In this document: one piece after another, positions 1-64,000 of the stretch
How the letters are laid out: each line of letters opens with the position of its first letter
Position numbering within the stretch: position 1 is the stretch's first letter
The notes under the pieces: model-generated
The model's database searches: none
What the model saw: only the letters and a program-made list of their open reading frames with translations
What the model was told of the DNA's origin: nothing
Translations under genes and position numbers: made by a program
From: Cyanidioschyzon merolae
Lineage: Eukaryota
Assembly (NCBI GenBank): GCA_000091205.1
Contig: AP006494.2
Length of the DNA stretch: 64,000 nt
Strand: one strand, 5' to 3'

Positions 1-1214
1 GCTCGCTCCGCCGATGCATCCGAACGCGACGTCGACGCCGACGCTCGTACAGAGCCAGACGCTAGGGCGGCGACACGCTCGGGAGCTGTGTCCGGTCCAG
101 TTTCAGCTACACCGCCAGCGGCTCCGGGTGAGGCACCGGCGGCCGCCAACTCGGAGGCGTGCCCCGTACCCGAGAGCCGCTCGGGTCCGCGGAGCACCCG
201 CGACGCACGCTCGCGCTCGTCCTTCCGCGCTGAGAGGAAGCGCCCGTCGAGCGCGGCAGCGATGGTCGGCACCGCCACGCCCCGCCGCAGTGCCTCCGTC
301 ATCGTCCACAGGCCAGTGCCCTTGCTCTCACTCCGGTCGAGGATTTGGTCTACGAGCGCTGGCGCCGACGCTGCCGACGAAGACGTGTCAGGCACGCGTA
401 GAATGCGCGCGGTAATCTCCACGAGGAAGCTTTGCAGGGCGCCCGCGTTCCACGAGGCAAATACTTCCGCAGCCGCCATCGCATCCAAGCCAACGGCACC
501 CCGAAGCAGGTCGTATGCCTCGCCGATCAGCTGCATATCGCCGTACTCGATCCCGTTGTGCACCATCTTCACATAGTTCCCCGAGCCGCCCGGCCCAATG
601 TAGGTAACGCACGGCCCAGAGCCGGGCACCTGCGCCGCAACCTGCTCCAGCAGCGGCGCAAGCTGCTGGTACGCCTCCCGTGAACCGCCCGGCATCAGGG
701 AAGGCCCGTAGCGCGCACCCTCCTCGCCACCGCTTACGCCCATGCCTACGTACAGGAGGCCGCGTGCCGCGACAGACGCAGCACGTCGCTCCGTATTCTC
801 GTACCACTCGTTGCCGCCGTCCACGATGATGTCGCCCGGCTCCAGAACCTCAGCCAGCGCCTCGACGGTTGCGTCGACTGCGCTCCCCGCCTTCACCAGC
901 AGGAATACCCGCCGCGGACGCTTCAGCGAAACCACAAACGACCGCAGGTCCGCAAAGCCGGTAACGCTCCCGCTGGCTGTCGTGTCATCTGCCGCGAGCT
1001 CCCGCTGCGCCCGCTCAACAGTCTCCGCCGTCCGCGCATACGTTCGATTGTACACAGAGACTCGCCAGCCGTGCGACGCTAGGTTCAGTGCAAAGTTCTG
1101 ACCCATGACCGCAAGGCCAATGACACCCGCGTCCGATATTGCGCGACCTGCAGGATGTGACGACGCGCTTTCCCGGACAGCACTCGACGGAGACGAGCCC
1201 TCCGCCGCAGACAT
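1..1214 (-). CDS. PGD: 6-phosphogluconate dehydrogenase (decarboxylating), 5' part; the ORF runs off the window start with no stop, so it is absent from the ORF track
   Basis: Manual translation of the minus strand from ATG (reverse complement of cat at 1212-1214) gives MSAAEG...GVIGLAVMGQNFALNLASHGWRVSVYNRT (NAD-binding signature), ...GDIIVDGGNEWYENTERR..., GMGVSGGEEGARYGPSLMPGG, and GPGGSGNYVKMVHNGIEYGDMQLIGEAYDLL. These are canonical 6PGD motifs. No stop codon before position 1. Confidence 0.85.
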   Translation of the reverse strand, partial: MSAAEGSSPSSAVRESASSHPAGRAISDAGVIGLAVMGQNFALNLASHGWRVSVYNRTYARTAETVERAQRELAADDTTASGSVTGFADLRSFVVSLKRPRRVFLLVKAGSAVDATVEALAEVLEPGDIIVDGGNEWYENTERRAASVAARGLLYVGMGVSGGEEGARYGPSLMPGGSREAYQQLAPLLEQVAAQVPGSGPCVTYIGPGGSGNYVKMVHNGIEYGDMQLIGEAYDLLRGAVGLDAMAAAEVFASWNAGALQSFLVEITARILRVPDTSSSAASAPALVDQILDRSESKGTGLWTMTEALRRGVAVPTIAAALDGRFLSARKDERERASRVLRGPERLSGTGHASELAAAGASPGAAGGVAETGPDTAPERVAALASGSVRASASTSRSDASAER

Positions 1215-1777
1215 GACGGCAGCACCACATGCTTGTGCGCGGCGGCCTCGGAGCAGGCACCAGCGAGCGCTTCGGACCAAGCTCAGGCTCCATGTCGGGT
1301 ACGTACGCCTGGGTGTCCAGGAGTGCGCACGCGGAGGCGCCCAGCGTCCGAAGCGCACCGCAGCGACAGGTGCGGCGGCCCAGCACAGCGCACCGCCACT
1401 GGGACTCCGGCGAGTGCCCGCTGTCGTCGCCATCCTTGAGGCGATCCACAGGTGGTTTGCGTGACCGAGGGCGGCCGGCCTGTTCACCGGGTGCGCCTCC
1501 TCGGTCTGCCGCGCTCTAGACGGGACAGCGCGCAGCGACTGGCCGTCTGGTGCTGCTTCCGGGACTCCTCAGCTGCCGATCCTGTGCCCCGGCGCGAGCA
1601 CTCGGCGACTTGACGTCTGGTGCTCGCTCAAGTCTCTCACGGTCACTACGACAACACGCACGCTCAAAAGCTGAGCACAGCGGAAAACAAAACCGATCCG
1701 CGATGCACGGGGGTGCTGCAGATCGATGCAGTCCGCGTCACGAGTTCTCGCAGTAGCACGAATACCACCGACAATAA

Positions 1778-1795
1778 CAGCAGCAGCAGCAGCAG
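1778..1795. repeat. (CAG)6 microsatellite
   Basis: cagcagcagcagcagcag read directly. Confidence 0.9.
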
Positions 1796-2013
1796 CAAGC
1801 AACGCAACGTACTCGGTCCACAAACAGCCGCAGTCAGCGACGAATGAGCGGCTCGCTCAGTAGCTCGCAACTGCAGCTCCAGCACGAGTACGGAACGGAT
1901 CGCAGACAGCCGCCACGAGGCCGCAGCGCTACGCACAGCGCGCGACGCACCGTCAAGCGCTATCCTGCGCTGACGGCCGCCGCAGCAACGCAGGCGGATC
2001 GAATGCGCACGGG

Positions 2014-2022
2014 TATATATAT
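2014..2022 (+). promoter_or_regulatory. TATA-like element (tatatatat) about 21-29 nt upstream of the 5S rRNA start
   Basis: gggtatatatatgaatatgg precedes the 5S start at 2043. Upstream TATA-like elements near -28 are known for 5S genes in plants and fungi. Confidence 0.35.
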
Positions 2023-2042
2023 GAATATGGAACCTTAATCAT

Positions 2043-2165
2043 CACTTGCGTTCAAACCATAGCTGGAAACACCGCGTCCCATCTCGAATCGCGAAGTTAA
2101 GCAGCATTGGGCTCTCTGAGTACTGTGATGAGGGATCGCACGGGAAACGGGAGTGACGCAAGTTC
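2043..2165 (+). rRNA. 5S ribosomal RNA
   Basis: CCCATCTCGAATCGCGAAGTTAAGCAGCATTGGGC...GAGTACTGTGATGAGGGATCGCACGGGAAACGGGAGTG matches the eukaryotic/plant-type 5S consensus (CCCATC..GAAGTTAAGC..TTGGGC..AGTACT..GGGAA). The 5' ACTTGCGT (2044-2051) pairs with the 3' ACGCAAGT (2156-2163) as helix I. Length is about 122 nt. Confidence 0.8.
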
Positions 2166-2167
2166 GC

Positions 2168-2171
2168 TTTT
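2168..2171 (+). terminator. Pol III-type T-run (tttt) immediately after 5S helix I
   Basis: agttcgcttttgcc; a T4 run 4 nt after the end of helix I. Confidence 0.4.
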
Positions 2172-2876
2172 GCCACCACGTCGCGCTGACCTGTTCTAAA
2201 GCGCGCATCAGCAGACGCGAGCCGGGTAGTCTGGCGGGGAAGCACTGTGAGGCCGGCTTGCTCCGGAATACACTTGCAACCGGTGGTCCAGATCGACGAC
2301 GATAACGAGTGGGTAACTGCGGAGGCCTGGTTGCACAGAGCGATCTTGCAGCGCTACGAACCGCAACACCTGCCGATATTCTGGAGGAGGTGCGATCGCC
2401 CCCGCACGACGAACCCCGTAGCACCCAGAGGGAGTACGCACCCGCGCTACACCATGAATGCTAAAAAGGGCGGCAGGGCAGGGGCTGTCGCCCCGAACGC
2501 GTATTGCAGACAAACTAGCGCGTCACGTTCATGTGCGTCGCGTTCTAGTCCGTCGCACAGCAACAGGAGCACTGGAAAAGATCATAAGCCAGCATGCTAC
2601 CGTGCAGCGCACTGTACCGCCTTCGCTTTACGTCATACGGAACTAGACAGGAAAGTTGCCACCACGCCAGCCACGACTCCATCGATGCGAGCATCGCGCG
2701 TGCGCACGCGTGCCCGTCGCATCGACCCCTAAGCCGCCGTGTACCGAACACAACTGCCTCCGTTCGTCGCGAATGCGCAGCAACCTTCCCTCTGACACAG
2801 AAAAACACATCGTGTCCATCACAGACGCCGGTGACAAGGCCGCGTATAGCACCAACGAACTCGCCACGAATCCGCA

Positions 2877-5800
2877 TCAGCATTGTTTGCGAGTATCTCG
2901 CGCCACGGTCCATTCCGGGATCGAGGCATTCAACGCCGTCGCCGGGGATGCGCCCAGAGTCGCCGTGCTCGAGAGCGCCTCGCGTCGTGCAACTAAATTC
3001 AAGCGCTCTGCGAAAAGCTCCTTCCGGTAAATCTCTACCTGCTCCCGCTCCCGAAGGAACTCCTCTTCGAGCTGCTCAAGTACTTTCATCTTTTCTTCGA
3101 GTTTCCTCACCTGAGTCTCGATCGCCTGTTCAGTAGCCCGGTGCAGCTCTAGATGCTCAATGGCGGCGAGCTCCGCGGCCCGAGTGGCCGCAGCGCCAAG
3201 CGCCGTTGCCGCAACGGCCTGGATTGCATTCGCATCCGCAAGCGCTTCCGGTGGTGCGTCGCTTTTCATGATCGCTGCCAACGCGGCCCGGGCAGCAGCA
3301 GCAGCGACATCCGGCGAGACGCTGTTCGCGAGAAACGCAATATGCGCCATCAAGGGGTTTCCGGCGTCGGCGAAGAGCGGCGGCTCGTTTCGTTCGGTCT
3401 GCGCCGTCTCGCCAGCTACAGCGGGTACCGCTAAACGACTCAAATCATCCTCGAGAAACGGATCTTCAATGGGTAGACGAATGAATTTGGTGATGCACGC
3501 ATCGCGGGAACGAGTGCCAACGTGCTGAGCAACCGCATCCCAGTCATCACCGTATGCCTCGATTCCTTCGAGAAGCTGCAGCACCTCAACATCAGTCCAG
3601 TCGTCCGTGCTCGGAGCTGTGAGGGTTCCAGTGGCGCTAGCCGCCGACCCCAGCGATAGAACAGGTCTTAATTCGATGAAATCTTTTCCATTGAAGTCCT
3701 CGGGAAACTTGCCCTGATGGTAGCATTCGGGGCACAGGTCCATATCGGCCTTGAGCAAACAGTGGTACCGGCGTTGGGAGCAGTCTCTCCCGCACACGTC
3801 ACACTGGTACTCAATGGCTGCCGCTGCGGCATATAATTCACGGCGCGTTGCCATGGGCGCCAGATGCATGCGCGATTTCGGAATACGCGACCCGTCGTCA
3901 AACAAGAATATGCGAGGAAGTCCGCCCTCAAGACCAGCTGAGCTTGCTGCCAGGCTTCCCGAGCTGGTGGAGATAAGCGTCGCACCGGAACCCGAAAACC
4001 CGCCGCTAACAGTCTGTGGGCGCGTCTCGGGTGCCACTCCGTAGTTAATCAGGCCCCACTGCTCCAGAAAGGCGTGCACACGCATGACGGCACCCACATC
4101 GCCAGCGAGATGCCTCCGAACAGCTGTGCCTGTTAGGTAGCGGGTCGGATCCTGCCGCCACGTGTCAATCATAAAATTTCGGTAAAGCATGTATACTTCG
4201 GGCGTTTTCGAAGCAAATTTCCCAGAGAAAAACTCCGGCAACGCGCGTCGCTCAATGTCGTGAATCGCATCGATGCGAAACCATCGGCTGTGCGCGGGAA
4301 CACGAATCGGCGACTTTTCACCAATCGCCGTGGCAGCAGCCGCAGCCGGAAGCGTTTCCCGCTCCGCGAGGCCACCGAGTGCCTCGGCGACGCGACGCGG
4401 TGCAAGCGATTCTCGATCACGTGGCGCGTGTGCTGCCGGCCCCGGAAGCGCATCCTCTTCGGCTGCCGCAGCGTCATTCCGCTCTTTTCGTCGTTCGCGT
4501 AATGCTTCTCGCTGCTGTGCTAACCTCTTCTGTAGCTGCTCATCCCGCGAAGATGCAGTTACATTGCGCATGCGCAGTGTCGCGTCATCTGGAACTAGCG
4601 GACGCACCGCTGGGCGTGAAATGCGCGGTGCAGCGCCGGCCGCAGCGCTTGGCTGCTCCGCATCGACCGCAGCGCCAGTCTCCGTTGTGAACGTGATCGG
4701 GCCAGCAATATTCGGTGCCGGAACTTGCTCCGCGGGTGCATTGCTCGAGCTTCCCGCGTCCTGGCTCGCTATCGGCGGTGCCAAGCGAACCTTGATCTTC
4801 ATCGGCTCTGCGGATTCCTCTCGGACGGCGCGCACCGTCACCCGTTCTGGCGTGCCGTCTGGCTCCGGCTTCACGGGACTCGGTTCAGCGGATTTTCGTT
4901 TCGACGGCGTCGGTGCTGCGGTCTTCGACTCGGATCCTCGCAGGTGGCCATCGATGCGCGAGGCCGATGGCGGTTTCCACTCATCGACATTGAGCTTCTC
5001 CTCTTCGGGTATTACCTCATAGTCGTTTTCATTGCACCACTCATTGAACTTTTCGCAATCCTCGAGAAATCTTTTCTGCACATGCCATATTTTGCCCTCA
5101 ATCACTCCGGAGAGATTCTCCTCCTCTCCGTGCAGTTCGCCGTCGGGATCTTCTACCTCCTGAGCGGGAATCCATGAATCGTACGAATCGGGAAAGTACC
5201 ACCAGTGCGTCAGTACTTGATTCCCTTTCCTTTTCAGACTCACGCAGTAGTCCTCTGCCTCGGTCTCAGCCTCTGTCGTGCCGGGTGGATCGGGGTACAC
5301 AATATGTGTTGCCTCGCGAGGCGACGAAACGACGGACGCACCATGCTTCCTTGCAATGGCGCTGAGGCGGTCAATCTCCGCCGAACCCAATGCCGGTGCG
5401 AAAAACAACCGCGGCATCTGGAGCTGTTTCCGTTTTATCAGTTCCCGCTCAACTTCTTGGAGCATCTCTAAAAAAACTCCAGTCATATCGGGTTTGTGGA
5501 GATCAAAACGCCGTATTCCACGAGCAACCCTGAACCGAAAACAGCACTCGAGAATCGTACGCAATGAGCCGTGTGCCGAATAGTCGTGAAAGAGACGATT
5601 CGGCAGTTTCGTCATGAAACCCCGAATTTCTGGCGGCTCGACGGAGTTCCGTCCGAGAACCCGCTCTTGAAACTGAAGCAGGTTACCGGTCAGGAGGCTC
5701 AGCGCGCGCGGGGAGACGTCCACAGAGTCGCCGGGTCGAAACCCCAGTTGTTCCGGCGGTTCAGCGTTTAGCTGTGCCGAGATTGCCTCGAACTTCGCAA

Positions 5801-6044
5801 TTTGATGAGGATCCTCGTAGTCTTTCATGGATATATTACAGGACTTTACCCGCTTCCGCCGCGAATCCGCAGGTCTCTGACCTTCAGCTGACGGAAAAGC
5901 AGTGTCTTCCCGCGCATCCGCTGCAGCTCCTGTGCGCACTTCTTCAGACGGGGTAGACGTCGACTTGTTCCCGTCCGGGATGTGTGTTCCGTTGCCTTGC
6001 TGCTCTCGCGCGGTGCGGGAGCGTCTCTTCCGCGGGGGAACCAT
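2877..6044 (-). CDS. SWI/SNF complex subunit, SWI3/SMARCC family (SWIRM, ZZ zinc finger, SANT; SWI3D-like architecture)
   Basis: SWIRM: WFRIDAIHDIERRALPEFFSGKFASKTPEVYMLYRNFMIDTWRQDPTRYLTGTAVRRHLAGDVGAVMRVHAFLEQWGLINYGV. ZZ finger: YQCDVCGRDCSQRRYHCLLKADMDLCPECYHQGKFPED. SANT: DDWTDVEVLQLLEGIEAYGDDWDAVAQHVGTRSRDACITKF. C-terminal coiled coil. The track start at 6053 is a GTG; the first ATG in frame is at 6044 (MVPPRKRR). Confidence 0.85.
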   Translation of the reverse strand: MVPPRKRRSRTAREQQGNGTHIPDGNKSTSTPSEEVRTGAAADAREDTAFPSAEGQRPADSRRKRVKSCNISMKDYEDPHQIAKFEAISAQLNAEPPEQLGFRPGDSVDVSPRALSLLTGNLLQFQERVLGRNSVEPPEIRGFMTKLPNRLFHDYSAHGSLRTILECCFRFRVARGIRRFDLHKPDMTGVFLEMLQEVERELIKRKQLQMPRLFFAPALGSAEIDRLSAIARKHGASVVSSPREATHIVYPDPPGTTEAETEAEDYCVSLKRKGNQVLTHWWYFPDSYDSWIPAQEVEDPDGELHGEEENLSGVIEGKIWHVQKRFLEDCEKFNEWCNENDYEVIPEEEKLNVDEWKPPSASRIDGHLRGSESKTAAPTPSKRKSAEPSPVKPEPDGTPERVTVRAVREESAEPMKIKVRLAPPIASQDAGSSSNAPAEQVPAPNIAGPITFTTETGAAVDAEQPSAAAGAAPRISRPAVRPLVPDDATLRMRNVTASSRDEQLQKRLAQQREALRERRKERNDAAAAEEDALPGPAAHAPRDRESLAPRRVAEALGGLAERETLPAAAAATAIGEKSPIRVPAHSRWFRIDAIHDIERRALPEFFSGKFASKTPEVYMLYRNFMIDTWRQDPTRYLTGTAVRRHLAGDVGAVMRVHAFLEQWGLINYGVAPETRPQTVSGGFSGSGATLISTSSGSLAASSAGLEGGLPRIFLFDDGSRIPKSRMHLAPMATRRELYAAAAAIEYQCDVCGRDCSQRRYHCLLKADMDLCPECYHQGKFPEDFNGKDFIELRPVLSLGSAASATGTLTAPSTDDWTDVEVLQLLEGIEAYGDDWDAVAQHVGTRSRDACITKFIRLPIEDPFLEDDLSRLAVPAVAGETAQTERNEPPLFADAGNPLMAHIAFLANSVSPDVAAAAARAALAAIMKSDAPPEALADANAIQAVAATALGAAATRAAELAAIEHLELHRATEQAIETQVRKLEEKMKVLEQLEEEFLREREQVEIYRKELFAERLNLVARREALSSTATLGASPATALNASIPEWTVARDTRKQC

Positions 6045-6054
6045 GAAAAACACG

Positions 6055-6879
6055 TCACAGAGTTACTAGCTCCACCGAAAGACTTTCAATAGTCGATAGC
6101 TTGAATATCAGTATACAGTAGTGGCGAGCTGCGCGCCCTAGATCATACGTCTCCAACTGATGCGCAGATGCCTCCCTGTCTTTTTTGGACCGGCCATCTA
6201 CTACTGGTTTCAACTTGTTTCCGTAAAATTCCACCTGGAGAGGTTCCCCCACAAAGTTGGCTCTTGTCAACTCTGGAGGCCTTCTTTCCATCACCGCACA
6301 TCTCCTGATATTGATAGCGACATTAAAGTCTCGGTTCACAAACTCCATACGTTTCTTGCCATCATTGGTTGTACTATCCGATGTGATTAGTCCACGATCT
6401 TTCGCCATCCCTTCCGGTGACTGCTTCGTCAGCGCTCCGTACTTTGATATATCCACAGGGCTCCTCTGGCACTTTTCGATCTGCACGCTCTGGAGTGTGC
6501 AACCCAGCTCATGGTGTGTATACGATGTTCGGAACTCATCTACAGGTATCGTAACGAGACGCCTTGCGCACTCCTTGTACGCTCTTGTCGTCGGAGCTGG
6601 TGGACATCCTTTTTGGGTCATCCAGCGCCCTGTTCCGCACGCTACTACGAGCCTCTGACTTTCATCCTCTTTGAAGGCACTCAACTCATTGAAAAAATTC
6701 GCGAATGCACGCGGTTTCCCACAATACAAGTTCATACGCAAACGAGCCCACCGGGGCTTTGCATACTCATTCCACAGTGCATCCCAATGAGCAACGCGAA
6801 CTTCCATGAATTCCTGACAAGCTTGAAAGTCTGCTCCGCGGCTCGTCATCTGGTTCATAGCTTCAAGGTGCTCTTGCAT
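6055..6879 (-). CDS. TnpB/Fanzor-like protein, C-terminal region (RuvC-II/Zn-ribbon/RuvC-III)
   Basis: ...RRLVTIPVDEFRTSYTHHELGCTLQSVQIEKCQRS...GKKRMEFVNRDFNVAINIRRCAV. The '..yTS..C' block followed by 'NRDxNAAINI' is the hallmark C-terminus of TnpB/Cas12/Fanzor RuvC nucleases. The start is a genuine ATG at 6877-6879. Confidence 0.6.
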   Translation of the reverse strand: MQEHLEAMNQMTSRGADFQACQEFMEVRVAHWDALWNEYAKPRWARLRMNLYCGKPRAFANFFNELSAFKEDESQRLVVACGTGRWMTQKGCPPAPTTRAYKECARRLVTIPVDEFRTSYTHHELGCTLQSVQIEKCQRSPVDISKYGALTKQSPEGMAKDRGLITSDSTTNDGKKRMEFVNRDFNVAINIRRCAVMERRPPELTRANFVGEPLQVEFYGNKLKPVVDGRSKKDREASAHQLETYDLGRAARHYCILIFKLSTIESLSVELVTL

Positions 6880-7115
6880 TCCTGCATTTCACGTCTCATT
6901 TTTCCCTCGCATTCAGTATTCCCGACTCTCGGTGATATCCCGCTCGTGAGAGGTTTAACTGATGCATGTCTTTCTGGCATAAATTGCCTTCAATACCATC
7001 CTCCGCAAGCTTGGGTACTGCGATGGTTATGATATTCGTATTCCCAGGGTCCGCGCCATCGACAATGTCGTTCTCATGCACTTCCTGCGTCGTAGGATAC
7101 ACCTGCTTCTTTTCT

Positions 7116-7730
7116 TCATGCTTCGTCATGGGCGATATCGAAGACGGACCAGTACGATCTGTCTCCAAGCGCCGATTGTGTACATATATGGCTACTCCAT
7201 CGCGTTCGATCATCCCCGTGAGTACATTTCGCTTGTCCTTTTTGTGACGTTTGAAATCGAAGATATTCTTCCAAGTACGTCTCCTGCTTTGTACCGGTGA
7301 ACTCTGTCTTCCTTACATCGAACTCCGGACAGATCTCCTTCATGATGCCGTACAGGATTCTGGAGTCGATCGTCACAACGCGTGACTTGATGTTGCACAA
7401 CGGCAGGACGTTGAAGTGCTTTCCCAGAAGCGCAGCCTTCCGTTTCTCCGACTCTTCATTTTTTCCCGCGCCTACGTCCTTTCCAGTCTTGCGTTCGAGG
7501 TCTCGGTCCAAAAACACGAGATAGTGCAGGATTAGGGTATAGGATCCTTTACCATATTTTTCCATATTTGATATTTTTTCTTGTGAATTCGCCAACCCCA
7601 GTACCGCAAGGTGCTTTCGAATAGCCGCGCGGATCACAGAAGCTTCATTCCTTCTCCTGCGTGACATCTTCCCGTCGACGAGTTCGATCTCTTGTGCATT
7701 CTTACTCTCGTTCGCGACGCCATTGATCAT
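7116..7730 (-). CDS. Putative upstream (N-terminal/RuvC-I) portion of the same TnpB/Fanzor-like gene
   Basis: [43 protein letters not shown]...[22 protein letters not shown] (basic NLS-like stretch; IDS..I could be a RuvC-I DxG-like block). It sits co-linear immediately upstream of the 6055-6879 ORF. Homology is not proven. Confidence 0.3.
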
Positions 7731-9710
7731 GGCTCATCTCCCTTTCCGAGCGAGACCCGGGTACAGCGCAAAGACGGCGCGTACCATGAAGCGTTTGGCG
7801 TTCATGGTCATCTGCTTCCTCAGGTTCGTGAGGTACTTCATTGCCCCGTAGGCGTAGACCTACGCGAGTCACCTCTGTATCTAGAACCGCTGCAGCGGTA
7901 TTTGGGGTAATTCTCGTTGAGGGCATGCACTCGCTCATTTTCGCCGACGTTTCCCCTCTACCAACGATCAAGTGGCAAATAAAGGTCCTGCTGAAAAAAA
8001 TCCTCCGGAACCGCGACTGTTTTGATGTCTGTCAGGTCGCGATACATCTATTTCACCAAATGCATTAGTCCTGAAAGAGCCTTTACATTACTCACGGAGT
8101 ATGACACGACACGGTTTCTGATGGCCTCTCGCATCTTTGCCTTGTACGCATTCTTGGTATGTCCAAGAGGACAGACTCTCACCACCGACTCTTCGTACTG
8201 TCGCCTTTCTTGCAGCCTTTGATGTCGGGCTTCCTTCTTTTGCTCCTTCTTCTCGTCCTGTTCTTCTTTGCTTAGCACTATTTTTCATTCTCTCCGTAAG
8301 TCGGCGACACTGTGCCTCCGGGATCCTCCACTTGCTTTTCCATACCTTTCCTTTTTAATTTTTTATGAAAAATAACGCTCGTTAAACGCGTCTGGTAGAA
8401 ACCGCGAAAAATCACTTTCGTTCACTGACATTAGGATTAGAACACAATTGAATTGAAAAACTATACGTTTCCACAACTTTAATGCAAATACAACTTGACC
8501 GGTAGAGCAACAAGACAACGAATGGTCACGAATGCATTTCCCTTCAAAGGCGACATGCGCGTCGTGTCTCGAGGCTGCCAGGTTTGGAGATGCGCGTATC
8601 GAGCGCGCTATATAGAACAAAGAACAGAGACTCACTTGTAACTAGCAACGAGATAACGAGTTCTTTCCCTGTCTACGATCAACGTCAAAAATGGGGAAAA
8701 GATTTCCATATTGTCCAAAATATTCCTCATAGGCGGACGGTCCCGCGAGCCGGACAAGTCTACCAGGCTGGTGCTTCCTGCTCCCCCAGCGGCAGGCGCT
8801 TTCGTGAACTCCGAGCAGCGCGTCCGCAACGCCATTCATTGTGGAATTACAAGTCGGCAGAATGCTTCTGGGCGTGTCGCCCTGGTCGCAGAGGGCTCCT
8901 AATACGCTGCTTCACGCTGCCGCAGGCAGAGGGTCTGTCTGCCCAGGTATCAGCCTCTCAAAATGATATTTAGCCCTGATTCCGTAGCAGATGGAGCACG
9001 CCTCGAGCCGATGCCCTCTGTGGTATAAAAAAGCCGTTCTGGCTCTAAGAACTATCTGCTCCAGCTGTTCAGGCGCAAAGGCGGATACGGAAAGGCAGGC
9101 ACTAGGCACACGATAGGACATAGGAAACGACCAGAATATCCGAGAAGAAATGTAGGTAATGTAACTTGGATGTAGGGGGTTTGATGGATACTTCACCGTG
9201 CACTGAAAAAAAAACACACGAAAAAGTAAGAAAAGAAAAATGCGCTCCATCGGGGAACGCTGGCCTGCGTTTTGTCATCGCATCGCGCCGGCCGCCAGGC
9301 AGGCTCCTGCCCAGCAATCGCGTCCCTGCGCTACTGGCCGCAGCGTTTCGATGCATCGCATCTGTTTCACCTCCGTGCACTGCTGCGGATCTGATGCGCT
9401 CCGCGAGATCGCAGCGCGCAGCCGCCACCGGCGTGCTGGAGCGCGTTATCAAAATTCAAATAGCAGCAGCGGAGGCTCTGCGTACGCTGCTGGCCGTCGT
9501 CGTGCATCAGCGCTGCGCCGTCGCAAACGCTGCCTACGAACCTTGAAGTTGGCTTGTTGTGTGCTTGGTTTCGTCGAGTGGTTTCGTAGGAGTCTCGACA
9601 TTGTTAGGCCCGATATCCGCTCAAGTTTGTACTCGCAAAACGTCAGTTTGTGAAAAAGTTCTTGCTGCATAGCTTCGTATACGAAAAGATATTTGAGAGA
9701 GTTCTGCACC

Positions 9711-10469
9711 ATGAAAACTCAGCAGCGGCCTGTGCTTGCTTATGCGCACTATATCTCGGACGACTTGAAAACCGGCAAGAAAGGGTCGGTGACGCTAGAA
9801 AAACCAGCCTCTGGGTCACCCATTCTCACGCTGGTTTATAAACTGAGCAATGATTTGAAGGTTTTCGCAACGGCGTCTGTGAAGAACTTCCAAGCGTCGA
9901 AAGTAGGTGGGGCGGTCTCGCTCCGTAACGTGAAGAAAGTGCGAAGCGGTGTGCTTGATATGGTTGTCGACGTTAAAGATGAGGACCGCCGAACAACTTA
10001 CACGTACCAGACGGTTGTTGACGACAAGAACAAGTACTCTCTGGCTGTTTCTGCAAATGGTGGCCCGCTCGGCGTCTTTAAAAAGGAAGAGGAACGCAGG
10101 GCCCATATCAAATGGGACGCAACCCTTGACGATATCGATGCGCTACAAATCAAGTACTCTTTCGCTTCGGACAACGATGTCGATGTCAAGTTGACTCATC
10201 GTGTGGATGACAAATGGAGCTGGGATGCCACGTATCACTACAAGAACGAGTCGTTCAGCGCGAATCTCATTCGCCGGATCTCGGACGACAAGAGCCTGAA
10301 AATCGGAGGCAACTTTCGGAGCAAGGCCTATCAGGTGGAATACAAAATCGGGGCGGAGGATGGCGGGCCCTATATCTTCACCCTTAAGGGAATGGTGGAT
10401 GAGAACTCAAAACTGCGTGACACGCTCAACCAGTCAGAGTTTGGTCTGAAGAAACGTTTCGATTTTTAA
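9711..10469 (+). CDS. Hypothetical protein (252 aa), beta-strand-rich, ends in ...GLKKRFDF (aromatic C-terminus, like organellar/bacterial outer-membrane beta-barrel beta-signals); lies in an AT-richer island
   Basis: A single ORF from ATG 9711 (the track start 9693 is TTG). It shows alternating hydrophobic/polar dipeptide periodicity (KLTHRVDDKWSWDATYHYKNESFSANLIRR, YQVEYKIG) and a C-terminal Phe. No known family recognised. Confidence 0.45.
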   Translation: MKTQQRPVLAYAHYISDDLKTGKKGSVTLEKPASGSPILTLVYKLSNDLKVFATASVKNFQASKVGGAVSLRNVKKVRSGVLDMVVDVKDEDRRTTYTYQTVVDDKNKYSLAVSANGGPLGVFKKEEERRAHIKWDATLDDIDALQIKYSFASDNDVDVKLTHRVDDKWSWDATYHYKNESFSANLIRRISDDKSLKIGGNFRSKAYQVEYKIGAEDGGPYIFTLKGMVDENSKLRDTLNQSEFGLKKRFDF

Positions 10470-10731
10470 CGTAAGTTTTCAAATCCCTGGCCGGAGGCTG
10501 TACTGGGAGTACACGGCTAACTGAAATAAAGATACGTGAGACCGTCGAGTCGACCTCTTGACCATTCCAGCAATGCCAAATTTGTTGTACCATGCGATGC
10601 GTTGAAGCGCCACGCGGGATGTTGCATCTCCAGCGCGGACGCATCCGCTTTGCCCCAGGTGCTGCAACTTCAGAGGTTACCAGTCAAACCGAAACAACGC
10701 GACATTAAGAAATGCACTCCCGTCGTCGCTG

Positions 10732-11664
10732 TCATTCACCTGCTAAAGATGCCGCCTGCCCGCTATCATGCTCTTGCAGCGCTTCTAACAGGCGGTGCAT
10801 ACGCTCCTCGTACCTCTCGAGCGCAAGCGCGAGCGCTTCGCCCTCAGCCATCGTTAGGTCGGCTAGTTCCGCTGCGTCGCGGAATGCGGTGATCTCCTCG
10901 CTCCATAAGCGAAACTGCTGCTCTCGTCCAGAGGCATATGCACTCCAGCCAGAATCACCGCCGCTGTTGCGATGATGATCCGAAACTGTAGGCACATCTG
11001 GTGCGTCCGTAGGCCTCGAGGCAGCACCAGGCTGATACGACGGGAACGGCTCATGGCCGCTGCACGGACGCAAGGTCTCGTGCTCTGGCGTTGCTTCCGA
11101 CGGGTCCATCATTGGCCCCGCTCCTCTCAACAACAGCATCGTGTCGTCGACCCCAGCACCACTTTCCGAGTCGTCAGCCGACGGCCGCGGCGGCGGCACG
11201 TACATACTGGCAATTCGAACGGCATCCCCAAGGATGTTCGTACAGCAGTGACGCACGGCCCGTGAGCTCGCGGGCTCTCGCATGATGTTATCCGAGTCCA
11301 AAAGAACCTTAATGGCGTGTTCGAGCTGAGCCTCTGTTGGCACGTCTGGCCCATGGAGCTCGTAGTCTGTCTCATTCGCCTCGGTATCCGAAACTGTGTC
11401 GCCTGCGCGACTTTCAGTCGACGCTCTGTCGGAAGGTGTACTTGAAGATGACCCAACGCTCTCAAAGTTATCCTCAGTAAGCGAGCTCGAATCAGAGCTA
11501 CTAAACCGACACGAGAGGCGGTTGCCGTGCGCGTCGACGGTCTCCCAGGAAGGCTTCAGATACCAGCGCAAAACGCGACGCCAACGACGCTCCTCGCACG
11601 ACGTGGCGGCCTCGACTGCCCGAACCCACTCTCGATAGTCGAAGCGGTCGTCACCATATTCCAT
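10732..11664 (-). CDS. Hypothetical protein, S/D/E-rich low complexity (310 aa)
   Basis: An ORF with a genuine ATG (MEYGDDRFDYREW...). No recognisable domain; acidic/serine-rich middle. Confidence 0.35.
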   Translation of the reverse strand: MEYGDDRFDYREWVRAVEAATSCEERRWRRVLRWYLKPSWETVDAHGNRLSCRFSSSDSSSLTEDNFESVGSSSSTPSDRASTESRAGDTVSDTEANETDYELHGPDVPTEAQLEHAIKVLLDSDNIMREPASSRAVRHCCTNILGDAVRIASMYVPPPRPSADDSESGAGVDDTMLLLRGAGPMMDPSEATPEHETLRPCSGHEPFPSYQPGAASRPTDAPDVPTVSDHHRNSGGDSGWSAYASGREQQFRLWSEEITAFRDAAELADLTMAEGEALALALERYEERMHRLLEALQEHDSGQAASLAGE

Positions 11665-12475
11665 GGATTCGCTCCAACAACCATTACAGAGCAGACCGTG
11701 TGCCCTAGTGCACGCAAAGTTCCGTCACCCGAACCGCGTCTATGCCAGCGAAACGCATCTAAAGCCCTAGCCCTCAGCGACCTGACACGGCTTCCTTGCT
11801 GACTGCACCTCTACGAAGCGAGCAGTACTCAGTGGTGCGAAGCGCAGTCGACGAGTCAGAGAAGGGACAGCAATGCTGGAACTGGATCCTATTTGAAGCC
11901 ACGGTGAATACAACCGTTCTGTAAGCGTTGTTGCGCGCACGCGTTCTAGTCTTTCAACTCGGTTCTGTGACACCCCAGGGAGATGGAACCGAATGCTATT
12001 CCGCATTGTATGGCAGGAGATCGAAACCACGATGCACAATGCTGTATAGGTCGAAGACGAATTGCCTGTAGCATCTATTCGTTACTGAACAGTGCAAGGG
12101 GGACTACATTCCTTCTTCAGGTCAGTCATACAACAGCACTCAGATGGACGAGGAATACTGAAAGGGAGAAGTGCATGCGCTTCGTACCAAAACCGTTGTT
12201 CTCAAAGAGTGCTTATGGTCAGTGGTATAAAACAAACCATTGAACACCTGACGGAAAGCAAAATCAACGATAGCAGCCACCTCGGATGTCTCTGTCTCTC
12301 AACAGCTTGTTCGTGTAGTCCTGCAAACACTGGAATAACGTCGCAAAAAAAGTCCTAGTTCGATCAAGATCAACTTTCACTGAAATCGCGCCTACAGCAA
12401 CCCTGGAACGTTGTGATCGGTATGAAGCAGAGCAACGTCGGTTTATTTTAGTCGATTAGACTTTCCTCGGGTGAA

Positions 12476-12867
12476 ATGGTTAGAGCGTATACGGGTATTC
12501 GCGAAGCAGATATCCCATTCTATATACGATTGACCTCGAAGAGAACGAGGATTTCATCTGTTCTAACTGTGGTGGATTCATTCGCCTGCCTCGATTTCGC
12601 TCGTAACGAAGGCTCATACAACAGTACCAAACACTCTGTCGAATCGTTGAAGACTTGCCCCTGTCATCTAGTGACGTCCTTCAATTAGGCAACATGGTAT
12701 ATGGCCTCTAGCCTTGGGTTCGGACTTTTGCCGTTTCTGTTGAGGCCGAGCTGCTTTCCATTCGTCCGTACGCTCCGAGGTTCAACTCCATCGAAAGAGC
12801 GTTTTCTATTGTGAAGCGTAATAATCGCTACATCCTGCGAATCGCTGAAGCGTTTCGCAAATTGTGA
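12476..12867 (+). mobile_element. Tc1/mariner-type (DDE_3) transposase remnant, frameshifted
   Basis: The frame ending at 12867 reads ...LLSIRPYAPRFNSIERAFSIVKRNNRYILRIAEAFRKL*, compared with Tc1/IS630 LPPYSPDLNPIE..W..lK. The upstream ORF (TVVDSFACLDFARNEG) is possibly the second-D region. It is homologous to the fragments at 36205-36537 and 47686-47934. Confidence 0.45.
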
Positions 12868-13190
12868 CAACAAGGCATATGTCATCTTTCTTCCGCAAGT
12901 CCTTTTTCCTCCGGGAACCTCCGCACCTCTTGGCATAAACGAGAGCATTCATTTTCAAAAGTAAAAACTCAAGGAAAATGTATAGAAATGTAAGCCGGGG
13001 ATCCTGGCTGTCTGGGGTGCCTGACTGCTGGAAACAAAAGGAACCCATTTCCATGCTCACAGGAACAGGAGAGAACCACGAAAGCACGAGCAGGAGACCA
13101 GACCTCAAAACTTGCCCAAAAGGGGAGACTACGACGAGCCTGTAGTGAACGTCTGCCTTCCTGGTCATACAAAACATCCGTACAAACAAA

Positions 13191-14325
13191 GGTAGCCTGT
13201 TACGCGAGGAACGCTCGCTCCGCTTCCCGCGCCTTGACACATCTCGTCACGCAACGATTCGTACGAGCTGTGGACGAAGGGATGCCAGCTGCTCATGTTT
13301 CTCTTCAGCGTCTCGATCAAACCTGCACGCGACAGCACAAGTGATGCTCGTTGCAGCAGATGCGATGAGCCCTGGTCGTGGAACCTGAGGGTTGCACAGT
13401 CGCCTCCCAGCGTCTGCTGACGAGTGGACGCGTTGGCTAGTTGCTGCGTCGCATCGCTGCTTCAGGAATCCATACGTCTGCAACGCACATGCCAAAACGT
13501 ATCGAGCCTAGCCCAGCAATCGTGTGCAGATCGCTGCGGGGCGCTTCATGAGGCGCACCCTGCCGCCGATGTCCTCGTTGCACCCGGGCCTCACTGGCCC
13601 GAAACAATGCGGAAAGCTAAAAGGGACGCTACACTCTAGATCGTAAAGAAGCGTCGAAATAGCGCTCGCGGATGATCTCGTGGCAGGTGCACACGATACC
13701 GCGCTGCTGTCGCCTCTGACTTTGACTCGACGGAGGCTAGAAGCGAGCAGTCGCCAACTTGCTCGATAAGCTGGAGAAGCGAACGACCGAGGAGTCGCGT
13801 CGATTGTTGCTTGCCTACGCAAACGGACGTGCTGGTGCGTCCGCGTGTCGCACACCAGCGCCCTCGACGGGAGCGTCCAGCGAGTACACAGGGATCGCAG
13901 CTGGGCGATTTCCCTGCAAGCGTTCGCGACGATACGGAAGCATCACGAGCGGGTGTGCGCAGCGATGCTCGCCGAGAAGCCAATCGTGAAACAGAGCCAG
14001 CTGCACGAGATGGTGCACGGTACGCTGGGCGGGCGCCAGACTGCGAGGGAATCAAAGGCGGGCCTCCCTGTACAGTGCGAGTCGACGAGCAACAACGCAG
14101 ACAGGCGCTCGCTGCACCGAGACCCGAACGCCTCGATCAGCATATGGACGAGTCACGTGCTTCCTGCGCGTCCAGCGGCGTTGTGTGGAACCATTCTTTG
14201 AGGTGATCGTTCCGTACACAGTCTAGACATTGTGCTGAAACGCTCAAGTCTATCGATGAGGAGAAATCGATTGCCAACAGAGAGAGCACGGAATGACCCA
14301 TCGGGGGCAGGGCGCTGGTACGGTA
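13191..14325. repeat. Direct repeat copy A (about 1.13 kb), about 98-99 percent identical to 23028-24162
   Basis: Identical ORF translations appear in the track for both copies with a few substitutions (e.g. 13759 MLDKLEKRTTEESRRLLL vs 23594 MLDKLEKRLTEESRRLVL). Boundaries were read from where the flanks diverge (shared ...agcctgttacgcgagg... to ...cagggcgctggtacgg). Confidence 0.85.
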
Positions 14326-14694
14326 CGCGTCGACCATGCATCAAACCTGGACCAACATGGACATATACATACCTGGAACAATATCCTACCCTATCCGTGA
14401 ACGATCATCGTGTCCCAGTATTCGACATTCATGCATATACCGTAAAACTGCACGCTTGGATAGTGCCTTTGGCCTTCAATCCATGCAAGCATCGGAACGG
14501 CATCCAGCGAGAGCTCAAGATGGCGCCTCACGTGCAAAGCACGAAGGACTGCAATGCGGACAGCAGGCTGGGCGCTGTCCACCGCGCGTTCCTGCCAGCT
14601 GCGCAAGCGCCGCCATCGGCTCGAGCTGCAATCTCCACACACGTGCGCGTACCGTAGCGCTGGAAAATGTTCGGTCAGTGTTCTGGGCGCCGCT

Positions 14695-16341
14695 ATGTCG
14701 AGTGTCCTGGAAGACTTTGGTAACGTTCTTGATTCAAGTCGTTGTGGGTATTGTGGTGACAATGAGCAATGTACAGATAATACTGAAGGAGAGCGCTGCG
14801 GGAGTCTCGCAGCGCATACCGAGCGTCGAAGGCGGCGTCTCCGGGGAGCGCTGTGGGCGCATCGCCTTCGCCTCGAGGACTACCGCGTGCTCATGGACCA
14901 TGGTTGGCGCCGTTCTGGTTGCTTCTTGTATTATCCAGATAACGATCATGGGTGCTGTCCACAGTACGCTGTTCGAGTGCCGCTATGGGATTTTGAACTG
15001 ACTCGCTCTCAACGACGCGTGCTGCGACGCTGGCAAAACTTTGTCTCGGTGCAAGGCGACCTCGCAGAACGTTGTTTCATTTTCTACGGTTTGACCATTA
15101 GCTCCAATTTGGAGAGCGCGAAACCATTACCTAGCGCAAAGCTGAACAAGACCGAACTGCAGCCTGTGGCCCCAAAACCCGTTGATGACCGTCTGGAGCA
15201 GTTGCGAATACACCTGGAACCGTCTCTGCAGCGAGTCCCGGTGAAAAGACGGCAAGTGAGTGGAGGCGCCCATTTCACCACCGCCATCGCCTGGAAACTC
15301 GCTTACGAGCATCGAACTTTTGTGACGCAAGAAGCAGAGCAACTCGCAGCCCGTCTCTGGGATCGAGGTGCAGCTCAGTTGGGGATCACCAGGATGGAGG
15401 TCTCCAACGGACACGTGAACCTTTACGATAGTCTGACGCAGAGCGCTACAGAGACGGAATGCCGAAGCTCCAGGAATCCATGCGCTCGTGCGGAACTGCC
15501 CGATAAACCCATTCGCTCGAAACCGGTACTCCGGATGGAGTTGCTCCCAGCAGCGTATCGCGAGGATGCTTTTCATTTATATTGCAAATATCAACGGCGG
15601 GTCCACGGCGACACAGACGAAGAGCTCAAGCCAGATCGATATAGTCGTTTTCTCGTCGAGCATCCTTTTCACGACGACGGAAAAGGTCGGCGACTCGGTG
15701 TCTCCCATCTCCATTTTTACATCGATGATGTGCTTGTCATTGTGAGCGTTCTCGACATGCTACCGGGTTATTTATCGAGCAAGTACTGTTTCTACGATCC
15801 TGACCTTCCGTCTCGTTTATCGCCTGGCATATTTGCCGCGTTATGTGAAATCCAACTGGCATGGACACACCTGGGCGCCAGTCATTATTACCTTGGGTAC
15901 TACATCCATAGCTGTAGCAAAATGCGGTACAAGGTCTCCTTTCGCAAGGCGCAACTTCTTTGTGGTCACTGCTTTCGATGGCAACCGTTCGCGAATGTTG
16001 CTCGTGACGCTCTCGATCGGGACGAGCATTGCGTTGGCTTCTGCAATAGATCCAGAGCAGCTACGGCTACGGATGATGCGAACGGTGCTCCTGGTGTTGG
16101 CGTTCGTGGTGTGGAGGAGCGTCATTCACGAGCCGCCGACGCCCGACTCGAGAAAGTCTTGGTTTGGCTGCTGGACGCTTCGGGTTGCTCCGCGGCATTG
16201 GCACCACAGCCGTTGTCGAGCGTGGAAACCGTCGAGCTCAGGGAGCGAATCCGTGCGGCTCTGCAGCGCTTGGCCGCAATGGTTCCTCCCAGCTTCTTGG
16301 AACGAATCATATACCTTCCGCCAAGGCAGGTGTTTTCCTAG
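14695..16341 (+). CDS. ATE1: Arginyl-tRNA-protein transferase (ATE1, N-end rule arginyltransferase)
   Basis: N-terminal Cys cluster CGYCGDNEQC, YRVLMDHGWRRSGCFLYYPDNDHGCCPQYAVRV (ATE_N), and C-terminal LGYYIHSCSKMRYKVSFRKAQLL (ATE_C). First ATG is at 14695 (the track start is an upstream alternative codon). Confidence 0.85.
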   Translation: MSSVLEDFGNVLDSSRCGYCGDNEQCTDNTEGERCGSLAAHTERRRRRLRGALWAHRLRLEDYRVLMDHGWRRSGCFLYYPDNDHGCCPQYAVRVPLWDFELTRSQRRVLRRWQNFVSVQGDLAERCFIFYGLTISSNLESAKPLPSAKLNKTELQPVAPKPVDDRLEQLRIHLEPSLQRVPVKRRQVSGGAHFTTAIAWKLAYEHRTFVTQEAEQLAARLWDRGAAQLGITRMEVSNGHVNLYDSLTQSATETECRSSRNPCARAELPDKPIRSKPVLRMELLPAAYREDAFHLYCKYQRRVHGDTDEELKPDRYSRFLVEHPFHDDGKGRRLGVSHLHFYIDDVLVIVSVLDMLPGYLSSKYCFYDPDLPSRLSPGIFAALCEIQLAWTHLGASHYYLGYYIHSCSKMRYKVSFRKAQLLCGHCFRWQPFANVARDALDRDEHCVGFCNRSRAATATDDANGAPGVGVRGVEERHSRAADARLEKVLVWLLDASGCSAALAPQPLSSVETVELRERIRAALQRLAAMVPPSFLERIIYLPPRQVFS

Positions 16342-18560
16342 AGCAGCTCGCTTGCCAATTTGCTGAGCTCGCTACGTTCGCCTTTTTCTAATGTTACGTG
16401 TGCATAAAGTGATTGTCCCTTCATTCGTTCGATCAAATAAGAGAGACCATTGCTATGTCCATCAACATAGGGGTTGTCGATCTGATGAAGATCGCCGCAG
16501 AGAACCACTTTGGTCCCTTCGCCAGCTCGGGTTATGATCGTTTTGACCTCATGTGGGGTTAGGTTTTGGCTCTCGTCCACGATCAGAAACGTACGACTGA
16601 GCGATCGTCCTCGGATGTACGCCAGGGCCGCGATTTTGATCCGCTCGCTTGCCATCATATCATCGATCTCGCGGCTGCGCGCGGTGGGCACAACTTTGCC
16701 ATTATCTTTGGTGTGCAAATGCGCAGCTTTGATGACGCCGAGATTGTCGTAGAGTGGCTGCATGTAGGGCGCGAGTTTTTCGTCCAAGTCGCCTGGGAGG
16801 AAGCCGACATCGCGGTTGCCCAATGGGACAATAGGTCGCGAGACGAATATCTGCTCGTAAAAGCCGCGACTCGTCATTTCCAGAGCGGCAGCCAGACAGA
16901 GCAGGGTTTTCCCGGTGCCAGCGACGCCGCATATGGTGACCAGCGGTATCGATGGGTCTAATAGGACGCGCAGCGCGAAGGTTTGCTCCGCGTTACGCGG
17001 CATGATTCCGTATGCTGAGACTCGATCAACTCGCTGAAATGTGAAATCACCGCAATCCTTGGACATCGCGAATGTAGCAAGCACCGAGCTCGACGCATTT
17101 CGAAGGATGAAATGCTCGTTCGGAAGGGGCTTCATTGCGAACGAATCTTCAGCAGTAGCAGCAGGAGCAGCAGCACTTGCTGCTTGCGGTGCGCAAGTTC
17201 CGTCGGGTGCGACATCATTCTCTTTTGACGCTGCTGGGTTCGCGAGGCTCCGCTTGTGCATGATTTGTTGTCCGAGCCAATGTATAGCGCTCCGCGCGGT
17301 CTCTGATGGAACAAATCCGACATCGTTGGTGGATTTCTCAGCACAACATGCACTGGCGTGTGATCGCATGAGCGAAGTGAACTCCGCTGCGGTCAGTCCT
17401 TCTGCTCGCCCAACTAGCGCTTCGATCAGTTCGTTCGGTACGTTTTCGATAAGTCGCTGGCCTAAATATAGCTTGCTAATGCTCTCAACCCGATCCTGTT
17501 CGTAGTCTTCGGCATGGAGGCCCAACGCACGAGCCTTCATGCGCAGGTTCACATCCTTGGTGACTAGGACCACACGCTCGTAAAGCAACCGCTGGCCCGC
17601 ATGGTTTGTTTGCAACACCGATCCATACACGGAATCGGTGAGCTCGCCTTCCTCCGGAGGCGGCGTCCACGTTGGTGGCTCAGCCGACTCTGCAACAGCA
17701 AGCGCGTGGACAGAAGCCAGTATCCGCATGTCGGGGCTGTCGTAGAAAAAAAGGCGCTCCATGCGAGCATCTCTGCAATGGAGCGAAATACGCACCGATC
17801 CGTGCTCGGCATTCTCCTTGTTCAGCGGGACGCCCTGAACTAACCAGTCTCGAGAAGACGGTGAAGCGGCCGTAAGATTCCAGTCTCCAGTCCCGGAACC
17901 ATCTCGCGCGGAAAATTTGCTCCCCCGCAGGTGCGCGCTTGCGCAGTCTTTCGATTCTGCGGCAGGCTGGTCGTTCCGCGCAGCACGGCTGTGAAGTATA
18001 GTCATTTCGTCGAGCATCCGCAGAAACTCTCGAGCGTGAAAATGAATCTCCTCGTTCCCACGCTTAAACTTATCCAGCTCTTCTAGAACGGTGATTGGCA
18101 AACAAATATCGTGATGACCAAACCGCCACAGGCATGAAGAGTCGTGCAGAATAACGTTCGTATCCAGGACGTAGAGCCGGCGCCCGAGGAGAATCGGCGG
18201 TGTTCGATGCATCCCTTGCTCCCCGTTTGCGCTAGCGGAGGCGACATCTTCTGCTGCTTCTGGTCCGCGTTTTCGTGCCGAACGTTCACGGTACTGCTGT
18301 ACAATGCCACCGAACCCGACCCCAGAGCCAACCGGAACCACGCCGTGCAGCGCAACTGCACGACCGATGTAGCGCATATCGCGGGGACCACCGCCTCGAC
18401 CAGACGAGGCGTACACGTGTCCAGGACGCGTGAATGTGCGACAGGAGTGCCGGGTTCGGCTGCGGAGGCCCCGACCTGGAAGCGGGCTTGTACTTCGGAA
18501 CGGCACCGCTTGACCTCCGTGTACGCTCGTGCAGCTGTACGCAATCAGCGGTCGAGCCAT
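16338..18560 (-). CDS. PIN-domain plus PhoH-like ATPase fusion protein (PhoH2/YlaK type) with a long low-complexity N-terminal extension and an inter-domain insert
   Basis: PIN: LYVLDTNVILHDSSCLW...ICLPITVLEELDKFK. PhoH: ICGVAGTGKTLLCLAAAL (P-loop), RPIVPLGNRDVGFLPGDLDEKLAPYMQPLYDNL, FLIVDESQNLTPHEVKTIITRAGEGTKVVLCGDLHQID. Its stop codon (cta, 16338-16340) overlaps the ATE1 stop (tag, 16339-16341). Confidence 0.8.
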   Translation of the reverse strand: MARPLIAYSCTSVHGGQAVPFRSTSPLPGRGLRSRTRHSCRTFTRPGHVYASSGRGGGPRDMRYIGRAVALHGVVPVGSGVGFGGIVQQYRERSARKRGPEAAEDVASASANGEQGMHRTPPILLGRRLYVLDTNVILHDSSCLWRFGHHDICLPITVLEELDKFKRGNEEIHFHAREFLRMLDEMTILHSRAARNDQPAAESKDCASAHLRGSKFSARDGSGTGDWNLTAASPSSRDWLVQGVPLNKENAEHGSVRISLHCRDARMERLFFYDSPDMRILASVHALAVAESAEPPTWTPPPEEGELTDSVYGSVLQTNHAGQRLLYERVVLVTKDVNLRMKARALGLHAEDYEQDRVESISKLYLGQRLIENVPNELIEALVGRAEGLTAAEFTSLMRSHASACCAEKSTNDVGFVPSETARSAIHWLGQQIMHKRSLANPAASKENDVAPDGTCAPQAASAAAPAATAEDSFAMKPLPNEHFILRNASSSVLATFAMSKDCGDFTFQRVDRVSAYGIMPRNAEQTFALRVLLDPSIPLVTICGVAGTGKTLLCLAAALEMTSRGFYEQIFVSRPIVPLGNRDVGFLPGDLDEKLAPYMQPLYDNLGVIKAAHLHTKDNGKVVPTARSREIDDMMASERIKIAALAYIRGRSLSRTFLIVDESQNLTPHEVKTIITRAGEGTKVVLCGDLHQIDNPYVDGHSNGLSYLIERMKGQSLYAHVTLEKGERSELSKLASELL

Positions 18561-18714
18561 CGTTGTGCCTTCGCACGAGCACGCTTTTCAATTCCGCAGT
18601 TACTGAGGCTCACTGCCAAAAGACAAAGCTTCTAAAGTGCTTCTATACTGCAAGAAGAAGTCTGCGTGCCCGCAGCGGGCAGGCGTGCAACGTGCGTACC
18701 CTACTTCAAGAGGA

Positions 18715-18730
18715 GCACACACACACACAC
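18715..18730. repeat. (CA)8 microsatellite
   Basis: cacacacacacacaca read directly. Confidence 0.9.
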
Positions 18731-19399
18731 AAGCCTCGGCAACGAATCGCTGAAGCGCGCGCATGGACCACTGTCGGGTGACGAGCTTCGCATCTTCGCG
18801 CCTGGATTATGAACCTGTACATCAAGGACATTCGCATGACGTTGCGCGCTCGCCAGCCACAACACGCTGCAAGTCCGTTGCGTGCGCTCCCGGCGTTGTG
18901 CATAGCGTGATGTACGAGGGCGCTTCACCACGAGGAACGCGCGGTGAGTGAAATACGATGCCCCTAGGCAGTGCTATGTATTGGTGGTGTTTTGCGGATC
19001 TTGGGTGTCCGGTGCGGCACGATGGCTGTTTCTGGCGACGTCGATAACCAGTGCGCACCCTGTGATTGACGACTCTGCGCAAAGAAACCTCCATCGAATA
19101 CGTCATGCATCTTGTTCCTGAAGACGCGGCCCTTTCGAGTACCAAAGGCTAGGGCGGACCCCGTATCTAGCATGGTGTGTTCGGAGTCTGGCCAGCGCAC
19201 CTCATTGATTCATATGCTCGCTGAATTCCGACGTGGTGATCATTCTGGACCTCATAGAGCTCGCAGACCTTTTGAACAGAATCATATTTTAGGCCATTGA
19301 AGGCGGCTGCGAGCGTCAATACCGTGGTAACTTGCAACGTTCACCGACGCGCACCATGACGCATACCGGGGAGCGGCGCACGTTGTCGCCGCGCGCAGT

Positions 19400-20833
19400 A
19401 TGGAAAGCTGTGACCGTTTGTACCAGATATATACAGAATCGAATGACCCGTTCACTGCGCCTGCGCCTCAATCCGCATCATTGACATCACGCGCTCTTGC
19501 AGTAACGATGATGAGACTTGAGGCTCGGTCCATGAAACCCTGCACGCTAGACGGAGCGAGTGATCCAGACCTACAACGAGCCAATGAAGCTTTCGTGTGG
19601 TCGACCGCACCCGGTGGTGAACGAGCAACTGGCGCTGTCCAGCGCAGAGAGTCGTACACTAGGCAGCGCCACTGGCCGCGTCCGTGGCGTCCCGCATTGA
19701 GCGCGGACAACTGGCGCAAGTGTCGTTTCAGTGCCGCAAGGGGAAGCCCGTTTCTATCTGGGAGTGCACGTGCACTCGAGACTTCGTTGCACAGCCGCTA
19801 CCCTGCGTTGAACAGTGCTGTTCCAGGTGGCCACGTGTCTATGCAGTATGGGCAGGCTGCGACTGCACGAGACGCGAACGAGGCCCGTACCGGCGTCTAC
19901 CAACCTAGCATAGAAGCAAAGCTTAAAACACTAACTGAAAAGGTTAAACTTGCGTGTGTGCAGTGCAGAGCGCCGCTGGAACTAGATAGCGCTAATCGTT
20001 TGCGCTGCCCGAACGGTCACGGCGAGGCGAGCTGGATTCAGGTCAGCGAAAAGAGCAGAGGTGGCGGCTTTTGGGACCTGACACCGCAAAGGTTCCGCTA
20101 CAACGTAGATGAACGTCCTCGAGGACCTTCTGTGGAACTTCGTCGAGACCTCTTCCAGAGCCCTTTCGTCGCCTTTTTGTACGAGCGTGGGTGGCGAGAC
20201 CAGTTCCGATCTTCGGGATTTCCCGGCCCCGATGCTGAGTTTCGCATCGTTCAGAGCTTTTTCAAGGGCGCAAACTGCGTTATGGATCTAAGCTGTGGTT
20301 CCGGACTTTTTACTCGTCGCCTTGCGGCTAGCGGGGATTTTGACCACGTCATCGCTGTGGACTACTCAGAGGCAATGCTGCGCGAGTTGGTCGAACGAGC
20401 GGAGCGCGAGCCGCTACCTGAACGCATCGGTGGCGGCTTTGTGTCTGATCGTATCACTGGCATCATTCGCGCTGACGTGGAGCGTTTACCTTTCGCCAAT
20501 GAGTCTATCGACTGTATTCACGCTGGTGCTGCGTTGCACTGCTGGCCCTGCGTCCAGGACGGACTCCATGAAGTGTATCGGATTTTGCGGCCCAGCAAGG
20601 GGCCAGGCTCCGGTCGTTTTCTGGCAACGACATTCCTGTGGTCGACGTCGCCGTTTGGACTCGCGGTCCGTGAAGGTCGTCTGCTTAGCCCGAGCGCCGG
20701 GTATCGCTTCTTCGATGCAAAAGAACTTGAGTGGCTTGTGAAGAGCGCTGGTTTCGAGCGGGTAGAAATTGAGGTGATTCGTCAATGTGCGATCATTCGT
20801 GCCTGGAAAGAACCGAGGGCACGGCACGGATAG
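19400..20833 (+). CDS. Class I SAM-dependent methyltransferase of the plant plastoglobule/Zn-ribbon type (Methyltransf_11), with an about 170-aa N-terminal extension
   Basis: CVQCRAPLELDSANRLRCPNGH (Zn-ribbon-like), then FVAFLYERGWRDQFRSSGFPGPDAEF...VMDLSCGSGLFTRRLAASGDFDHVIAVDYSEAML (motif I), then CIHAGAALHCWP. This closely resembles the plant family with SPFVSFLYERGWRQ.F..SGFPGPDEEF. Confidence 0.7.
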   Translation: MESCDRLYQIYTESNDPFTAPAPQSASLTSRALAVTMMRLEARSMKPCTLDGASDPDLQRANEAFVWSTAPGGERATGAVQRRESYTRQRHWPRPWRPALSADNWRKCRFSAARGSPFLSGSARALETSLHSRYPALNSAVPGGHVSMQYGQAATARDANEARTGVYQPSIEAKLKTLTEKVKLACVQCRAPLELDSANRLRCPNGHGEASWIQVSEKSRGGGFWDLTPQRFRYNVDERPRGPSVELRRDLFQSPFVAFLYERGWRDQFRSSGFPGPDAEFRIVQSFFKGANCVMDLSCGSGLFTRRLAASGDFDHVIAVDYSEAMLRELVERAEREPLPERIGGGFVSDRITGIIRADVERLPFANESIDCIHAGAALHCWPCVQDGLHEVYRILRPSKGPGSGRFLATTFLWSTSPFGLAVREGRLLSPSAGYRFFDAKELEWLVKSAGFERVEIEVIRQCAIIRAWKEPRARHG

Positions 20834-23027
20834 CGGTGCACCACTACAAATAGATCTGTGAGGCGTATTCATGTAGCGTTCTCGCGCTTGAAGAGCGAAG
20901 TGCCATGCGGTGCGAGACTAGGGCGAGAAACCGTTTACATGAGCGGTATTCCGGATGACACCCAGTGGGTTTTACAGTGAGTCTCCGATCAACATGATCT
21001 GAAGCACGCAATGCTGAAATAGCCAGCAATACTGCGAATTAGAGGCGGGATCCTTGAAGGATGCTCTTCCAAGCGCGACCTGTATGTGATTGGGTGCGTT
21101 CGTAGCTGCTCGTTGTATCCTCGTGTATAAATGTATATATCGGGAGTTTATCTGTGCGCACATAATGGAGCGACACAGGGCGGGCTTTAAGCCGTTCATG
21201 CCTTCGGGAGAGAACGACAGCCTGAACTGGTCGACTGCCAGCTGCGAATGGCACGGAACTTTCCGCGCTAACGACGGGGAGGGCGCAGGAACCACGTCTC
21301 CTAGGCACGCAGGCCGGGATCGAAGAGTAGGACTGGGATCGCGGATCGGTGCCCTACGGTTTCGATGACGTCCCAGATTTGGAAATCGTGAAACATGCTC
21401 TGAGAATCAACTTGGAACGCTCGTGTCGCCTTGCTTACCGCGAATTTCTCGACATGAAAGACGACGCTAGTGTCGTGGCGGGCGCATGAACCTGGGCGCC
21501 GATCATGAAGGGCGTGTAATGAGCAACCAGGCGGTATATCAGCTAGACGAGCAGGCCTCGGCAAGTCAGGGAACGCGTTCAAGACAAAGTACTCTGAACA
21601 TTTGCCGGCTATCACCGTGTAAGCGGATAGAACGCTGCTGTGCGTCGCTGGGGATTCTGACGAGTGGCAAGCTTGTGTGTGGTTTATCATCGATGCCGCA
21701 GTCGGATGTATACTCAGCCCGGCGAATTCTGGAATGCCCGCACAAATACGCATTCATCAGAATTTGTTTCTTTTCAAGCCGGTATTCGACGAACGGGATA
21801 TCCCGAGCATTGGAGGCAGATTGCAGAACGGCTTCATGCAGTCACTGCTACCTTCGGAAAACGTCCATACTTCTACAAGGGAATCATTCCACGCTCAGCA
21901 GGTGGATAACAGACCCGTCTCGTAGTCCCTATGATGAACGCCGGGCTCTAAATCCAGCAAGTATCGAACACTATGTACGCGATATTCTCCTCGTTAGTCG
22001 ACTCCATTCCGTTCTGAAGGATCTCTAGGAAACGCTATCAGCGAAGCGACAGGATGTGGACGATTCTTCCCGTTGATATGTCCGATAATGAAGCGACACG
22101 GATGGACAATGAAAAAGCCCGCTTCTATGGAAGACCATCGCGCCTTGAACGATGCACTATGGACCTTGCATTGAAGTGCGAACGCTTGTGATATGAGGGA
22201 GCTTGGTTCGTCTCACTCGAAGAGACGTCATTCGGGGCCAATGGTATACCTGCACATCGGTATTCGAAGAGCTGCATACGGTTGTTCTCGTTGAGGACAT
22301 GGGCGAGTATTTCGAAAACATGCGGCGATGCAATTGTGTGATCTCCGAAAATATCCTGTAAATCGCCAGACGTTCGGGTTTATTCAACAACTTATCCTTT
22401 GTTGAGGCATTCTTCGTGGCTACTTCTTCCCGCTTTCTTTTCTTCTGCGCTTCGCCGACAACGTCGATTTTCATCCCTTGCGAGCGGCCAAGGAGTACGC
22501 AGCTGGACCTCGTGGCAAACTGCTCTTCCTGGCAGCCGCTTCCCATCGTTCCCGCCAGTCAAAGTTGCCTACTCTGTTGCCAAACGCAGTTTCTGCTCTC
22601 ATGAACCCATGGATGAGTTGTTCGTATCCGTCACGTCTGTCTTCGACCAGTCGCTCTGTACCTCCCGTAACCCTGAAATGCTCTGTTGCTGTTCTGCTTG
22701 TGCCCGGGAGGGAATGTTCGAAAGCGCAAGCATCGCTCTTACCGCCCAGCAGATGCATCTGAATCCCTGGGGGAAAACGGAGATATAAAATAGCTACCAA
22801 TACTATTACATCGCAGCAGGAAAAAAGCGGGCAAGAATGGAACACTATACAACTGCACTGGACAAGGACGAAAAAACGCTTCCGGAAAGAGGACGCTAAA
22901 GAACAACCAGGGAAAACTGCTGGAGCGGAATGACCAGTCTGAAACTGTTGTTATTGCCGCACTACAAAACCGCATCAACGGGAGTATCCTCCAGGACACG
23001 AAATGCGGGACGTCATGACGGAACGTG

Positions 23028-24162
23028 CAGCCTGTTACGCGAGGAACGCTCGCTCCGCTTCCCGTGCCCTGACACATCTCGTCACGCAACGATTCGTACG
23101 AGCTGTGGACGCAGGGATGCCAGCTGTTCATGTTTCTCTTCAGCGTCTCGATCAAACCTGCACGCGACAGCACAAGTGATGCTCGTTGCAGCAGATGCGA
23201 TGAGCCCTGGTCGTGGAACCTGAGGGTTGCACAGTCGCCTCCCAGCGTCTGCTGACGAGTGGACGCGTTGGCTAGTTGCTGCGTCGCATCGCTGCTTCAG
23301 GAATCCATACGTCTGCAACGCACATGCCAAAACGTATCGAGCCTAGCCCAGCAATCGTGTGCAGATCGCTGCGGGGCGCTTCATGAGGCGCACCCTGCCG
23401 CCGATGTCCTCGTTGCACCCGGGCCTCACTGGCCCGAAACAATGCGGAAAGCTAAAAGGGACGCTACACTCTAGATCGTAAAGAAGCGTCGAAATAGCGC
23501 TCGCGGATGATCTCGTGGCAGGTGCACACGATACCGCGCTGCTGTCGCCTCTGACTTTGACTCGACGGAGGCTAGAAGCGAGCAGTCGCCAACTTGCTCG
23601 ATAAGCTGGAGAAGCGATTGACCGAGGAGTCGCGTCGATTGGTGCTTGCCTACGCAAACGGACGTGCTGGTGCGTCCGCGTGTCGCACACCAGCGCCCTC
23701 GACGGGAGCGTCCAGCGAGTACACAGGGATCGCAGCTGGGCGATTTCCCTGCACGCGTTCGCGACGATACGGAAGCATCACGAGCGGGTGTGCGCAGCGA
23801 TGCTCGCCGAGAAGCCAATCGTGAAACAGAGCCAGCTGCACGAGATGGTGCACGGTACGCTGGGCGGGCGCCAGACTGCGAGGGAATCAAAGGCGGGCCT
23901 CCCTGTACAGTGCGAGTCGACGAGCAACAACGCAGGCAGGCGCTCGCTGCACCGAGACCCGAACGCCTCGATCAGCATATGGACGAGTCACGTGCTTCCT
24001 GCGCGTCCAGCGGCGATGTGTGGAACCATTCTTTGAGGTGATCGTTCCGTACACAGTCTAGACATTGTGCTGAAACGCTCAAGTCTATCGATGAGGAGAA
24101 ATCGATTGCCAACAGAGAGAGCACGGAATGACCCATCGGGAGCAGGGCGCTGGTACGGGCCG
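23028..24162. repeat. Direct repeat copy B (about 1.13 kb), partner of 13191-14325
   Basis: See copy A. Confidence 0.85.
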
Positions 24163-24681
24163 AGTCAGCAATCCACCAAGTCTAAAGCATCTTATATACA
24201 CTCCAGGACCCATTCTTTTAGGGCATTGCCGAACGATAATTATCTTGCTCGATTATGGAACCACACCGACTATACTCGAGGCACCCGCGGTGCATCATTG
24301 TGCTCTACCACTAGGTGCCGCGTTGATTGCACATGCTGCATCGCGATGCTCGTGATTCCATGAACGAGGCCCCGCTCCAAAGCGACCTTCGCAGCGTCGC
24401 CTCAGAGAGCCGCTACCGCGCGCTAAAGCATGCCGACACCTATCGTTCAACGCGGGCTCCCTGACCACCACCATGTCAACGTTCCGTCCAAGAACACTCG
24501 TACGCTGAACAAGTCTCGGGCATTGGCGCACGATCTATGTCCTTCTTGTACTGGTTTGTACAGATAGCGGACGTTGATTGCTTGCGCACTGACGCGTTTG
24601 CGTCACCGAGATTCCACTATCATCGTTTTTAGTCTACGATGCGGTGTTCTCTGGCTTCACGGGTGTTGCAGGTCTAGGGCT

Positions 24682-25902
24682 ATGCGCTCGCATGAAATAC
24701 CCGGCGCTCGTGCGCAAAAACTGAGTTCTCCTAGCGCGACACCGGATGAGTTCGCCCGAGCCGCGTTGCGTCTTTCTTGCGCCGCCATCGTGGGCGTACG
24801 TGCACGCGCGCTAACCCAGCCCCGACTGCGCCGGAAAGCGCTCTTCTATATAACCAGAGAGAGCTGCGAAGTCATCGTTGACGTCTGTGAGTCATTTATT
24901 CAACGCATCGGATATATTGCCGCAAGGCTGGCCGAGCACAGCGGACGATCGCAGGTTACTATTCTGGACGTGCTCCAAACACTGGACGACTGGATCGCAC
25001 CGTGCGGAGGTGACAGCTTTCGCGTGTCGAGCCTCGTACAGTACGCCGCAATCGAAGAACTGCTACCACCTCGTGATTTAGAACCGTTCCCGCGACGGCG
25101 TTTGCCGCGGAATGTGGAGCGCAAGACCCAGGAGCCCAGTGCTCTCGAAGCAGCATGGAGCGCGGACGCGGACGCTCGTGAAGATGAGCTCGCTACCGAC
25201 GACTGTCTTCTGGATCTCAACAGACTGATGTGGGACAAACGCCTTGCAGGTGACGGTGAAGAGAGAGGTGATTCTGAGGCGATAAAATTCAAGCCAGAGA
25301 GTGCCAACGAGCCCGGCAGCGGCGTCGTGAAGGAATCCGGAACCGTCACAGCGTCAGACGCTTCATCAGACGAGAGAAGCCGAATCGCAGATGCGACGCT
25401 ACCCTCCAAGAGTGCTGGAGATAATGCTGATGCACAACAGAACCCTGAACAGGCTCGAGTACATGGTGCATGCATCGAACGATGGATGCCGCCGTTCCCA
25501 CCGCTGCACACCTATATGGATACGCCAGTCTACGCCGCTCCGGAAAACGAATCGGAAGTGGACAAGTTGCGCAGGCTCAATGAACAGCGATTACAAGTGG
25601 AGAACGCATTAGCGCGTGCTCGGGCTACCGGGTACCGACCTATCGAGAATCCATACCTTCAGTTACCCACGGTTGGGCGCGATGTCACCAAAGCCATAGA
25701 TATGCGGCCTGAAAGCCGACAGCAAGTACATGCAGCAGTAGGATCGCGGACGTTATCAGCGCGAGAGCCACTGGAAAGCGAAATTGTCACAGCCCGTATT
25801 CGACCTTCGAATCAAGAAGTTTCCGACAAGGCTGAGCGCATTCTTGCGGAAAGCGGCGGGGTCACCGAATCCGCACTACCGTCGTCTGAGTACAGCACAT
25901 GA
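24682..25902 (+). CDS. TAF8-like TFIID subunit (BTP/histone-fold domain plus PxxHTY motif)
   Basis: RAALRLSCAAIVGVRARALTQPRLRRKALFYITRESCEVIVDVCESFIQRIGYIAARLAEHSGRSQVTILDVLQTLDDW (bromodomain-associated histone fold); later WMPPFPPLHTYMDTPVY (the conserved TAF8 P-F-P-x-x-H-T-Y motif). First ATG is at 24682 (the track start is TTG). Confidence 0.55.
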   Translation: MRSHEIPGARAQKLSSPSATPDEFARAALRLSCAAIVGVRARALTQPRLRRKALFYITRESCEVIVDVCESFIQRIGYIAARLAEHSGRSQVTILDVLQTLDDWIAPCGGDSFRVSSLVQYAAIEELLPPRDLEPFPRRRLPRNVERKTQEPSALEAAWSADADAREDELATDDCLLDLNRLMWDKRLAGDGEERGDSEAIKFKPESANEPGSGVVKESGTVTASDASSDERSRIADATLPSKSAGDNADAQQNPEQARVHGACIERWMPPFPPLHTYMDTPVYAAPENESEVDKLRRLNEQRLQVENALARARATGYRPIENPYLQLPTVGRDVTKAIDMRPESRQQVHAAVGSRTLSAREPLESEIVTARIRPSNQEVSDKAERILAESGGVTESALPSSEYST

Positions 25903-26897
25903 AGCGGCTTGATACGGCACCGCTTGGGAGCGAATGCGTTTTGTACGTGTATTTTTTCTCAGGCGTCGTACCAGACCTCCAGAATCTACTCGTGTCCAGT
26001 ACGTGTACGTTGCGTTGAAGAGAAGGGCTCGTTCGTGCGATACTCCGGGAGCCGAGTGCCTGTAGACGCGCCCAAAGCGCAGCTGCGGACGACCGCTGAG
26101 CCAGAACGGCTTTGGCATCTCCTTGCGGGCGCCGGTGTGAAGGGCTCCTATTCAGGACCGAGGTTGCTTGTACGGTTTTGGAGCGAGCGCCCCAGTCACA
26201 GTAGCGTTCGATATGCGCGATTGCTCCTCAGATGCATTGAAAAAAAGGGGTCCAGCAATCGCAGCTATGCCCTGCGGGTGAGCGGCATAGGAAAATGCTC
26301 GGAGCAGGCTGCTCCCGAGCGCGCCCTCATCTAGTACTGAAGACGCAGCTGTGCTGGGATTTCTTACGAACGCGTCCGACAATCTGCATGATAGGTCACT
26401 TCAACGAGCTGCTCGGTGACCGAGTCTTGGTTCCGCACCAAGCGGGCGACTGGGCGATCTCCGAGAGACGGCGACTTGTAGCCCGACTTGATCTACGGCG
26501 CTACGGCGAACACATTGGCATTGCCGTGCCTTCGAGCATCGCGCCTAAACTACTCCATTCGGAGTTGTATCAGATCCGACGCATTTCGTTTATTACTAGG
26601 TCCGTGTTCCCTGGGTACGAAGGCGAATGCCCTGACGATGCCCATCATCACCAAATGTGAGTGACTATTGTGCAGCTTTATGTGCCTGGGATCCGATCCG
26701 CAGGCTGCGAGCAACGACGCATCATTGCGTCTCCAGGGGCTCGAGGAAACGAAATCTCATGCAAACCGCACCAGGACGGCTCCGTACATACAACGTGACC
26801 CAAGCAAGTCGAGCTGCAGAGTGTCCTTACGCAAAATCAGACGCGACCTGGATCCCAGCGCTTCCTTGAACCCAGCAATCGGACAGTTGACTTGTAC

Positions 26898-28694
26898 TTA
26901 GGAAACGCGGGAACGATCGTTGCGCTGTCGTGCGTACACCTTGTTCGTGAGAAATGCATCAATATCCAGATCCTGGAGCTTGCGCAGTTTGTCCTTGCTG
27001 AATCCCGTTTCGAAACGTGTTGCGGGGAGTTCCGGTCTTGTTCGCGTTTCGGACTGCTGATCGTCCGCAAGCGCCGAGCTCCCAGCGCGCTCACGAGACG
27101 TCGTGGCACCTTGCAGCACCGGAGTGACAGGTGAGGGACGCGTTCCGGACCCGTTTCTTGCGGGCGGTGTCACAATCGCTGGGGTATCGCGCCCGCGTCT
27201 GGTATTGTCGGGCGGAACTACAGAAGCTTGCAGTGTCGACGCGGTAGCACGTGCGTCTGAGCACGGACTCGCCCGCAGACGTCCGGGCGGCGGCTCGGTC
27301 GGCGTAGCTTCAGCTGAGCTTGTACTCGACATATCGCTGTGTCGCATGAAGTGTAATGTACCGGGACCCGGCCACAAACGCGTCTGTGCGACGCTTGCAT
27401 CCCCGATAGCTTTTCCAGCGTTGCTCTCGTTATCTTGTGTCGTTAGGGTTGCTGGGATGGTGCTGGTGCTGGTGGTGGTTGCATTCGGCGGCCTTCTGGC
27501 GGCTTCTGCCGCAACGGACTCGTTCTGCTGCAAGCGCACAGCAGCAACGGGATGATCGACCACAGCCGCAGCGGCAACGGTGGTGTCCGAGGTCGCCCTT
27601 GGCGATGCATGTGCTGCCCTTGTCGTCACTGCAACGCTTTCGACTGCCGCATGGTGCGCTTCATTTACCGCGCTTTGCGGCGTTTCAGACGATTGAGCCC
27701 CGTCTGCATTCGAGCAGACGCATCGGGGCGATGTTTCATGCATCCCTCCACAATCCGGTCGTTCACGAGTGAAGGATTGCCTTCGTTCAGCGAGCTGCCG
27801 CAATGATGCCGTGGCGCCCGCGGGCTCGCATGGTGCCTCACCAAGTTGACAGGTTTCGGAAACACGGAATGTCGAGCGCCTATCCTCTGAGTTGCTATGG
27901 AGATTTGAGGCTGGTACGGCCATTTGGGGCTTTCCTCGCCTCCCGTCGTTCTCCAGTCGACCGGTACAACCGCGCTGCGACGTACGCTCTTGATGCGGTT
28001 GCGCGGGGTCCGCATGCACTCTTCCTGATTCGGGTGAGGCGCAAGCGCCAGATCCGACTTCATATCGAACTTCATCAGAAGATGTAGCTTCGGCAACTTG
28101 CAAGTTTGCAGCCAACAAAGAGCCCCGTGACTCCAGTGCCGCTTCTCGTGCACTCCCAAGGGACCCAGGAGCTCTCGCTAGCGCCGCATGAACTGCACAG
28201 CAAGCTGGGCGCATGTGTTCGTCCCGGGCGTGGTCAACAGCAGCAGTGCTCGTGCTTACCTCGCTCGTAAAGAAGCGACGCCTTCGTTTGCGCACCGCGC
28301 TGGCTTCATCTAGCGCCTGTAAGAGACGCTCAGCGGAGAGCTCGAGCGCCAGCGCCTCCTCCACCCCGTAGAGAACCGCGCTCCCGACAAGAAATGGATC
28401 AAGTTCCAACGGCTCAGGACTGTTCGCAGTACCCGCTGCGAATCGCAACGTACTTCGACCAGAAACACCTTCCAAAGCGGTTCCGCCACCACCTTCATCC
28501 TGACTGGGAAGTGACCGGGAACCCGCAACTGCTGCCGCAACACCACCCGACCTGCTGCCTGTTAGCTTGTCGGTACTTGGTGCAGTTACCTGGCAAGCTT
28601 CAAATCGCAAAAGATTTGCGCTTGCAGGTAACCTTTCTCTCTGAAGGAATGAAACAATAGCATTGAATACTTGCTCTCTAAGAAGCTCCTCCAT
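26898..28694 (-). CDS. Hypothetical S/A/T-rich low-complexity protein (598 aa) with a LisH-like N-terminus
   Basis: Genuine ATG; MEELLREQVFNAIVSFLQRERLPASANLL resembles a LisH dimerisation motif. The remainder is compositionally biased; the C-terminal end is conserved-looking (KLRKLQDLDIDAFLTNKVYARQRNDRSRVS). Confidence 0.4.
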   Translation of the reverse strand: MEELLREQVFNAIVSFLQRERLPASANLLRFEACQVTAPSTDKLTGSRSGGVAAAVAGSRSLPSQDEGGGGTALEGVSGRSTLRFAAGTANSPEPLELDPFLVGSAVLYGVEEALALELSAERLLQALDEASAVRKRRRRFFTSEVSTSTAAVDHARDEHMRPACCAVHAALARAPGSLGSAREAALESRGSLLAANLQVAEATSSDEVRYEVGSGACASPESGRVHADPAQPHQERTSQRGCTGRLENDGRRGKPQMAVPASNLHSNSEDRRSTFRVSETCQLGEAPCEPAGATASLRQLAERRQSFTRERPDCGGMHETSPRCVCSNADGAQSSETPQSAVNEAHHAAVESVAVTTRAAHASPRATSDTTVAAAAVVDHPVAAVRLQQNESVAAEAARRPPNATTTSTSTIPATLTTQDNESNAGKAIGDASVAQTRLWPGPGTLHFMRHSDMSSTSSAEATPTEPPPGRLRASPCSDARATASTLQASVVPPDNTRRGRDTPAIVTPPARNGSGTRPSPVTPVLQGATTSRERAGSSALADDQQSETRTRPELPATRFETGFSKDKLRKLQDLDIDAFLTNKVYARQRNDRSRVS

Positions 28695-31584
28695 CCTTTA
28701 TGAACGCCAAGGCAGTTTCGGCACAGCGACTTGCTTGAGGGCGCGTGCGCGCGCAGTGCACCACGGAGACGCTGCGTTGACGTTTGCGCTAGACGAATGC
28801 ATCTCTGAAGGCTCAACGGGGCTTCAATTTGTTCTGGAGCTTACGAAAGGTGGGAGATTATCGCGGATTATAACGTACGTTGACGCAGATCCAGGTGTTA
28901 GCGCTACTGGAAGCTTGTACCACGGATCAAGGGACATACAGACTGGTGTTCGAGGTGCTGTGATCGTTTCCCTATTCTTCAGTTGCTTTGCGCTATACCC
29001 GTGGAATCGCGGTTCGTTTCAGCGATCTGACGTCCGGAAAAGTCTGGTACTAGCGGTTGGGGAACAACGTCTGAGGGTCAGGAGCGTCTGGCAGCACCGG
29101 CAGAGAACCATTGAGCTCTTCCGGTGTTACGGGTTGCTTTTGCGTGTTTTGGAAGGCTGTATAGGCTTGCGGACCCTCTCACCCACACCCAGACGAGGTC
29201 AGGTTAGAGGTGCTGGGCAGCGTTGTCGTGGCGAATACCAAAGTGTATGAACAGGTTCAGTCGGCTGTGCGCCGCACGATACCGAAGCGGATCGGAACGA
29301 GCGTGTTTGCAGCTACTGGCGCCCGAGCGCTTGGAATGAAGCAGCACTTGGAGCACAGTTCGTGACCTTGAACGACGCATCTGGCACCCTTTTGAGCTGC
29401 GAAGGCCAACTGGGGCTTGCAAAGATGGATCGGGACGAGATATCATGGGTCGAGTACTTCAGCATGTCGAGCAACAAGACACCTATTGTTTCAGTATGCG
29501 ATCGGGGCACGGGTGATAGAAGCGAAGCTTTCGCGGGACAAGTGTCATTGCGGAGCAACGCTTCTTTCTGCGCATTGCGGCCATTGCCCAGGTGTGCACG
29601 GCGCCCAGGTCAGTGCTGTCCACGCGCAGCTTTTTTTGCTGGTACGTCTGCACTTCCAGTGCGCTCTTCGGGCTTTTCTCTTGTGGAATGCGGTTCCTTT
29701 CTGGTATCGTGGCTGGGCAGGCGCCCATGGAAGGCAAACAGATGCCGGTTTGCTTTATTTGCGAAACACGAGCGAAACTTTCCAGACGCATTCCAGAGCG
29801 GGGAGCGCCGAAGCCTCAACCGCCAAAAAACGCCAGCCGCTGGATTGAAAGGTGCACTGTCGGACCTGTTGCATCGGGTTCCGAACCTGCTGCCTGCCAG
29901 GGACCGGGATCTGCGGTCCGATCTGGTGTCATGTCTCCAGCGTCTAGGCCGTGTAAGTCTGCTTTCATTCTTGCTTCTCTTTATAGACGCGTATTTGTCG
30001 CTCGTCGTGTTCAGTATAGGCTTGACGAGCACTGCGCTCTTCATCGTATTCCCGGGCACGGAGGAACGGCTTCGTACTCGCACCAGAAAGGCACTTGCAC
30101 AAGTCGGCTCAAAGATATGCGCATCTGCCGGGTCGCTTGGGCGGCGGTGTCGTACTGCTCTTCTAGATCAACTGCGCAAGTTACTCTAGCGCTACCGGGC
30201 AAGCAAGTCACGGTTTATGCCAAATGGCGCCCTGCGGTGATCGCTCATGCGCAATTCAGGCGGTTCGGCAACCAGGCGTAAAATCAGCAGCGGGATTGCA
30301 TGCCTTGCCGCATATATTCATCTGGTAGCGCTTTATGTGAGCAGAGCGGCACCGGCTTCCAAGCAAGTCATCCAGACAGATGTTCTCTTATATTCAGGAT
30401 CTTTCGCGCTATCCAAGGAATCCCCGATAGCGCAACGGCCATCAACATCCGGCAGAGTGTTCATCGTTTCGCGCCATAACTTCAAGCATCCATCACCGAT
30501 ACTTCTCGTTGGAGACCGTCGTCCGTTTGTCCGACAATGCGGATGGCGCATGTCGGCCGCCAGCGCCAACTGCGGTGCCCAGAGTTCCGGAGCGGTCGGA
30601 CGGAAAACGCTTTTGAGCACGAAGCGTGCCCTGGCAATGTCGCCTGTTTCTCAACCCGCCTGCATCAGCGCTGTTCGTACCGTTCACTGAAAGCGTAGCC
30701 ATCCATTCTATGTTTACAGCGGATGGATGTACATTGCCCGCGATTTGAGAGGAAACGCAAACCCACTGAACGCGACATCTTTTGCGCGTATTTCCCCTAC
30801 CTGATTCAAAGTGCTTGCAGGACGATGCCCATATCCGAATAAAATGCAACGGATCCTCCAGCTGGGGCGCGCACGTTATAGTTTGTGACTCTTCCCATTT
30901 TCATCAGCACCAGCTTTTGCAGGCTTTTTCTACGACTGCTTCCTTATCTTCTCTGTTATCTCCGCCTGCAAATAAGCGGGTGTCTACTCAATTTCCAACT
31001 CCGTTGTCAGCAGTCGCAGGATGTTGATGTCAGCGATCATCGACAGATTACGCCGATTCGGACTGCTGTCTACGCATTTGATGCACAGAGGCTGATTTTG
31101 ATCTACGGTTCGCTTGCAATTTTCATCTTTTTCATACACAGCCGCGATCCACCATTTCCAATTGGTGAACCTCGGCTGCGCTCAGGCGTTCTCAAATGTT
31201 TACGATACGCCCGCCTCCGAGAGCCGCACAGTGACGCACAAATGCTTACTCGATCGCTCCGTTATGCCCGTGACGGGTACCGTAGGCTTCATTCGATGCC
31301 TTCTTCCACGTTCACGCCCAATGCCGTCCCCTTCGATAACGTCATTCTTCTGGGCAATGCTTCTTCGAGTATGCTGTCCGCTGCACGAGCAAGCGCACGC
31401 TGTCTCATTCGAAACTCGGTATGCGATTTGCACAACTATCGGAAACTGTACTGCAGTGTCTCCTTCAGCAAGATGTCACATGATTCTTTTGGACAAAAGG
31501 CCCTCGCTGCGCATGAAGCGCTTGCGTGCTAGCTTTTCTCTTCCGACAAGCATGCACTGATTCGAAAAATAAGATTCTTTAAAA

Positions 31585-32349
31585 TTACTGCACAATCGAC
31601 AGCTCCACGGGGCGACGTTTTACGTACGCACCCTGGCGTTCCACGATCGCTCTCCAAGCGTCGTCCTCCGAGCGGAAAACAACACACGCTAGAGGCCGAG
31701 CTTTGCGTACAGGTACGGCATCTGCAACCTCGGTTCCTTCAGCGGCCAGTTGCGCCGCGGCATCCGTCTGCTCCGCGGTGCTCCCTGAAGTGTCCTCTGT
31801 GTGCGTATCCGCATCCGCTTCGACCTCAGCTGCGCTATCATGAAGGCGCACCTCCTCAACGTCGTAAGCGTTTACAAACAAGCGCCAAACGTCAGCAGCT
31901 TCTACCCCTCTTGCGAGGTTCGAGCAAACAACTGCTCGGCCAACGTCGGACACTCGAGACAGCGCCGGTCGGTGGAGTTCCCTCTCCAGAAAAGACTCGG
32001 GCGCCAGCGAGACCGCAGAAAACACAGAGCGAGCTCGTCGACCACGACCGAACGGTTGAGCACCCTGCTCGCCCGCAGCGCCGCCACCGTTGCTGGAACG
32101 CGAGCCGCGGCCTCGCTGCTGGTAGTCCAGAAGGCGCTGTGCAACTCGTGCAGCCTCTTCAGGATCCCGGAACTGTACCAGCCAACGAGCGCGATCCGAG
32201 TTACGCCGATTTGATCCTCGAAAGATCTGCGCTACTGCAGCCTTTTGCCAAACGTCCCCATAGCGCTTGAGGACGTACTCCACGTCAGATCGAAGCGCGT
32301 ACTTTGCCAGTTCCAGTAGAAGCACGGGGCGGGCGCCGACTGTCGTCAT
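31585..32349 (-). CDS. Hypothetical RNA-binding protein with RRM-like segments
   Basis: Genuine ATG; VVCSNLARGVEAADVWRLF.. and LACVVFRSEDDAWRAIVERQGAYVKRRPVELSIV resemble RRM RNP-2/RNP-1 regions, with a Gly/Arg-rich linker. Confidence 0.4.
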   Translation of the reverse strand: MTTVGARPVLLLELAKYALRSDVEYVLKRYGDVWQKAAVAQIFRGSNRRNSDRARWLVQFRDPEEAARVAQRLLDYQQRGRGSRSSNGGGAAGEQGAQPFGRGRRARSVFSAVSLAPESFLERELHRPALSRVSDVGRAVVCSNLARGVEAADVWRLFVNAYDVEEVRLHDSAAEVEADADTHTEDTSGSTAEQTDAAAQLAAEGTEVADAVPVRKARPLACVVFRSEDDAWRAIVERQGAYVKRRPVELSIVQ

Positions 32350-32691
32350 CTTATGCTCACAACCGACAGTTTTAAAGTTGACGACGAGCTAGGTGAAGCC
32401 GTTCGAGAAGCGTCCGCGAAGGCTCGGAGGCAGCAAGCTCGAGTACTCGAGGTTTAGGTCCCGCGGCCTGAATATTTTTCAGGTAGTAACACGACGTCGA
32501 TCACAGTGCGGACGGCATGCGACGACGGACCTCGGTTATGAACGTTGAGTTCTAAAATATGCATTAAAGTTCGATAGGTACATTTTAATATCATATCCAT
32601 CCACTCTTGCCGCGCATAGGCACCTCTGCGCGCCCTGTAACCCTCATCGAAAGGTGTAGACGGCCCGCGGAGCTTCGGCTCCGTCTTTCTC

Positions 32692-33771
32692 ATGACCGAG
32701 GACGGCAGACCAGTTGTGATCGATTCCGGAGCACTTTACACACGTGTAGATTTCGCTGGTAATGATGTGCCAAGTGTAACAGTGCGAACGGCGTCTGAAA
32801 CGCCTGTAAACGGCGTCAGCGTGGAGACCGATCCCGGTCGCAGCGCCGGTGCGATTCCGGACTGGGAGAGGCTCGCTGGTTTCTGGGACTCGGTTCTGAC
32901 GGAGAGTCTTGGGACCAGGGCAGAGAATCAGCCACTCTTGGTCGTTGATTGGGCAGAGTCAACGAAGTTCTCCAGGGAGCTTCTGGCACAAGTCGCTTTC
33001 GAAACACTGGGCGTGCCGGCGCTTTACCTCGCAGCACCTGCAGTTCTCGCACTATACGCTGTCAACCGAACAACGGGCTTATCTATTGACGTAGGGCATA
33101 CGAGTTTGCGGATCGCGCCTGTGTACGAGGGTTTCCAGTTTGGATACGCGACGACCACGCTGCCGATCGGTGGAATCGATATCGAAGCAAGGCTCAGAAC
33201 GCTCGTTCTTGAAACGCACATCGGGGATGCGACCACGACACGAGCGTTAGACACGCTTGACTGGCGCGTACTAAAAGAGGCCGTTTCAGAAGTCCGGCCG
33301 AAGCAAGGCGTAGACGGCGAAACGTCAACGTTCACTGCCAAGCAATATGCAGTGGTCGAGGGGCGCAGCATCCTCGTCACCCCGGACCAGTACCTCGGCT
33401 GCACCGAGATGCTTTTCACGCCGGCGACCTCTCCCGATGGGAAAAACAGGAGCACATTCACGGAGAGGGTTCATCTAGCGCTTATGCAATGCGAGCCGGA
33501 TATTCGGCGAGAACTTGCCGCGAATATAATGTTATATGGAGGTGGCGCTGCGCTCAAAGGACTCGCAGAACGTCTTCGTAGTGAGCTCGTTGACGTATTG
33601 CCGTCGTCTATGCATCCGAATGTCGCTGTTGCGCATGACCCTTCGACCGTCGCTTGGCGTGGGGGATCGATTCTTGCCTCCATAACGATGTTTCAGCAGT
33701 TGTGGGTCACGAAGCAAGATTATAACGAACATGGGCCGCTCTGCATTCTGCGAAAAGATACGATGCGATGA
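32692..33771 (+). CDS. Actin-related protein (divergent ARP, 359 aa)
   Basis: VVIDSGALYTRVDFAGNDVP (phosphate-1 loop), LLVVDWAESTKFSRELLAQVAFETLGVPALYLAAPAVLALYA, SIDVGHTSLRIAPVYEGF, ANIMLYGGGAALKGLAERLRSEL, VAWRGGSILAS..FQQLWVTKQDYNEHGP. These are co-linear with the actin fold motifs. Confidence 0.8.
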   Translation: MTEDGRPVVIDSGALYTRVDFAGNDVPSVTVRTASETPVNGVSVETDPGRSAGAIPDWERLAGFWDSVLTESLGTRAENQPLLVVDWAESTKFSRELLAQVAFETLGVPALYLAAPAVLALYAVNRTTGLSIDVGHTSLRIAPVYEGFQFGYATTTLPIGGIDIEARLRTLVLETHIGDATTTRALDTLDWRVLKEAVSEVRPKQGVDGETSTFTAKQYAVVEGRSILVTPDQYLGCTEMLFTPATSPDGKNRSTFTERVHLALMQCEPDIRRELAANIMLYGGGAALKGLAERLRSELVDVLPSSMHPNVAVAHDPSTVAWRGGSILASITMFQQLWVTKQDYNEHGPLCILRKDTMR

Positions 33772-35382
33772 GTTCGAGTACGTGGCAGCTACAGAGAAAC
33801 GCACCCACGTGACGTAGAGGATCTGCACGTGATCCATGAAAGCTCTTTCATGGGTCCACAGTTTTCTTGTTGTAGTGGATCATGGGTGACGTGAGCTGTG
33901 CCTTGAATAAGGACGACGAAAATTTGAACGCGCTGCATGATGATTCCATCCATGGAATAGGAGATCGCTTCCGGTCCTAGTTCCTGAAACGGGGAAGTCA
34001 ACGCGGCAATTCAGAAAGAGGTATCTCGGTATATAAGGAGGCGACGTTTCCTCAAGGTGGAAACGCGGGCCGCGAGCGCTCTGGTCTAGAATTTTTATGC
34101 AACCCATGAGCATGGGCAATTTTTTAAACCTGCCTAGAAGAATGAAGCGGATCTCGCCGCTTCCACGTGCGCCATTGCAGAGTTTGAGCAGACGAAACCA
34201 CGAGCCGAGAACGAATACGTGTGAATTTTTTGCTTTCTCCAAAACATACGCATTTCACAAACTCCTTAGCTGTTTCTGGTACGAGCCAGTCCACTGTACA
34301 GGTGCACGCTAGTTCCTGCGTTCTGCCTTGTAATCCAGACACGATGAAAGTCACTCGCGGGCAGGTGCGATGTGCACTACACACGTATTAGATTAAAACG
34401 GAACACCGAACGAGTCGCGCTGCTCCTGCCTTGCGATCCTTTTTCCGAATTTGTTGCGATGAACTGCCTTGACATTCGACATGCAGTAATGAGAATTCGT
34501 GGATGCGTATGTAGACTTTGGATGCTAGGTCGTCGTTTTGGAGTGACTCGAATGACGCTATGCCGCTGGAATGCGCGCCGTCACCAGCATCCCGATGATT
34601 CCCGACGCAAGCGAACAAAAGCGCTTAGAAGAACTGGTGTCGTTTTCCAGCGCTTACGTGCAAGCCTCCAGTGCTCCCCTTTTCGTATACGTAGCATGTT
34701 CGAATCCCGCATTGTACCAGTTTTCGATCGTTCTGCTTCAAGGCAATGCTTGGACGCAGCGATTCGTGCCACTGGATCGGGGACGAAAACTTCTGGAAGT
34801 CGATGCTGGACAGCTTCTTCATAGGCTCATGAGGAATGTTCACTAGATATCTTACTTGCAATGATCGGTTCCGTTCGGATCCTAAATCATCCTCACTTGG
34901 AAGCTATTCACGGAACTACATTCGACAGCACCCTGATCCGTATCACCGTGAATACTCCAAGATACTCACGTCTCGTTTGTTGGCATGGAAGATGATCTTG
35001 GACTCGGGCCGCAGTCATCGCAGGGATCGCGAACAAGAAAGCGTGCGTCACCGCTTAGCACGAAGGGAGCATATACGGGCCTAAATTTCCCGGCTTGCAC
35101 TCTAGCCGAGACTTTCCATCCGGTATTTTTTCCATCCCAGACATCATAGCGTTCCACAAAACCTGTATTAAATGAAACAGCGTGCGTTTGCGTCTGCTGC
35201 GGACAGAGCACTCGCCGTGGGGATTGTGTCGAAGAAGCCCGCGATCCTAGGTCGCCACACTGGGCCCAGAAACCGAGGTAGGCGTCGCCTTGAGCATTCG
35301 TTACTCGTTACAGGTATAATTCGTGAGCAATAAGGCATGTGTTTGGATAACAAAGGGAGGTCTCGGAGGGCGGTGTCTGTGG

Positions 35383-35398
35383 GTGTGTGTGTGTGTGT
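35383..35398. repeat. (GT)8 microsatellite
   Basis: gtgtgtgtgtgtgtgt read directly. Confidence 0.9.
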
Positions 35399-35496
35399 TT
35401 GGTAGACATATGGGAAAACCCGCCCACTGCCAAGTGTCTCACAGCCGCGACAAACGCCCCAAGGCCATGTACAATAAACATGGAAAAGGCAAGTGA

Positions 35497-35600
35497 AGGG
35501 TAGATCGGAATTTCCAAAATTGCATGAAATGCGAAGAGCTAATCCGAAGAGAGCGAAATCGGAACTTGAACGCTGCCATCGACATCCCTCGACACCTGAA
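35497..35600 (+). pseudogene. TnpB/Fanzor-like C-terminal fragment (CxxC plus RuvC-III-like), plus strand
   Basis: Translation reads ...NFQNCMKCEELIRRERNRNLNAAIDIPRHLKT, compared with TnpB ..C..CG...nRDxNAAxNI. A stop lies a few codons upstream, so it is an isolated fragment. Confidence 0.3.
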
Positions 35601-35806
35601 GACTGAGCTGGAGGAACAGGAACAACCGGCATATATAGAGCCGGGGATATGCGAGAGGAAAAGGAACCATTCGCAGAAGAAGCCCGCTAATGCTGGTACT
35701 GATAGTGACGGGGAGGAATCCAAAGGTTTGCACGAATGTCCGGTTTCGATAAGTGGACCCATTCCATCGTATACTGGCATTTGTGTATCCGGCACCAAAT
35801 GTATGT

Positions 35807-36233
35807 TCAGTTGAGCAGAAACGCTCTGCGAACATAGGGTAAATGAATACCCACTCGCGCATGCCTCCCAACCTTTTTCGACTGGCCCCTTGCAATCTGT
35901 TTCAGCTTCTCCTTGCTCACCACGACACTGAGAGTTTGCCCCAGAAATTTGGATCGCGTCAGCTCCTCGGATATCGTCTTCAGCACCGCACATCTCCTGA
36001 TATTAATGGCGGCATTAGAGTCTCGGTTCACGAACTCCTTACGTGACCTGCCGCTTGTCGAACTTGCCGATGCAAGGCGTCCCCGAACTCGTGCCCTCAG
36101 TTCTACTTGGTGCTCTGTCAATTCTCAGCGCTTTTCTTTCGACGAAGTGCTCCGCTGCCTTCTCTCCATCTCAACCTTCCGAACTGTACATTCCAACTCT
36201 TTTCTTATATTTTGGAAAAACGAACGCACTTGC
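35807..36233 (-). pseudogene. TnpB/Fanzor-like gene remnant (copy 2), frameshifted, same family as 6055-6879
   Basis: GRSRKEFVNRDSNAAINIRRCAVLKTISEELTRSKFLGQTLSVVVSKEKLK...SKK is co-linear with copy 1 (FVNRDFNVAINIRRCAVMERRPPELTRANFVGEPLQVEFYGNKLK...SKK). The adjacent upstream frame gives KELECTVRKVEMERRQRS, compared with copy 1 HELGCTLQSVQIEKCQRS. It is interrupted by stops. Confidence 0.5.
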
Positions 36234-36760
36234 TTATGCGCTTACGAGAGGACCTTCCCAGCGGGAAAAAACTTGCCCGAGAACGATGACATGTGCGCCG
36301 GTGTGTCATCTTGCTGAATACTCCAGCGATCCGCTCAATGGAGCGATCATTGCGTATCACGATAGAAAACATTCCCCCGATGCGGTTGAGCCACGGAGTA
36401 TGCGGAGGAATGAAAAACAGCTCTACTCCCCGACAGAATCTGCACAAACTCGGACATATCGGGAACGGTGAAATACCACGTTTCCCAATAGAAGGACATC
36501 GCCAGAGGTCTGGGCAAAGTCGTCCACGCTTCGACAAAGTGATTGGTCCTTTTGAATGTAAATTCTCTACTTGCGAAACTGAGACCGCGAGATGAATCCA
36601 CTGCAGCTGGAAACGATGATGATGATGTCTTAGTTTTCTTCGTGTTCAATTGTACATACAATGGGCCCCCTCTGCGCGAATATCCATTTACGCTCTGAAA
36701 ATTTCGTCCGAAGCAAGTCTCATCGACTGAGAAAAACAAATCGACGCCACTCTGCTTCAT
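36205..36760 (-). mobile_element. Tc1/mariner-type (DDE_3) transposase remnant, frameshifted
   Basis: LFFSVDETCFGRNFQSVNGYSRRG (first-D block, compared with vfiDEsgf) in ORF 36347-36760. ELFFIPPHTPWLNRIGGMFSIVIRNDRSIERIAGVFSKM (compared with LPPYSPDLNPIE..W..lK) in ORF 36205-36537. Confidence 0.5.
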
Positions 36761-37361
36761 ACCGATCGCAACGGTCCAGTAACTTTGTTGCAGTCGCGAT
36801 TTCTGTCGCGGATGGCCGTGCCTGCATTAGGACTCTGCTGCGATTGGTCCCCAGTGTTTCCAGGGCCATACGAACAAGCTGGTGATAAACAGAAACGCCC
36901 GTGGCGTGTCTTATCGGCGCTATTGCTTCCCATACGGTGATCCATGGATCACATTCTACAGTTGACCGCGAGCACACGCTGTGAGAGTACCAGTTTTTGA
37001 TGCGGAGCGCCTGTGCTTGTTCTTTAATCTTCCTCAGCCATCTGCGTTCTATGGTATGACCGACCGGAAGGAGGCATGCAGCCCTACTTGCACTGTTCAG
37101 TAAAGAATGCATATCCCACGAGCAATTCGTCTACAGTCTGTACTGTGCACTCCAGCATGATTTCGATCAGCTGCTGTACACCGCAGCAGGCGTGTAAAAA
37201 AATCGAGTTGAAAGACTGGAACACGGGCGTAAGTGCACCTGCAGCGGATCGCTTCGAAACGCGCACATACGCGGCAGGTATCCGAGGTTCTGCTCGGTGA
37301 AGCGTCTTCGTTCATTCGCGAACGCCTCACTGGACACTATTAACACAGATCTTGGGAGGTA

Positions 37362-39023
37362 ATGGATCCACCTCCCGAGTCACTGCGTTCTGTGTGGTGT
37401 GCGATTCTCTTCCGAGCGCTAAAGGCACTCGAGCAGGCCAACTCGAACAGGAGTTCTTTTACTGCGAGGGAAATCATCGACTACGTCGACGCACACTGGG
37501 ATCAAGTTGCACAGGGTGCAGAGTTCCGTCGCAAGTTCAGTGTGGAACTCACAAGAAGACTTCAACCAGACAGTGCTCTCGTCGAGTTGGACAGGAACCC
37601 AAGTGCGCTTGACGCTGAGCAGACGCACGAGGCATATTGGAAGCTTCGGCTGGGTGTGGACTCCTATGACTGGAGCCTGATAACCGAGGAACATGCAAGC
37701 CGCCTCGCCGATGATCTGGACCTAGAGCCTGCGCCCAAGCGGGCTCGCTCTACGTCCGCGGAAACGAAGAGCACCGCTTCACTGCTGTTAGCGCCAGCAC
37801 CTGGAACAACTGCATCGGGGTCGCCAGAAACCCCAACTGAACCACAACGCGTCGCGACTTTGGCAGACATCGAATCATCCACTGGTCGCACTTCTGCTGT
37901 GTCGAATCGAGCAGAAGAGAGGTCTGCGTCTGGTCCGGCGGGCGTGCCGCGCACCGAAGGAAACACCAGAACACGACACGGGGGGCATTCGGCCCGCTCC
38001 GCTGCAACCGATGGTGGACAACGTACCATTCGACGAGGTGGACTTGTCGCCCAGTTCAGTGAATCTGTGCTGGCTCGTTTAAAAGCCGGTGTGCCCGTAG
38101 AGGAAATCGATCCCTTAGAGCTCATCGATGATGCCGCAATTCTGGAATGGAGGAAACCGCCGCGTGGGGTGCCCTACACCCTAAGCGAGCACCAGCGAGA
38201 TCCAAAGCTTCAGTTATCGTCGGACCTCTTAACGGTGACTGGAGAGCGCGGCTTCCGCAGTATACGCGGTATTCATGGCGTTGCGACTGGTGACTGGTTC
38301 TTTGAGATCCAGGTGCTGGCAGGGGAACCGCCACCGCTGCCCTGCCACGAGAGCGTCGTCGATCGCGATGGAGTCCAGCCTCATATAAGAGTCGGGTTCG
38401 GCTCCTGCCGGGCTGAGGTATCCTTCCCGGTCGGTTGGGAAGTTCACGGCTATGCGTATCGGGATAAGACTGGCGACAAGGTTCACGACTGCATCCCGGA
38501 GGCATACGGTTCCTGTTGGGGCCAGCTCGGTGACGTGATCGGTTGTCGAATCTGCCTGCCACCGAGTCTTGACGCTCGCGAAGAGGCTCTTATTCGACGA
38601 CTCGATGATGCCTGGTTTGATTTCAAAGGCATGAACATGGGTCTCGGGAGCAAACCGAAAATGCCACCGCCAACAGAGCTCCTCTATACCACGGACAGAG
38701 AGTCAAGCCATGTCGCCACTGGTACCTATATTGAATTTTTCAAGAACGGTGTCTCGCAGGGTATCGCATTCCGGAACCTAATACCTGCTGTATACTATCC
38801 GATGATTTCTCTGTACATGGGAGCCAGATGTCGAGCCAACTTTGGAGCGGAACCTTTCCGCACGAGCATTCCCCCAGGCTGTCGAGGTTTTTGCGAGTCA
38901 ACGCCGCCACCGTGGACGTTGACCCCGGAAGCAAACGCGGACTCTGCGACATTTAGGTCTGACGACGGTCACACTGGTCCGTATGTCCCGGGAATCAGCA
39001 CAATAGAGACACTAGAAGCGTAG
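37362..39023 (+). CDS. ASH2-like COMPASS/Set1 complex subunit (N-terminal winged-helix region plus SPRY/B30.2 domain)
   Basis: The SPRY core HGYAYRDKTGDKVHDCIPEAYGSCWGQLGDVIGCRICLPPS matches ASH2L GYSYGLRSKDGKKWHNG..PYGEPFGEGDVIGCLIDLP. GDWFFEIQVL is the SPRY signature. Genuine ATG at 37362. Confidence 0.75.
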   Translation: MDPPPESLRSVWCAILFRALKALEQANSNRSSFTAREIIDYVDAHWDQVAQGAEFRRKFSVELTRRLQPDSALVELDRNPSALDAEQTHEAYWKLRLGVDSYDWSLITEEHASRLADDLDLEPAPKRARSTSAETKSTASLLLAPAPGTTASGSPETPTEPQRVATLADIESSTGRTSAVSNRAEERSASGPAGVPRTEGNTRTRHGGHSARSAATDGGQRTIRRGGLVAQFSESVLARLKAGVPVEEIDPLELIDDAAILEWRKPPRGVPYTLSEHQRDPKLQLSSDLLTVTGERGFRSIRGIHGVATGDWFFEIQVLAGEPPPLPCHESVVDRDGVQPHIRVGFGSCRAEVSFPVGWEVHGYAYRDKTGDKVHDCIPEAYGSCWGQLGDVIGCRICLPPSLDAREEALIRRLDDAWFDFKGMNMGLGSKPKMPPPTELLYTTDRESSHVATGTYIEFFKNGVSQGIAFRNLIPAVYYPMISLYMGARCRANFGAEPFRTSIPPGCRGFCESTPPPWTLTPEANADSATFRSDDGHTGPYVPGISTIETLEA

Positions 39024-39768
39024 CAGGGAGGCACAGCGCATTGGCAGCTTAGACTGGACGTTTTCTGGGCCAAGACCTCTCACAGCGAGTACCCTACTTT
39101 ACGTTCTAGGATACATGGCTGTAGCGCTGTGCAGCGAACAGAAAAGAACAAACTATACACGACCAGAAGACGAGAGCAATCCCGCTTCTTCGTCCAGATA
39201 CGATCTACAGGATGTTGTGCGCACGATGGCCATGGAAATCATCGAAAACGTGACCTCCCACGACAGGTCGCAGCTTTGCTTGCAATGTGCTTCTGGTACG
39301 AATAGCTAGTCTCTACTCTGTGAAAGTAACGCAACGATTCATGTCGAGAACAGGACATCGAGCTTTGATTCTGTCTGGAACGGTGAGCTCTGTTCGTTTA
39401 GTATGATTCGAGCTCTGCGTTGAAGGCATGCAGCGTCCTCAGCACTGCGGCAAAAGAAAGCGCAATTGGCGCGCTTTATTGAGGTAGATCTTTATGAAGC
39501 AGCGTCTGAGGAAGCACTGCGCTGCGCGAACTCTATTGAGCAACGCTCTTGTTACTGAAGCGCCAGTCACAACACAATGCCCCTGTCTGTGAACCGCATC
39601 AACCGGAATGGAGTGCTGTTGTCAACAATGCGCCAGACATGAAACGATACTAACAGTCGGAAAGCATGTCAAACGAAAGAGGAGAGCTTTCATCACTGAG
39701 ACGCCAGAAACGAAACAATACTGATAATCGAAAACCGAGTCAAGCGGGAATGGATACCCTATTGATTG

Positions 39769-39812
39769 TCGTTGTTGCTCAGGGTCTGATTTCAGACCCT
39801 GAGCAACAACGA
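39769..39812. repeat. Perfect inverted repeat: 21-bp arms (tcgttgttgctcagggtctga) with a 2-nt spacer
   Basis: tcgttgttgctcagggtctga-tt-tcagaccctgagcaacaacga read directly. It lies in an AT-richer intergenic region between ASH2-like and the Tim17-family gene. Confidence 0.9.
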
Positions 39813-40593
39813 AATGGACTGTCTCATACAGTGCACGCGTGTTGGATTTTCTCGCAGAGCAGACCAGAACAGAACAAGTGCATGCGTCAATGCACCATGC
39901 CTGCAAGTGGCGCACCAACCCGTCAAATAGACTCGGACGAGGCTTGTGCTCGGCAACATTCGAGAGCATCTGATTCCTGGAGGGCGCCGATCCAAAGGTC
40001 CATGGTAGGTGCTCTGGAAGCGGTTGCTTCGGCAGCGGCCCCGGAGGCGCTAGACGCACGACACCAGATCCCAGACAGCAGTCTATCCGGTGTCTTTCCG
40101 TTTGAATGATGTTGCTCTCTGAATAGCAACATATCCAATACACCAGTCGTCTAAGAAGTCTCTTTTTCAACGAAAGTAGCTGCTTTGCGGGCAACGTACG
40201 GACGGCACGTGTTTCATTTCGACAGCGAAACGCGCTCTTGAGTATCCATCGAGCATGCGAAATACAAGATCCGCTTCAGTCTCTTTGCGCGAGGATTCGA
40301 ATCCCATCGGAAATGCCGACTCTCAGCGCCGTCATCGATCTGATACAATTTGCGCTGCAACTTTTTACCGCATTTAAACTAACTTGACTGTATGATGGGT
40401 TTCTCCGGCGAATTCCGACGAGCGACGTGGATGACCTGTGAACAGCACCGACCTCGCACCAGGCAAGTTTGCGTCAGGCGCAATCACCAGGCGATCGTTA
40501 CGCGACGCGTCGAGTATCCTCACAATCCTGGATGCTCGTGCCGGAATGTCCCCACAGCTGCCGCGAATACCGGTGTGCACTGCGCTCCAGGCA

Positions 40594-41217
40594 TCACTTT
40601 GGGGAGCAGTCGCAAGGACTCGCCGGCTCGGCACCTCGTTCGTGCTCCAGACGGGCCCTGCGTTCCCGCAGTTCCTCCTCTAGGCTCGCCCGCTTCGCTA
40701 CAAGCTCCGCGAGTTCAACATGAGGTGGCCGATACCCCGGTCTCACCGGTTGAATAGGTAGCCACTCGGGCCACTGGAAGCTTTCAGTCTCGTTACGCAC
40801 AGCTGCTGAACTTGACGCGGGCGTTCGCTGCCGCCAGTGCCCCACCGTGGACAAGGACCAGTGCACAGCACCGCAGAGTGCAGCCAAAGTGAGCGCACTC
40901 TGAGGACATCGCCCTGGACCACTAATACCGAGGCCAACGAACCACCCAACAAAAGCTCCAGCGAGCACCGAGTTCCACGGATCTTGAACGCCCTGCCGCC
41001 GTTCCTGGAACACGCGTTGCAAGGCAAAAAACGGCACTCCCGCTAGTACAAATCCAGCACTGCCGATGACGGCAGCTGTTGATACACGGTACCCTCGAAC
41101 CGCTGCAGTTACGAGTCCAGAGACGGCACCCGCACCCGCACAGAGGGCTCCGCGCTCTGCGAGCTCCTCTTGAACACCCGGTTGTTGCAGGGTACGAATA
41201 ACAAAGAGCTTGTCCAT
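40594..41217 (-). CDS. Tim17/Tim22/Tim23/OEP16 (PRAT) family membrane protein with a C-terminal coiled-coil tail
   Basis: Gly/Ala-rich transmembrane segments GAGAVSGLVTAAVRG, AAVIGSAGFVLAGVPFFAL, VLAGAFVGWFVGLGISG, LTLAALCGAVHW fit the 4-TM GxxxG pattern of the PRAT family. Genuine ATG. Confidence 0.45.
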   Translation of the reverse strand: MDKLFVIRTLQQPGVQEELAERGALCAGAGAVSGLVTAAVRGYRVSTAAVIGSAGFVLAGVPFFALQRVFQERRQGVQDPWNSVLAGAFVGWFVGLGISGPGRCPQSALTLAALCGAVHWSLSTVGHWRQRTPASSSAAVRNETESFQWPEWLPIQPVRPGYRPPHVELAELVAKRASLEEELRERRARLEHERGAEPASPCDCSPK

Positions 41218-41682
41218 ACGCTGCGTGCTTAACAGTATCCCTCTCCCTATTATAGACGAAATCTTTCTTACATTACAGCAACAGGCACGACATACTCGAA
41301 CGGACCTAGGTCTCCGGAAACCGCTTGCCCGGCACAGCGAGCAGCAAAGCGCATGCTGCCGTGTTATGCGGAGCAGAGGGTGGCGTCTTGCGGGTCACCG
41401 GAGCTCCGCACCCGAAGGTTGCACGTTTTTTGGAATAGGTGGAACGTGTGCGCCTCTTTGGCAAGCTACGTATTTGCACTTGCGGACCCGTAGCACGTTC
41501 AGAGCCGGAGGCTTCTTTCTACCAGCTTCAACCCTGACTCACAAGAACACTTGCCCGCGTTGGGAAGCTGCAGCGCTGCCGACCTTGACGTCCCAGGCGC
41601 AGCGCCACCGCCAACAAAAGCAGCAACCTTCTGAACCCATAGACGCCTTTGGTGCCACCATATACTGACACGTCTAGTCTCA

Positions 41683-42882
41683 ATGGACACAACGATGCGC
41701 AGGGTGTGCTCGCGGTGGCAGCTGCTGGAGCACTGGCGGTACCTGCGAGGTCTCGGCGAGCGCGCTGCTGCGCCTCGTGACTGGCAACCGGGCCGAAACC
41801 AGTTCAGGTACCTCATTCGGGGACAGTCGCCTAATCATTTTAGTCCAAATCGGGTATACTGCACAAAACAAGCGGGAAACTCGGAGAATCATCTGCGACG
41901 GATAACCATACGCGACATTCAGAGAATGCATGAGGAGCGCGTCCCTATCTGCATGGTGACGGCATACAGCTATCCACAGGCACTGCATGCGGATCTCGCG
42001 GCGGTGGACATCGTTCTGGTCGGTGACTCTTTAGCCATGGTCGAACTGGGACATGATACGACTCAGTTTGTGACCCTGGACGACATGCTGCACCACTGTC
42101 GAGCGGTTGCGCGAGGATGCCGACGGGCGCTTCTCCTCGCGGATATGCCTTTTGGAACCTGTGAGACGTCCACTGCGGATGCACTCCGCAACGTTACCAG
42201 AATGATTCAAGAAGGACACGCGCACGGGGTAAAAATAGAAGGAGGTAAGCGCATGGCACCCGTCATTGAGGCCTGTGTGCATTCACTAGGTGTTGCGGTA
42301 ATGGGTCACGTTGGGCTGCGGCCGCAGAGCTACAGCGCTCGGGGTGGATTTCGAGCCTTTGGTACGAACGCTAGCGAAGCAGCGGAGCTTCTGGAAGATG
42401 CACTGGCATTGCAGGAAGCAGGCGCTTTTGCCCTGGTGCTGGAGTGCGTGCCTGCGCGTCTCGCGACTGCAGTAACAACGGCGTTGCGTATTCCAACCAT
42501 TGGCATTGGCGCAGGTGGCGGTACCAGTGGCCAAGTTTTGGTGTATCATGATTTATGTGGGATGATGACCCACCCACATCATGCCAAAGTAACGCCCAAG
42601 TTTTGCAAACGCTTCGCGGAAGCTGGTGCGGAGATTCATCGTGGGTTAGTCGACTATCGAACAGCGGTGAAGCAGCGTCGTTTTCCAACTGCTTCGTACG
42701 CGCCTTATCAGCTTCCTGATGCAGAATGGGAGCGTTTCGGACGATTATTTGAGCAACTCACAGGGCAGGGTCTGCAGTCGATAAGTGCGCCGGAAGATGC
42801 ACAGACGGAGCGGCTTGACCCGAAGCATCCGTTAAGCAAAGATACCTCCACAGACGAAACAGAATATCTCTATCGTAGCTGA
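41683..42882 (+). CDS. panB: 3-methyl-2-oxobutanoate hydroxymethyltransferase (ketopantoate hydroxymethyltransferase, PanB) with an about 80-aa N-terminal presequence
   Basis: ICMVTAYSYPQA...VDIVLVGDSLAMVELGHDTTQFVTLDDMLHHCRAVARG...KIEGG...VMGHVGLRPQS...ALALQEAGAFALVLECVP..IPTIGIGAG...GQVLVYHDLCGM matches the PanB family throughout. Confidence 0.85.
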   Translation: MDTTMRRVCSRWQLLEHWRYLRGLGERAAAPRDWQPGRNQFRYLIRGQSPNHFSPNRVYCTKQAGNSENHLRRITIRDIQRMHEERVPICMVTAYSYPQALHADLAAVDIVLVGDSLAMVELGHDTTQFVTLDDMLHHCRAVARGCRRALLLADMPFGTCETSTADALRNVTRMIQEGHAHGVKIEGGKRMAPVIEACVHSLGVAVMGHVGLRPQSYSARGGFRAFGTNASEAAELLEDALALQEAGAFALVLECVPARLATAVTTALRIPTIGIGAGGGTSGQVLVYHDLCGMMTHPHHAKVTPKFCKRFAEAGAEIHRGLVDYRTAVKQRRFPTASYAPYQLPDAEWERFGRLFEQLTGQGLQSISAPEDAQTERLDPKHPLSKDTSTDETEYLYRS

Positions 42883-44116
42883 AAAATGGTTGAAAGCACT
42901 CGAGGCGCCGCCTTCGTCAGTGCAAACGGATCATCTCGATGAGCAGTTGGCGCAAACCATTCCCGCATGGATTGAATTCACGTTTAGGCCTCATCTGGAC
43001 CGGGCTGTAGCGACATGTCCATGGATCCTCGCTATTCCGTCCCAGAGGCTGCAGTATGCGGCCATGGACCGTGTCCTTCCCGAAACGAAGACACGCACTG
43101 TGTGTTTCCCACACGAGCAGAGAAATCCCTGGCGATGGCGGGTCCCGGCTTGGAATCGTACACGAACGTTGACGTGAATGATATCAGTGAAGGAAATCGT
43201 GTGACGTCAGAGGCCATGTGACCGCTGCATCGTTCGTATTTGCCGACGTTCGACGCTTGCTGCGGCTCCGGTCAAGGCATACTGAGAGCAATGAAACCAA
43301 CCGCTATCTCGGCGACGCCCGAGCAACTGCAGCCTGCAGTTCATCCTGGGCGATACCCTAGTCGCGCACCAGGCATCACCGTTTACCTGGTTCCTTCCCG
43401 ACAACAGCTCATGGTGTGCAGCTTCTAGAAATACGGTATTTCGGATGGGCTGCCTCGATAACGTCAAGATGAACAGAATCTGTGTGCTGTAAAGTTCGTA
43501 GATTCACGTCAGTCTTTTGGACGGAACACTATGATGGATATTTCCCTGATGGATGGTTCCTGACTCCCATTCGCAGCTACAGCAGCAGCAGATGCACGGA
43601 GAAGAGTGCTCGCTTGGGGGATACTTTGGATGTTGACAGCCAGCCAGTCAGCGTTCCGTGCCTCTGGACACAACCAAACGCTATGGATATTGTTAACTGT
43701 GACTCTGAGGTACTGCTTGCATGACCAGGTTTCAGGCACGCACGAGGCACCTATTGCATCCTTTCGGTTGCGAGAAGCACGCCGAGAAGAAGCGAACGCT
43801 CTTCGACGACCTGCCGAAGGCCGCTGCCTCATATCCGAAGCTCGCCTCGTCGCTGTGCGCTTGAAAAACGGCGTATGGACTTTTGACGCAGCAGTTTACG
43901 CGGCCGCTCGTTCCGAAACAAAGACTTTTGTTCGTTTGCGTGCTTTATCTGAGGGTAAGCTGGAGCAAGTACAGACGCGAGAGCAACTCCAAGCAGAACG
44001 ACTGTTCAGGGTCGGAAGCCCACAAGTCGGCTAGACGCCGACTCGCCCCAAGTCAGTTGGCGAGTTCGAGGCTCTTGCCCAAAGCACTAGCAGCACGTCG
44101 CCCAATTGTCTAGAGA

Positions 44117-45250
44117 ATGTCTGCACCGACGATGGAACGCGATGTGCCTGACGTGTGCGGAGAGTGCGGAAGTACGGATCTCGTCGAGGACACCAAGAAC
44201 GGGGACCTCGTCTGCGCCCAGTGCGGTGTTGTCGCTGCCGAGCTGCTCATCGACCTGGGCCACGAGTGGCGAACTTTCGAAAACGACGATTCGGCATACG
44301 ATCCGAATCGAGTCGGTGGGAGCATAAATCCCCTGCTAGACAGTGGCCTCGCCACCTCAATCTCACAAGGACCGGCCGGTGCCAATGCCCTGAACGAGCG
44401 TCTAGCTCGAGCGCAGTCACGAAACGTGCTTGATGCGAACGACCGCTATGTCACGGAGTGTTATAACCGAATCTCTTACCTGTGCGAGCGCTCTGGCCTA
44501 CCGCAGCTCGTGAAGGATCGTGCTTGCGAGCTCCTCAGACTCTACTACGATCACCTGACGTTAGGTGCAGACGGGGTGCGAGCTCGTGCTCGTTTTCGTG
44601 AGGACGAAACCGCCTCAATTATCTCTGCAGCACTGTTTATCGCCTGTCGCAATGAAGGCTTTCCACGCACCTTCAATGAAATCTCGGTCATCGTATCTGT
44701 CGCCAAGTCTCGCGTTGCGGCATACGTGAAGGCAATGGAGATGTCGATTGGCGAGGCAGCCAAAATCAGTCGGATTCGCACCACAGACGACTTTGTCTCC
44801 CGTTTCTGCTCCTATTTAGAGATCCCGAACATCGTGCGCTCCCTCGTGAATCAGGTCGCACGGGCAGCAGCTGAAAAAGATGGCATTCATGGTCGAACAC
44901 TGGTATCGATTGCGGCTGGTGCCATCTATTTCGTCCTGTTGTTATGGCGGGAGACGTGCCCACAGAGCATTCCAGCAACGTTGCGAGTGAGCGATGAAGC
45001 GCTCGTGAACCGAATCGCTGAAGTTTCAGGTATAACAGAGGGTGTTGTGAAGACGGTTGCGAGTCGAATTCGGCAGTACCGGGATCGGGGTCTGCTGCCC
45101 CCGGACTGGGTCCGTCGCTTCCCGTCGAGGCTTGAGCCAGAGCTTCCGACGTCTTCGTCTGAGCGACAAGATCCCACGGGGAACGAGCTAATTCATGAAC
45201 AGTCGGCACCAACGGTGTCATCGAAACGTCCACGTCAGGGAAGCCACTGA
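44117..45250 (+). CDS. Transcription initiation factor IIB (TFIIB)
   Basis: Zn-ribbon CGECGSTDLVEDTKNGDLVCAQCGVV..., EWRTFENDDSAYDPNRVGGSINPLLDSGLATSI (B-reader/linker signature), then two cyclin-like repeats, with a C-terminal extension. Confidence 0.8.
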   Translation: MSAPTMERDVPDVCGECGSTDLVEDTKNGDLVCAQCGVVAAELLIDLGHEWRTFENDDSAYDPNRVGGSINPLLDSGLATSISQGPAGANALNERLARAQSRNVLDANDRYVTECYNRISYLCERSGLPQLVKDRACELLRLYYDHLTLGADGVRARARFREDETASIISAALFIACRNEGFPRTFNEISVIVSVAKSRVAAYVKAMEMSIGEAAKISRIRTTDDFVSRFCSYLEIPNIVRSLVNQVARAAAEKDGIHGRTLVSIAAGAIYFVLLLWRETCPQSIPATLRVSDEALVNRIAEVSGITEGVVKTVASRIRQYRDRGLLPPDWVRRFPSRLEPELPTSSSERQDPTGNELIHEQSAPTVSSKRPRQGSH

Positions 45251-47339
45251 TTCTGTGCGGAAACGCACCAGGTCATCGGAGGTCCGTCGAGCATCTCACG
45301 ATCGACTGCGTTGCTTCGTGGTACTGGATGCAACCCCGATTCAGCGCGAAGCGTGCTTTTCTGCGAGTCTATGGCACTATGAACTGGTCTTTGTTCGCGC
45401 CTGACTCGAATGGTTTTATGTGCCGAGCGTTGCGTGATTCGAAGGAATCCACGGATGCGGAGACTGTCTGCTTGGACCCGGTGATCGAGGCGGATCAGCC
45501 TCGCACGCTCGGAACAAAACCTATGCAGCTGCAAAAGGTCGCGATTCCGTTTCCAAACCTATTTGGGACCAGTGAATCTTTTGGGAACAGGAACTTGGAG
45601 CCAAACCGCTCCGACCACGAAGCAATTGGTCCGCATGTATCCGTATGGAATACAACGGAAACATTGATTCGAAATTCACGTGGATTTTCCTCGCGCGGCT
45701 ACGGCGGCGAGCACAAGGTACCAGCGCTGGCGATGACACAATCGAGTTTTGAATCGAGATCTGCCTCGATCATATAGAGCGTATGTTCCTGGGACTAGAA
45801 CTACAGCTTGAGACCAAGCGGGGCTTTTTTCTGCGTTGCTGATGCGCCCTTCAACGTTTGTTTTCGATTGACAAGAGCGGTGGTGGAGGGATTGATGCAG
45901 GGCAGCCTCGGGCACGACCATGAAGCTCAGATTTTGCAACCGCCAAAATATGCGATGGTTTCCCTCTCTATGCATTGAGGTCGTCTGCAACGCCGCTTAG
46001 TACCTGATGCTATGGAGGATGTGGATAATGAAGCGATGATCAGTAGCAGCTACTGCTTTGGAATCATTTCCCTGAGTGGGCGAAACAATGTAGCTGCTTT
46101 GAACATCAAGCAGCAGATATAGAGAGCATTTTTTGTTCTCTGCAACTATACGTCCTAAACGACGTGCATACCGAATGCGCACAACGATGTCTTGCCAAGC
46201 GAGGTAAGCTTTGCTGCGTGCATCTCGAAAGACGATCTGACATTGCTCCGTCCGGAAAGTTCACCGGAGCGTTCGCGCGAGTCGCTCCCGTCCTCCAGCA
46301 TGCTATTGTGCGCATCCAACTCTCGCAATAAAAACGATCCAACACAAACTGCTGAATAAGCAGGCATCCGTTTTCATCCTGAGCATGGCCGAGAAACAAC
46401 ACGGATCTGTAGTCACGCCGCGGAGGCCGAGCATGCCACGAGTTCGTCTCCAGCGAGGAGCAAACACACAATGCTCGGCGATATCAACGCTTCGCATGTG
46501 ACAATTCCTTCAAACAAAATTGCCATATAACAGCACCATCCCCTGTAGAGCAGACCGCTGTACTCCGTATTTCGCCACGTCAGCCGACAAAGCTGTCTAC
46601 CCCAAAGAGCAGGGCAAGAGTTCCGTACTGGTGCGAGCCATATGTTCCGACACACAGAGCCGACCTTGGTCAGGGGAGCGCAGCGTCCGAACACGTACGT
46701 TATCTGGTCCAGTTTTGAACAAGCTGGGAAGCGAGGTTCTTGGCTGCTCAGGAGCAACTATGTCGCTCTGACTTGTTTACACCCAGAGACGCGTTCGCCC
46801 CTATGACGGGCAGCCTAGGTGGCGTCAACACTCATGAGCGTCCCGACGTCAAGGCAGACGAGGCCAGCAACCGCAACACGACCCCGACTCGAAGTCTGCA
46901 AAAGATCTTGGATTGTATCCCCGGATGATATACCCCCGAAGCTCGTTTTCTGGTCACTAGCATGTCCGGCAATACCCGGAGCTGTGAGTCCCGAACAAGT
47001 GCACCAACACGCCTTTTTTGCTTTCCGTATATTTCTCTCGTCAGTACTCGATAACAGGAATGTTTTCTGTAGACTGGAGAAAGCTTGGGGAAAGGCTTTG
47101 TGCCGGCACTTGTATCTGGCGAAATGAACTATCTTCCAAGTACAGCGCAATCTCATTCGACAGTGAGCGAGCGGGGATGAACTAGCGTTCTCCCAGTCCG
47201 TCTGACGACCGTCGTGCACTAAGAACTGAACTTCATCAAACGCCATCCGCTCAACCGTCTGCTTGTCAATGCATTGCACTGCATATTATCTCGAAGAAAT
47301 GCTGTCGTGGGATGCATAGGATGAAAAGTCTTCGTACTG

Positions 47340-47934
47340 TTGATATCAGCGGCAGTGAAGCGAGACGCACGGACAAAGAAACCGGTATGCACGTATGGAG
47401 AACCGACTCGGATTGAACTCCTTACAATCGATTTCGTACAGAAACGCGAACGCCTACTTCAAAAGCGACGGGTGTTCTTCGCACTCGATGAGACCGAATT
47501 CGGGCGGCATGGTCGACCTGAATACTGGTCATCAAGAGTAGGCAAGATTCTGTCTAGAAAGAAGAGAAACATGCCCGAATCACGAGTACATCAGCGCTGG
47601 CGGCGACGCAATCTCGTGGTCGCCCAAACATCGCCAAAACAGTACGGGATCCTTCAACAACCCATGCTTCATCAAACCACTTCAAGTGACCTCCTTCTCC
47701 TACTCCTGTCTCCTGCTCTTACATAACATCACTTTCCATCGCTCGACAGAGGTCAAGGAGCACGAAGCTGCGACTGAAGCTGAGCAGCTCTTCGGACGAA
47801 CCCATTCTGCCATGTTCATTCCAGTCTCAGGCGTCTTCTCTGTTGTCAAACACCATGTTTACGCTCACAAATCCATAGACGAGTCATTCGCATCCGTGCC
47901 ACCGAAACATGCGAAACACCATGAGGGATCATGA
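47340..47934 (+). mobile_element. Third Tc1/mariner-type transposase remnant (frameshifted/deleted)
   Basis: RVFFALDETEFGRHGRPEYWSSRVGK (first-D block, similar to LFFSVDETCFGRN at 36.7 kb). A downstream ORF reads MFIPVSGVFSVVK (compared with FFIPPHTPWLNRIGGMFSIVIRN), apparently with an internal deletion. Confidence 0.35.
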
Positions 47935-50210
47935 AGCTTCTCTCTGGAAACAAAAGTCTCGACCAGCCTCTCCCGCGATGTCGCACCTCGTCCAGCAACT
48001 GTTCGTAAGACGTCCATAGGAACGCTGTCAGCTGTCAAGATTTTTCATGAATTTTTATCAAGCAAACGGTCATACGATAACACAGCCGATGCTCGGGACA
48101 GAAGATGCGATACGACCGGATTACTGGATCCGAGACTTGCACATACGCTTCCCAGCGTATTTTGACACGTCGCCTCGCCACTTCAGCGATCGGATGATAT
48201 CCAGCACAGGTGCCAGAACGCATGAAACGAACCGCAGAACCCGAGTTCCTGTGCAGGTCAATGTCGAACACGTCAATGAATGCACGCTGTTGGCGTTGCG
48301 CCCTAATCTCACTGGCCCAGAAAAGTGCGGTCCGCTCGTGGTGATTCTCGGGGCGTCCATGGAGGTAAACGACGACGACCTGTCTGCAGAAGACATCGAG
48401 GCGGCAGCGAGTTCGGAGGCGCGTTAGCCGCCACGAAAGCAGGACGGCACTTCAGATCATCCGAGCACAGGGTGTTGCCGGCAACCGAGGAACTCTGAGC
48501 ACTGCATCCAGAGGATGGTGGAAATCTGATGCCTGCCTTGCTTGCATGTTGTATCCATGCGGTTACCCAGAACAGTGCCTTCCAGGGCAAAGCAGACACC
48601 CTCGTTGAATCTGAGCGCCGCGAGCCTCGTCAGCGGCCTAGGCAATGTGATCTCCATATCATGCCTCAAGGCCTGGTTTATCACGATAGACACGTCTGTA
48701 CTGCACTGAACCGCTTCCTAAATGATACACGGCTGGTCTCTGCGAGCAATTGTGGACCATTCGAAGAACTCTGCACAGAGCATTGGCGGCGCTTTTTCAA
48801 GCTTTCTCGCTTCCAGAGGAAAATTGAAAGCAGGTTAGAGCATTCATGGAGACGGGCGCTATATCCATCGGCATACACCTCGTGAAACCTCGCTCTGAGT
48901 CGAGCAATGAGACTCATTGTGAACCGTGCAAGGTAGATGACGAAAAGGACAGCGTGGCGGTCCGTCGATCCTGGGCTGAAGAATATCGCGACCGTCGCCG
49001 TGCCCCGAGAGCAAGTGGACTCTATCAAAAGGCCTGAACCGAACGCGGATGAAGATGTTCAGCTTTTCCCAGCGCTCGAGTATCATGGATAGACGAGCGT
49101 GATAAACGCCCGGAGGCATGCTAGCAACGAAAATTCTGGTGTCATGACCCATTTCGACGCTCTGAGAAACGTATCGACCAGAGGGAATGCAATGTACGCT
49201 TCATTCCGAGCGCACATGTGCGTCCAAATGGCTCATGCAGACGATCCTTGGCACAAGTACATGAGACAGCGCTGGCGCTGCCGATGCTTTCCACTGCACC
49301 GAAGCAAGAAGCATGCTTTCGCCATCTTCAATGCGTTTTGGAAAGAAATGACTGACAAGCGGCGTTATTTGGCGGCGGTCCGTGGTGCTGACCGATATTT
49401 AGGGCGCCGAGGCCGCATTTCTGCTTCCTAGACGAGAGCGTGGAACGACTGCGGGAATCGATTCTGCCAGATTCCTATCGATGCGTTCAGCACGACATGA
49501 ACGCAACACCAGCACGGGTGCACACTGAAACTGGTAGAGGAGAAGCCGGTGAAACCGACCTGCATGCACAAGATGGTGTACAAGAAGCTGAATGAACGTA
49601 CGATCGCGAGGCAATGAAACCTGGGATTCTCCGCACGGTGCGATGCCACCTGCAATACCGCGAGCAAGCACTTCCTACAAAAGAGACCTGAACACCTTGA
49701 CGAATATTTGGAAGTAGCTCGTACTTCAGAAGCATCCAGTGGTTTTCTACCGAGCGAAATTTCGAAGGAATGTCTTGTACTAAGTGTGAGCACTGTGGTG
49801 AAATGCTGAAGACTTTCGCTGAAAGAAACGCCGTGGCCTGGAGACGTGGGATCGGATTCTCGACTCGAGCAAGGAACTCATATGGTGCAGTGCAGCAACC
49901 ATGAAAAGCTGGATTGCCGTGAATATCCCCCGGGAACGTTTCTTCTGCGCAATACGTGGACAATCACTATGTTCGATTATTCCATCATTCCGAGTATGCA
50001 TTGGAAGCGTTTCTGACAAGTAGAGGCGGCGCTGCAGCGCAGCAGATCGCTGCATGTGTTGCGCTCAGTGCAATGCGATGCTACAACACCGCAGCGTATC
50101 CGGCACCCGTGAAACGCGGTGGTGCATAGACGGGATCACTTGCTTAAATTCACTCACGAACGAAAGCAAAGTCTTTTTTGTTTGTAGAGAAGGCTTCCCT
50201 GCACATAACG

Positions 50211-51434
50211 ATGCCGGGCTCCGATTCAGTGTCAGCCACTTTGTACGGCTTGGGCGGCAGCTCGACGATCCAGCTGTCGAAAGGTCACCCGAACCCGCGC
50301 CTTTTGCCACTGAGCGCTGTATACGAGGCGTTTGGTCAGTCTCGCGTACGGCCAGACGCTGAAGTGAGCCATCTTCAGTACGGTGCCCCGCAGGGTCCGC
50401 TCGCACTGCGTGAGCAGATCGCTCTCCTGCTGCACAGCGAGACAGGCTCGAGCACCGCTACCCCGGAGAACCTGATGATCACCAACGGCAGCGGACAGGC
50501 TCTCGATATGGTCTGCTCCGTGCTTTTATCACCGGGAGATTTGGTCGTTGTCGAAGACCCGTCCTACTTTTTGGCGTTCTATACGTTCCGGGACTACCGT
50601 CTGAACGTTGTCGGCATTCCGGTGGATGCATTCGGCATGCAAGTCGCTTTACTGGAGCAGCGACTGTCGGAAGATCCCACGTTTCGACCAGCGCTCGTAT
50701 ACACGATACCTATCTGTCAGAATCCCACCGGCATGACCATGTCCAGAGACCGAATGCGGCGCCTGGTGGAGCTCTCGCGTCAGTATTGCTTCAAGATCGC
50801 TAGCGATGAAGTGTATCTGCTCCTCAGCTTTAATAGCGACGAACAGCCGCTATCTCTGCGCGCTTTTGACGATGCAAACCAACCCACTGTGATCGCCATG
50901 AACTCGTTCAGCAAAATACTGGGACCTGGCGTGCGCCTTGGATGGATCGACGCTCATCCACGGTATATAGAGCGGTTTCTGCAAACCGGTCTGTTGCTGA
51001 GCGGTGGTGGACTCAACCCCTTCATGTCTGCGATCGCCACGGAGTTGTTACGATCGGGGTTCCAACGAGAGCACATCCATCGTCTGCGAGCAGCTTATGC
51101 TGCAGCGTGCAAACAGCTCTGCGACAGTCTTGATGATCATCTGGCAAAGCATCCGAAGTTGAGAATCAAGTACCAGCGACCCAGGGGTGGTTTCTTTGTC
51201 TGGATAGAGCTGCCATCCGAAATTGACGCAGCTGCGTTCCTCGAGTATTGTGTTCATGAGCACGGCGTGAGTTTCTTTGAGGGCATACGTTTCACCACGG
51301 ACACGAGCCATCATCGCAGTGCCTTACGCCTGAGCTTCTCCTGGCTGGAGCCACATGAGTTGGCCGAGGGTGCAAAACGCCTCGTAGAGGCACTCGCTGC
51401 GTATTCGCAAAGACGCCACGGTCCAGCGATCTGA
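50211..51434 (+). CDS. Class I/II PLP-dependent aminotransferase, ARO8/2-aminoadipate (kynurenine) aminotransferase-like
   Basis: IQLSKGHPNPRLLP (compared with ISLAGGLPNP..FP), MITNGSGQALDMV, YTIPICQNPTGMTMS, and the PLP-lysine block MNSFSKILGPGVRLGWI. First ATG is at 50211 (the track start is TTG). Confidence 0.75.
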   Translation: MPGSDSVSATLYGLGGSSTIQLSKGHPNPRLLPLSAVYEAFGQSRVRPDAEVSHLQYGAPQGPLALREQIALLLHSETGSSTATPENLMITNGSGQALDMVCSVLLSPGDLVVVEDPSYFLAFYTFRDYRLNVVGIPVDAFGMQVALLEQRLSEDPTFRPALVYTIPICQNPTGMTMSRDRMRRLVELSRQYCFKIASDEVYLLLSFNSDEQPLSLRAFDDANQPTVIAMNSFSKILGPGVRLGWIDAHPRYIERFLQTGLLLSGGGLNPFMSAIATELLRSGFQREHIHRLRAAYAAACKQLCDSLDDHLAKHPKLRIKYQRPRGGFFVWIELPSEIDAAAFLEYCVHEHGVSFFEGIRFTTDTSHHRSALRLSFSWLEPHELAEGAKRLVEALAAYSQRRHGPAI

Positions 51435-54209
51435 ACAGTAATGCGTCAAGCAACAGAGTCGTTGGCATGTGCGGCGCCAGGGCAACTTTTCAGGAAGACT
51501 GGAGTTTGCTCGAGGCGTCTGATGCTTTGGTCATGGGTCATCGGCATGGATGTAGGGGACTTGCGGAGTTGATGTATGCTCCAGTATGTCACAGAGATAT
51601 CGTGCCTGAGCTGCTGTATCGAGGCGTTTTGTTTGGGGGCCTGGCGGACGCCATCACCGAATCTCGTCGATCAGGCGCTGCTCTGACGGGGAGTCCTTGA
51701 GCAAAAGACGCTGGGGTTCCCCGCAAAGCCCCGATCCAAATCCATGTGGTTCCGCTTGGATTGGCGCACGGACTGGAGCTTCACGCTTGCATCGGAAAAG
51801 GACACTAGCTGAGGTATCGGATACACTGGCCTTGGTTCCGGCTGATGACCAATATGTGAATGCGTTTGATGGATCCAGTCGTTGCTGTGCGTGATCGTCG
51901 CACCGGACTGGGTGCTGGACGGCTCAAATTTGGAACAGTGGACGCGGTAACGCCGAGCGCCCTCAGTGGCGGCTTGTACCAGGTGCATCGTACGCAAAAG
52001 AACGGTCACAGTCGCACATGGGTACATTGCCGACGGCAGCGTCGTGAGATGGACACTGGGTCGGACGCTGCACCGACAACCGAGCGTCGAGTGCTTGCGA
52101 CTAGCGTCGCGAACAAGCCACTAGGGCCGAACCATAGACGAATGAAAGTACAGCACTTGTCCCGCAAGCGACGCATCTTGTTCGGAGTGTAGAAATGCTG
52201 GACCAAGGAGGACTGGCAGGACTGAACGGGTATCCGTTCTGGGCCATAGATATCGCGCCGTCGCGCACTAGCTTGGATGCGGGGAACAATAAAGATGTCG
52301 TTGTTCTAATACTCTACGCATTGAGCGGGACTTGAGTGCATGTGCGGATTTGATTTTTTGCCATAGTATCAAATTGCATACAATGGTACTCTCGGAGGCA
52401 ACACCAAGTCGTCAGACAATCGCGTCCGATGCAAGAAACACATGAGCTTGTTTGCATCCGCGTTCAGGATTGAGCAAGAATCCTTCGGAAATGCCAGCGA
52501 TGCGGTGTTTTCTCTGCCGGTTCTTGCCCATGCGTCGGAGAGCAAAGCATGCGTCGTATCCGTCAATGCCGATGGGTATCCTCACTGAAGCTCGGTTCTG
52601 ACCAAGCGCACACCTTGAGCATTCGTCCGCGTGCATCGAAGAGACCTCATCCCTGACATGGTTCTACGATACTCGTTTCTATGCCCGTGTGTGGGCTCGT
52701 TCACGTTACGGTATACTTGATATGCACAACGCGCAATCGTAACGCGAGTTGCATCCTCAGACCAGCACAGAGACCATGCGTTTTCTCCAGTTTGCGTTTT
52801 TCTGCGAAGAATGCAGACAGAGCGTAGGCTTAGCTTCCCGCAATCGAACGTACCGTGTCAGACGCAGCCATTATGGGTATATATCCGAGTACCTGCGAGC
52901 TGGCACACATCCCATCCCGCATTCCAGAGCACGTGGTCAACGCTGTGGCGGGCGTTTTTTTTTCAAACGCTAATCTCGCAATGGAGCCTTGCTGAAGCGT
53001 CGCCCTGGACGCACCGCACCCCAGGGGTTGCGTGATGTCGCCATAGGGCCTGCGAATGGACCATGAACTCCGTGGAAGGGGTGGGCGTTGTTGGTTTGCT
53101 CGGAACTGAACGTGATCATGCAATACGACGGATGCTCGCTTCAGTGCCGATCTGCATCACGCAACCGGGTATCGCTGGTCAGTGCTGATGATCCGTCGAT
53201 CGGAAAAACGGCTGGATAACTTTTTGCACACGCACCTGCGCTTTAGCACCGCGCTGCGACTGACGTGAACCAGGTCGTTATATACGCTGGCTACAGAGTG
53301 TACGTTTCTGCGCGTTTGCCCGGCACCATGACTTGCCGGGAAAATCCTCAACTGCTCTCGAGGACGCATCGCATGCGCCCTTACGGTTTCGCACTCACTT
53401 CGACATGCCGCGCAGAACTGCATCTTCTGGAGCAAGTCAAGCTCGAGTAGATACCTCACATGCGCATTCGTATCATCGGGAAAGCGCGATGCTCGCACCG
53501 CCTCCCTGACTAGCGAAGGCGCACGAGCACCGACTCCCTGCGACATCGTCCGCCGTACCACAGACGTGATGCGAACGATGAAGCGAAGCATATATCCAGC
53601 AGTCAGCTATTGCTCGAGCCGACGCCCTCCGCTGTATCGCAAAGCTCATGCGTCTCGGAACTGCGTCAGCACCAACGCAACAGGTGCTATCGCAGACGCT
53701 CACAGCAGGTACAGTGCACGACAGAGCACGGGCAATGGCCTGTATCTCCGATGGAAAATATGGATAGTGGAACTTGGACGTAACGCCTGCAACGATGGAC
53801 GCTTTCCCGAATGCCGATATCCATCGCACAAAAAACAAGAGTATGCCTATCAGGCGAAACGTTCTGTCAAGCGAAAAAAGAAACAGCCAGCTGTGGCGCG
53901 CAATCTCGCGACCTGCGTGCGCGTGCGCGACTCCGAGATGTGCACGGGAGGGTGCAGTGTATGCTTCAGCGCACCCGCCTCCGGTCAACGTTTCCGGGCG
54001 ACGCACTGGATGAGCTGCTTCACTACGAATCGGCAGCTCTCAAGCTGAACGGAATAGCACACCGTCGATACAGCAGCGCGTGCTGGTCAAGCGACGTATA
54101 CGGCTGCCTGAGAGCGGTGCTTGGAGTTTTGCACGCCTGCATCCTCCTCTAGCACAATAGACTTGAACCTTGAGCGTATCCAGCACCAGTCCGGCACTAG
54201 ACACGGCCG

Positions 54210-55571
54210 TTGCCAGCTATGCTTCGGGTATTTAGACTGAGACTTTTCGGGTGGGGGCATTTTCAGCGGAGACTGGACCGAAGCGTGCCGCGTTACTCTG
54301 TGGAAGTCTACGGGCAAACTCGCTCGCTTGCGACGCCTGCCGGAGTCGCGGGGGCTCAAACCGCGGCGCACTTGTCTGTGCTCCAGGCGACAGTCGCGCG
54401 GTTTGCCCGAGAGCAAATCGCACCGGCGATTTTCTCTCGAGAGCAGCAGGGGTGCATTGAACCTAGTCTTTGGCGAGCTCTTTTTGAGCAAGGGCTCATG
54501 GGCATGGAAATTCCGTCCGACTTTGGCGGTAGTGGACTCAGCTTTGTCGAAACCTGCGCCTCCATCGAGCAGCTATCGAAGGTCGATCCCGCTGTTGCGC
54601 TCGTTGTCGATATCCAGAACACGTTGCTGAATCGTGCCGTGCTGCACTTTGGCACCCGCGAACAGCAGGCACTGTGGTTGCCGCGTCTCGCACGAGATAC
54701 AGTGGGTTCGTTCGCACTGAGTGAACCAGAAGCAGGCTCCGACGCGTTTTCTTTGCGCACACATGCCGACCTAGAGCAAGCTACATCAACAACATCCAGA
54801 CGGTACGTTATCAGCGGCTCAAAATTGTGGATCAGCAGCGCAGCAGAAGCACAATGGATGCTGGTTTTCGCCACAGTAGATCCAGCTCAGAAGCACCGAG
54901 GCATCACTGCGTTTGTGATCGACAACGTAGACGAAGCCAAGGCTCTGGGCCAGCTCCAGATCGGCCCCAAAGAAGACAAACTCGGTATCCGCGCGACCTC
55001 CTGTTGTCCGGTGCACTTTCACCGGTGCGTCATCGATGCCGATCGCCAAGTCCTCGGTGGACTAGGCCAAGGCTATCGGGTCGCAATGCGAGCGCTCAAC
55101 GAAGGACGCATCGGCATCGCGGCCCAGATGATCGGCCTCGCCCAAGGTGCTCTGGACGCTACGCTTCCGTATCTGGAGACACGTTGCCAGTTTGGCCGTC
55201 CGCTGATCGATAATCAGGGCCTGCAGTTCCAGATCGCACAGGCGGCAGCAGAGCTTGAAGCCGTTCGCGCCCTAACATTTCAGGCTGCTCGACTCGTTGA
55301 TGAGCACCAGGGTACATCGGCAGCTGCACATCTCGCTGAGATAGCTCGTCAGGCGGCATCGGCAAAACTCCTGGCTGCGCAGACTGCCTGCCGGTTGACG
55401 CGGCGTTGTATCGAGTGGATGGGCGGCATGGGTTTTATTCGGCAAACGCTTCCTGAAAAGTTCTATCGGGATGCAGTCATCGGCAAAATTTACGAAGGAA
55501 CGGAAAACATGCAATTAGCAACGATTTTCCGATTCCTTTCCGCAACGCACCACACCCGTCATGATTCATAG
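54210..55571 (+). CDS. Acyl-CoA dehydrogenase (short/branched-chain type) with a mitochondrial-presequence-like N-terminus
   Basis: FALSEPEAGSDAFSLRTHA, YVISGSKLWISSAAEAQWMLVFA, ITAFVI, and GGMGFIRQTLPEKFYRDAVIGKIYEGTENMQL are the ACAD family signature blocks. N-terminus MLRVFRLRLFGWGHFQRRL is Arg-rich/amphipathic. Confidence 0.85.
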   Translation: MPAMLRVFRLRLFGWGHFQRRLDRSVPRYSVEVYGQTRSLATPAGVAGAQTAAHLSVLQATVARFAREQIAPAIFSREQQGCIEPSLWRALFEQGLMGMEIPSDFGGSGLSFVETCASIEQLSKVDPAVALVVDIQNTLLNRAVLHFGTREQQALWLPRLARDTVGSFALSEPEAGSDAFSLRTHADLEQATSTTSRRYVISGSKLWISSAAEAQWMLVFATVDPAQKHRGITAFVIDNVDEAKALGQLQIGPKEDKLGIRATSCCPVHFHRCVIDADRQVLGGLGQGYRVAMRALNEGRIGIAAQMIGLAQGALDATLPYLETRCQFGRPLIDNQGLQFQIAQAAAELEAVRALTFQAARLVDEHQGTSAAAHLAEIARQAASAKLLAAQTACRLTRRCIEWMGGMGFIRQTLPEKFYRDAVIGKIYEGTENMQLATIFRFLSATHHTRHDS

Positions 55572-56526
55572 CAATCGACGATGCAAGAGACCTCGAGCGT
55601 CTGCGACCAAAGTTGCATGGCCGCAGTTCTTCTACGATGAACGAACTTCTGCAGATCATGCCGGAGGCACACGAGGTTTGCATCGAGAAAATACGCATAC
55701 GAGGGAACCATTTCATCAAGAACTACGCGCACGACGGTCTAGTTATGCCGCTTGGGCCAATCGAAACATCGGTTGTGCGCTGGTCAAAGCGTCCGATGTT
55801 GACCAGTTCCTCTGGTCAATGCTAACGCAAACACAACGTCCTCGTCCGGCAGTCGCACAGCAACCGTGAGTAAACCTGTTTATAGCTTTTCTCTGCAAAA
55901 TAACCAAAGTCGACTTCTTTCGATGCTTCGCCAGAGTCGCGCAGCGAGTCGCCAGCCCGGTGTGCCTTTTCAGCGAGAGCCGCCAACAGCGTCTGCGTGG
56001 GTACCTCGACGAGCACCTAAGCGCTCACTCGCCGTCTCGTGGCTCGGATTCCACATACTCCAAATCAAAACGATTGGACTATGAACAACGGGAACCTCGC
56101 CACTGGGAGCGATATCCGCTTCCGTTGAGGCAACCGGCACTGCAACGCCTTCGTGCAACGCGCGCTCTTTCGAACGCGCGCTTCTGTAGCCACCGTTTCC
56201 AGGCAAGCGTTTCTCCAACGTTTTCGCTAGGGTGGTATTTTACGTTGCGTTTTCCGCTCCGCTGGTGACGTCACTTGCAAGTGCGCGCATCCACGACCAG
56301 CAGTGGTCACTCACGGGGTAGTGCAAAGTCGCAGACGCTCCTGGGCAGGCAAGGTGTCGTTTCGCGTCACGAGCACCCTGCCGTTGGACGTGCAGCGCGG
56401 AAACGGAACCTTCAGGGTCTGGCGGCTTCGAGCGCGACACAGGCACACCGCTAGTGTTGCTTGTGCGCCTGACTCGAGTCCGAGCGGTGGATGCACCAGG
56501 AGACTCTTCCGAGCTGGCCAACTTGA

Positions 56527-58182
56527 ATGAGCGCGTTCGCGAGTGAGCCCAGGTGCACGTCACCGTCGCAGACACTTCCAGAAGTTGCGCTCTACGCTGA
56601 TGGGCAAGGCTCAGCTCCGCTCTCGGAACAGGAACTCGTCCACGGAGCAGAAGACTGGGCGCATATTGCTGCTTTTTATAGGCTTTTAGAAGAGAGACGA
56701 CGTCGCAACAAGTACCTTTTGCAGCGCTCTGTACACGCGGGTCTGCACCGCTGGGCACGACACCTGGTGGCTCCTCAAGAGCGGTCCCGAAAACGGACGC
56801 AAAAACGACGGGATGAACCTGGTCATCCAGGTCGCCTGCTAGAGCGGATTCTGCGCGGAAAATTACTATGCTCCTTGGGATTGTGGAGACCGGATTCTAC
56901 TCGAGACCGACAACTCACCGGAGCAGATCGTACCTGTTGGCCGAACCTCACCGAGGATGCGTTCATTGAGCGTCTGAAACTGGCTTTTCGAAGTGAGTCT
57001 GAGGAGCTCGTACTCCACCTAGGGCCAGTATTCGTTGATCCCAGTGCGAACAAGTTCTCAGCGCTGACAACGAACGGCATCGCAGCGCGTATGCCCAGAA
57101 GCGCCCTGATGCGAGTTACCGTGGGTATGGGCATGATCGCACTCAATCAGGAAACTATGCTCGATTTTGAAACTTCGGTTCCTCCAGCGGACTTGAAATC
57201 ACACAAGGGTATCACAACCGAGATGGCTCGGATGCGAACGATCGTGCAGCGATCGTTTCGTGTGCCCGTGGAGCCCAGAGCTCCGCTGCATCCGGAACAC
57301 TGGCCCGCTGCAATTAGCATACCGGAGTGCTCGTTTGTAACACTCTGTTTCGACTTACGGAGCGAGCTTCTAGGCCTTTTGGGAGCGATAACTCCCACGG
57401 AATATCCGATTTTAGAAATACGGGCGGAATTGCCGCTTCTAATTCCGGAGCGAGATGCTTATTCAACGAATGGGTTACCCGACGGGTTGGCAGCTACGTC
57501 GTCGGATGTGCCCTGTGGGCAGGTGTGGCGAAAAGCACTAAAACTGTGTGATCCTGCAACAGGGCATTGGATGCCGAACCAAATATACTTGCTGGAGCTC
57601 CAGGCCGATGCCTCTGGTGCAGTATGGGTTCCAGGGCACGCGCCTCAACTCGCGTTGGGAATCGAGTGGCGGCCCCATCGAGAACAGCATCCCGGGTATG
57701 GAGCGGCGTGGAGCACGGGCACGAACCAGCGCCTTAAGATACCAAAACGCGCCGAGATGCTGCAAGCACCCGCCGTTCGCGAGCTCCCCATGCGTCCCTG
57801 GGAATCCGACAAGGTCCAGGCGAAGTACAATGGATGGCAGTCGAACTCCGCTGACACGAACGGGCTCGTGGAGCCAGCAAAGGCGGCTCCTCTGCTGCGC
57901 TACCGTATTTGGCGCTCGCCACCCGCGCACTGTACAGGAGTCTCGATGCGGAACGGCTACAAAGGCGCACGATCCCATCAGGCATTGATCACAGTTGACC
58001 GCTCCACCCTGACGTGCATTTGGTGCGGGATTCGAGTCCGGCACCTGCTGGCACTTATGCTACACACCTGGAAGCGTCACATGACTTGGCGATATACTGG
58101 CCATCGTTTGAAGATCTGGTACCCCCGCTCTCAGCAGAGAATGACGAGGCATCAGAATCCCGTCACCCAGGGATCAATCTAA
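56527..58182 (+). CDS. Hypothetical protein with a C-terminal C2H2 zinc finger
   Basis: Genuine ATG. C-terminal CIWCGIRVRHLLALMLHTWKRH has C-x2-C-x12-H-x4-H spacing. The rest is not recognised. It overlaps the next long ORF (58014-60185) in another frame. Confidence 0.35.
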   Translation: MSAFASEPRCTSPSQTLPEVALYADGQGSAPLSEQELVHGAEDWAHIAAFYRLLEERRRRNKYLLQRSVHAGLHRWARHLVAPQERSRKRTQKRRDEPGHPGRLLERILRGKLLCSLGLWRPDSTRDRQLTGADRTCWPNLTEDAFIERLKLAFRSESEELVLHLGPVFVDPSANKFSALTTNGIAARMPRSALMRVTVGMGMIALNQETMLDFETSVPPADLKSHKGITTEMARMRTIVQRSFRVPVEPRAPLHPEHWPAAISIPECSFVTLCFDLRSELLGLLGAITPTEYPILEIRAELPLLIPERDAYSTNGLPDGLAATSSDVPCGQVWRKALKLCDPATGHWMPNQIYLLELQADASGAVWVPGHAPQLALGIEWRPHREQHPGYGAAWSTGTNQRLKIPKRAEMLQAPAVRELPMRPWESDKVQAKYNGWQSNSADTNGLVEPAKAAPLLRYRIWRSPPAHCTGVSMRNGYKGARSHQALITVDRSTLTCIWCGIRVRHLLALMLHTWKRHMTWRYTGHRLKIWYPRSQQRMTRHQNPVTQGSI

Positions 58183-59474
58183 CGCTATTCACGGGTGGCT
58201 CAGAATCGAGCGATACCCAGTATCCCGCATCCATCATCCATGTGGCTCCAGCGCCTGCTCCAGATCGCCAAACGCAGCACGCAATGCGCTGCCTCGCAGA
58301 CGCCGTGCAAACAATGGCGCGCAGGTGCCCGCGACGCGCGCCCACGCACGTATGGATGCGTGCGATGCGCGTGCACTGCGCATCAGACGCGCTGCGAGTC
58401 GAGGACAGCAGCGCTGCCGTCGCCGTACGGCATCCAGGGGTAGATCGCGCACACCGCAAGGTGCGCGGTGGTCGCGTCTGCAAGCGCACGGATGCCGCGG
58501 ATGCACTGGCATGGACGCCGCCGGAGCGAGCACCCGCCGTAGGTTGTGCGTGCGCGGGAAAGCGGGGCGCGTGCACGCATCGCGATCCGCACCGGCACGC
58601 CGCTGCACGGACCAGCGATGATGCCCATGCCTCCGCCCGGCCAGCGCTGCAGAGCGATCTGCGCGAAGGTGCGCAGCAGTTGCCCGGCGACGGTGGACGG
58701 CGCTGCTACCTGCGCGCACTCTCTACGTTATGGGATCGGGATGATTCATCGGATGTGCGTCGCCAGTGCTGGCTGTTTCTCAGCGAACAACTCACTCGCG
58801 CGAGCGGAAACCTGCTGCGTAGAGACCAGCCGGTGCGGGCGGCTCGCGGACAGCGCAGCACGAGTGGTCGCTTGACGGCGTCGGAGGAGCACGTGGCGAG
58901 CTCGGGGGGATTCGATGCAGGCGGGACAAACTTGGACAAGCATCAAACGGACGTTCCTGCAGGCCCTGCAACGAGGAAACGGCGTGCGGCAAGAGCAGCA
59001 CCTGAAACGAAAGCGAATCCAGAGACGCTTCGGACGACGCGCATCCTGGCCTCCACGGATCGCTATGCTGGCAGTGTAAGCGTTCAACGTCAGCAACGCC
59101 CGCTCCTGGACACGTATGGAACGAAGCGCGAACGACCGATGAGGGGCTCTTCACGAGCATCCAGAGCTAGCGGACGTTCTGCGCATGATTTCGCTGGGGC
59201 GACAACCACCGCCGCTGGCACCGGCGCAAAGCTTATTTCCAGGTCGAGAATATCCGTTGTGGCTGCTTCGCCTGGCCAAGGCGCCGTATATGCGAACCTG
59301 CCGGACGTGCAGCCATGTGATCGATCGACGCGAGGCCGGCGTCAAGGCAACGCGACAGACAGGCGCCAGAAGAGAACGCGGTCGGCGCCAGCTCTGCGCC
59401 AAGCGCGAACGCTCCACTCCGGACGCCTGCGACAACGATGCGCCTGGAGAACGTCTACAAGCGAGACAGTACCG

Positions 59475-60185
59475 ATGACCGCCGCTGCGAACGGTGCCAC
59501 AGCGCCTGCTTCCAGAGAAACGCCAAGAGAGCGGCCCGGAAAAGCTGCAGCAAGTAGCGATTCGCGTCTGTTTGATCGTACGTACTACCATTCGTTCACG
59601 TTTGCGCCAATGAGTCCGGATGAGGTGCTCGCCGCCTACGACTCTGAGCTGGAAGAAGTCGACGACGCGTGGCTTGTTCAGCTCTCGGATCACCGCATTG
59701 ACCAGTTTCTTGATGTGCTACCCGTCGAAAAGGTGTTGATGAAAGCCTGGAATGCATTTTTGAAAGAGGTATACCCAATCTTAGGTGACCGTTCCGTGCG
59801 GGACGCTGTCAGGCGTTTCGCACCGTGGTTTGTAGCGCGGCTGCGGGTGAACGCCTCCAGCTCGGCTTGTCATCCGTACGAGGCGCTTCGCACCGCGTTT
59901 CTCATGCATTTACGCGCTCTCTGGCAATTTCATTTACTCGGTTCTGAACAGGTTGCGGAAGCGATGATTGCGTTCGATCGTGCGTGGCTGAACGGTCAAG
60001 GGCCGGTCTTCGCAGCTGCGGCTGATTTGCAGCCGCGCCTTGGTGAAGGCTCCACCAATCACACCCATGCAGGCCTATCTCCAAACTCCCTGCCCAGGTC
60101 TGATCACGCAAACGGAATAGATGGTGATGCGGAGCTGGATCCAGAGAATCCTTTATGCGCTTGTGCGTCCGTGCAGGCTTGTTAG
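59475..60185 (+). CDS. Hypothetical protein; the non-repetitive C-terminal part of the long GC-rich ORF 58014-60185
   Basis: The upstream two-thirds of the ORF is Arg/Ala low-complexity typical of GC-rich spurious frames. From ATG 59475 the sequence becomes compositionally normal (MSPDEVLAAYDSELEEVDDAWLVQLSDHRIDQFLDVLPVEKVLMKAWNAFLKEVYPILGDRSVRDAVRRFAPWF...). No family recognised. Confidence 0.25.
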   Translation: MTAAANGATAPASRETPRERPGKAAASSDSRLFDRTYYHSFTFAPMSPDEVLAAYDSELEEVDDAWLVQLSDHRIDQFLDVLPVEKVLMKAWNAFLKEVYPILGDRSVRDAVRRFAPWFVARLRVNASSSACHPYEALRTAFLMHLRALWQFHLLGSEQVAEAMIAFDRAWLNGQGPVFAAAADLQPRLGEGSTNHTHAGLSPNSLPRSDHANGIDGDAELDPENPLCACASVQAC

Positions 60186-61084
60186 CATCCGTTCGGAACC
60201 AGGGTCGATTTGTCCCAGGTTTCAGACCGGAATGCACGAGCGAGACAAGATGCGGATGATACTTAGTTGCGTCGCCAACGATGTTATTAGCGGAAATGAC
60301 CTTCAGGCACCATAGCCAGTGCGCCAGCTAACCCGTTGCCATTTCTTGTTCCACGCAGTGATGAACGAGCCCCTGAAAGCGCACAGAACCTCGGTCTCTG
60401 GCAAGGTATGATGAGCGCTGTGGTAACGCTGCTGCTCCATCGCGTGCGTCCTGTCGCTGCTGCCTGCTGCTTTTCTTAACGTTGTCGGGGAACAGGAATG
60501 GACGGCGGTACAGGGAACGGGTTGTGCAAAGCCCCGGAACGCTCGTGGCGTTTCGTACACGCCTCTCGTGCCGACTCGAGCGCTAGACTCGTAGCAGTAA
60601 ACAAGATAACGTAACATTTTGTGAACATGTTGGCAGATGTCACGCAGGTTGGGAGCAGTCACGTTTGTTATCTCTGCGCGTTTCGAGATAACGCGCCCGT
60701 GGACGACCCTGTGCTCAGCACGGGGCGTGCTACTTGACACCATCTATACTTGCATCCACAGGTCGAGAACGTCGCACGCAGTCACTGCGTCTACATCAGT
60801 CGGTTTCCAGTCAGCGTACCCGAATCCGGCCCATGTGCTCCGTTTCGGAAGCGTGGCATTCCCATAAACGCTGCACGGTGCGCTGCACTGGGCAGAACGC
60901 TGAACAAGCGTGCACGCAAAAAGACGATCACGATGACTTGTTCCTCGTCAGTGCAGTCTGCGTACCTGCATTCCCGTCAACAAACCGCCACAAACGGAAC
61001 AGGGTGCCTCAGGTGCAGAGGCTGGAGCGTCGCGGCAGTACGCATCCGTCTCCCCGACTAGTCGCATGCAGGTACTGGAGCGCA

Positions 61085-61316
61085 TCGCCCATGACGCATC
61101 CATTCCGAATGCTAGGATCTATGGTCAATCTACACGTTTCGTCCTCTGAAAAAGAATCGCCCATGACGCATCCATTCCGAATGCTAGGATCTATGGTCAA
61201 TCTACACGTTTCGTGCTCTGAAAAAGAATCGCCCATGACGCATACATTCCGAATGCTAGGATCTATGGTCTATCTACACGTCTCGTGCTCTGAAAAAGAA
61301 TCGCCCATGACGCTGC
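61085..61316. repeat. 72-bp tandem repeat (minisatellite), 3.2 copies
   Basis: Unit cgcccatgacgcatccattccgaatgctaggatctatggtcaatctacacgtttcgtcctctgaaaaagaat repeated at 61085, 61157, 61229, plus a partial at 61301, with a few substitutions. It ends about 100 bp upstream of the SDR start codon. Confidence 0.9.
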
Positions 61317-61420
61317 GGCGAGCCAGCAGCGGTTTTTTACGAGGCATTTTTGCTGTTTGGGGTTTGCGCTGCTTAGAGACTTTTTGAAGTTTTCGGCTAC
61401 AGTGTCCGCAGCTGGTTTCC

Positions 61421-62200
61421 ATGGACTTTCGTAGTGACGCTCTACAGGGAAAAGTGGCAGTGATAACTGGTGCGAGCCGCGGCATCGGTGCCGCCATCGC
61501 CGAGTGCTTCCTCGAGGCCGGTGTCCAGGGTTTGGCGCTCATTAGTCGTACGCCAAGCGAGTTTGTGACTCAGTTGCGGAAACGAGCGGAATCTCGCGGC
61601 ACAAAAGTGGGTTTCTATTCACTGAACCTGGCCGACACGGAAGCCGTGGAGCGAACAGCGCGACAGATCGTACAGGACTGGGAACACGTTGACATTCTTG
61701 TGAACAACGCGGGGATAGCGCTCCTGAACCCCTTGACAGAGCTGAGCACCGTGGACTGGGATCTCACCATGACCGTGAATGTGCGTGCGCCTTTTCTGCT
61801 CTCGCGGATATTCGTTCGGGAGTCAATGATCCCGCGAGGCGCAGGAGGCAAGATCATCCATATCAGTTCGGTAGCGGCATTCGGCGGTGTACCAGAGCAC
61901 GCGGCCTATTGTGCATCCAAGGCAGCGCTCAACTCGCTGACAAAGACCATGGCCGTAGAATGGGGTCCATACGGAATTCAATGCAATGTCGTATGCCCGT
62001 CAATCATTATGACGGACATGGGACGCCAAGTTTGGGAAGATCCCGAGAAACACGGCCCGGTACTGGCGCGGGTACCGATCGGACGTTTTGCCAACCCGCC
62101 AGAAATTGCTCGGGTGGTGCTCTTTCTCGCCAGTCCTGAAAACTGTGTGGTGAACGGGCAGTGTATTGCTCCGGATGGTGGGTACACCGCTGGCCTCTGA
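61421..62200 (+). CDS. Short-chain dehydrogenase/reductase (SDR family, classical; FabG/DCXR-like)
   Basis: KVAVITGASRGIGAAIA (TGxxxGxG), NNAGI, catalytic S...YCASKAAL (YxxxK), and the PG motif CPSIIMTDM. Genuine ATG. Confidence 0.85.
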   Translation: MDFRSDALQGKVAVITGASRGIGAAIAECFLEAGVQGLALISRTPSEFVTQLRKRAESRGTKVGFYSLNLADTEAVERTARQIVQDWEHVDILVNNAGIALLNPLTELSTVDWDLTMTVNVRAPFLLSRIFVRESMIPRGAGGKIIHISSVAAFGGVPEHAAYCASKAALNSLTKTMAVEWGPYGIQCNVVCPSIIMTDMGRQVWEDPEKHGPVLARVPIGRFANPPEIARVVLFLASPENCVVNGQCIAPDGGYTAGL

Positions 62201-64000
62201 GTCGTGGAAACTGCATACCAGCGGAGAGGCTGTGGCTTTCGCTCGGGCGCACTGCATGACACAGTTATTTGATTCCAAAACCGCGTCTCGATCTGGGCAG
62301 TACTCCGTGCTGTACGGGTCGTGACCGTTGGGAGTATGCCCCACGGATATTGCGTATTATCCGCAGCCGACGACCGTCTGCACCGCCATGACCCACACGG
62401 ACAGCGGTTTCCAAAACTCGCCTCCATACGCTGTACGGTACTGGATACGCTGATAGCGTTACCGGTGAGCGCGGGCGATGCGTCTGCTCACGGAGACAAG
62501 GAATGACTGCGGATAAGCGCGAGCGAACTCCGAGGCGCCACTGGGCACACCAGGGCGCAGGTCGCGGCTCCAGAGCCATGAATCTCGACAAGGCCGACAC
62601 CGAGTCGTCGCCGGCACCCAGGCTGCCCAGCGATGCCGTTCCCACTCATGGTGGTGCTCTTGTTCCGAACTTGAGTGGGATGGCGTTACGTGCGCAACGA
62701 TGCCCTCAGGGTGGCAGTATCGCTCATGGTGGAGCGTGTGCCCACACCAGTTGTGGAACAATGCAATGCAGAGACGCATGTTGGCCAAGGCGCTCAGCAT
62801 GCGCACCTGGATCATCCAGATTGGCATATCCACCCGAAAGCACTGAAAAAGCATTTTGGATCAAGTCGGCGCAGATCTGGTTCAAGAGGTTCCTTGGTGC
62901 CGCTACACACCAAGTGTTCTCCAGGAACGGGCACGGCTTCGGACACCTCCAAAGCGTAGTTCAGGAGAAAGCGTCGACTGGTCACCGAAGCAACCGTCGA
63001 GTGTCCACGTTAGCTCGTCACCATGTAGGGAATGCAACCTATCATTCACATTCGAATACTAGTGGGAGATTGTAAGGTCCCCGGCGTTCACGTGCGGCAC
63101 CCGCTGGCACGGTAAAGCGCTTGTTCGCGAACTGCGGTGAAAACCTGACCCTGGTTCGTATCAGAACACGAGCTGCTCACTGTGAATCACACTGCAGTCA
63201 TTGTGGCGACGCAGTTCCCGGAATCCCGATACACCTACTCTCTCAGCGTCCAAGTGGAGAACAGGTCTGTGGCTGCCTCTTTGCGGTAGAGCAGCTGCCT
63301 GAGGAACTGGAGTTGATGGGAGGCGATCGCTCGCATGGAGCACAGCGCTGGCGCCTGGTGACCCTGTATCTGTGCAACATCCCAGGCTCGTGGTCACCAG
63401 ACGCACATGCTAGCGTGTAGGCGAAAGGCCCAGCGAACCGAAGGAGCCGTCTAACACACCGAATCCTGTACCTGCCCGCTGGTGAATGCCGAGCAAATGC
63501 CCGTGTCGATGACCCGCGGCGCGTTCCACACACAAGTGTGAAGCAGAAACTCGTTACCCGGGATTCATTCTACCGGCCAGTTTTCTTCAACGCGTCGTGC
63601 TGCAGACACAGGCAGGCCTGCATACGCAGACTATCCGAGCCCAACGTGTAGACGAGACCACCCGACACGCTCTGGCGACGCGTGCAACACGCCTCGAAGC
63701 GACGACCGTCGCTCTATGGCAAAGTTGTTCTGCCTGCGTACTGCGTCTGCACCGTCGCTAGCGACGCTACTGCGGACGCGCTCAACAGACTCGACGCACG
63801 ATGGAGCATATGACATGATCAGCATGCTCCAGGGAATGTCCCAACAGTGGCTAATCGTCAATGCACGCAGGGCATGGAATGGTGGACGCTTCCCCGATTG
63901 CTGGGACCGATCGTGTAACCAAGGATCCCTGGTTTACGTCAACGTTGTATCAAACATAAAGTAACTGTTGCTGTGCGCAGACTTGCCGATCCGAACGAAC

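Follow-up and report, generated by a model that had tools for sequence, protein, structure and literature searches.

Three co-linear, minus-strand open reading frames in the genome of Cyanidioschyzon merolae, an alga of acidic hot springs, raise the question of whether they form a gene for an RNA-guided nuclease or are the remains of one. They lie in a stretch of 64,000 nucleotides (contig AP006494.2), termed here the window. A first-pass annotation, made from the letters of this DNA, described them as a TnpB/Fanzor-like RuvC nuclease gene in an AT-richer island, and left both readings standing: a eukaryotic RNA-guided endonuclease candidate if intact, a recent pseudogene if broken. We conclude, with a probability of about 95%, that the region from 9280 to 6080 (minus strand) is a full-length, decayed copy of CMe-1A, a non-autonomous element of C. 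merolae of ~3.2 kb that has an intronless open reading frame for the protein CMe-1, and that the three open reading frames are fragments of this frame. The object is thus already known, the family having been published in 2013 for the C. merolae genome.

CMe-1A was described as a Fanzor1 transposon of C. merolae with a consensus of 3169 bp (Bao and Jurka, 2013; Mob DNA 4:12, PMC3627910). About 150 copies are reported, each ~80% identical to the consensus; some copies are said to be still intact, and the published transposon class is 'unknown' (PMC3627910). CMe-1, a 734-aa protein encoded by a single exon, belongs to the founding Fanzor1 set (PMC3627910). The 5′ module of CMe-1A, about 635 bp, is shared with the element TE-N2_CMe (PMC3627910).

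Over its full length, the published consensus can be aligned to window positions 9280-6080 (Table 1). BLASTN with this consensus gives a single HSP, which takes consensus 84-3137 to window 9176-6111 over 3072 columns, and TBLASTN with the CMe-1 protein gives matches that tile positions 8343-6181 in three frames. The copy shares with the CMe-1A family the host genome, the per-copy identity (81%, as against the reported ~80%) and the lack of terminal inverted repeats. It also has the same layout of 5′ module, leader, single Fanzor1 open reading frame and short 3′ UTR. Neither terminal inverted nor direct repeats were found at the element ends (6080 and 9280), and the 13 CMe-1A copies with both ends display no consistent target-site duplication. 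The 3.2-kb element has no TnpA-like open reading frame and no other Pfam domain. Its GC content is 0.493; the window as a whole has 0.556 and the neighbouring gene 0.586, and the island noted at first reading is therefore real. The annotated open reading frames stand, at the positions and on the strand first given, but the feature is larger than was noted: the relic of the gene covers 8343-6138, within the element as delimited above.

Table 1. Features of the CMe-1A copy and of the adjoining host gene. E-values for open reading frames come from the 63-relative profile (Z = 1e6).
Feature	Coordinates	Strand	Remarks
CMe-1A element, decayed full-length copy	6080..9280	-	consensus 1-3169, 81% identity; BLASTN 82.6%
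5′ non-coding module, counterpart of solo element TE-N2_CMe	8620..9280	-	73% identity to consensus 1-635
Rest of 5′ leader	8344..8619	-	consensus 636-905, 81.5% identity
Fanzor1 (CMe-1) pseudogene	6138..8343	-	7 frameshifting indels, 4 premature stops; 72% identical to 734-aa consensus
Fourth open reading frame, further upstream in gene	8048-8278	-	profile 3-76, E = 3e-7
Program-made ORF A, 204 aa: N terminus of relic, on REC side	7116..7730	-	profile 200-323, E = 4.6e-16
Program-made ORF B, 105 aa: RuvC-I and 'TDG' region of WED	6896..7213	-	profile 325-410, E = 3.3e-12
Program-made ORF C, 274 aa: RuvC-II and RuvC-III, with degenerate zinc-ribbon region between	6055..6879	-	profile 418-609, E = 1.4e-62
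Fanzor1 WED 'TDG' motif, here RDG	7196..7204	-	consensus MIETDGVA, window MIERDGVA
RuvC-I motif GADPGNT (DPG aspartate)	7037..7057	-	aligns with 'DPGR' of solved Fanzor1
RuvC-II motif VDEFRTS (glutamate)	6523..6543	-	aligns with DEFRTS (Parasitella) and DEYKTS (Spizellomyces) of Fanzor1
RuvC-III motif NRDFN (aspartate), within NRDFNVAINI	6322..6336	-	counterpart of 'NRD' in solved Fanzor1 proteins
3′ UTR and right end, expected omegaRNA scaffold position	6080..6137	-	63% identity to consensus
Host SMARCC/SWI3-type SWI/SNF subunit gene	2880..6044	-	Pfam SWIRM, SWIRM-assoc, Myb/SANT and ZZ; identical to BAM80683.1

At the translated amino acid level, the profile of 63 relatives matches four open reading frames of the window, and these are in co-linear order; the signal well exceeds chance. 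Alignment to the 734-aa consensus joins the three annotated frames into one protein in which RuvC-I, RuvC-II and RuvC-III are all placed, across frames. The D/E/D motifs of the RuvC domain survive, with RuvC-I in a frame other than that of RuvC-II and RuvC-III. The strings quoted at first reading, IPVDEFRTSYTHHELGC, KKRMEFVNRDFNVAINIRRCAV and a basic stretch of 20 residues, are present in the open reading frames; the nuclease motifs, however, sit mid-way in the 274-aa frame and not at its end, as had been stated. The final 28 codons of this frame (6138-6055) run on, out of frame, into the 3′ UTR and flank, because a +1 insertion at 6186 shifts the true stop of the family (TAG, 6140-6138) out of frame. 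The basic stretch of the 7116-7730 frame, taken at first to be a nuclear localization signal, is a mutation artefact: the RRRR run corresponds to 'SRRSTNEAS' of the consensus and is internal to the protein. The real basic N-terminal stretch of the family (KKRK...KKQKREARRQRLQERR) is found upstream of this, at about 8290-8200, and the window copy has it in broken form.

The assignment to Fanzor1 needs a diverse set of relatives. The relatives found comprise 193 protein matches, 446 related metagenome stretches and 1860 representative clusters at E ≤ 0.001; together with the published copies, they show a multi-copy family. Scanned singly against Pfam, the window open reading frames match nothing at E ≤ 1, the OrfB_IS605 and OrfB_Zn_ribbon models proposed for comparison included. 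ORFs B and C joined and compared by phmmer with PDB sequences give only a chance match (E = 1.3), and hmmsearch of the PDB with a 25-sequence profile of close relatives finds nothing relevant. An AlphaFold2 model of one relative, P0118, made with the 25-sequence alignment, has a mean pLDDT of 43.5 and is unusable. The proposed comparison with Fanzor alignments did succeed with the profile of 63 diverse relatives, which matches the solved Fanzor1 chains of Parasitella parasitica (9cf0, E = 2.2e-21), Spizellomyces punctatus (SpuFz1, 8gkh, E = 2.5e-13) and Guillardia theta (GtFz1, 9cer, E = 1.3e-7), and whose alignment places the TDG, DPG, DEFRTS and NRD motifs in the order found in these proteins. 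No TnpB, Cas12 or Fanzor2 chain in the PDB is matched; the significant matches are to Fanzor1 only. Because the open reading frames and the shallow profile match nothing relevant in the PDB, the link to Fanzor1 depends on this profile, reached in two steps, together with the classification of 2013. The similarity between CMe-1 and solved Fanzor1 proteins is thus a profile-level homology, visible only with the diverse relatives, and the original call of a TnpB/Fanzor-family RuvC nuclease sequence can be narrowed to Fanzor1. A family of this kind is missed by Pfam and by single-sequence PDB searches, and similar relics elsewhere will be overlooked or over-read.

Fanzor1 proteins are characterized by the TDG motif, and a RuvC-I DPG signature has been described (PMC10711439). 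The canonical C4 zinc finger, CxxC...CxxC, which helps to define TnpB/Fanzor proteins, is placed between RuvC-II and RuvC-III (PMC3627910, PMC10711439). The solved Fanzor1 proteins keep this finger after RuvC-II, whereas both CMe-1 and the window copy read THHELGC...EKC at the zinc-ribbon position, and in CMe-1 this is followed by an insert of ~45 residues before RuvC-III. The TnpB-style zinc ribbon claimed for the 274-aa frame is not supported: the canonical CxxC...CxxC is absent from CMe-1 and from the window copy, and no CxxC is found in 33 of the 35 parseable relatives. The absence extends to the whole published family and marks a variant of Fanzor1 rather than exclusion from it. Accordingly, the check reveals a family that is without the canonical zinc ribbon.

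The lesions of the window copy are of two kinds. Frameshifting indels are at 8294 (-1), 8000 (+1), 7941 (-1), 7860 (+2), 7274 (+1), 6905 (-2) and 6186 (+1), and premature stops start at 8287, 8050, 7736 and 6891. The nonsense codons replace CGA (CGA>TGA), GAG (GAG>TAG) and TGG twice (TGA at tryptophan codons 203 and 485). When the relic is read in the consensus frame, the amino acid identity given in Table 1 holds across all 734 codons, and there are 205 non-synonymous and 85 synonymous codon changes relative to the consensus, a pattern of substitution that looks unconstrained. A syntenic metagenome contig from another strain carries an ortholog (L001) that is 98.9% identical to the window copy. 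Within the part covered by this contig, all six frameshift indels and three stops (codons 99, 203 and 485) are common to both. As the lesions recur in this ortholog and the substitutions appear free of constraint, the CMe-1 relic is an old pseudogene, and neither an intron-bearing gene nor a recent casualty. The first-pass annotation was right in suspecting a pseudogene but not in calling it recent, as the copy is ~19% diverged from the consensus and, over the stretch that the contig covers, its frameshift indels and three of its stops are shared with the other strain's ortholog. Sequencing error is ruled out as the source of the lesions by their recurrence in an independent metagenome contig. 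An alternative code in which TGA specifies tryptophan, suggested by the TGA at tryptophan codons 203 and 485, is also ruled out, since long open reading frames under bacterial table 11 (TGA = stop) exactly match annotated host proteins; the other two stops, CGA>TGA and GAG>TAG, disfavour it as well.

How, then, would an intact CMe-1A element work? By analogy with studied Fanzor1 and TnpB systems, intact CMe-1 would associate with an omegaRNA that is transcribed from the 3′ end of the element and whose guide part would run into the flanking DNA; the RuvC site would cut matching DNA, and cleavage may help the transposon to persist or spread. The D...E...D arrangement of the RuvC domain in CMe-1 is that of bacterial TnpB (IS200/IS605, IS607), Cas12f and PF07282, and we infer that CMe-1 may act in an RNA-guided manner as TnpB and Cas12f do. 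Unlike these bacterial systems, the window open reading frames have no Pfam match, no TnpB or Cas12 match in the PDB and no TnpA partner. As far as its reading frames predict, the window copy cannot make the full CMe-1 protein, because there is no continuous frame and RuvC-I is read in a frame different from that of RuvC-II and RuvC-III. It differs from intact CMe-1A not only in its frameshifts and stops but also in a mutated WED motif and a decayed 3′ hairpin. The window copy is an old, neutrally decaying relic, fixed a short distance upstream of the SMARCC gene.

The co-linearity of the three open reading frames and the readability of all three RuvC motifs might be explained by an intact Fanzor gene, in which introns or programmed frameshifts lead to a full-length RNA-guided nuclease. 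This is barely credible. Introns are ruled out by the family consensus, an uninterrupted exon of 734 codons, and by the nature of the breaks, which are indels of 1-2 bp and four in-frame nonsense codons instead of insertions bounded by GT...AG; the supposition that the upstream frames supply the N-terminal part holds in so far as they do, via frameshifts. The preponderance of non-synonymous changes (205 against 85) speaks against a maintained protein, and the host genome is very intron-poor, with long uninterrupted open reading frames that exactly match annotated proteins. A more modest proposal is that the 274-aa frame by itself gives rise to a truncated RuvC-like protein, expressed and possibly domesticated. 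This frame, the longest that is open, begins with ATG, retains RuvC-II and RuvC-III, and is also open in an ortholog (P0001) of 97% identity. Yet the RuvC-I aspartate is in another frame, the C-terminal 28 residues are read-through, and openness in two strains that are 1.1% diverged is expected by chance. The frame is not among the annotated 10D proteins in the homology search, where its best match is the 97% identical metagenome open reading frame. We regard this proposal as very improbable, if slightly less so than an intact gene.

The AT-richness relative to the surroundings could suggest a foreign origin, i.e. a Fanzor2 or prokaryote-type TnpB (IS200/IS605, IS607), or a recent viral or bacterial transfer, in place of a resident Fanzor1 transposon. 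Weak matches to PF07282 (Cas12f1-like TNB) in some relatives point the same way; these are sub-threshold, are found in 11 of the 63 relatives with a best E of 3.1e-5, and also count among the evidence for Fanzor1 homology. The restriction of significant PDB matches to Fanzor1, the presence of the Fanzor1 TDG motif in the family, and the lack of a TnpA-like open reading frame and of other Pfam domains in the element all argue to the contrary, as do the ~150 old copies in the genome (PMC3627910) and the synteny of the window copy in a second strain. The chance that any of these origins applies is very slight. The reading as a decayed, resident CMe-1A copy is retained, and with it the hope of an endonuclease candidate at this site falls, the gene not being intact. 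The locus itself is of little consequence: it is one inactive copy of ~150 and adds no new candidate nuclease. Should intact CMe-1 copies still exist, they could interest genome editing in view of their source in an acidic-hot-spring alga, but this is a matter separate from the flagged locus. Neither the window nor the 80-83 metagenome loci examined contain an intact full-length open reading frame; the longest open frame among the loci, of 772 codons (L039), has its start out of frame.

Most of the CMe-1A copies that were folded end in a stable hairpin, which occurs in two registers; copies with a terminal hairpin of 8 bp or of 10 bp are found. In the window copy the terminal hairpin of the better-preserved copies is decayed, and the final 34 nt reach no better than -4.0 kcal/mol when folded. 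RNAalifold was applied to 32-33 copies, over their terminal 345 nt and terminal 70 nt, and gives no meaningful consensus (-8.7 and -0.2 kcal/mol, respectively). For the two hand-named registers, 75-77% of cells are paired, compared with 38-66% when the registers are slid, with covariation not clearly above that of shuffles. The only Rfam match in the window is one 5S rRNA. The bases just before CMe-1A form a pyrimidine/T run, and TT is usually the first dinucleotide of the 3′ flank; a clear target-site duplication is lacking. Non-autonomous elements of the Helitron2/Helentron type, considered as a possible class for the carrier, are marked by a 3′-terminal hairpin, by T-rich (T|T) insertion sites that lack a target-site duplication, and by an autonomous partner that encodes RepHel; CMe-1A has a terminal hairpin in most folded copies and an ambiguous 'TC' start at its 5′ end.

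The chromatin-remodeller gene noted next to the open reading frames is confirmed as a SMARCC-type subunit gene (Table 1). Its product is one of four window proteins that are exact NCBI matches to C. merolae 10D, the others being BAM80687.1, BAM80690.1/CYME_CML069C and BAM80693.1. The ATG of the SMARCC gene is 35 bp downstream of the 3′ end of the element, in the same orientation. This placement recurs: 13 of ~29 distinct CMe-1A 3′ ends have a same-strand open reading frame of at least 200 aa that starts 5-130 bp downstream, against a background of 4.0% for oriented positions drawn at random outside open reading frames in these sequences (binomial P about 2e-11). An SMC gene, at locus L002, is another that has a CMe-1A copy upstream. 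Perhaps CMe-1A is targeted to, or selectively retained at, sites a few tens of bases upstream of host starts in the sense direction; the core promoter or 5′ UTR of the SMARCC gene would then be provided or shaped by the 3′ end of the relic, and likewise at other genes such as SMC. This is a tentative proposal, which we consider possible but doubtful; the bias is measured, and its regulatory or targeting interpretation is speculation. The promoter-proximal, sense-oriented placement of CMe-1A is a lead for genome-wide study.

The window contains five Fanzor-like relics in total. The four other than the CMe-1A copy pair a DDE_3 transposase remnant with a divergent Fanzor1 remnant that follows directly downstream. 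This second family is 32-43% identical to CMe-1 and is distinct from the flagged element. It resembles the Tc1/mariner-type Fanzor1 carriers PUl-1 and PGv-1 (Bao and Jurka, 2013; PMC3627910), unlike CMe-1A, which has no transposase. The DDE_3-associated family is not listed for C. merolae in the 2013 paper (PMC3627910), and provides a further genome-wide lead. An uninterrupted metagenome relative of 610 aa displays the same DDE_3 and Fanzor1 arrangement.

CMe-1A, a transposable element of Cyanidioschyzon merolae, is present in ~150 copies, each ~80% identical to a 3169 bp consensus (Bao and Jurka, 2013; PMC3627910). It has no terminal inverted repeats (TIRs), its target site duplications (TSDs) are given as undetermined and its published class is 'unknown'. 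It encodes CMe-1, a 734 aa single-exon protein of the Fanzor1 group, and has a 5′ 635 bp module in common with the solo element TE-N2_CMe (PMC3627910). The consensus DNA and protein were taken from the supplementary files of that paper. Window positions 9280–6080 (minus strand) align end to end with the DNA consensus at 81% identity. BLASTN gives a single HSP (82.6% over 3072 columns), and the consensus protein tiles positions 8343–6181. The window belongs to the genome in which CMe-1A was defined, and the flagged locus, with ORFs A, B and C, is one of its catalogued copies. By sequence, the flagged object is a copy of an already described transposon family, in the genome of its description.

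The ORFs lie exactly where the first-pass annotation placed them and contain the peptide strings it cited. The AT-richer setting that it described is also present, with a GC content of ~0.49–0.50 over 6001–8000 vs 0.56–0.63 in the minus-strand gene to the right, as is the chromatin-remodeller neighbour. The latter is of the SMARCC type (SWIRM, SWIRM-associated, Myb/SANT and ZZ domains) and is BAM80683.1, one of four long window ORFs identical to C. merolae 10D proteins; the others are BAM80687.1, BAM80690.1 (CYME_CML069C) and BAM80693.1. Beyond the SMARCC gene, ~700 bp from its 3′ end, Rfam RF00001 matches (94.3 bits) a 5S rRNA gene encoded on the opposite strand, at 2044–2164 (plus strand). 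The window yielded no tRNA genes.

Coordinates of Fanzor1-related features in the window (A3, profile of 63 diverse relatives)
Feature	Position	Strand	Remarks
ORF A	7116–7730	−	204 aa; A3 200–323
ORF B	6896–7213	−	105 aa; A3 325–410
ORF C	6055–6879	−	274 aa; A3 418–609
Further ORF matching A3	8048–8278		A3 3–76
RuvC motif GADPGNT	7057–7037	−	window copy
RuvC motif VDEFRTS	6543–6523	−	window copy
RuvC motif NRDFN	6336–6322	−	window copy
WED motif TDG of Fanzor1	7204–7196	−	window copy; mutated to RDG
DDE_3 + Fanzor1 relic	12445–13884	+	DDE_3 remnant 12445–12914
DDE_3 + Fanzor1 relic	22111–23815	+	DDE_3 remnant 22111–22638
DDE_3 + Fanzor1 relic	37180–35852	−	DDE_3 remnant 36760–36298
DDE_3 + Fanzor1 relic	47373–49683	+	DDE_3 remnant 47373–47916
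CMe-1A 5′ non-coding module fragment	53609–53831	−	TE-N2_CMe-like, ~70–80% identity
CMe-1A 5′ non-coding module fragment	63692–63822	−	TE-N2_CMe-like, ~70–80% identity
CMe-1A 5′ non-coding module fragment	61098–61214	−	TE-N2_CMe-like, ~70–80% identity

CMe-1A belongs to a large repeat family. By homology, 193 unnamed proteins were recovered from a few JGI and ENA metagenomes, mostly fragments of 200–600 aa. The best match, P0001, is 97% identical; on its contig a SMARCC-type gene is again the neighbour, the ORFs are broken as in the window, and 3.2 kb of DNA match the window at 98.9% identity. TBLASTN with longer relatives tiles window 7859–6181 in three frames. A scan of metagenome contigs gave 446 related stretches. 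An exhaustive profile search at E ≤ 0.001 gave 1860 representative clusters, among which uninterrupted proteins of 600–700 aa are common. Many CMe-1A copies have a ~75 bp tandem unit (~25 aa, KHEEKKEAxPATQEVxxNDFVV) repeated two to six times right before RuvC-I, as in proteins P0002, P0009 and P0015. A single unit is present in the window copy (7051–7130; consensus 2117–2196) and in the published consensus.

At the protein level, a Pfam scan of the three ORFs detects no family at E ≤ 1, and joined ORFs B and C match no PDB sequence. Fanzor proteins are very divergent, and these negative results were therefore pursued via relatives. Profile A3 was built from 63 members of the 1860-cluster search, including two of the window's own family group. 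Against PDB it matches the Fanzor1 proteins of Parasitella (9cf0, E = 2.2e-21), Spizellomyces (8gkh, E = 2.5e-13) and Guillardia (9cer, E = 1.3e-7), and no TnpB or Cas12 chain. The family motifs FTGxIETDG, DPG, DEFRTS and NRDxNAA align in these matches with their counterparts in the solved proteins, and A3 matches the window ORFs co-linearly. Taken literally, the absence of a Pfam hit is one of the outcomes that the first-pass annotation had named as refuting. The core reading, a remnant of a TnpB/Fanzor RuvC nuclease, is right. PF07282 (Cas12f1-like TNB) gives sub-threshold matches in 11 of the 63 relatives. A structure model of one relative, P0118, from a shallow alignment was unusable (pLDDT 43.5).

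Two finer points of that reading do not hold. TnpB and Fanzor proteins are defined by a CxxC...CxxC zinc ribbon, whereas the CMe-1 clade is without it: CMe-1 reads THHELGC...EKC, has no CxxC pair and carries a ~45-residue insert ahead of RuvC-III. CxxC between RuvC-II and RuvC-III is absent in 33 of 35 parseable relatives in A3; in the window, the ribbon region in question is 6480–6523. The RRRR run read as a nuclear localization signal is SRRSTNEAS in the consensus, and the real basic stretch of CMe-1 is N-terminal, outside 6055–7730.

Relative to the consensus coding sequence (906–3110), seven indels shift the reading frame of the window copy (8294, 8000, 7941, 7860, 7274, 6905 and 6186), and four premature stops interrupt it, at codons 20 (CGA>TGA), 99 (GAG>TAG), 203 and 485 (both TGG>TGA). 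ORF C overruns the true stop (6140–6138) as far as 6055 because of the +1 insertion at 6186. In the consensus frame the copy is 72% identical to CMe-1; its 205 non-synonymous and 85 synonymous codon changes are judged to look like little or no purifying selection.

Introns had been suggested for the gaps between the ORFs and are ruled out, as the breaks are frameshifting indels and stops relative to a single-exon consensus. Sequencing error is likewise ruled out. Over consensus 1062–3169, the part that it spans, the metagenome ortholog L001 has each of the six indels as well as the stops of codons 99, 203 and 485; the lesions are therefore neither errors nor recent, contrary to the 'recent' pseudogene first envisaged. 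The Fanzor1 gene of the window copy is a pseudogene, and the copy itself, of a non-autonomous transposon, is an old relic that no longer functions.

By analogy with studied Fanzor1 proteins (PMC10432273, PMC10711439), the bound partner of an intact CMe-1 would be an omegaRNA from the 3′ end of the element, a guide of ~15 nt would read into the flank, and the RuvC site would cut matching DNA. Most of 32 distinct copies from other loci have a stable terminal hairpin at the 3′ end, in one of two registers: CGTTTTTC-TTTT-GAAAGGCG (8 bp, 4 nt loop, −6.5 to −9 kcal/mol) and CGTCGTTCGA-CTT-TCGAACGGCG (10 bp, 3 nt loop, −13.4 kcal/mol). The registers are subfamily-specific (e.g. L008:2615–2646 and L007:10209–10240). 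A few hairpin changes look compensatory, e.g. TTCGA/TCGAA to TTCTA/TAGAA. Joint folding of the copies yielded next to no common structure, and covariation measures did not clearly exceed their controls. A role in DNA, as a signal read by a transposase, is as likely for the hairpin as one in RNA. Identity to the consensus falls to 63% in the 3′ UTR of the window copy, where the terminal hairpin has decayed (6080–6110).

The hairpin is followed by a semi-conserved 3′ flank, TT(T)GTTGGTG, usually beginning TT(T)G, and the 5′ flank is a pyrimidine/T-rich run, often GATTYYTTTTC. The published boundaries may miss ~10 nt, or CMe-1A may favour a particular target. No TSDs or TIRs were found at copy ends, which fits the published 'class unknown'; the ends loosely resemble Helitron2-type carriers.

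CMe-1A copies show a striking tendency to lie close upstream of a host gene that runs in the same direction. Among the window copy and those in loci L002–L083, 13 of ~29 distinct 3′ ends are followed, 5–130 bp downstream, by the start of an ORF of ≥200 aa on the same strand, vs 4.0% of oriented non-ORF positions drawn at random from these sequences (P ∼2e-11). The SMARCC ATG is 35 bp past the 3′ end in the window (6044–6080), and an SMC gene follows the copy in L002.

TBLASTN with the longer relatives revealed four further, more divergent Fanzor relics in the window. In each, a Fanzor1 remnant is immediately preceded, in the same orientation, by what is left of a DDE_3 (IS630/Tc1-mariner-like) transposase, and the Fanzor1 remnants are 32–43% identical to CMe-1. 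On locus L084, a DDE_3 gene stands just upstream of P0118, a 610 aa metagenome relative that is uninterrupted but without its N-terminal end. Fanzor1 is known to be paired with mariner-type elements, and this arrangement matches that pairing. The DDE_3-linked family is not listed for C. merolae by Bao and Jurka (2013; PMC3627910).

A direct duplication of 1151 bp (13194–14344 and 23029–24179, 98.3% identity) contains one divergent Fanzor relic and is possibly a recent segmental duplication or gene conversion. No DNA-level similarity was detected between the transposase relics just upstream of its two copies. Of the 5′ module fragments, that at 61098–61214 is within a short tandem repeat with a 72 bp period (61084–61313).

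Follow-up and report, generated by a model that had tools for sequence, protein, structure and literature searches.

At the locus considered here, which lies in a 64-kb window of Cyanidioschyzon merolae DNA (the whole stretch that was analysed; contig AP006494.2), the remains of a transposable element are found between two divergently transcribed genes. The left border is formed by a conserved host gene on the minus strand (2877..6044) that encodes a SWI/SNF-type protein with SWIRM, SWIRM-assoc_1/2, ZZ and Myb matches in Pfam, and whose start codon at position 6044 (MVPPRKRR) is conserved in relatives. Next to it lies a near full-length but decayed copy of the element CMe-1A (about 3.2 kb; 6080..9280, minus strand). 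It comprises a Fanzor1 (CMe-1) coding remnant (6138..8343) and, upstream of the Fanzor ATG, an AT-rich leader or promoter region (8344..8640), both on the minus strand as well. A native intergenic spacer (9281..9710), the presumed promoter of the adjoining gene, separates the element from CML063C (9711..10469, plus strand), a native single-copy gene whose 252-aa product is a predicted 16-stranded transmembrane β-barrel. The right border is a conserved 310-aa ORF (10732..11664, minus strand) taken from the ORF list; it is convergent with CML063C, and a Pfam search of it gave no match.

An earlier note on this DNA had described positions 6060 to 10500 as one AT-richer island set between genes of roughly 60% GC, and the drop in base composition is real. 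This segment has a GC content of 0.502 (whole window, 0.556; DNA outside the segment, 0.560) and is the lowest-GC 4.4-kb stretch in the 64 kb; only 0.25% of same-size windows (mean 0.552, sd 0.022) are as low. The estimate for the neighbours was also close, with values of 0.585 for the SWIRM gene (2877-6053) and 0.596 for the 310-aa ORF (10732-11664). The dip is not homogeneous, since it resolves into two troughs at 6.08-8.64 kb (0.41-0.50) and 9.71-10.47 kb (0.501), with about 1.07 kb of higher GC between them; of this intervening DNA, the part from 8641 to 9280 (0.517) ranks at the 20th percentile of same-size windows and that from 9281 to 9710 (0.572) at the 68th percentile. The CMe-1A copy as a whole (6080-9280) has a GC content of 0.493 (0.1th percentile), and its 297-bp leader (8344-8640) one of 0.414 (0.2th percentile of same-size windows). 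Both AT-rich strings quoted in the earlier note are located in this leader, at about 8358-8376 and 8447-8467. A second patch of similarly low GC is present just beyond the segment, at 11.8-13.2 kb.

The Fanzor/TnpB-like locus noticed earlier can be assigned to an element that is already in the literature. When the window was compared with the 3169-bp, Repbase-type CMe-1A consensus of Bao and Jurka 2013 (Mobile DNA 4:12, supplementary file 2), blastn aligned positions 9176-6111 to consensus positions 84-3137 (3072 columns, 82.6% identity). When the ends were aligned locally, the 5' terminus CGATGACAAAACG, which is consensus 1-13, fell on position 9280 of the window and the 3' end (...TTGAAAG) on 6083-6080. 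The copy is thus collinear with the consensus from terminus to terminus (consensus 1-3166, about 83% identity), and the AT-rich leader aligns to the matching part of the consensus (...TTTTTCAAAAAATAAAAAAGGAAAGTTATGG). The first approximately 80 nt past the 5' terminus represent a variant sequence that is common to copies L026, L028, L029, L030, L032, L040 and L050. The CMe-1A family has been described as comprising about 150 copies of approximately 3 kb that are about 80% identical to the consensus, lack terminal inverted repeats and have an undetermined target-site duplication (Bao and Jurka 2013, PMC3627910). The window copy shares with it the 5' terminus, the hairpin-containing 3' end, a single Fanzor ORF with D/E/D RuvC motifs as read by eye, the high copy number, and the lack of terminal inverted repeats and of a recognisable target-site duplication; neither of these two features, which the earlier note had suggested looking for around 6.0 and 10.5 kb, was found there or at the true element ends. 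As to its dispersal, contigs from hot-spring metagenomes of the same alga hold 408 CMe-1A-related stretches with 65-75% protein identity to the window copy, and further fragments lie elsewhere in the window, among them those at 35.9-36.2, 49.0-49.5 and 53.6-53.8 kb. Judged by its collinearity with the consensus and by this dispersed, multicopy family, the segment from 6080 to 9280 represents a copy of CMe-1A, a Fanzor1 element already in print, and does not extend what has been described for this family.

Start and stop of the coding remnant were located by comparing its sequence to the consensus. Unlike the consensus, the copy is defective and carries several frameshifts and stops. With the 722-aa ORF of L050 as query, tblastn matched the window in successive pieces at 8185-7868 (frame -1), 7859-7239 (-3), 7312-6899 (-1) and 6909-6247 (-2), so that the coding sequence, instead of forming an intact ORF of about 734 aa (the length of the CMe-1 protein of CMe-1A; Bao and Jurka 2013), is spread over at least three different frames. 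Its stops include an in-frame one near 7734 and an early one after MEKQVEDPGGTVSPTYGENEK. RuvC-type motifs recognised by eye (GADPGNTN, VDEFRTS and NRDFN[AV]AINI) are still legible in the remnant, the last of them as NRDFNVAINI. The Fanzor1 assignment rests on the work of Bao and Jurka 2013; a Pfam search with the Fanzor fragments of the window gave no match, the sole Pfam match of the 722-aa ORF of L050 was a sub-threshold one to PF07282 (Cas12f1-like TNB; E 0.22, 12 bits vs. a cutoff of 26), and a PDB sequence search with the Fanzor sequences gave no match. On the basis of its sequence, the window copy is a family member but a pseudogene, and not functional.

The arrangement of the genes around the element is conserved. 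The SWIRM gene is syntenic in the related contigs L001-L006, a gene of 284-310 aa has the same position and orientation as the right-hand ORF in L001, L003, L004, L005 and L006, and CML063C is flanked by the same genes in L001-L004. The order SWIRM gene, barrel gene, 300-aa ORF, ATE and PIN-PhoH is kept both in Cyanidium caldarium and in a relative whose ortholog is 88% identical, and CMe-1A sequence is absent from the locus in either of them. The spacer retains a conserved 69-bp block (9393-9461) that is 80% identical to positions 5522-5590 of L001 and lies at an equal distance from the start of the ORF. No DNA or protein similarity to CMe-1A was found in L001-L004, and contigs L005-L007, which are 99% identical, have the same copy at the same site. 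On this comparison, the insertion is specific to the C. merolae lineage, although the relatives' intergenic DNA can no longer be aligned, which precludes a nucleotide-level reconstruction of the empty site.

CML063C was correctly recognised in the earlier note as a clean 252-aa ORF ending in ...GLKKRFDF; it is uninterrupted and 100% identical to the hypothetical protein CML063C of C. merolae 10D. Its GC1/GC2/GC3 values are 0.534/0.352/0.617, and the GC3 of the neighbouring genes is 0.602 and 0.621; in L001, the barrel gene has a GC3 of 0.64 vs. 0.52-0.56 for its neighbours, and in C. caldarium one of 0.85 vs. 0.76-0.83. An atypical codon composition, as might be expected of an acquired gene, was hence found in none of the three species. 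Since the GC3 of CML063C matches that of its neighbours, its low GC stems from its amino acid composition, which is rich in K, D, S, N and Y and poor in A, G, P and R. A dN/dS value of 0.039 indicates strong purifying selection. CML063C belongs to an unnamed family of about 25 sequence clusters, including those of Cyanidiococcus, Cyanidium, Gracilariopsis and Chondrus, which spans the Cyanidiophyceae and the Florideophyceae and whose members were found only in red algae. Searches of the family against Pfam, NCBIfam and PDB sequences gave no link to any named family; a few members produced sub-threshold noise to Porin_4, DcaP, OMP_b-brl and YaiO. We found no paper that mentions CML063C, and no reports on its localisation, expression or transport activity.

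These data bear on the proposal of a single acquired mobile island that takes in all of the 4.4 kb, with the β-barrel ORF as its cargo or as a horizontally transferred gene. The element and the ORF are indeed adjacent, both have a GC content of about 0.50, and jointly they make up the lowest-GC 4.4 kb of the window. However, the repeat homology ends at about 9280 and is followed by 430 bp of unique spacer with normal GC. The 78 other copies from the metagenomes span 6.11-9.27 kb, none of them carries the ORF, and their coverage drops to zero outside this interval, including all of 9.3-10.8 kb. The synteny of the ORF in relatives that lack CMe-1A marks it as a native gene and speaks against a joint island. 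The low GC that prompted the proposal is genuine but falls into two separate troughs, and the host-like GC3 of the ORF argues against its acquisition. Together with the homologs across red algae and the absence of terminal inverted repeats or a target-site duplication, these findings leave the proposal with next to no probability. As far as its synteny, GC3 and distribution can tell, CML063C is an old red-algal gene of vertical descent, neither cargo nor horizontally acquired, and the AT-richer stretch is a composite of a decayed transposon and an adjoining conserved host gene rather than one mobile island.

The suggestion that the ORF encodes a β-barrel fared better. An earlier structural model built from three sequences was unusable (pLDDT 31), but the model obtained from 28 sequences has a pLDDT of 80.3, with 207 of the 252 residues at 70 or above, and shows a closed all-β fold of 16 strands; residues 1-24 are modelled with low confidence, so that the number of strands may be wrong by one element. 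Nearly every strand has one hydrophobic and one polar face, and the dyad hydrophobicity pattern is about 3 sd above a shuffled control. Every significant structural neighbour of the model is a transmembrane barrel. All family members with a complete C-terminus end in the motif K[KR]RF[DE]F, which is thus kept across the deepest red-algal split sampled; its FxF matches the C-terminal consensus of cyanobacterial outer-membrane proteins (PMC2222254). One might object that CML063C is a soluble or secreted β-rich protein and its AlphaFold barrel an artefact of a shallow alignment, given the failure of the three-sequence model, the modest number of sequences behind the good one, its poorly defined N-terminus, and the very polar character of the protein (K 11.5%, D 9.9%). 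The two-faced strands, the confidence of the model, the uniform nature of its structural neighbours and the conserved aromatic C-terminus make this very improbable, as does the fact that the protein lacks a signal peptide and a hydrophobic helix, having at most three hydrophobic residues in a row. We are therefore confident in the prediction that CML063C is a 16-stranded transmembrane β-barrel.

On the strength of this model, CML063C most likely forms a pore in the outer membrane of an organelle. The known bacterial barrels of similar architecture differ from it: CML063C shares only 4-10% identity with PgaA (4Y25), BcsC (6TZK), PelB (9H80), OmpU and Rhodobacter-type porins, and, unlike these export barrels and porins, it has neither periplasmic TPR or extra domains nor a signal peptide, and its family consists of eukaryotic nuclear genes of red algae only. 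CML063C might instead be a barrel inserted into the mitochondrial outer membrane by SAM/Sam50. The members of the eukaryotic porin superfamily (VDAC, Tom40 and Mdm10; Porin_3) have an N-terminal helix and, as in VDAC and Tom40, 19 strands. The model has 16, and none of the 28 family members gave a Pfam match to Porin_3 (E ≤ 1) or to Omp85; nor does CML063C show the Bac_surface_Ag barrel profile or POTRA domains of Omp85/Toc75/Sam50 proteins. The canonical mitochondrial signal PoxGxxHyxHy is absent from the last strand in the family alignment, which has the cyanobacterial-type FxF end. β-signal-based surveys across eukaryotes yielded essentially only Tom40, Sam50, VDAC and Mdm10, and it has been argued that few mitochondrial barrel families remain to be discovered (Imai et al. 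2011). With the restriction of the family to red algae added, we regard a mitochondrial location as unlikely.

The even strand number leans towards the plastid, and a plastid outer-envelope channel is in our view the likeliest role for CML063C. The green lineage provides possible counterparts. The solute channel OEP24 has 16 predicted strands, its best HHpred match in the PDB is Toc39, and its Foldseek neighbours include rhodophytes; by sequence, OEP24 proper has been reported from streptophytes only, Toc39 has been characterised as green algae-specific, and none of OEP21, OEP24, OEP37 and OEP40 extends beyond the green lineage (bioRxiv 10.1101/2025.06.18.660430). CML063C has no detectable sequence similarity to OEP24 or to Chlamydomonas Toc39/Ctap4 (PDB 7VCF chain I) by Pfam, PDB profile or hhalign, and differs from both in its strictly conserved C-terminus; the family profile did not retrieve 7VCF_I from the PDB sequences even at E ≤ 10, and hhalign gave a provisional, non-significant probability of 3% against an approximate pea OEP24 sequence. 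CML063C might, by analogy with Toc39/Ctap4, the second outer-envelope barrel of Chlamydomonas, be a subunit of a red-algal plastid TOC import complex instead of a free solute channel. We consider this decidedly improbable, more so than a mitochondrial barrel, since the structural alignment has 7% sequence identity, unrelated bacterial 16-strand barrels score equally or higher, and the profile search and the green-algal distribution of Toc39 likewise speak against it. For the family as a whole, we tentatively propose that it comprises red-algal plastid outer-envelope channels, ancient 16-stranded barrels that may be distant homologs of OEP24/Toc39 and perhaps of cyanobacterial outer-membrane protein descent; we see this as a real possibility, though one falling somewhat short of an even chance.

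Taken together, the locus is quite probably made up of two unrelated, adjacent low-GC parts, a relic CMe-1A copy and a native red-algal barrel gene whose product is likeliest a plastid envelope channel. CMe-1A would have entered the spacer that separates the SWIRM gene from the divergently transcribed CML063C once the C. merolae lineage had parted from its closest sequenced relatives, and would then have diverged by about 17% from the family consensus; the copy has lost its reading frame and is therefore an inactive relic. The low GC of 6080-9280, including the very AT-rich leader, probably belongs to the element itself. For CML063C, we infer that an amphipathic 16-stranded β-barrel with a charged interior would be recognised through its C-terminal strand by an Omp85-type insertase, inserted into an organelle outer membrane, most likely the plastid outer envelope, and would act there as a hydrophilic channel, as a counterpart of the green-lineage barrels of the OEP24/Toc39 type.

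The locus illustrates how adjacency can give rise to an artefactual low-GC "island", in this case that of a catalogued transposon and a gene with a GC-lowering amino acid composition; third-position GC and synteny settled the question quickly. CML063C, annotated just as "hypothetical", gains a confidently predicted fold, a defined family, a strictly conserved C-terminal motif and evidence of strong constraint. Since C. merolae is genetically tractable, this single-copy candidate is directly testable, and if the proposed role is true, CML063C would be the first metabolite pore or TOC-associated barrel of this sort to be identified in the Rhodophyta.

The base composition of the window falls between about 6.06 and 10.5 kb, as the earlier note had observed; a sliding-window calculation gives a GC content of 0.502 for 6060-10500 versus 0.556 over the full 64 kb. 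Among all windows of 4.4 kb (mean 0.552, sd 0.022), none has a lower value, and the genes on either side of the dip have values of 0.585 and 0.596. The AT-rich strings and the 252-amino-acid ORF (9711-10469, plus strand) ending in GLKKRFDF were likewise found as described. The dip is, however, non-uniform: it comprises two low-GC troughs (6.08-8.64 kb and 9.71-10.47 kb), between which lie a stretch with a GC content of 0.517 (8641-9280) and another with a value ordinary for the window (0.572; 9281-9710).

The minus strand from 8.3 to 6.06 kb holds one long coding sequence that is broken into pieces in differing frames (GC at third codon positions, GC3, 0.52-0.56), and in which motifs of the TnpB/Fanzor type (GADPGNTN, VDEFRTS, NRDFNVAINI) are still legible. 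When metagenome contigs were scanned with the C-terminal 274-amino-acid ORF, 408 related stretches with 65-75% protein identity emerged; hence, the sequence is a high-copy repeat. The 78 copies aligned to the window cover it between about 6110 and 9180-9265, with no coverage beyond. Bao & Jurka (2013; PMC3627910) described a single C. merolae Fanzor1 family, CMe-1A, whose roughly 150 copies each share about 80% identity with a consensus of about 3 kb; it lacks terminal inverted repeats, and its target-site duplications are undetermined. Positions 84-3137 of this consensus (3169 bp, from their supplement) align with window positions 9176-6111 at 82.6% identity, and when the ends are aligned locally, the 5' terminus of the element, CGATGACAAAACG (consensus 1-13), falls at 9280 and its 3' end at 6083-6080. 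Given this alignment and the visible motifs, the designation of the gene as Fanzor-like was right. Searches with the Fanzor fragments or the intact relative in Pfam and PDB gave no significant TnpB match (best PF07282, E 0.22), so that the name Fanzor1 is based on the published classification together with the motifs. A repeat search near 6.0 and 10.5 kb, where the earlier note had proposed to look for terminal repeats, and at the true element ends returned chance-level matches of 14-24 nt alone, with neither a duplication in the flanks of the element nor terminal inverted repeats.

Compared with the 722-amino-acid ORF of another CMe-1A copy (L050), the window copy contains at least three frame changes as well as stops and is therefore dead; the transposon was already known, and the copy studied here is a relic of it. 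Fanzor residues 429-722 (window 6247-7126) are read in one frame in two 99%-identical metagenome contigs (L005 and L006) and in two frames in the window; thus, at least one frameshift is polymorphic among strains. Other pieces of CMe-1A or of related Fanzor elements can be recognized, at the DNA or protein level, at 23516-23719, 35863-36199, 48967-49536, 53609-53831, 61098-61214 and 63692-63822, several of them in 1-kb bins with a GC content near 0.50.

The 3' end of the element (~6080) is situated just 36 bp upstream of the start codon (ATG 6044) of the SWIRM (SWI/SNF-type) gene, a conserved start whose MVPPRKRR sequence aligns with those of relatives. With only 36 bp in between, the promoter and 5' UTR of this gene must now begin in, or traverse, the transposon 3' end. 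The guide RNA of Fanzor/TnpB elements is encoded in the 3' end region of the element. Rfam and tRNA scans over 5.5-14.8 kb produced zero matches.

The gene order SWIRM(-), 252/254-amino-acid ORF(+), ~300-amino-acid ORF(-), arginyl-transferase(+), PIN/PhoH(-) is common to Cyanidium caldarium and to a relative carrying an 88%-identical ortholog (L001-L003; GCA_041825655.1 and metagenomes). The spacer between the SWIRM gene and the ORF, as called, measures 1.1 kb in this relative and 0.73 kb in C. caldarium, versus 3.66 kb in the window, and neither of the shorter spacers contains any CMe-1A similarity at the DNA or protein level. Within the window, 430 bp of unique, GC-normal DNA separate the 5' end of the element (9280) from the start of the ORF (9711). 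CMe-1A is an insertion, and the ORF lies outside of it. A nucleotide-level reconstruction of the empty site was not obtained, the spacers of the relatives being unalignable except for a 69-bp block. This non-coding block (9393-9461) is 80% identical to positions 5522-5590 of L001, where it sits at the same distance (~245 bp) upstream of the ATG of the ORF. The remaining spacer is unalignable, and saturation is nearly reached at synonymous sites. The block may represent a promoter or 5'-UTR element of CML063C, the gene formed by the ORF.

At 100% identity, the ORF corresponds to CYME_CML063C of C. merolae 10D (BAM80684.1 / XP_005536720.1 / UniProt M1V8J3), annotated as a "hypothetical protein"; no literature naming CML063C was found. 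Its GC contents at the three codon positions are 0.534, 0.352 and 0.617, and the third positions of its neighbours have values of 0.602 and 0.621. Since the deficit resides wholly in positions 1 and 2, it stems from the amino acid composition of the protein, which is rich in K (11.5%), D (9.9%) and S (8.3%). The orthologs possess the same pattern, and with a GC3 of 0.85 in C. caldarium, the gene tracks its host genome. The dN/dS ratio between the window gene and the L001 ortholog is 0.039 at a dS of about 1.8 (Nei-Gojobori), and the protein and its locus are also present in several hot-spring metagenome contigs with about 99% DNA identity (L005-L007). CML063C is a real, constrained and vertically inherited gene. 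The proposal that the interval forms one island, in which the ORF would be cargo of a mobile element or a horizontally acquired gene, is thus refuted by the boundary of the element short of the ORF, by the synteny of the ORF in relatives without the element, and by its host-like GC3.

A second expanded low-GC spacer is found between the 310-amino-acid gene (10732-11664, minus strand) and the arginyl-transferase gene (11665-14700; about 3.0 kb versus 0.46 kb in L001 and 0.31 kb in C. caldarium). Older CMe-1-like debris lies in this spacer: the segment 12942-13196 is 70% identical to consensus 870-1119, and 13681-13884 matches Fanzor residues 547-614 with 41% amino acid identity. Downstream of the 310-amino-acid gene, L006 continues into the arginyl-transferase and PIN/PhoH genes like the window, and L005 into a TAF8 gene; this difference beside the debris reflects either a rearrangement between strains or a chimeric assembly.

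Pfam and PDB phmmer searches with CML063C alone were without result, and a profile of three Cyanidiales sequences, run exhaustively with HMMER against 1.84 billion representatives, gave only seven hits. All further members came through two iterated word-index profile searches, which gathered about 25 clusters of 210-290-amino-acid proteins. Named members, all annotated as "hypothetical", occur in Cyanidiococcus yangmingshanensis, C. caldarium, Gracilariopsis chorda (BWQ96_01157) and Chondrus crispus (XP_005711548.1); two metagenome members carry the IMG label "opacity protein-like surface antigen". No curated family was matched in Pfam, NCBIfam or PDB sequence searches, which returned only scattered sub-threshold outer-membrane-barrel models; the NCBIfam matches (TipC; YaiO, E ~1e-3 in 4 of 28 members; phage tail tube protein, E 0.07) are noise. 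K[KR]RF[DE]F forms the C-terminus of every complete member. In the florideophyte genes (P0012, P0013, P0020; alignment A4), an intron immediately precedes the last β-strand, and gene calls halt at ...FNAR or run through junk ahead of ...GDWxIKRRFEF, so that many database entries are cut short and miss the C-terminal motif. The Cyanidiales-type homolog in L088 (2525-3316) is more distant (47-61% identity) and is called as two ORFs on either side of a 57-bp gap that is probably a short intron. Short introns are typical of Galdieria-like genomes, and such an intron would point to an occurrence of the family throughout the Cyanidiophyceae. Two JGI metagenome proteins (P0003, P0004) that join exact 28-30-residue pieces of CML063C to unrelated sequence, in one case a macro-domain protein, resemble chimeras produced by assembly or gene calling more than genuine fusions.

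AlphaFold on three sequences gave an unusable model (pLDDT 31); AlphaFold2 on a 28-sequence alignment reached a pLDDT of 80.3 and a pTM of 0.71. The predicted fold has 16 β-strands and one short helix ahead of the last strand, with residues 1-24 poorly defined. Foldseek against the PDB returned membrane barrels exclusively (FapF, OmpU, PgaA, Omp33, OmpG, VDAC). The hydrophobic and polar strand faces alternate with a mean difference of 2.57 versus 1.64±0.30 for shuffled strands; K, R, D and E abound on the polar faces, the pattern of a water-filled pore. The model, the Foldseek matches and the conserved terminus support the suspected β-barrel and its C-terminal signal, and CML063C appears to be an ordinary-looking, uncharacterized member of the outer-membrane β-barrel kind. 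VDAC and Tom40 have 19 strands; an identity with either was rejected in view of the 16 strands and the missing Porin_3 match, as was an Omp85-family identity, since none of the 28 members matched an Omp85 Pfam model.

CML063C would be synthesized in the cytosol, inserted into an organelle outer membrane by an Omp85-type insertase recognizing the conserved C-terminal strand, and might there form a hydrophilic channel. We lean slightly towards the plastid outer envelope, because the strand number is even and Porin_3 is not matched, because the terminal FxF is the consensus of cyanobacterial outer-membrane proteins (PMC2222254), because the last strand of the family alignment shows no conserved PoxGxxHyxHy pattern of the mitochondrial kind, and because, as surveys argue, few mitochondrial barrel families are left to discover (PMC3045335). 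In addition, the best organellar structural neighbour of the model is the chloroplast barrel Toc39, which is also the top HHpred PDB match of Arabidopsis OEP24A (probability 96%) according to a preprint (bioRxiv 10.1101/2025.06.18.660430), and OEP24 has 16 predicted strands (COB preprint) and Foldseek neighbours in rhodophytes. An hhalign comparison of the family profile with an approximate pea OEP24 sequence was not significant. None of these arguments is decisive, and fold scores do not tell the organelles apart. As a candidate for the pore of the red-algal plastid envelope, a role to which no protein has been assigned, CML063C is of some value.

Follow-up and report, generated by a model that had tools for sequence, protein, structure and literature searches.

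A nuclear PIN–PhoH fusion gene of PhoH2/YlaK type in Cyanidioschyzon merolae, shared by red algae and glaucophytes and probably encoding a plastid-imported enzyme

We identified a gene of the PhoH2/YlaK type in a 64,000-nucleotide stretch of the Cyanidioschyzon merolae genome (hereafter, the window). The interpretation that we favor, and hold to be fairly probable, is that the gene was anciently acquired and that its product is a plastid-imported enzyme that would unwind and cleave RNA at the expense of ATP; we infer both its location and its activity. The open reading frame starts with ATG and encodes 740 amino acids, which are 100% identical over all 740 residues to BAM80687.1 (XP_005536723.1) of C. 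merolae 10D. The C. merolae gene itself is already annotated, as "similar to phosphate starvation-inducible ATPase PhoH". Its main features are listed below, with the supporting evidence in parentheses.

16338..18560, minus strand: PhoH2/YlaK-type gene, 740 amino acids plus stop (ORF, Pfam PIN_4 and PhoH, 100% identity)
17493..18179, minus strand: PIN_4 nuclease domain, residues 128–356 (Pfam, alignment, core pLDDT above 90)
16380..17006, minus strand: PhoH P-loop ATPase/helicase domain, residues 519–727 (Pfam, invariant motifs, structural match)
16905–16928, minus strand: Walker A motif GVAGTGKT, residues 545–552 (motif invariant in alignments)
16572–16583, minus strand: Walker B motif IVDE, residues 660–663 (motif invariant in alignments)

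Pfam places PIN_4 (PF13638) at residues 130–354 (E 1e-26, full-length profile) and PhoH (PF02562) at residues 519–727 (E 1e-48), and the protein is colinear with planctomycete proteins, which bears out the bacterial-type PIN–PhoH fusion proposed in the initial annotation. The catalytic-type acidic residues of the PIN domain, for which that annotation advised an alignment, are conserved: D133, E160/E161, D336, and D352 are invariant among 50 aligned sequences, and D356 is nearly so, being kept in at least 90% of them. In the PhoH domain, G545, G548, G550, K551, T552, and D662-E663 are invariant. Both cores are modeled with pLDDT above 90. The closest structural match of the model is the PhoH protein 3b85 (TM 0.83), which is also the only PDB relative that the sequence search found (E 6e-26), followed by the SF1 helicases UPF1, RecD, and Dda. 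Identity between Cyanidioschyzon and Cyanidiococcus reaches 83–97% in the PIN core and in the PhoH segments but only 21–35% in the inserts and the N-terminus, a difference that indicates purifying selection. By its sequence, the gene is intact and nuclear, and probably functional.

The protein is a member of the wider PhoH2/YlaK family (COG1875), as judged by its domain order and whole-length colinearity with Rv1095 of Mycobacterium tuberculosis, PhoH2 of M. smegmatis, and YlaK of Bacillus subtilis, and by the retention of the PIN acidic residues, the Walker A and B motifs, and the C-terminal LASELL. Unlike these bacterial genes, the algal gene is nuclear and single, without an upstream phoAT-like partner; its product carries an N-terminal extension and three disordered inserts, and its nearest bacterial relatives are planctomycete-type rather than actinobacterial. 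The score against NCBIfam NF053827 (RNA 5'-3' helicase PhoH2) was 237.6 bits, below the equivalog cut-off of 680, and the protein is therefore not closely equivalent to the mycobacterial enzyme that has been characterized biochemically, a hexameric ATP-dependent RNA helicase and sequence-specific RNase (PMC7390352). Nor did it group with PhoH proteins that lack PIN. The stand-alone PhoH proteins (Escherichia coli PhoH/YbeZ, Corynebacterium glutamicum 3b85, and cyanophage phoH) share the ATPase fold, but have no PIN nuclease domain.

Two functional assignments were rejected. A PhoAT–PhoH2 type II toxin–antitoxin module does not match a monocistronic gene in a eukaryotic nucleus without phoAT; the poorly conserved 5' end of the PhoH2 gene is overlapped only by unconserved short ORFs. 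Anti-phage defense systems (PADLOC) gave just weak P-loop matches over about 60 residues (Nhi, E 3e-7; AbiO, E 4e-6). phoAT is also missing in Chlamydiota and Synechococcus. SYNW1946 of Synechococcus WH8102 is, like the algal protein, a PIN–PhoH protein of an oxygenic phototroph without phoAT, and it restrains cyanophage Syn9, indicating that the family is able to act against foreign nucleic acid; it differs in being located on a genomic island, where its operon also encodes a DNA-binding protein (PMC5490813). The top matches showed no close kinship between SYNW1946 and the algal clade.

By analogy with the bacterial enzymes, the C-terminal PhoH P-loop ATPase would bind and unwind RNA using ATP and pass it to the N-terminal PIN_4 domain, a putative metal-dependent endoribonuclease. 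In the bacterial enzyme, the PhoH part probably works as a hexameric ring. The algal enzyme probably has plastid RNA as its substrate and would serve in its turnover, its quality control, or the response to stress. Helicase and endonuclease are similarly paired on RNA in eukaryotic nonsense-mediated decay, where SMG6 belongs to the same PIN_4 family (PMC5499597) and UPF1 has an SF1 helicase core of related fold. SMG6 and UPF1, however, are separate cytosolic proteins of eukaryotic descent, and the likeness is an analogy of mechanism, not shared family membership.

The initial annotation suggested an organelle-targeted protein or a domesticated one derived by horizontal transfer. Bacterial descent with a targeting-type N-terminus added remains the best reading, but the gene is not peculiar to the C. 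merolae genome, being common to several red-algal classes and to glaucophytes. Orthologs are present in the Cyanidiophytes Cyanidiococcus, Cyanidium, and Galdieria (two species), in the mesophilic red algae Rhodosorus, Timspurckia, and Porphyridium (on an 883-kb nuclear contig), and in the glaucophytes Cyanophora (two isoforms of one gene model in the genome) and Cyanoptyche. In the alignment, every red alga has a 4-residue insert, and every red alga as well as the two glaucophytes has an insert of 8–20 residues following the 'VIK' motif; neither is found in the bacteria shown. An N-terminal extension is present in every algal ortholog.

In alignments, the surplus length of the C. merolae protein consists of an N-terminal extension of about 127 residues, two inserts within PIN, and one insert in the PIN–PhoH linker:

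18387..18560, minus strand: residues 1–58, fast-evolving Arg/Ser/Thr-rich N-terminus, transit-peptide-like (composition, alignment, pLDDT)
18267..18386, minus strand: residues 59–98, conserved Gly/Val-rich block PRDMRYIGRAVALHGVVPVGSGVGFGGIVQQYRERSARKR (ortholog alignment)
17841..18005, minus strand: insert 1 inside PIN, residues 186–240, lineage-specific and predicted to be disordered (alignment, pLDDT)
17583..17684, minus strand: insert 2 inside PIN, residues 293–326 (alignments, pLDDT)
17133..17378, minus strand: insert 3 in the PIN–PhoH linker, residues 395–476 (alignments, pLDDT)

The N-terminus had been described as a low-complexity extension of 115 residues; an extension does exist, but it is not merely of low complexity. 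Residues 1–58 share 21–29% identity with close orthologs, are missing from bacteria, and have a pLDDT of about 31. Residues 59–98 are 85% identical in Cyanidiococcus, 80% in P0135, and 68% in Cyanidium, against 21–41% in the flanks; this block is limited to three genera and is not present in the other lineages aligned. The large insert noted earlier between PIN and PhoH was likewise recovered (insert 3), although the two inserts inside PIN had been overlooked. Insert 1 is gapped in bacteria and Rhodosorus, is 24% identical to that of Cyanidiococcus, and has a pLDDT below 50 at residues 209–233. Insert 2 has a pLDDT of about 50–60 over residues 301–320, falling below 50 only at 316–320. Insert 3, with a pLDDT below 50 at residues 425–469, is confined to the Cyanidioschyzon/Cyanidiococcus/Cyanidium group.

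The extension gained in algae is most likely a plastid transit peptide. Transit peptides of rhodophyte and glaucophyte plastids carry a plastid-specific, N-terminal phenylalanine-based motif (PMC7038456), and five orthologs from four lineages begin with MAFLTAF, MGFVFS, MAFVFG, MAFCCL, or MAGFILAVP, starts that fit this motif. On these N-terminal motifs, plastid import of algal PhoH2 is probable. The motif is weakest in the C. merolae protein itself (MARPLIAYSC), because Arg replaces the position-3 Phe of close relatives and Tyr occurs only at position 8. This N-terminus is also Arg-rich, with no acidic residue before position 61, and would suit a mitochondrial presequence as well; mitochondrial import of the same enzyme, or dual import into mitochondrion and plastid, is nevertheless an unlikely alternative, since the MAF, MGF, and MAGF starts are a plastid-specific signal and the Pro/Gly/Ser-rich extension of C. 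merolae is not predicted to be helical. No PhoH entry was found in the N-terminome supplements for the Cyanophora cyanelle, and our literature search found no report on the localization, expression, activity, or function of PhoH in Cyanidioschyzon, other red algae, or Cyanophora.

Residues 59–98 are much better conserved than expected of a transit peptide, which raises a second alternative: a cytosolic or nuclear protein whose extension, with this block, either anchors it to a membrane or regulates or autoinhibits it as a fused functional counterpart of the PhoAT antitoxin. Like SMG6 and UPF1, such a protein would act on viral RNA or on RNA encoded in the nucleus. A small partner protein can restrain bacterial PhoH2 (PMC7390352), and a co-transcribed partner is impossible in a eukaryote; the resemblance of the PhoH fold to UPF1 and the inclusion of SMG6 in PIN_4 (PMC5499597) point the same way. 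However, beyond the three genera with the block, the extensions share only the N-terminal Phe motif, and the structure model gives the block neither a confident structure nor a confident docking onto the protein. We regard this explanation, too, as improbable, and retain plastid import.

The bacterial relatives of the enzyme bear on its origin. An exhaustive profile search returned 20,343 family matches, and the top bacterial cluster in searches was Planctomycetaceae. Planctomycete proteins of 443–446 residues are 41–44% identical over 83% of the query and colinear with it (57–61% over the positions aligned in multiple alignments). A neighbor-joining tree (129 taxa, 435 columns, 500 replicates; no named cyanobacterial PIN–PhoH sequence included) recovered the red algae (73%), the glaucophytes (100%), and the two together (77%), and joined this algal clade with Planctomycetota, Marinimicrobia, and one FCB-group sequence at 63%. 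The method is a simple distance one and support is moderate; long-branch attraction could have grouped the fast-evolving algal sequences. The sequences suggest an ancient transfer from a bacterium before red algae and glaucophytes diverged, with Planctomycetota and their neighbors, rather than cyanobacteria, nearest to the putative donor lineage, and the gene would have been retained since under purifying selection. More specifically, the shared ancestor of Archaeplastida may have captured the gene from a planctomycete-like (PVC-type) bacterium and added a phenylalanine-type transit peptide, a scenario that we put forward only tentatively. A phage origin was rejected: named Bacillus and Vibrio phage PhoH2 proteins are at most 35% identical, and the only closer record in the phage search was an unannotated 5.6-kb fragment (48%).

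A gene that is spread over red algae and glaucophytes and whose product is likely plastid-targeted shows the classic hallmarks of endosymbiotic gene transfer, and cyanobacteria do possess PIN–PhoH genes, such as SYNW1946 (PMC5490813). Descent from the cyanobacterial plastid ancestor instead of a planctomycete-like donor is, however, quite unlikely: no cyanobacterium occurs among the best 120 matches, named or unnamed, of three sequence searches or the best 80 bacterial species-genome matches, Planctomycetaceae form the top bacterial cluster, and the Synechococcus gene is not core because it sits on a genomic island (PMC5490813). A plasmid search for named cyanobacterial relatives found none, its best matches being to Bacteroidales (48%). 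A recent extremophile-specific transfer into Cyanidiales, bacterial contamination, or a decaying pseudogene is highly improbable: although the top-scoring non-algal matches are bacterial and about 1% of Cyanidiales genes are reported to be horizontally acquired (PMC6629376), the first is ruled out by the mesophilic red-algal and glaucophyte orthologs with shared indels, and the others by the position of the gene between ATE1 and a methyltransferase gene on an 859-kb chromosome, by synteny kept in three genera, by a GC content in line with the window, and by the intact ORF with its invariant catalytic motifs.

The setting is eukaryotic, as initially described, with SWI3, TAF8, actin, TFIIB, and a VEFS-box protein encoded in the same window; tRNA and Rfam scans of the window detected no RNA gene near the locus. 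The immediate neighborhood is as follows:

14554..16341, plus strand: ATE1 (arginyl-tRNA-protein transferase), convergent neighbor (Pfam ATE_N and ATE_C)
16338..16341, no strand assigned: CTAG with both TAG stops, a 4-nt overlap of coding sequences (sequence)
18561..19399, no strand assigned: 839-bp divergent intergenic region, presumed promoter region (ORF map)
19400–20833, plus strand: methyltransferase gene, upstream neighbor across the 839-bp region (ORF map)

The ATE1 ORF matches ATE_N (PF04376, E 8e-18) and ATE_C (PF04377, E 2e-35), and ortholog alignment suggests that its real start is probably M48 at 14695. The initial annotation correctly stated that the two stop codons share two nucleotides: the plus-strand TAG lies at 16339–16341, and positions 16338–16340, read on the complementary strand, give the minus-strand TAG. 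Cyanidiococcus has the identical CTAG arrangement (L001 12160–12163) and the same methyltransferase gene upstream. The adjacency is also kept in Cyanidium, with a 110-bp spacer, but not in Galdieria, where an unrelated gene pair shows a similar 4-nt overlap. To call the arrangement an extreme case of genome compaction was an overstatement, as the remaining convergent gene pairs of the window are 262–1395 bp apart. The CTAG overlap is a local loss of spacer inherited by Cyanidioschyzon and Cyanidiococcus, which would have occurred in their common ancestor. With both stops in one CTAG, any 3' UTR of either gene is antisense to the coding sequence of its partner, and this geometry implies that the PhoH2 and ATE1 transcripts would overlap. 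Cyanidiophyceae have lost RNAi (PMC12770821), and an antisense overlap is probably tolerated because Dicer and Argonaute are absent. Our literature search yielded nothing usable on 3' ends or antisense transcripts in C. merolae.

Published accounts of PhoH2 (PMC5499597, PMC7390352, PMC12038028) assign these proteins to bacteria, archaea, and phages, and we found no discussion of eukaryotic PhoH2 in the literature searched. The value of the present findings is moderate because neither the enzyme clade nor the CTAG overlap alters a major concept. The CTAG stops are a neat, conserved case of convergent genes that abut completely, here in an organism without RNAi, and the pair could serve as a test case for transcriptional interference and for the formation of 3' ends within the coding sequence of a neighbor. 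C. merolae would be tractable by gene targeting, and the gene would be an easy knockout target. If plastid-targeted, the red-algal and glaucophyte clade would extend the enzymes of organellar RNA decay by a PIN nuclease coupled to a helicase, and it would be a further anciently acquired non-cyanobacterial gene in Archaeplastida. Capture from a PVC-type bacterium, if true, would mean that plastid RNA metabolism or plastid defense has an ancient component of non-cyanobacterial descent that is so far undescribed.

The minus-strand ORF at 16338-18560 in the ORF map of the window has an ATG start and encodes a 740-aa PIN-PhoH protein. All of its residues (740/740, 100% identity) match BAM80687.1/XP_005536723.1 of Cyanidioschyzon merolae 10D, annotated as "similar to phosphate starvation-inducible ATPase PhoH" in a record on an 859-kb chromosome, and public databases already carry an annotation of the gene. 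The GC content at the locus (0.56) is like that of the rest of the window, whose other ORFs include SWI3, TAF8, actin, TFIIB, a VEFS-box polycomb protein, and ketopantoate hydroxymethyltransferase; the locus lies in ordinary red-algal nuclear chromosome sequence. When the protein is aligned to its algal orthologs and to ~445-aa bacterial PhoH2 proteins, the bacterial sequences are matched from end to end. The C. merolae protein carries 295 residues beyond the bacterial length, in four parts.

Segments of the C. merolae PIN-PhoH protein (extension and inserts from the alignment with bacterial PhoH2)
N-terminal ~127 aa: extension
Residues 59-98 (window 18267-18386, minus strand): block PRDMRYIGRAVALHGVVPVGSGVGFGGIVQQYRERSARKR within the otherwise fast-evolving extension
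Residues 130-354: PIN_4, complete domain (Pfam, E 1e-26)
Residues ~186-240 and ~293-326: two inserts within the PIN domain
Residues ~395-476: insert in the PIN-PhoH linker
Residues 519-727: PhoH domain (Pfam, E 1e-48)

The initial annotation described a large insert between the two domains; one insert does lie in the linker, and it is one of three. The PIN acidic residues are conserved when aligned, as all 50 sequences of an alignment share D133, E160/E161, D336, and D352, and at least 90% of them share D356. Walker A (G545-x-x-G-T-G-K-T552) and Walker B (D662-E663) are both conserved, with G545, G548, G550, K551, T552, and D662-E663 invariant in the same alignment, and the C. merolae protein and bacterial PhoH2 alike terminate in LASELL. 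The AlphaFold2 model has a mean pLDDT of 72, exceeding 90 in the PIN and PhoH cores, falling below 50 at residues 1-88, 98-116, 209-233, 316-320, and 425-469, and lying mostly at ~50-60 in the second insert (residues 301-320). Its best solved-structure match is the PhoH ATPase 3b85 (TM 0.83), with the SF1 helicases UPF1, RecD, Dda, and nsp13 next.

Between Cyanidioschyzon and Cyanidiococcus, the catalytic segments share 83-97% identity, whereas the inserts and residues 1-58 share 21-35%, a pattern that marks purifying selection on the enzyme core. Residues 59-98 share 85% identity with Cyanidiococcus and 68% with Cyanidium, and this block has no counterpart outside these three algae among the aligned algal orthologs and bacteria. 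It is hydrophobic and Gly/Val-rich with arginines on both sides; possible roles are membrane anchoring, a second sorting signal, or a regulatory peptide. The AlphaFold2 model is uninformative in this region.

Orthologs are present in Cyanidiococcus (72% identity to C. merolae), Cyanidium (57%), two species of Galdieria, Rhodosorus (Stylonematophyceae), and the Porphyridiophyceae Timspurckia and Porphyridium (KAA8493072.1, "protein YlaK", on a contig of about 884 kb), as well as in the glaucophytes Cyanoptyche and Cyanophora (genome gene model, two isoforms). An exhaustive profile search covered 1.84 billion cluster representatives; of the seven with the highest scores, five (P0002, P0005, P0265, P0280, and P0282) bear red-algal or glaucophyte source names. 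The other two are P0007, a metagenome protein with Galdieria yellowstonensis in its 90% cluster, and a Planctomycetaceae cluster at rank six, scoring above Porphyridium. No green-lineage homologs were seen among the top matches.

Two indels support common descent of the algal proteins: a 4-aa insert at residues 499-502 is found in every red alga, and an 8-20-aa insert past the conserved VIK motif (~616-626) in every red alga and both glaucophytes, both being absent from the bacteria compared. A neighbour-joining tree (129 sequences, 435 columns, 500 bootstraps), which is a simple distance tree without a named cyanobacterial PIN-PhoH, groups the red algae (73%), the glaucophytes (100%), the two together (77%), and this algal clade with Planctomycetota/Marinimicrobia and one FCB-group sequence (63%). 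Support in the tree is moderate, with long-branch attraction possible. Among species-level bacterial genomes, the best 80 matches belong to Planctomycetota, Bacteroidota, Ignavibacteriota, Myxococcota, Marinimicrobia, and others, and none of these 80 is cyanobacterial. A recent or extremophile-specific acquisition is ruled out by the ortholog range, the shared indels, and the tree. The simplest history would be a single ancient transfer from a non-cyanobacterial bacterium that predates the divergence of red algae and glaucophytes, followed by losses from the lineages in which the gene is not found. The first reading of the gene as bacterial-type, and as organelle-targeted or domesticated after HGT, was largely right, and is refined here in that the acquisition appears to be ancient.

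The algal orthologs all begin with an extension, 71-245 aa long, and the bacterial proteins have none. The orthologs begin as follows.

N-terminal starts of algal PIN-PhoH orthologs
Close Cyanidioschyzon-group relative: MAFLTAF
Rhodosorus: MGFVFS and MAFVFG
Rhodosorus relative: MGFVGG
Porphyridium: MAFCCL
Cyanophora: MAGFILAVP
Cyanoptyche: MSMTLLGFAAPVF

Plastid-targeted precursors of rhodophytes and glaucophytes carry an aromatic residue, usually phenylalanine, at the extreme N-terminus (PMC7038456). From this mark, plastid import is the best-supported localisation predicted for the algal family. The C. merolae protein starts with MARPLIAYSC. Its first 40 residues include six Arg and nine Ser/Thr, and acidic residues are missing from positions 1-60, so that it resembles a transit peptide at its N-terminus. 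Tyr8 is the sole aromatic residue there, so the plastid call is weaker for this protein. We found no experimental localisation of an algal PIN-PhoH in the literature searched.

In mycobacterial PhoH2, a PIN RNase is joined to a PhoH RNA helicase, and the enzyme shows ATP-dependent unwinding and sequence-preferring cleavage; it probably assembles into a hexameric ring delivering RNA to the PIN domains, and is held in check by PhoAT, a small co-transcribed protein (PMC7390352). A Synechococcus PIN-PhoH curbs cyanophage replication (PMC5490813). Since all catalytic motifs are retained, we infer the same chemistry as in mycobacterial PhoH2 for the algal protein, which would act as a PhoH2-type helicase/RNase on the RNA of whichever compartment it enters. 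No phoAT-like partner is present at the C. merolae locus, the protein scores 237.6 bits against the curated equivalog model of mycobacterial PhoH2 (cut-off 680), and the PADLOC defence models yield only weak P-loop similarity. These results place it in the broad YlaK/PhoH2 family; the toxin-antitoxin subtype is ruled out by the missing phoAT and the sub-cut-off score. At the sequence level the protein groups with bacterial PhoH2/YlaK and would share its working mode, but it differs in being nuclear-encoded, in its N-terminal extension, in its lineage-specific disordered inserts, and in having no antitoxin.

The gene converges on ATE1 (arginyl-tRNA-protein transferase).

Convergent pairs with overlapping stop codons
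Window 14554-16341, plus: ATE1 ORF (Pfam ATE_N and ATE_C)
Galdieria partita locus L003, 871-3018, plus: LepA-like GTPase
Galdieria partita locus L003, 3015-3782, minus: HVSL protein

Window 16338-16341 reads CTAG, in which the ATE1 TAG occupies 16339-16341 and the PIN-PhoH TAG is the complement of 16338-16340; as first noted, the stop codons have two bases in common, and the coding sequences overlap by four. Cyanidiococcus has the same four-base overlap (...CTC TAG|G, again CTAG). In Cyanidium the genes are still convergent neighbours, 110 bp apart, with a TGA stop in PhoH2, and in Galdieria partita they are not adjacent. PhoH2 ends in the universally conserved LASELL, and ATE1 ends 3-5 variable residues past a conserved Y[LI]PP. 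Because both proteins end at their natural positions, the overlap reflects complete spacer loss in the ancestor shared by Cyanidioschyzon and Cyanidiococcus, not chance ORF extension. The "extreme case of genome compaction" initially proposed is overstated, as the overlap is local and other convergent pairs in the window lie 262, 995, and 1395 bp apart. Nor is the overlap unique: the unrelated G. partita pair overlaps by four bases, TTAG, at 3015-3018, so stop-codon overlaps recur in Cyanidiophyceae. By geometry, any 3' UTR of PhoH2 or ATE1 is antisense to the partner's coding sequence. Argonaute and Dicer have been lost in Cyanidiophyceae (PMC12770821), which plausibly removes one cost of the overlap.

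Several other features of the window were recorded.

Window 2044-2164, plus: complete 5S rRNA gene (Rfam RF00001, 94 bits), just downstream of an unusually GC-rich first 2 kb (0.67)
Window 2877-33771: gene order kept in Cyanidiococcus (SWI3, two small genes, ATE1, PhoH2, methyltransferase, TAF8, actin)
Window 6055-6879, minus: 274-aa ORF with no Pfam match, ending two bases before the GTG listed as start of the SWI3 ORF (2877-6053)
Window 14554-14694: ATE1 ORF upstream of M48 (14695)
Window 61084-61313: tandem repeat (72-bp unit, 3.2 copies, 97% matches) just upstream of ORF 61421-62200

The first ATG of ATE1 is probably not its start, as the Cyanidiococcus and Cyanidium proteins start exactly at or close to the position that aligns with M48, and no counterpart exists for the 47 residues before it. 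The 274-aa ORF may be a separate small gene, or a spurious ORF in the GC-rich stretch that precedes the true SWI3 start. The SWI3 homolog is two gene calls in Cyanidiococcus (583 and 335 aa) and a single ORF in C. merolae (1058 aa) and Cyanidium (1055 aa), so the Cyanidiococcus assembly may contain a split gene model or a frameshift.

PhoH2 has been described as bacterial, archaeal, and phage-borne (PMC5499597; PMC7390352; PMC12038028), and we found no paper on a eukaryotic PhoH2, although such genes carry annotations in C. merolae and Porphyridium. Of secondary interest, as a curiosity, is the conserved overlap of the stop codons in CTAG. The main interest lies in a probable ancient, non-cyanobacterial, plastid-directed RNA helicase-nuclease common to red algae and glaucophytes.

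Follow-up and report, generated by a model that had tools for sequence, protein, structure and literature searches.

Two inactive elements on chromosome 12 of the red alga Cyanidioschyzon merolae as likely derivatives of two-gene Tc1/mariner transposons carrying Fanzor1

Introduction

Cyanidioschyzon merolae 10D is a model alga whose genome is reputed to be almost transposon-free. It contains the Fanzor1 repeat CMe-1A, which has a 3169-nt consensus and about 150 copies, was published as unclassified and without terminal repeats, and retains intact Fanzor open reading frames (ORFs) in some copies (Bao & Jurka 2013, PMC3627910). A 3.2-kb interspersed repeat with 253 copies, covering ~5% of the C. 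merolae genome (Nozaki et al. 2007, PMC1955436), is the same repeat, CMe-1A. Fanzor1 proteins carry the C-terminal motif D...[TS][TS]xx-zinc finger-...RD (Bao & Jurka 2013, PMC3627910), and one of them, SpuFz1 of Spizellomyces punctatus (PDB 8GKH), has been shown experimentally to be an RNA-guided DNA endonuclease.

Elements combining Mariner/Tc1 with Fanzor1 are an already known kind, and no new kind of system is described here. They include PUl-1 from Pythium ultimum and PGv-1 from Phaeocystis globosa virus (PMC3627910), and Fanzor1c-Mariner/Tc1 associations were reported by Jiang et al. 2023 (PMC10530073); an earlier reading of the present locus from its letters alone (the sequence-only reading) had also pointed to such reports. 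We found no published report linking the C. merolae Fanzor repeat to a Tc1/mariner transposase. Here, we describe two elements, W34 and W36, that are very probably dead derivatives of two-gene Tc1/mariner transposons in which a DD34E transposase lay 5' of a co-oriented Fanzor1 gene.

Results

Two dead elements in one intergenic gap

The window, that is, the whole 64,000-nt stretch analyzed, comes from chromosome 12 of C. merolae 10D, and six of its ORFs matched C. merolae 10D proteins exactly (range BAM80687-BAM80696). Every GC dip in the window was a repeat remnant. The stretch from 33.8 to 37.2 kb is the gap between two consecutively annotated genes, BAM80692 and BAM80693 (consecutive accession numbers), and consists mostly of two complete dead elements, W34 on the plus strand and W36 on the minus strand, placed tail to tail. 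The three separate elements or fragments counted in the sequence-only reading thus gave way to two whole, internally deleted ones. The features of the gap were the following:

33771: end of an actin-related gene flanking the gap
34386-35787, plus strand: W34, a family 2 member that is complete but dead (~1.38 kb, with 19-nt terminal inverted repeats)
34386-34404, plus strand: 5' terminal inverted repeat of W34, TATTAGATTAAAACGGAAC (family consensus TGTCAGATTAAAATGGAAC; 14-copy alignment)
34459-35160, plus strand: decayed N-terminal part of the W34 transposase (tblastx and family consensus)
35497-35600, plus strand: second CxxC (CMKC) and RuvC-III motif of W34, NFQNCMKCEELIRRERNRNLNAAIDI (family consensus NFHLCMKCVDNSRKQRNRDLNAAINI)
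35761-35779, plus strand: 3' terminal inverted repeat of W34, ATTCCATCGTATACTGGCA (family consensus GTTCCATTTTATTCTGGCA)
35780-35807, no strand: spacer between the 3' ends of W34 and W36, about 28-31 nt
About 35808-37218, minus strand: W36, a family 1 member that is complete but dead (~1.45 kb)
35852-36250, minus strand: Fanzor part of W36 (blastn to the CMe-1A consensus; Fanzor HMM)
36292-37112, minus strand: transposase remnant of W36 in three reading frames (DDE HMM and Pfam DDE_3)
37362: start of an ash2-like gene flanking the gap

W36, a family 1 copy

W36 combines a frameshifted DD34E transposase gene with a Fanzor leader and the final ~120 codons of the Fanzor gene. Positions 37217-35836 corresponded to positions 2-1412 of the family 1 consensus (77.2% over 1425 nt), the 5' and 3' limits of the family being set where the alignment of 13 paralogs stops, and an ortholog on metagenome contig L002 was 99.1% identical, flanks included. 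A DDE HMM trained on intact environmental transposases only matched four co-linear segments (37112-36729, E 2e-10; 36817-36515, E 2e-13; 36545-36441, E 2e-4; and 36432-36292, E 6e-8), and the protein stitched across three frames passed Pfam DDE_3 with 34 bits against a cut-off of 28.6 (E 3.3e-8). SVDETCFG supplies the first D, the second D is changed to G in LLLGNVVFHRS, and the E is changed to G in PPHTPWLNRIGG. A frameshifted DDE transposase had been placed at 36205-36760 from the letters alone; its identity held, but its end did not, since the remnant reaches about 37112 and the element about 37218.

The Fanzor leader of W36 (~45 nt), equivalent in alignment to CMe-1A positions ~860-905, which in CMe-1A lie before the Fanzor start codon, is joined at about 36200 to CMe-1A position ~2737, from where the similarity continues through the last ~120 codons. 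Positions 36199-35923 matched CMe-1A consensus positions 2739-3018 with 72.5% identity (blastn, E 2e-39), and a Fanzor HMM trained on environmental homologs only matched the tail at 36121-35918 (E 2.4e-17). Both matches go far beyond chance, as do those of the DDE segments, and bear out the minus-strand Fanzor-like C terminus proposed earlier; the proposed similarity of roughly 50 percent to the CMe-1A copy at 6111-9176 (copy 1) was also recovered (49% in protein over 67 amino acids; 78% in DNA over 125 nt). RuvC-III is kept within FVNRDSNAAINI, the RD..NAA.NI motif of W36 reads NRDSNAAINI, and RuvC-I and RuvC-II are deleted. The same leader-to-tail junction recurred in paralogs L042, L045, L049, and L054. 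The four peptides quoted in the sequence-only reading were all found in place, among them FVNRDSNAAINIRRCAV (ORF 35807-36121), LFFSVDETCFG (ORF 36347-36760), and FFIPPHTPWLNRIGGMFSIV (ORF 36205-36537), these three on the minus strand in W36; the fourth, NFQNCMKCEELIRRERNRNLNAAIDI (35497-35600), is on the plus strand in W34.

Class of the transposase

The family 1 consensus, in which DET, LLLDNVAFHHS, and PPYSPWFNPIEG are restored, scored 73.9 bits against Pfam DDE_3 (E 1.6e-20) and E 1e-27 to 1e-33 with the DDE HMM; intact relatives scored 83-98 bits against DDE_3. In this consensus and in L008, 34 residues separate the second D, in LLLDNVAFHH, from the E, in NPIEG, the spacing of a DD34E transposase. 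For the N-terminal paired-type helix-turn-helix DNA-binding domain, HTH_Tnp_Tc3_2 gave E 1.6e-5 with L008 and E 3.7e-4 with the family 1 consensus, both below the Pfam cut-off. The consensus sequences rest on 13-14 copies at about 70% identity, and frame shifts remain in them. Because a complete DD34E transposase is restored, family 1 would seem to have moved itself when spreading, an intact state at that time being suggested by the consensus. The only solved-structure match of the transposase was a weak one to Sleeping Beauty (E 0.018); there was no BLAST-level similarity to the transposase of the Pythium Mariner-Fanzor element PUl-1, and no relatives of the stitched W36 DDE protein were found in a set of 5.8 billion proteins.

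Tc1/mariner shares its superfamily with the IS630-type transposases of bacteria. Transposase matches with E-values from 0.07 to 6e-7 were reported in C. merolae by Nozaki et al. 2007 (PMC1955436) and, because of this common superfamily and because such E-values fit decayed copies, probably represent the same DDE remnants as those described here; that report gave them no family assignment and no tie to the 3.2-kb repeat.

W34, a family 2 copy

W34 joins transposase codons 1-235 to the final ~190 codons of a Fanzor with a zinc ribbon, positions 34390-35787 corresponding to family 2 consensus positions 6-1378 (72.8% over 1399 nt). The consensus inverted repeats paired at 17/19 positions, and 0/1000 shuffles did as well. 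Taken by itself, the copy gives little transposase signal (DDE HMM E 0.045 at 34459-34785), and the assignment is made because the family 2 consensus scores, its DDE part reaching E 6e-24 and 3e-10 with the DDE HMM and 27.6 bits with Pfam DDE_3, where the match is cut off at profile position 106; in addition, tblastx tied 34903-35160 to the DDE region of L023. The plus-strand fragment at 35497-35600, described earlier as a CxxC plus RuvC-III-like remnant, is too decayed to score alone, but it is embedded in the full-length W34, and its description was upheld by the family 2 consensus tail, which passed Pfam Cas12f1-like_TNB (PF07282; 31.7 bits versus 26.3, E 1.8e-7) and matched the Fanzor HMM (E 2e-5). 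In the family consensus, the first CxxC pair of the zinc ribbon lies upstream; the RD..NAA.NI motif has decayed to NRNLNAAIDI in W34, versus NRDLNAAINI in that consensus. No DNA-level match of W34 to CMe-1A was found.

Family 2 was non-autonomous, because no full transposase can be encoded, yet its terminal repeats are good. It resembles MITE-like Tc1/mariner derivatives in keeping both terminal repeats with an incomplete transposase gene, but differs from them in being long (1.38 kb) and in retaining recognizable halves of two genes. Consensus building, as suggested in the sequence-only reading, gave the DD34E transposase for family 1 and the terminal inverted repeats and the zinc ribbon for family 2.

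Fanzor identity and loss of function

A profile of CMe-1 and six intact relatives, in whose alignment D431, E603, and D672 are invariant, matched the Spizellomyces Fanzor PDB 8GKH (E 2.3e-7), the similarity falling in the RuvC/zinc-ribbon half of SpuFz1; PF07282 on the CMe-1 lineage gave E 0.52 only. Unlike SpuFz1, the copies at the W34/W36 locus hold only the segment around RuvC-III, the upstream D and E of Fanzor being deleted, and no nuclease is possible. Nothing at this locus can act today, because the D and E of the W36 transposase are mutated, frameshifts and stops occur throughout, copies are no more than 66-75% alike, and RuvC-I and RuvC-II are absent.

Other elements in the window

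Five further elements were recognized:

6111-9176, minus strand: copy 1, a near-full-length CMe-1A (82.6% over 3072 nt to consensus positions 84-3137; tblastn with the CMe-1 protein)
11940-14344, plus strand: W12, a long composite remnant with a family 1 transposase at 12049-12923
21849-24179, plus strand: W22, a composite remnant with a diverged transposase at 21849-22659 and then Fanzor pieces at 22878-24018
30837-31412, minus strand: W31, a partial family 2 copy, whose 3' 580 nt are the Fanzor tail (consensus positions 784-1365 at 74.3%; tblastx)
47334-49656, plus strand: W47, a composite remnant assigned to a third lineage that is more diverged (HMMs and tblastn)

Copy 1 contains a Fanzor1 gene only, with stops and frameshifts; it has no transposase, in agreement with the earlier remark that no DDE fragment lies beside it. 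It alone showed ~80% full-length similarity to the CMe-1A consensus (82.6%) including the TE-N2-like 5' part, which W36 and W34 did not. CMe-1A and W36/W34-type elements have in common a 40-nt leader, the Fanzor gene, and the 3' region, but CMe-1A has no transposase, and the ~860 nt with which it begins (TE-N2_CMe and ~225 nt more), which are unrelated and TE-N2-like, replace the 5' end and the transposase gene. The W36 and W34 families are related to CMe-1A but separate from it, and the most fitting reading of CMe-1A is that of a chimeric offshoot of their ancestor.

In W12, which has a 99% identical ortholog (L022/L026), the transposase is directly followed by the Fanzor leader and N terminus (12942-13196, equivalent to CMe-1A 870-1119) and then by Fanzor codons ~520-660 (13741-14183). 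W22 scored E 1e-6 and 5e-6 with the DDE HMM and E 4e-8 and 1e-7 with the Fanzor HMM. In W47, a transposase (47334-47916; DDE HMM E 1e-13 and 2e-22) precedes the greater part of a Fanzor gene (48077-49656; E 7e-14 and 3e-11 with the Fanzor HMM). A sharply bounded 1151-nt block (13194-14344 and 23029-24179) was 98-100% identical inside the otherwise diverged W12 and W22. At other loci, family 1 and family 2 copies were often adjacent.

Linkage of the two genes and intact relatives

DDE remnants were clear at 12049-12923 (plus), 21849-22659 (plus), 37112-36292 (minus), and 47334-47916 (plus) and weak at 34459-34785 (plus), and in 5/5 of these window cases Fanzor-derived sequence came next on the same strand, no more than about 350 bp downstream. 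The pairings noted earlier at 12 and 47 kb were both real, and the list lacked a further case at 22 kb. Of the DDE matches on metagenome contigs, 79 had 300 bp or more of sequence downstream, and for 64 of these a Fanzor match in the same orientation lay within 700 bp. Metagenome contigs 99% identical to the C. merolae genome carried, for each family, at least 12 dispersed paralogs with the same DDE-to-Fanzor junctions; the flanks of paralogs were unrelated, and their homology extended only from about -110 to about +1390 relative to the element.

In the more distant, intact environmental relatives L014/L016, L023, and L035, one pair of 28- to 34-nt TA-flanked inverted repeats surrounds two open genes, transposase 5' and Fanzor1 3' on one strand, as in known Mariner/Tc1-Fanzor1 elements, with which they also share a DDE_3-type DD34E transposase. 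L014 and L016 are near-identical, intact, and located at two different insertion sites. Compared with PUl-1-type elements, the host here is a red alga and the window copies are dead internal-deletion derivatives. DDE and Fanzor divergence rose in step across lineages (33%/42% for L008; 26-28%/26-28% for L034-35), and the same architecture was kept in three lineages diverged to 25-45% protein identity. Of the intact master element and terminal repeats proposed as search targets earlier, intact environmental relatives and family 2 repeats were found, but no terminal inverted repeat was detected for family 1 in single copies or the consensus. As for the proposed TA flanks, TA stood on both sides of the intact relatives at different sites, where it is inseparable from the repeat itself, but only in a minority of the old copies, whose flanks are too decayed; target-site duplications could be established for no copy in the window.

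Discussion

The most probable origin of W34 and W36 by a wide measure is an ancestor in which both genes would have lain inside one pair of terminal inverted repeats, with Fanzor1 as a TnpB-like RNA-guided nuclease. To judge from superfamily biology and from intact relatives with TA at their flanks, the transposase would have bound the terminal repeats and moved the element by cut and paste into TA sites; Fanzor may, according to the literature, have been a passenger that aided persistence of the element. An internal deletion in W36 would have spared the whole transposase gene and removed Fanzor codons 1 to about 611, and another in W34 would have taken out the sequence between transposase codon ~235 and the final ~190 Fanzor codons. 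A Tc1/mariner family with a Fanzor passenger had been proposed from the letters alone, and the linkage in 5/5 window and 64/79 metagenome cases, together with intact relatives that enclose both genes, supports it; the opposing prospect, that intact members would show the genes in unrelated elements, was reversed, both genes being held in one repeat pair.

It is extremely unlikely that unrelated Tc1/mariner and Fanzor elements merely piled up in the few insertion-tolerant intergenic gaps. Such an accumulation would suit a compact genome in which repeat fragments cluster, family 1 and family 2 copies often adjoin each other elsewhere, and GC dips are all repeat remnants, and W34 and W36 are indeed two separate insertions side by side; however, it does not account for an order, strand, and junction that are constant in 5/5 window cases and most of the 79 metagenome cases, for the exact junction common to at least 12 dispersed paralogs per family, or for one repeat pair enclosing both genes in intact relatives at different insertion sites. 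Only slightly less improbable is a single nested insertion whose joint was then multiplied by segmental duplication or gene conversion rather than by transposition of the unit. Gene-conversion-like copying does occur here (the 98-100% identical 1151-nt block in W12 and W22), and family 1 has no detectable terminal repeats, but paralog homology that stops at about -110 and +1390 between unrelated flanks is a signature of transposition, the architecture is stable in three lineages at 25-45% protein identity, and the near-identical, intact L014 and L016 occupy different sites.

Another proposal would supplement derivation from two-gene transposons rather than replace it, namely, that the Fanzor tail is functional and is kept for encoding a guide RNA (fRNA/omegaRNA) and right end, through which transposase elements without Fanzor would still be served in trans by Fanzor protein from CMe-1A copies. 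Three independent internal deletions all retain the Fanzor 3' end, published fRNAs overlap the ORF 3' end and the terminal repeat (PMC10530073), and some CMe-1A copies have intact Fanzor ORFs (PMC3627910); the 3'-terminal 150 nt of the CMe-1A consensus (z, -2.9) and the L035 tail (z, -5.0) also folded better than shuffles. However, cut-and-paste deletion derivatives must keep their ends, so that 3' retention is expected anyway, and the tails of family 1 (z, -0.4), family 2 (-1.2), and the intact L016 (-0.8) and L023 (-1.5) folded no better than shuffles. No Rfam match was found, and dead copies drift neutrally, so that covariation is unreadable from them. A functional tail is considered unlikely. 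A little less likely still is that family 1 (transposase only) and CMe-1A (nuclease only, about 150-250 copies, roughly 5% of the genome) formed one split selfish system, in which the Fanzor 3' tail would supply the guide RNA and right end, the CMe-1A Fanzor would act on the transposase elements, and the transposase would act on shared ends. If true, this would explain why the transposase-less CMe-1A, without recognized terminal repeats, became the most abundant element of a genome otherwise nearly free of transposons.

The probable derivation of W34 and W36 from two-gene Tc1/mariner transposons has several implications. At least two apparently undescribed deletion-derivative families now have consensus sequences, which allow better repeat annotation, and the intact relatives, found on environmental contigs and one viral contig, are testable as Fanzor-plus-transposase units. 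Tying the CMe-1 Fanzor lineage to a Tc1/mariner-type DD34E transposase gives it a plausible origin, and the unclassified Fanzor repeats of C. merolae are probably descendants of a two-gene transposon of a kind already known.

Genomic setting of the locus

Six ORFs in the window matched C. merolae 10D proteins in the range BAM80687-BAM80696 exactly, all on a record of 859,119 bp, and the letter in the CML locus tag (CYME_CML075C) places them on what we take to be chromosome 12. Genes are dense and introns few across the window, which has a G+C content of ~55%, and all of its G+C dips to ~0.50 or lower fall on the repeat remnants described here. The 5S rRNA gene was the sole Rfam match in the whole window. 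The locus at ~33.8-37.2 kb lies between an actin-related gene and an ash2-like gene whose products have consecutive accession numbers, so that apparently nothing is annotated between them. A near-perfect palindrome (95%) of 44 nt occupies intergenic sequence at 39769-39812.

Features of the window. Transposase remnants were located by HMM scan.
2044-2164, plus strand: 5S rRNA gene (Rfam RF00001, 94 bits)
12049-12923, plus strand: transposase remnant, same-strand Fanzor sequence next
21849-22659, plus strand: transposase remnant, same-strand Fanzor sequence next
30837-31412: partial family-2 copy
32692-33771: actin-related gene (BAM80692), one flank of the locus
34459-34785, plus strand: weak transposase remnant (W34, a family-2 copy), same-strand Fanzor-derived sequence next
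37112-36292, minus strand: transposase remnant (W36, a family-1 copy), same-strand Fanzor sequence next
37362-39023: ash2-like gene (BAM80693), other flank of the locus
47334-47916, plus strand: transposase remnant, same-strand Fanzor sequence next

The minus-strand element W36

All peptides quoted in the sequence-only reading were found in the sequence, and the minus-strand tail that it had likened to Fanzor, a TnpB-like nuclease, is real: positions 36199-35923 matched nucleotides 2739-3018 of the published consensus of the Fanzor1 repeat CMe-1A (72.5% identity, E 2e-39), and the tail matched a Fanzor HMM made from environmental homologs only (E 2e-17). The Tc1/mariner-type (DDE) transposase remnant reported beside it is likewise real and extends farther than had been claimed, with four pieces that lie co-linearly across three frames (37112-36729, 36817-36515, 36545-36441, and 36432-36292) matching an HMM made from intact environmental transposases at E values of 2e-4 to 2e-13. 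Single ORF pieces gave just one weak Pfam match, to DDE_3 (E 0.0028), and the pieces had to be stitched and family consensus sequences built; the stitched transposase scored 34 bits against DDE_3 (E 3e-8), above the cut-off. Its motifs follow one another in the correct order, SVDETCFG, LLLGNVVFHRS, and PPHTPWLNRIGG, and two catalytic residues are lost, the second D (to G in LLLGNVVFHRS) and the E (to G in PPHTPWLNRIGG). The peptide IQQDDTPAHMS (~36330-36300) resembles a Tc1/mariner second-D motif and was rejected as belonging to the transposase; it lies after the third motif and in a different frame from LLLGNVVFHRS, the true second-D motif. A search of 5.8 billion proteins with the stitched transposase returned no match, and tblastn of the window with the PUl-1 Mariner transposase gave nothing significant.

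Family 1

Comparison of the window with itself showed that 36210-37180 recurs inverted at 12007-12960 with 69% identity, and a search of metagenome contigs with an alignment of stitched transposases yielded 76 loci. Contigs L002-L007 were 99% identical to the W34/W36 locus, flanks included, and L022/L026 agreed with the 12-kb locus to the same 99%; the contigs therefore come from what is essentially the same alga, and the other Cyanidioschyzon-type loci are paralogs from the rest of its genome. At 66-75% identity, thirteen paralogs aligned with W36 between points ~110 nt upstream and ~1390 nt downstream of the transposase start and showed no relatedness beyond those limits, so that they are dispersed copies with unrelated flanks and their common limits define family 1, of ~1.45 kb.

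The family-1 consensus, which matched 37217-35836 with 77% identity over 1425 nt, restores the motifs DET, LLLDNVAFHHS, and PPYSPWFNPIEG, and 34 residues separate the second D from the E (DD34E); it scored 73.9 bits against DDE_3, with the limit that consensus sequences derived from ~70%-identical copies retain frame errors. In family 1, the DD34E transposase is followed by a leader of ~45 nt and the 3' end of Fanzor. Two deletion types were distinguished, group B, which includes W36, with CMe-1A position ~905 fused to ~2737, and group A, with ~969 fused to ~2835. No terminal repeat was detectable in per-copy or consensus searches of family 1, and inverted-repeat scans of 35300-37600 and of three long composites returned chance-level pairs only. 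In L029-L032, a family-1 copy contains a 625-nt sequence similar to the repeat TE-N2 (CMe-1A 4-628, 77%; ~10648-11273 in L031) directly after transposase codon ~266, and L031 also holds several ~460-nt pieces consisting of leader and Fanzor tail without a transposase.

Family 2 and the plus-strand element W34

The plus-strand fragment is, by alignment, part of a second repeat, family 2, whose consensus (1.38 kb, 14 copies) matched 34390-35787 with 72.8% identity over 1399 nt. The W34 copy itself was undetected by the Fanzor HMM, so the identity of the fragment rests on that consensus, which encodes transposase codons 1-235, ending directly past DNIAFHKS (HMM E 6e-24 and 3e-10), and the last ~190 Fanzor codons with CxxC..CxxC and NRDLNAAINI (Fanzor HMM E 2e-5; Pfam Cas12f1-like_TNB, 31.7 bits, above the cut-off). 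Family 2 has a significant terminal inverted repeat, TGTCAGATTAAAATGGAAC / GTTCCATTTTATTCTGGCA, with 17 of 19 positions paired, a score equaled in 0 of 1000 shuffles.

Judged from these sequences, the locus is two complete, dead, internally deleted elements placed tail to tail, with ~30 nt between the 3' ends of W34 and W36. Copies of the two families directly adjoin in several independent loci (L041, L045, L060, L069, and window 34386-37218), in head-to-head, tail-to-head, and tail-to-tail arrangements, which suggests either an insertion preference for each other's neighborhood or a small number of tolerant intergenic sites.

Linkage of transposase and Fanzor

The remaining composites in the window show the same gene order. 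In the long composite at 12 kb, the transposase directly joins the Fanzor leader and N-terminus (CMe-1A 870-1119 = 12942-13196), and in the 47-kb remnant, which represents a third, diverged lineage, both genes are mostly preserved. A fourth composite, at 21849-24179 on the plus strand, had escaped the sequence-only reading; BLAST missed its transposase part, which has diverged too far, and the HMM alone revealed it. Among the metagenome transposase matches with enough downstream sequence, 64 of 79 had, in the 700 nt downstream, a Fanzor match on the same strand. The 12- and 22-kb composites share a sharply bounded block of 1151 nt (13194-14344 = 23029-24179) that is 98-100% identical, and on either side of it they are ~50% alike, the random level; the pattern suggests gene conversion, or else recent patch copying, between two old repeats separated by 10 kb.

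Environmental relatives at a greater distance are intact: both ORFs are open in L008, L014/L015/L016, L023, and L034-L036, with a transposase of ~300 aa and a Fanzor of 650-750 aa. In L014/L016, L023, and L035, both genes lie inside one pair of TA-flanked inverted repeats of 28-34 nt, so that these intact relatives, like family 2, have terminal repeats. The L014 and L016 elements are near-identical and their flanks differ, which indicates recent transposition of the two-gene unit. A profile of CMe-1 and six intact relatives matched the Spizellomyces Fanzor structure (PDB 8GKH, E 2.3e-7), and RuvC residues D431, E603, and D672 were invariant in their alignment. In the IMG/VR contig L078, classed as viral, Fanzor directly follows the transposase. 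A giant-virus MAG contig (L080) has a related transposase, and Fanzor was not detected downstream of that gene.

Relationship to CMe-1A

Fanzor1 genes inside Mariner/Tc1 elements have been described from oomycetes and algal viruses (Bao & Jurka 2013, PMC3627910), and Mariner/Tc1 is among the listed Fanzor1 carriers (Jiang et al. 2023, PMC10530073). In C. merolae, CMe-1A (3169 nt, ~150 copies, ~80% identity to consensus) was published without terminal repeats, with target duplications undetermined and classification unknown, and its 5' 635 nt equal another repeat, TE-N2_CMe (PMC3627910). A 3.2-kb repeat with 253 copies, making up ~5% of the genome, and eight "class II" elements with weak similarity to bacterial transposases were reported by Nozaki et al. 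(2007, PMC1955436).

Copy 1 (6111-9176) is a standard CMe-1A (82.6%) and is truly without a transposase. CMe-1A and the composites are alike from ~860 onward (leader, Fanzor gene, and 3' region), whereas upstream of ~860 they differ; from this common 3' part and different 5' part, we interpret CMe-1A as a chimeric descendant of a Tc1/mariner-Fanzor1 ancestor. That link was not found in the papers searched. Copy 1 adjoins a SWI3-like gene, and a related strain (L001, Ga0078972_1028729; C-terminal ORF 97% identical) carries this CMe-1A remnant at the corresponding position, so the insertion is older than the strain divergence.

The reverse complement of the first 70 nt of CMe-1A/TE-N2 has TCCATGGTC and ACGTTTTGTC in common with the 3' regions of CMe-1A and family 1, and shuffles scored as well in 39/1000 and 10/1000 cases, a marginal hint that CMe-1A, published as having none, may carry a degenerate sub-terminal inverted repeat. 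At 61084-61313 lies a tandem repeat (period 72 nt) whose unit aligns with the initial ~50 nt of the CMe-1A/TE-N2 consensus (2-50 = 61146-61098 and 61214-61170). Minus-strand fragments at 53609-53831 and 63692-63822, to which no Fanzor sequence is joined, resemble the TE-N2-like 5' part of CMe-1A at ~70% identity.

Mechanism and alternative explanations

By the established biology of the superfamily, the transposase would move the element by cut-and-paste into TA, family 1 would have been autonomous when spreading, and family 2 would have been non-autonomous; the literature suggests that Fanzor would be an RNA-guided nuclease passenger. Flank alignments of the old copies could not resolve TA duplications. 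Every copy in the window is decayed, and the locus is inert, with nothing that can act now.

Chance co-insertion of separate DDE and Fanzor elements is contradicted by the junctions that copies have in common and by the intact two-gene relatives, and the same two lines support the earlier proposal of a Tc1/mariner family with a Fanzor passenger. Multiplication by segmental duplication could draw on the gene-conversion-like copying seen nearby in the 1151-nt block but is contradicted by the unrelated flanks. That the retained Fanzor tail serves as a source of guide RNA, which has been placed across the ORF 3' end and the terminal repeat (Jiang et al. 2023, PMC10530073), is an open but unsupported idea: folding of six 3' ends gave mixed, inconsistent z-scores, no Rfam family was found in the element tails, and ends are kept in any deletion derivative anyway.

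A Tc1/mariner element with a Fanzor passenger is a known type that would not surprise a specialist, and its recognition here is useful for annotating a model genome.
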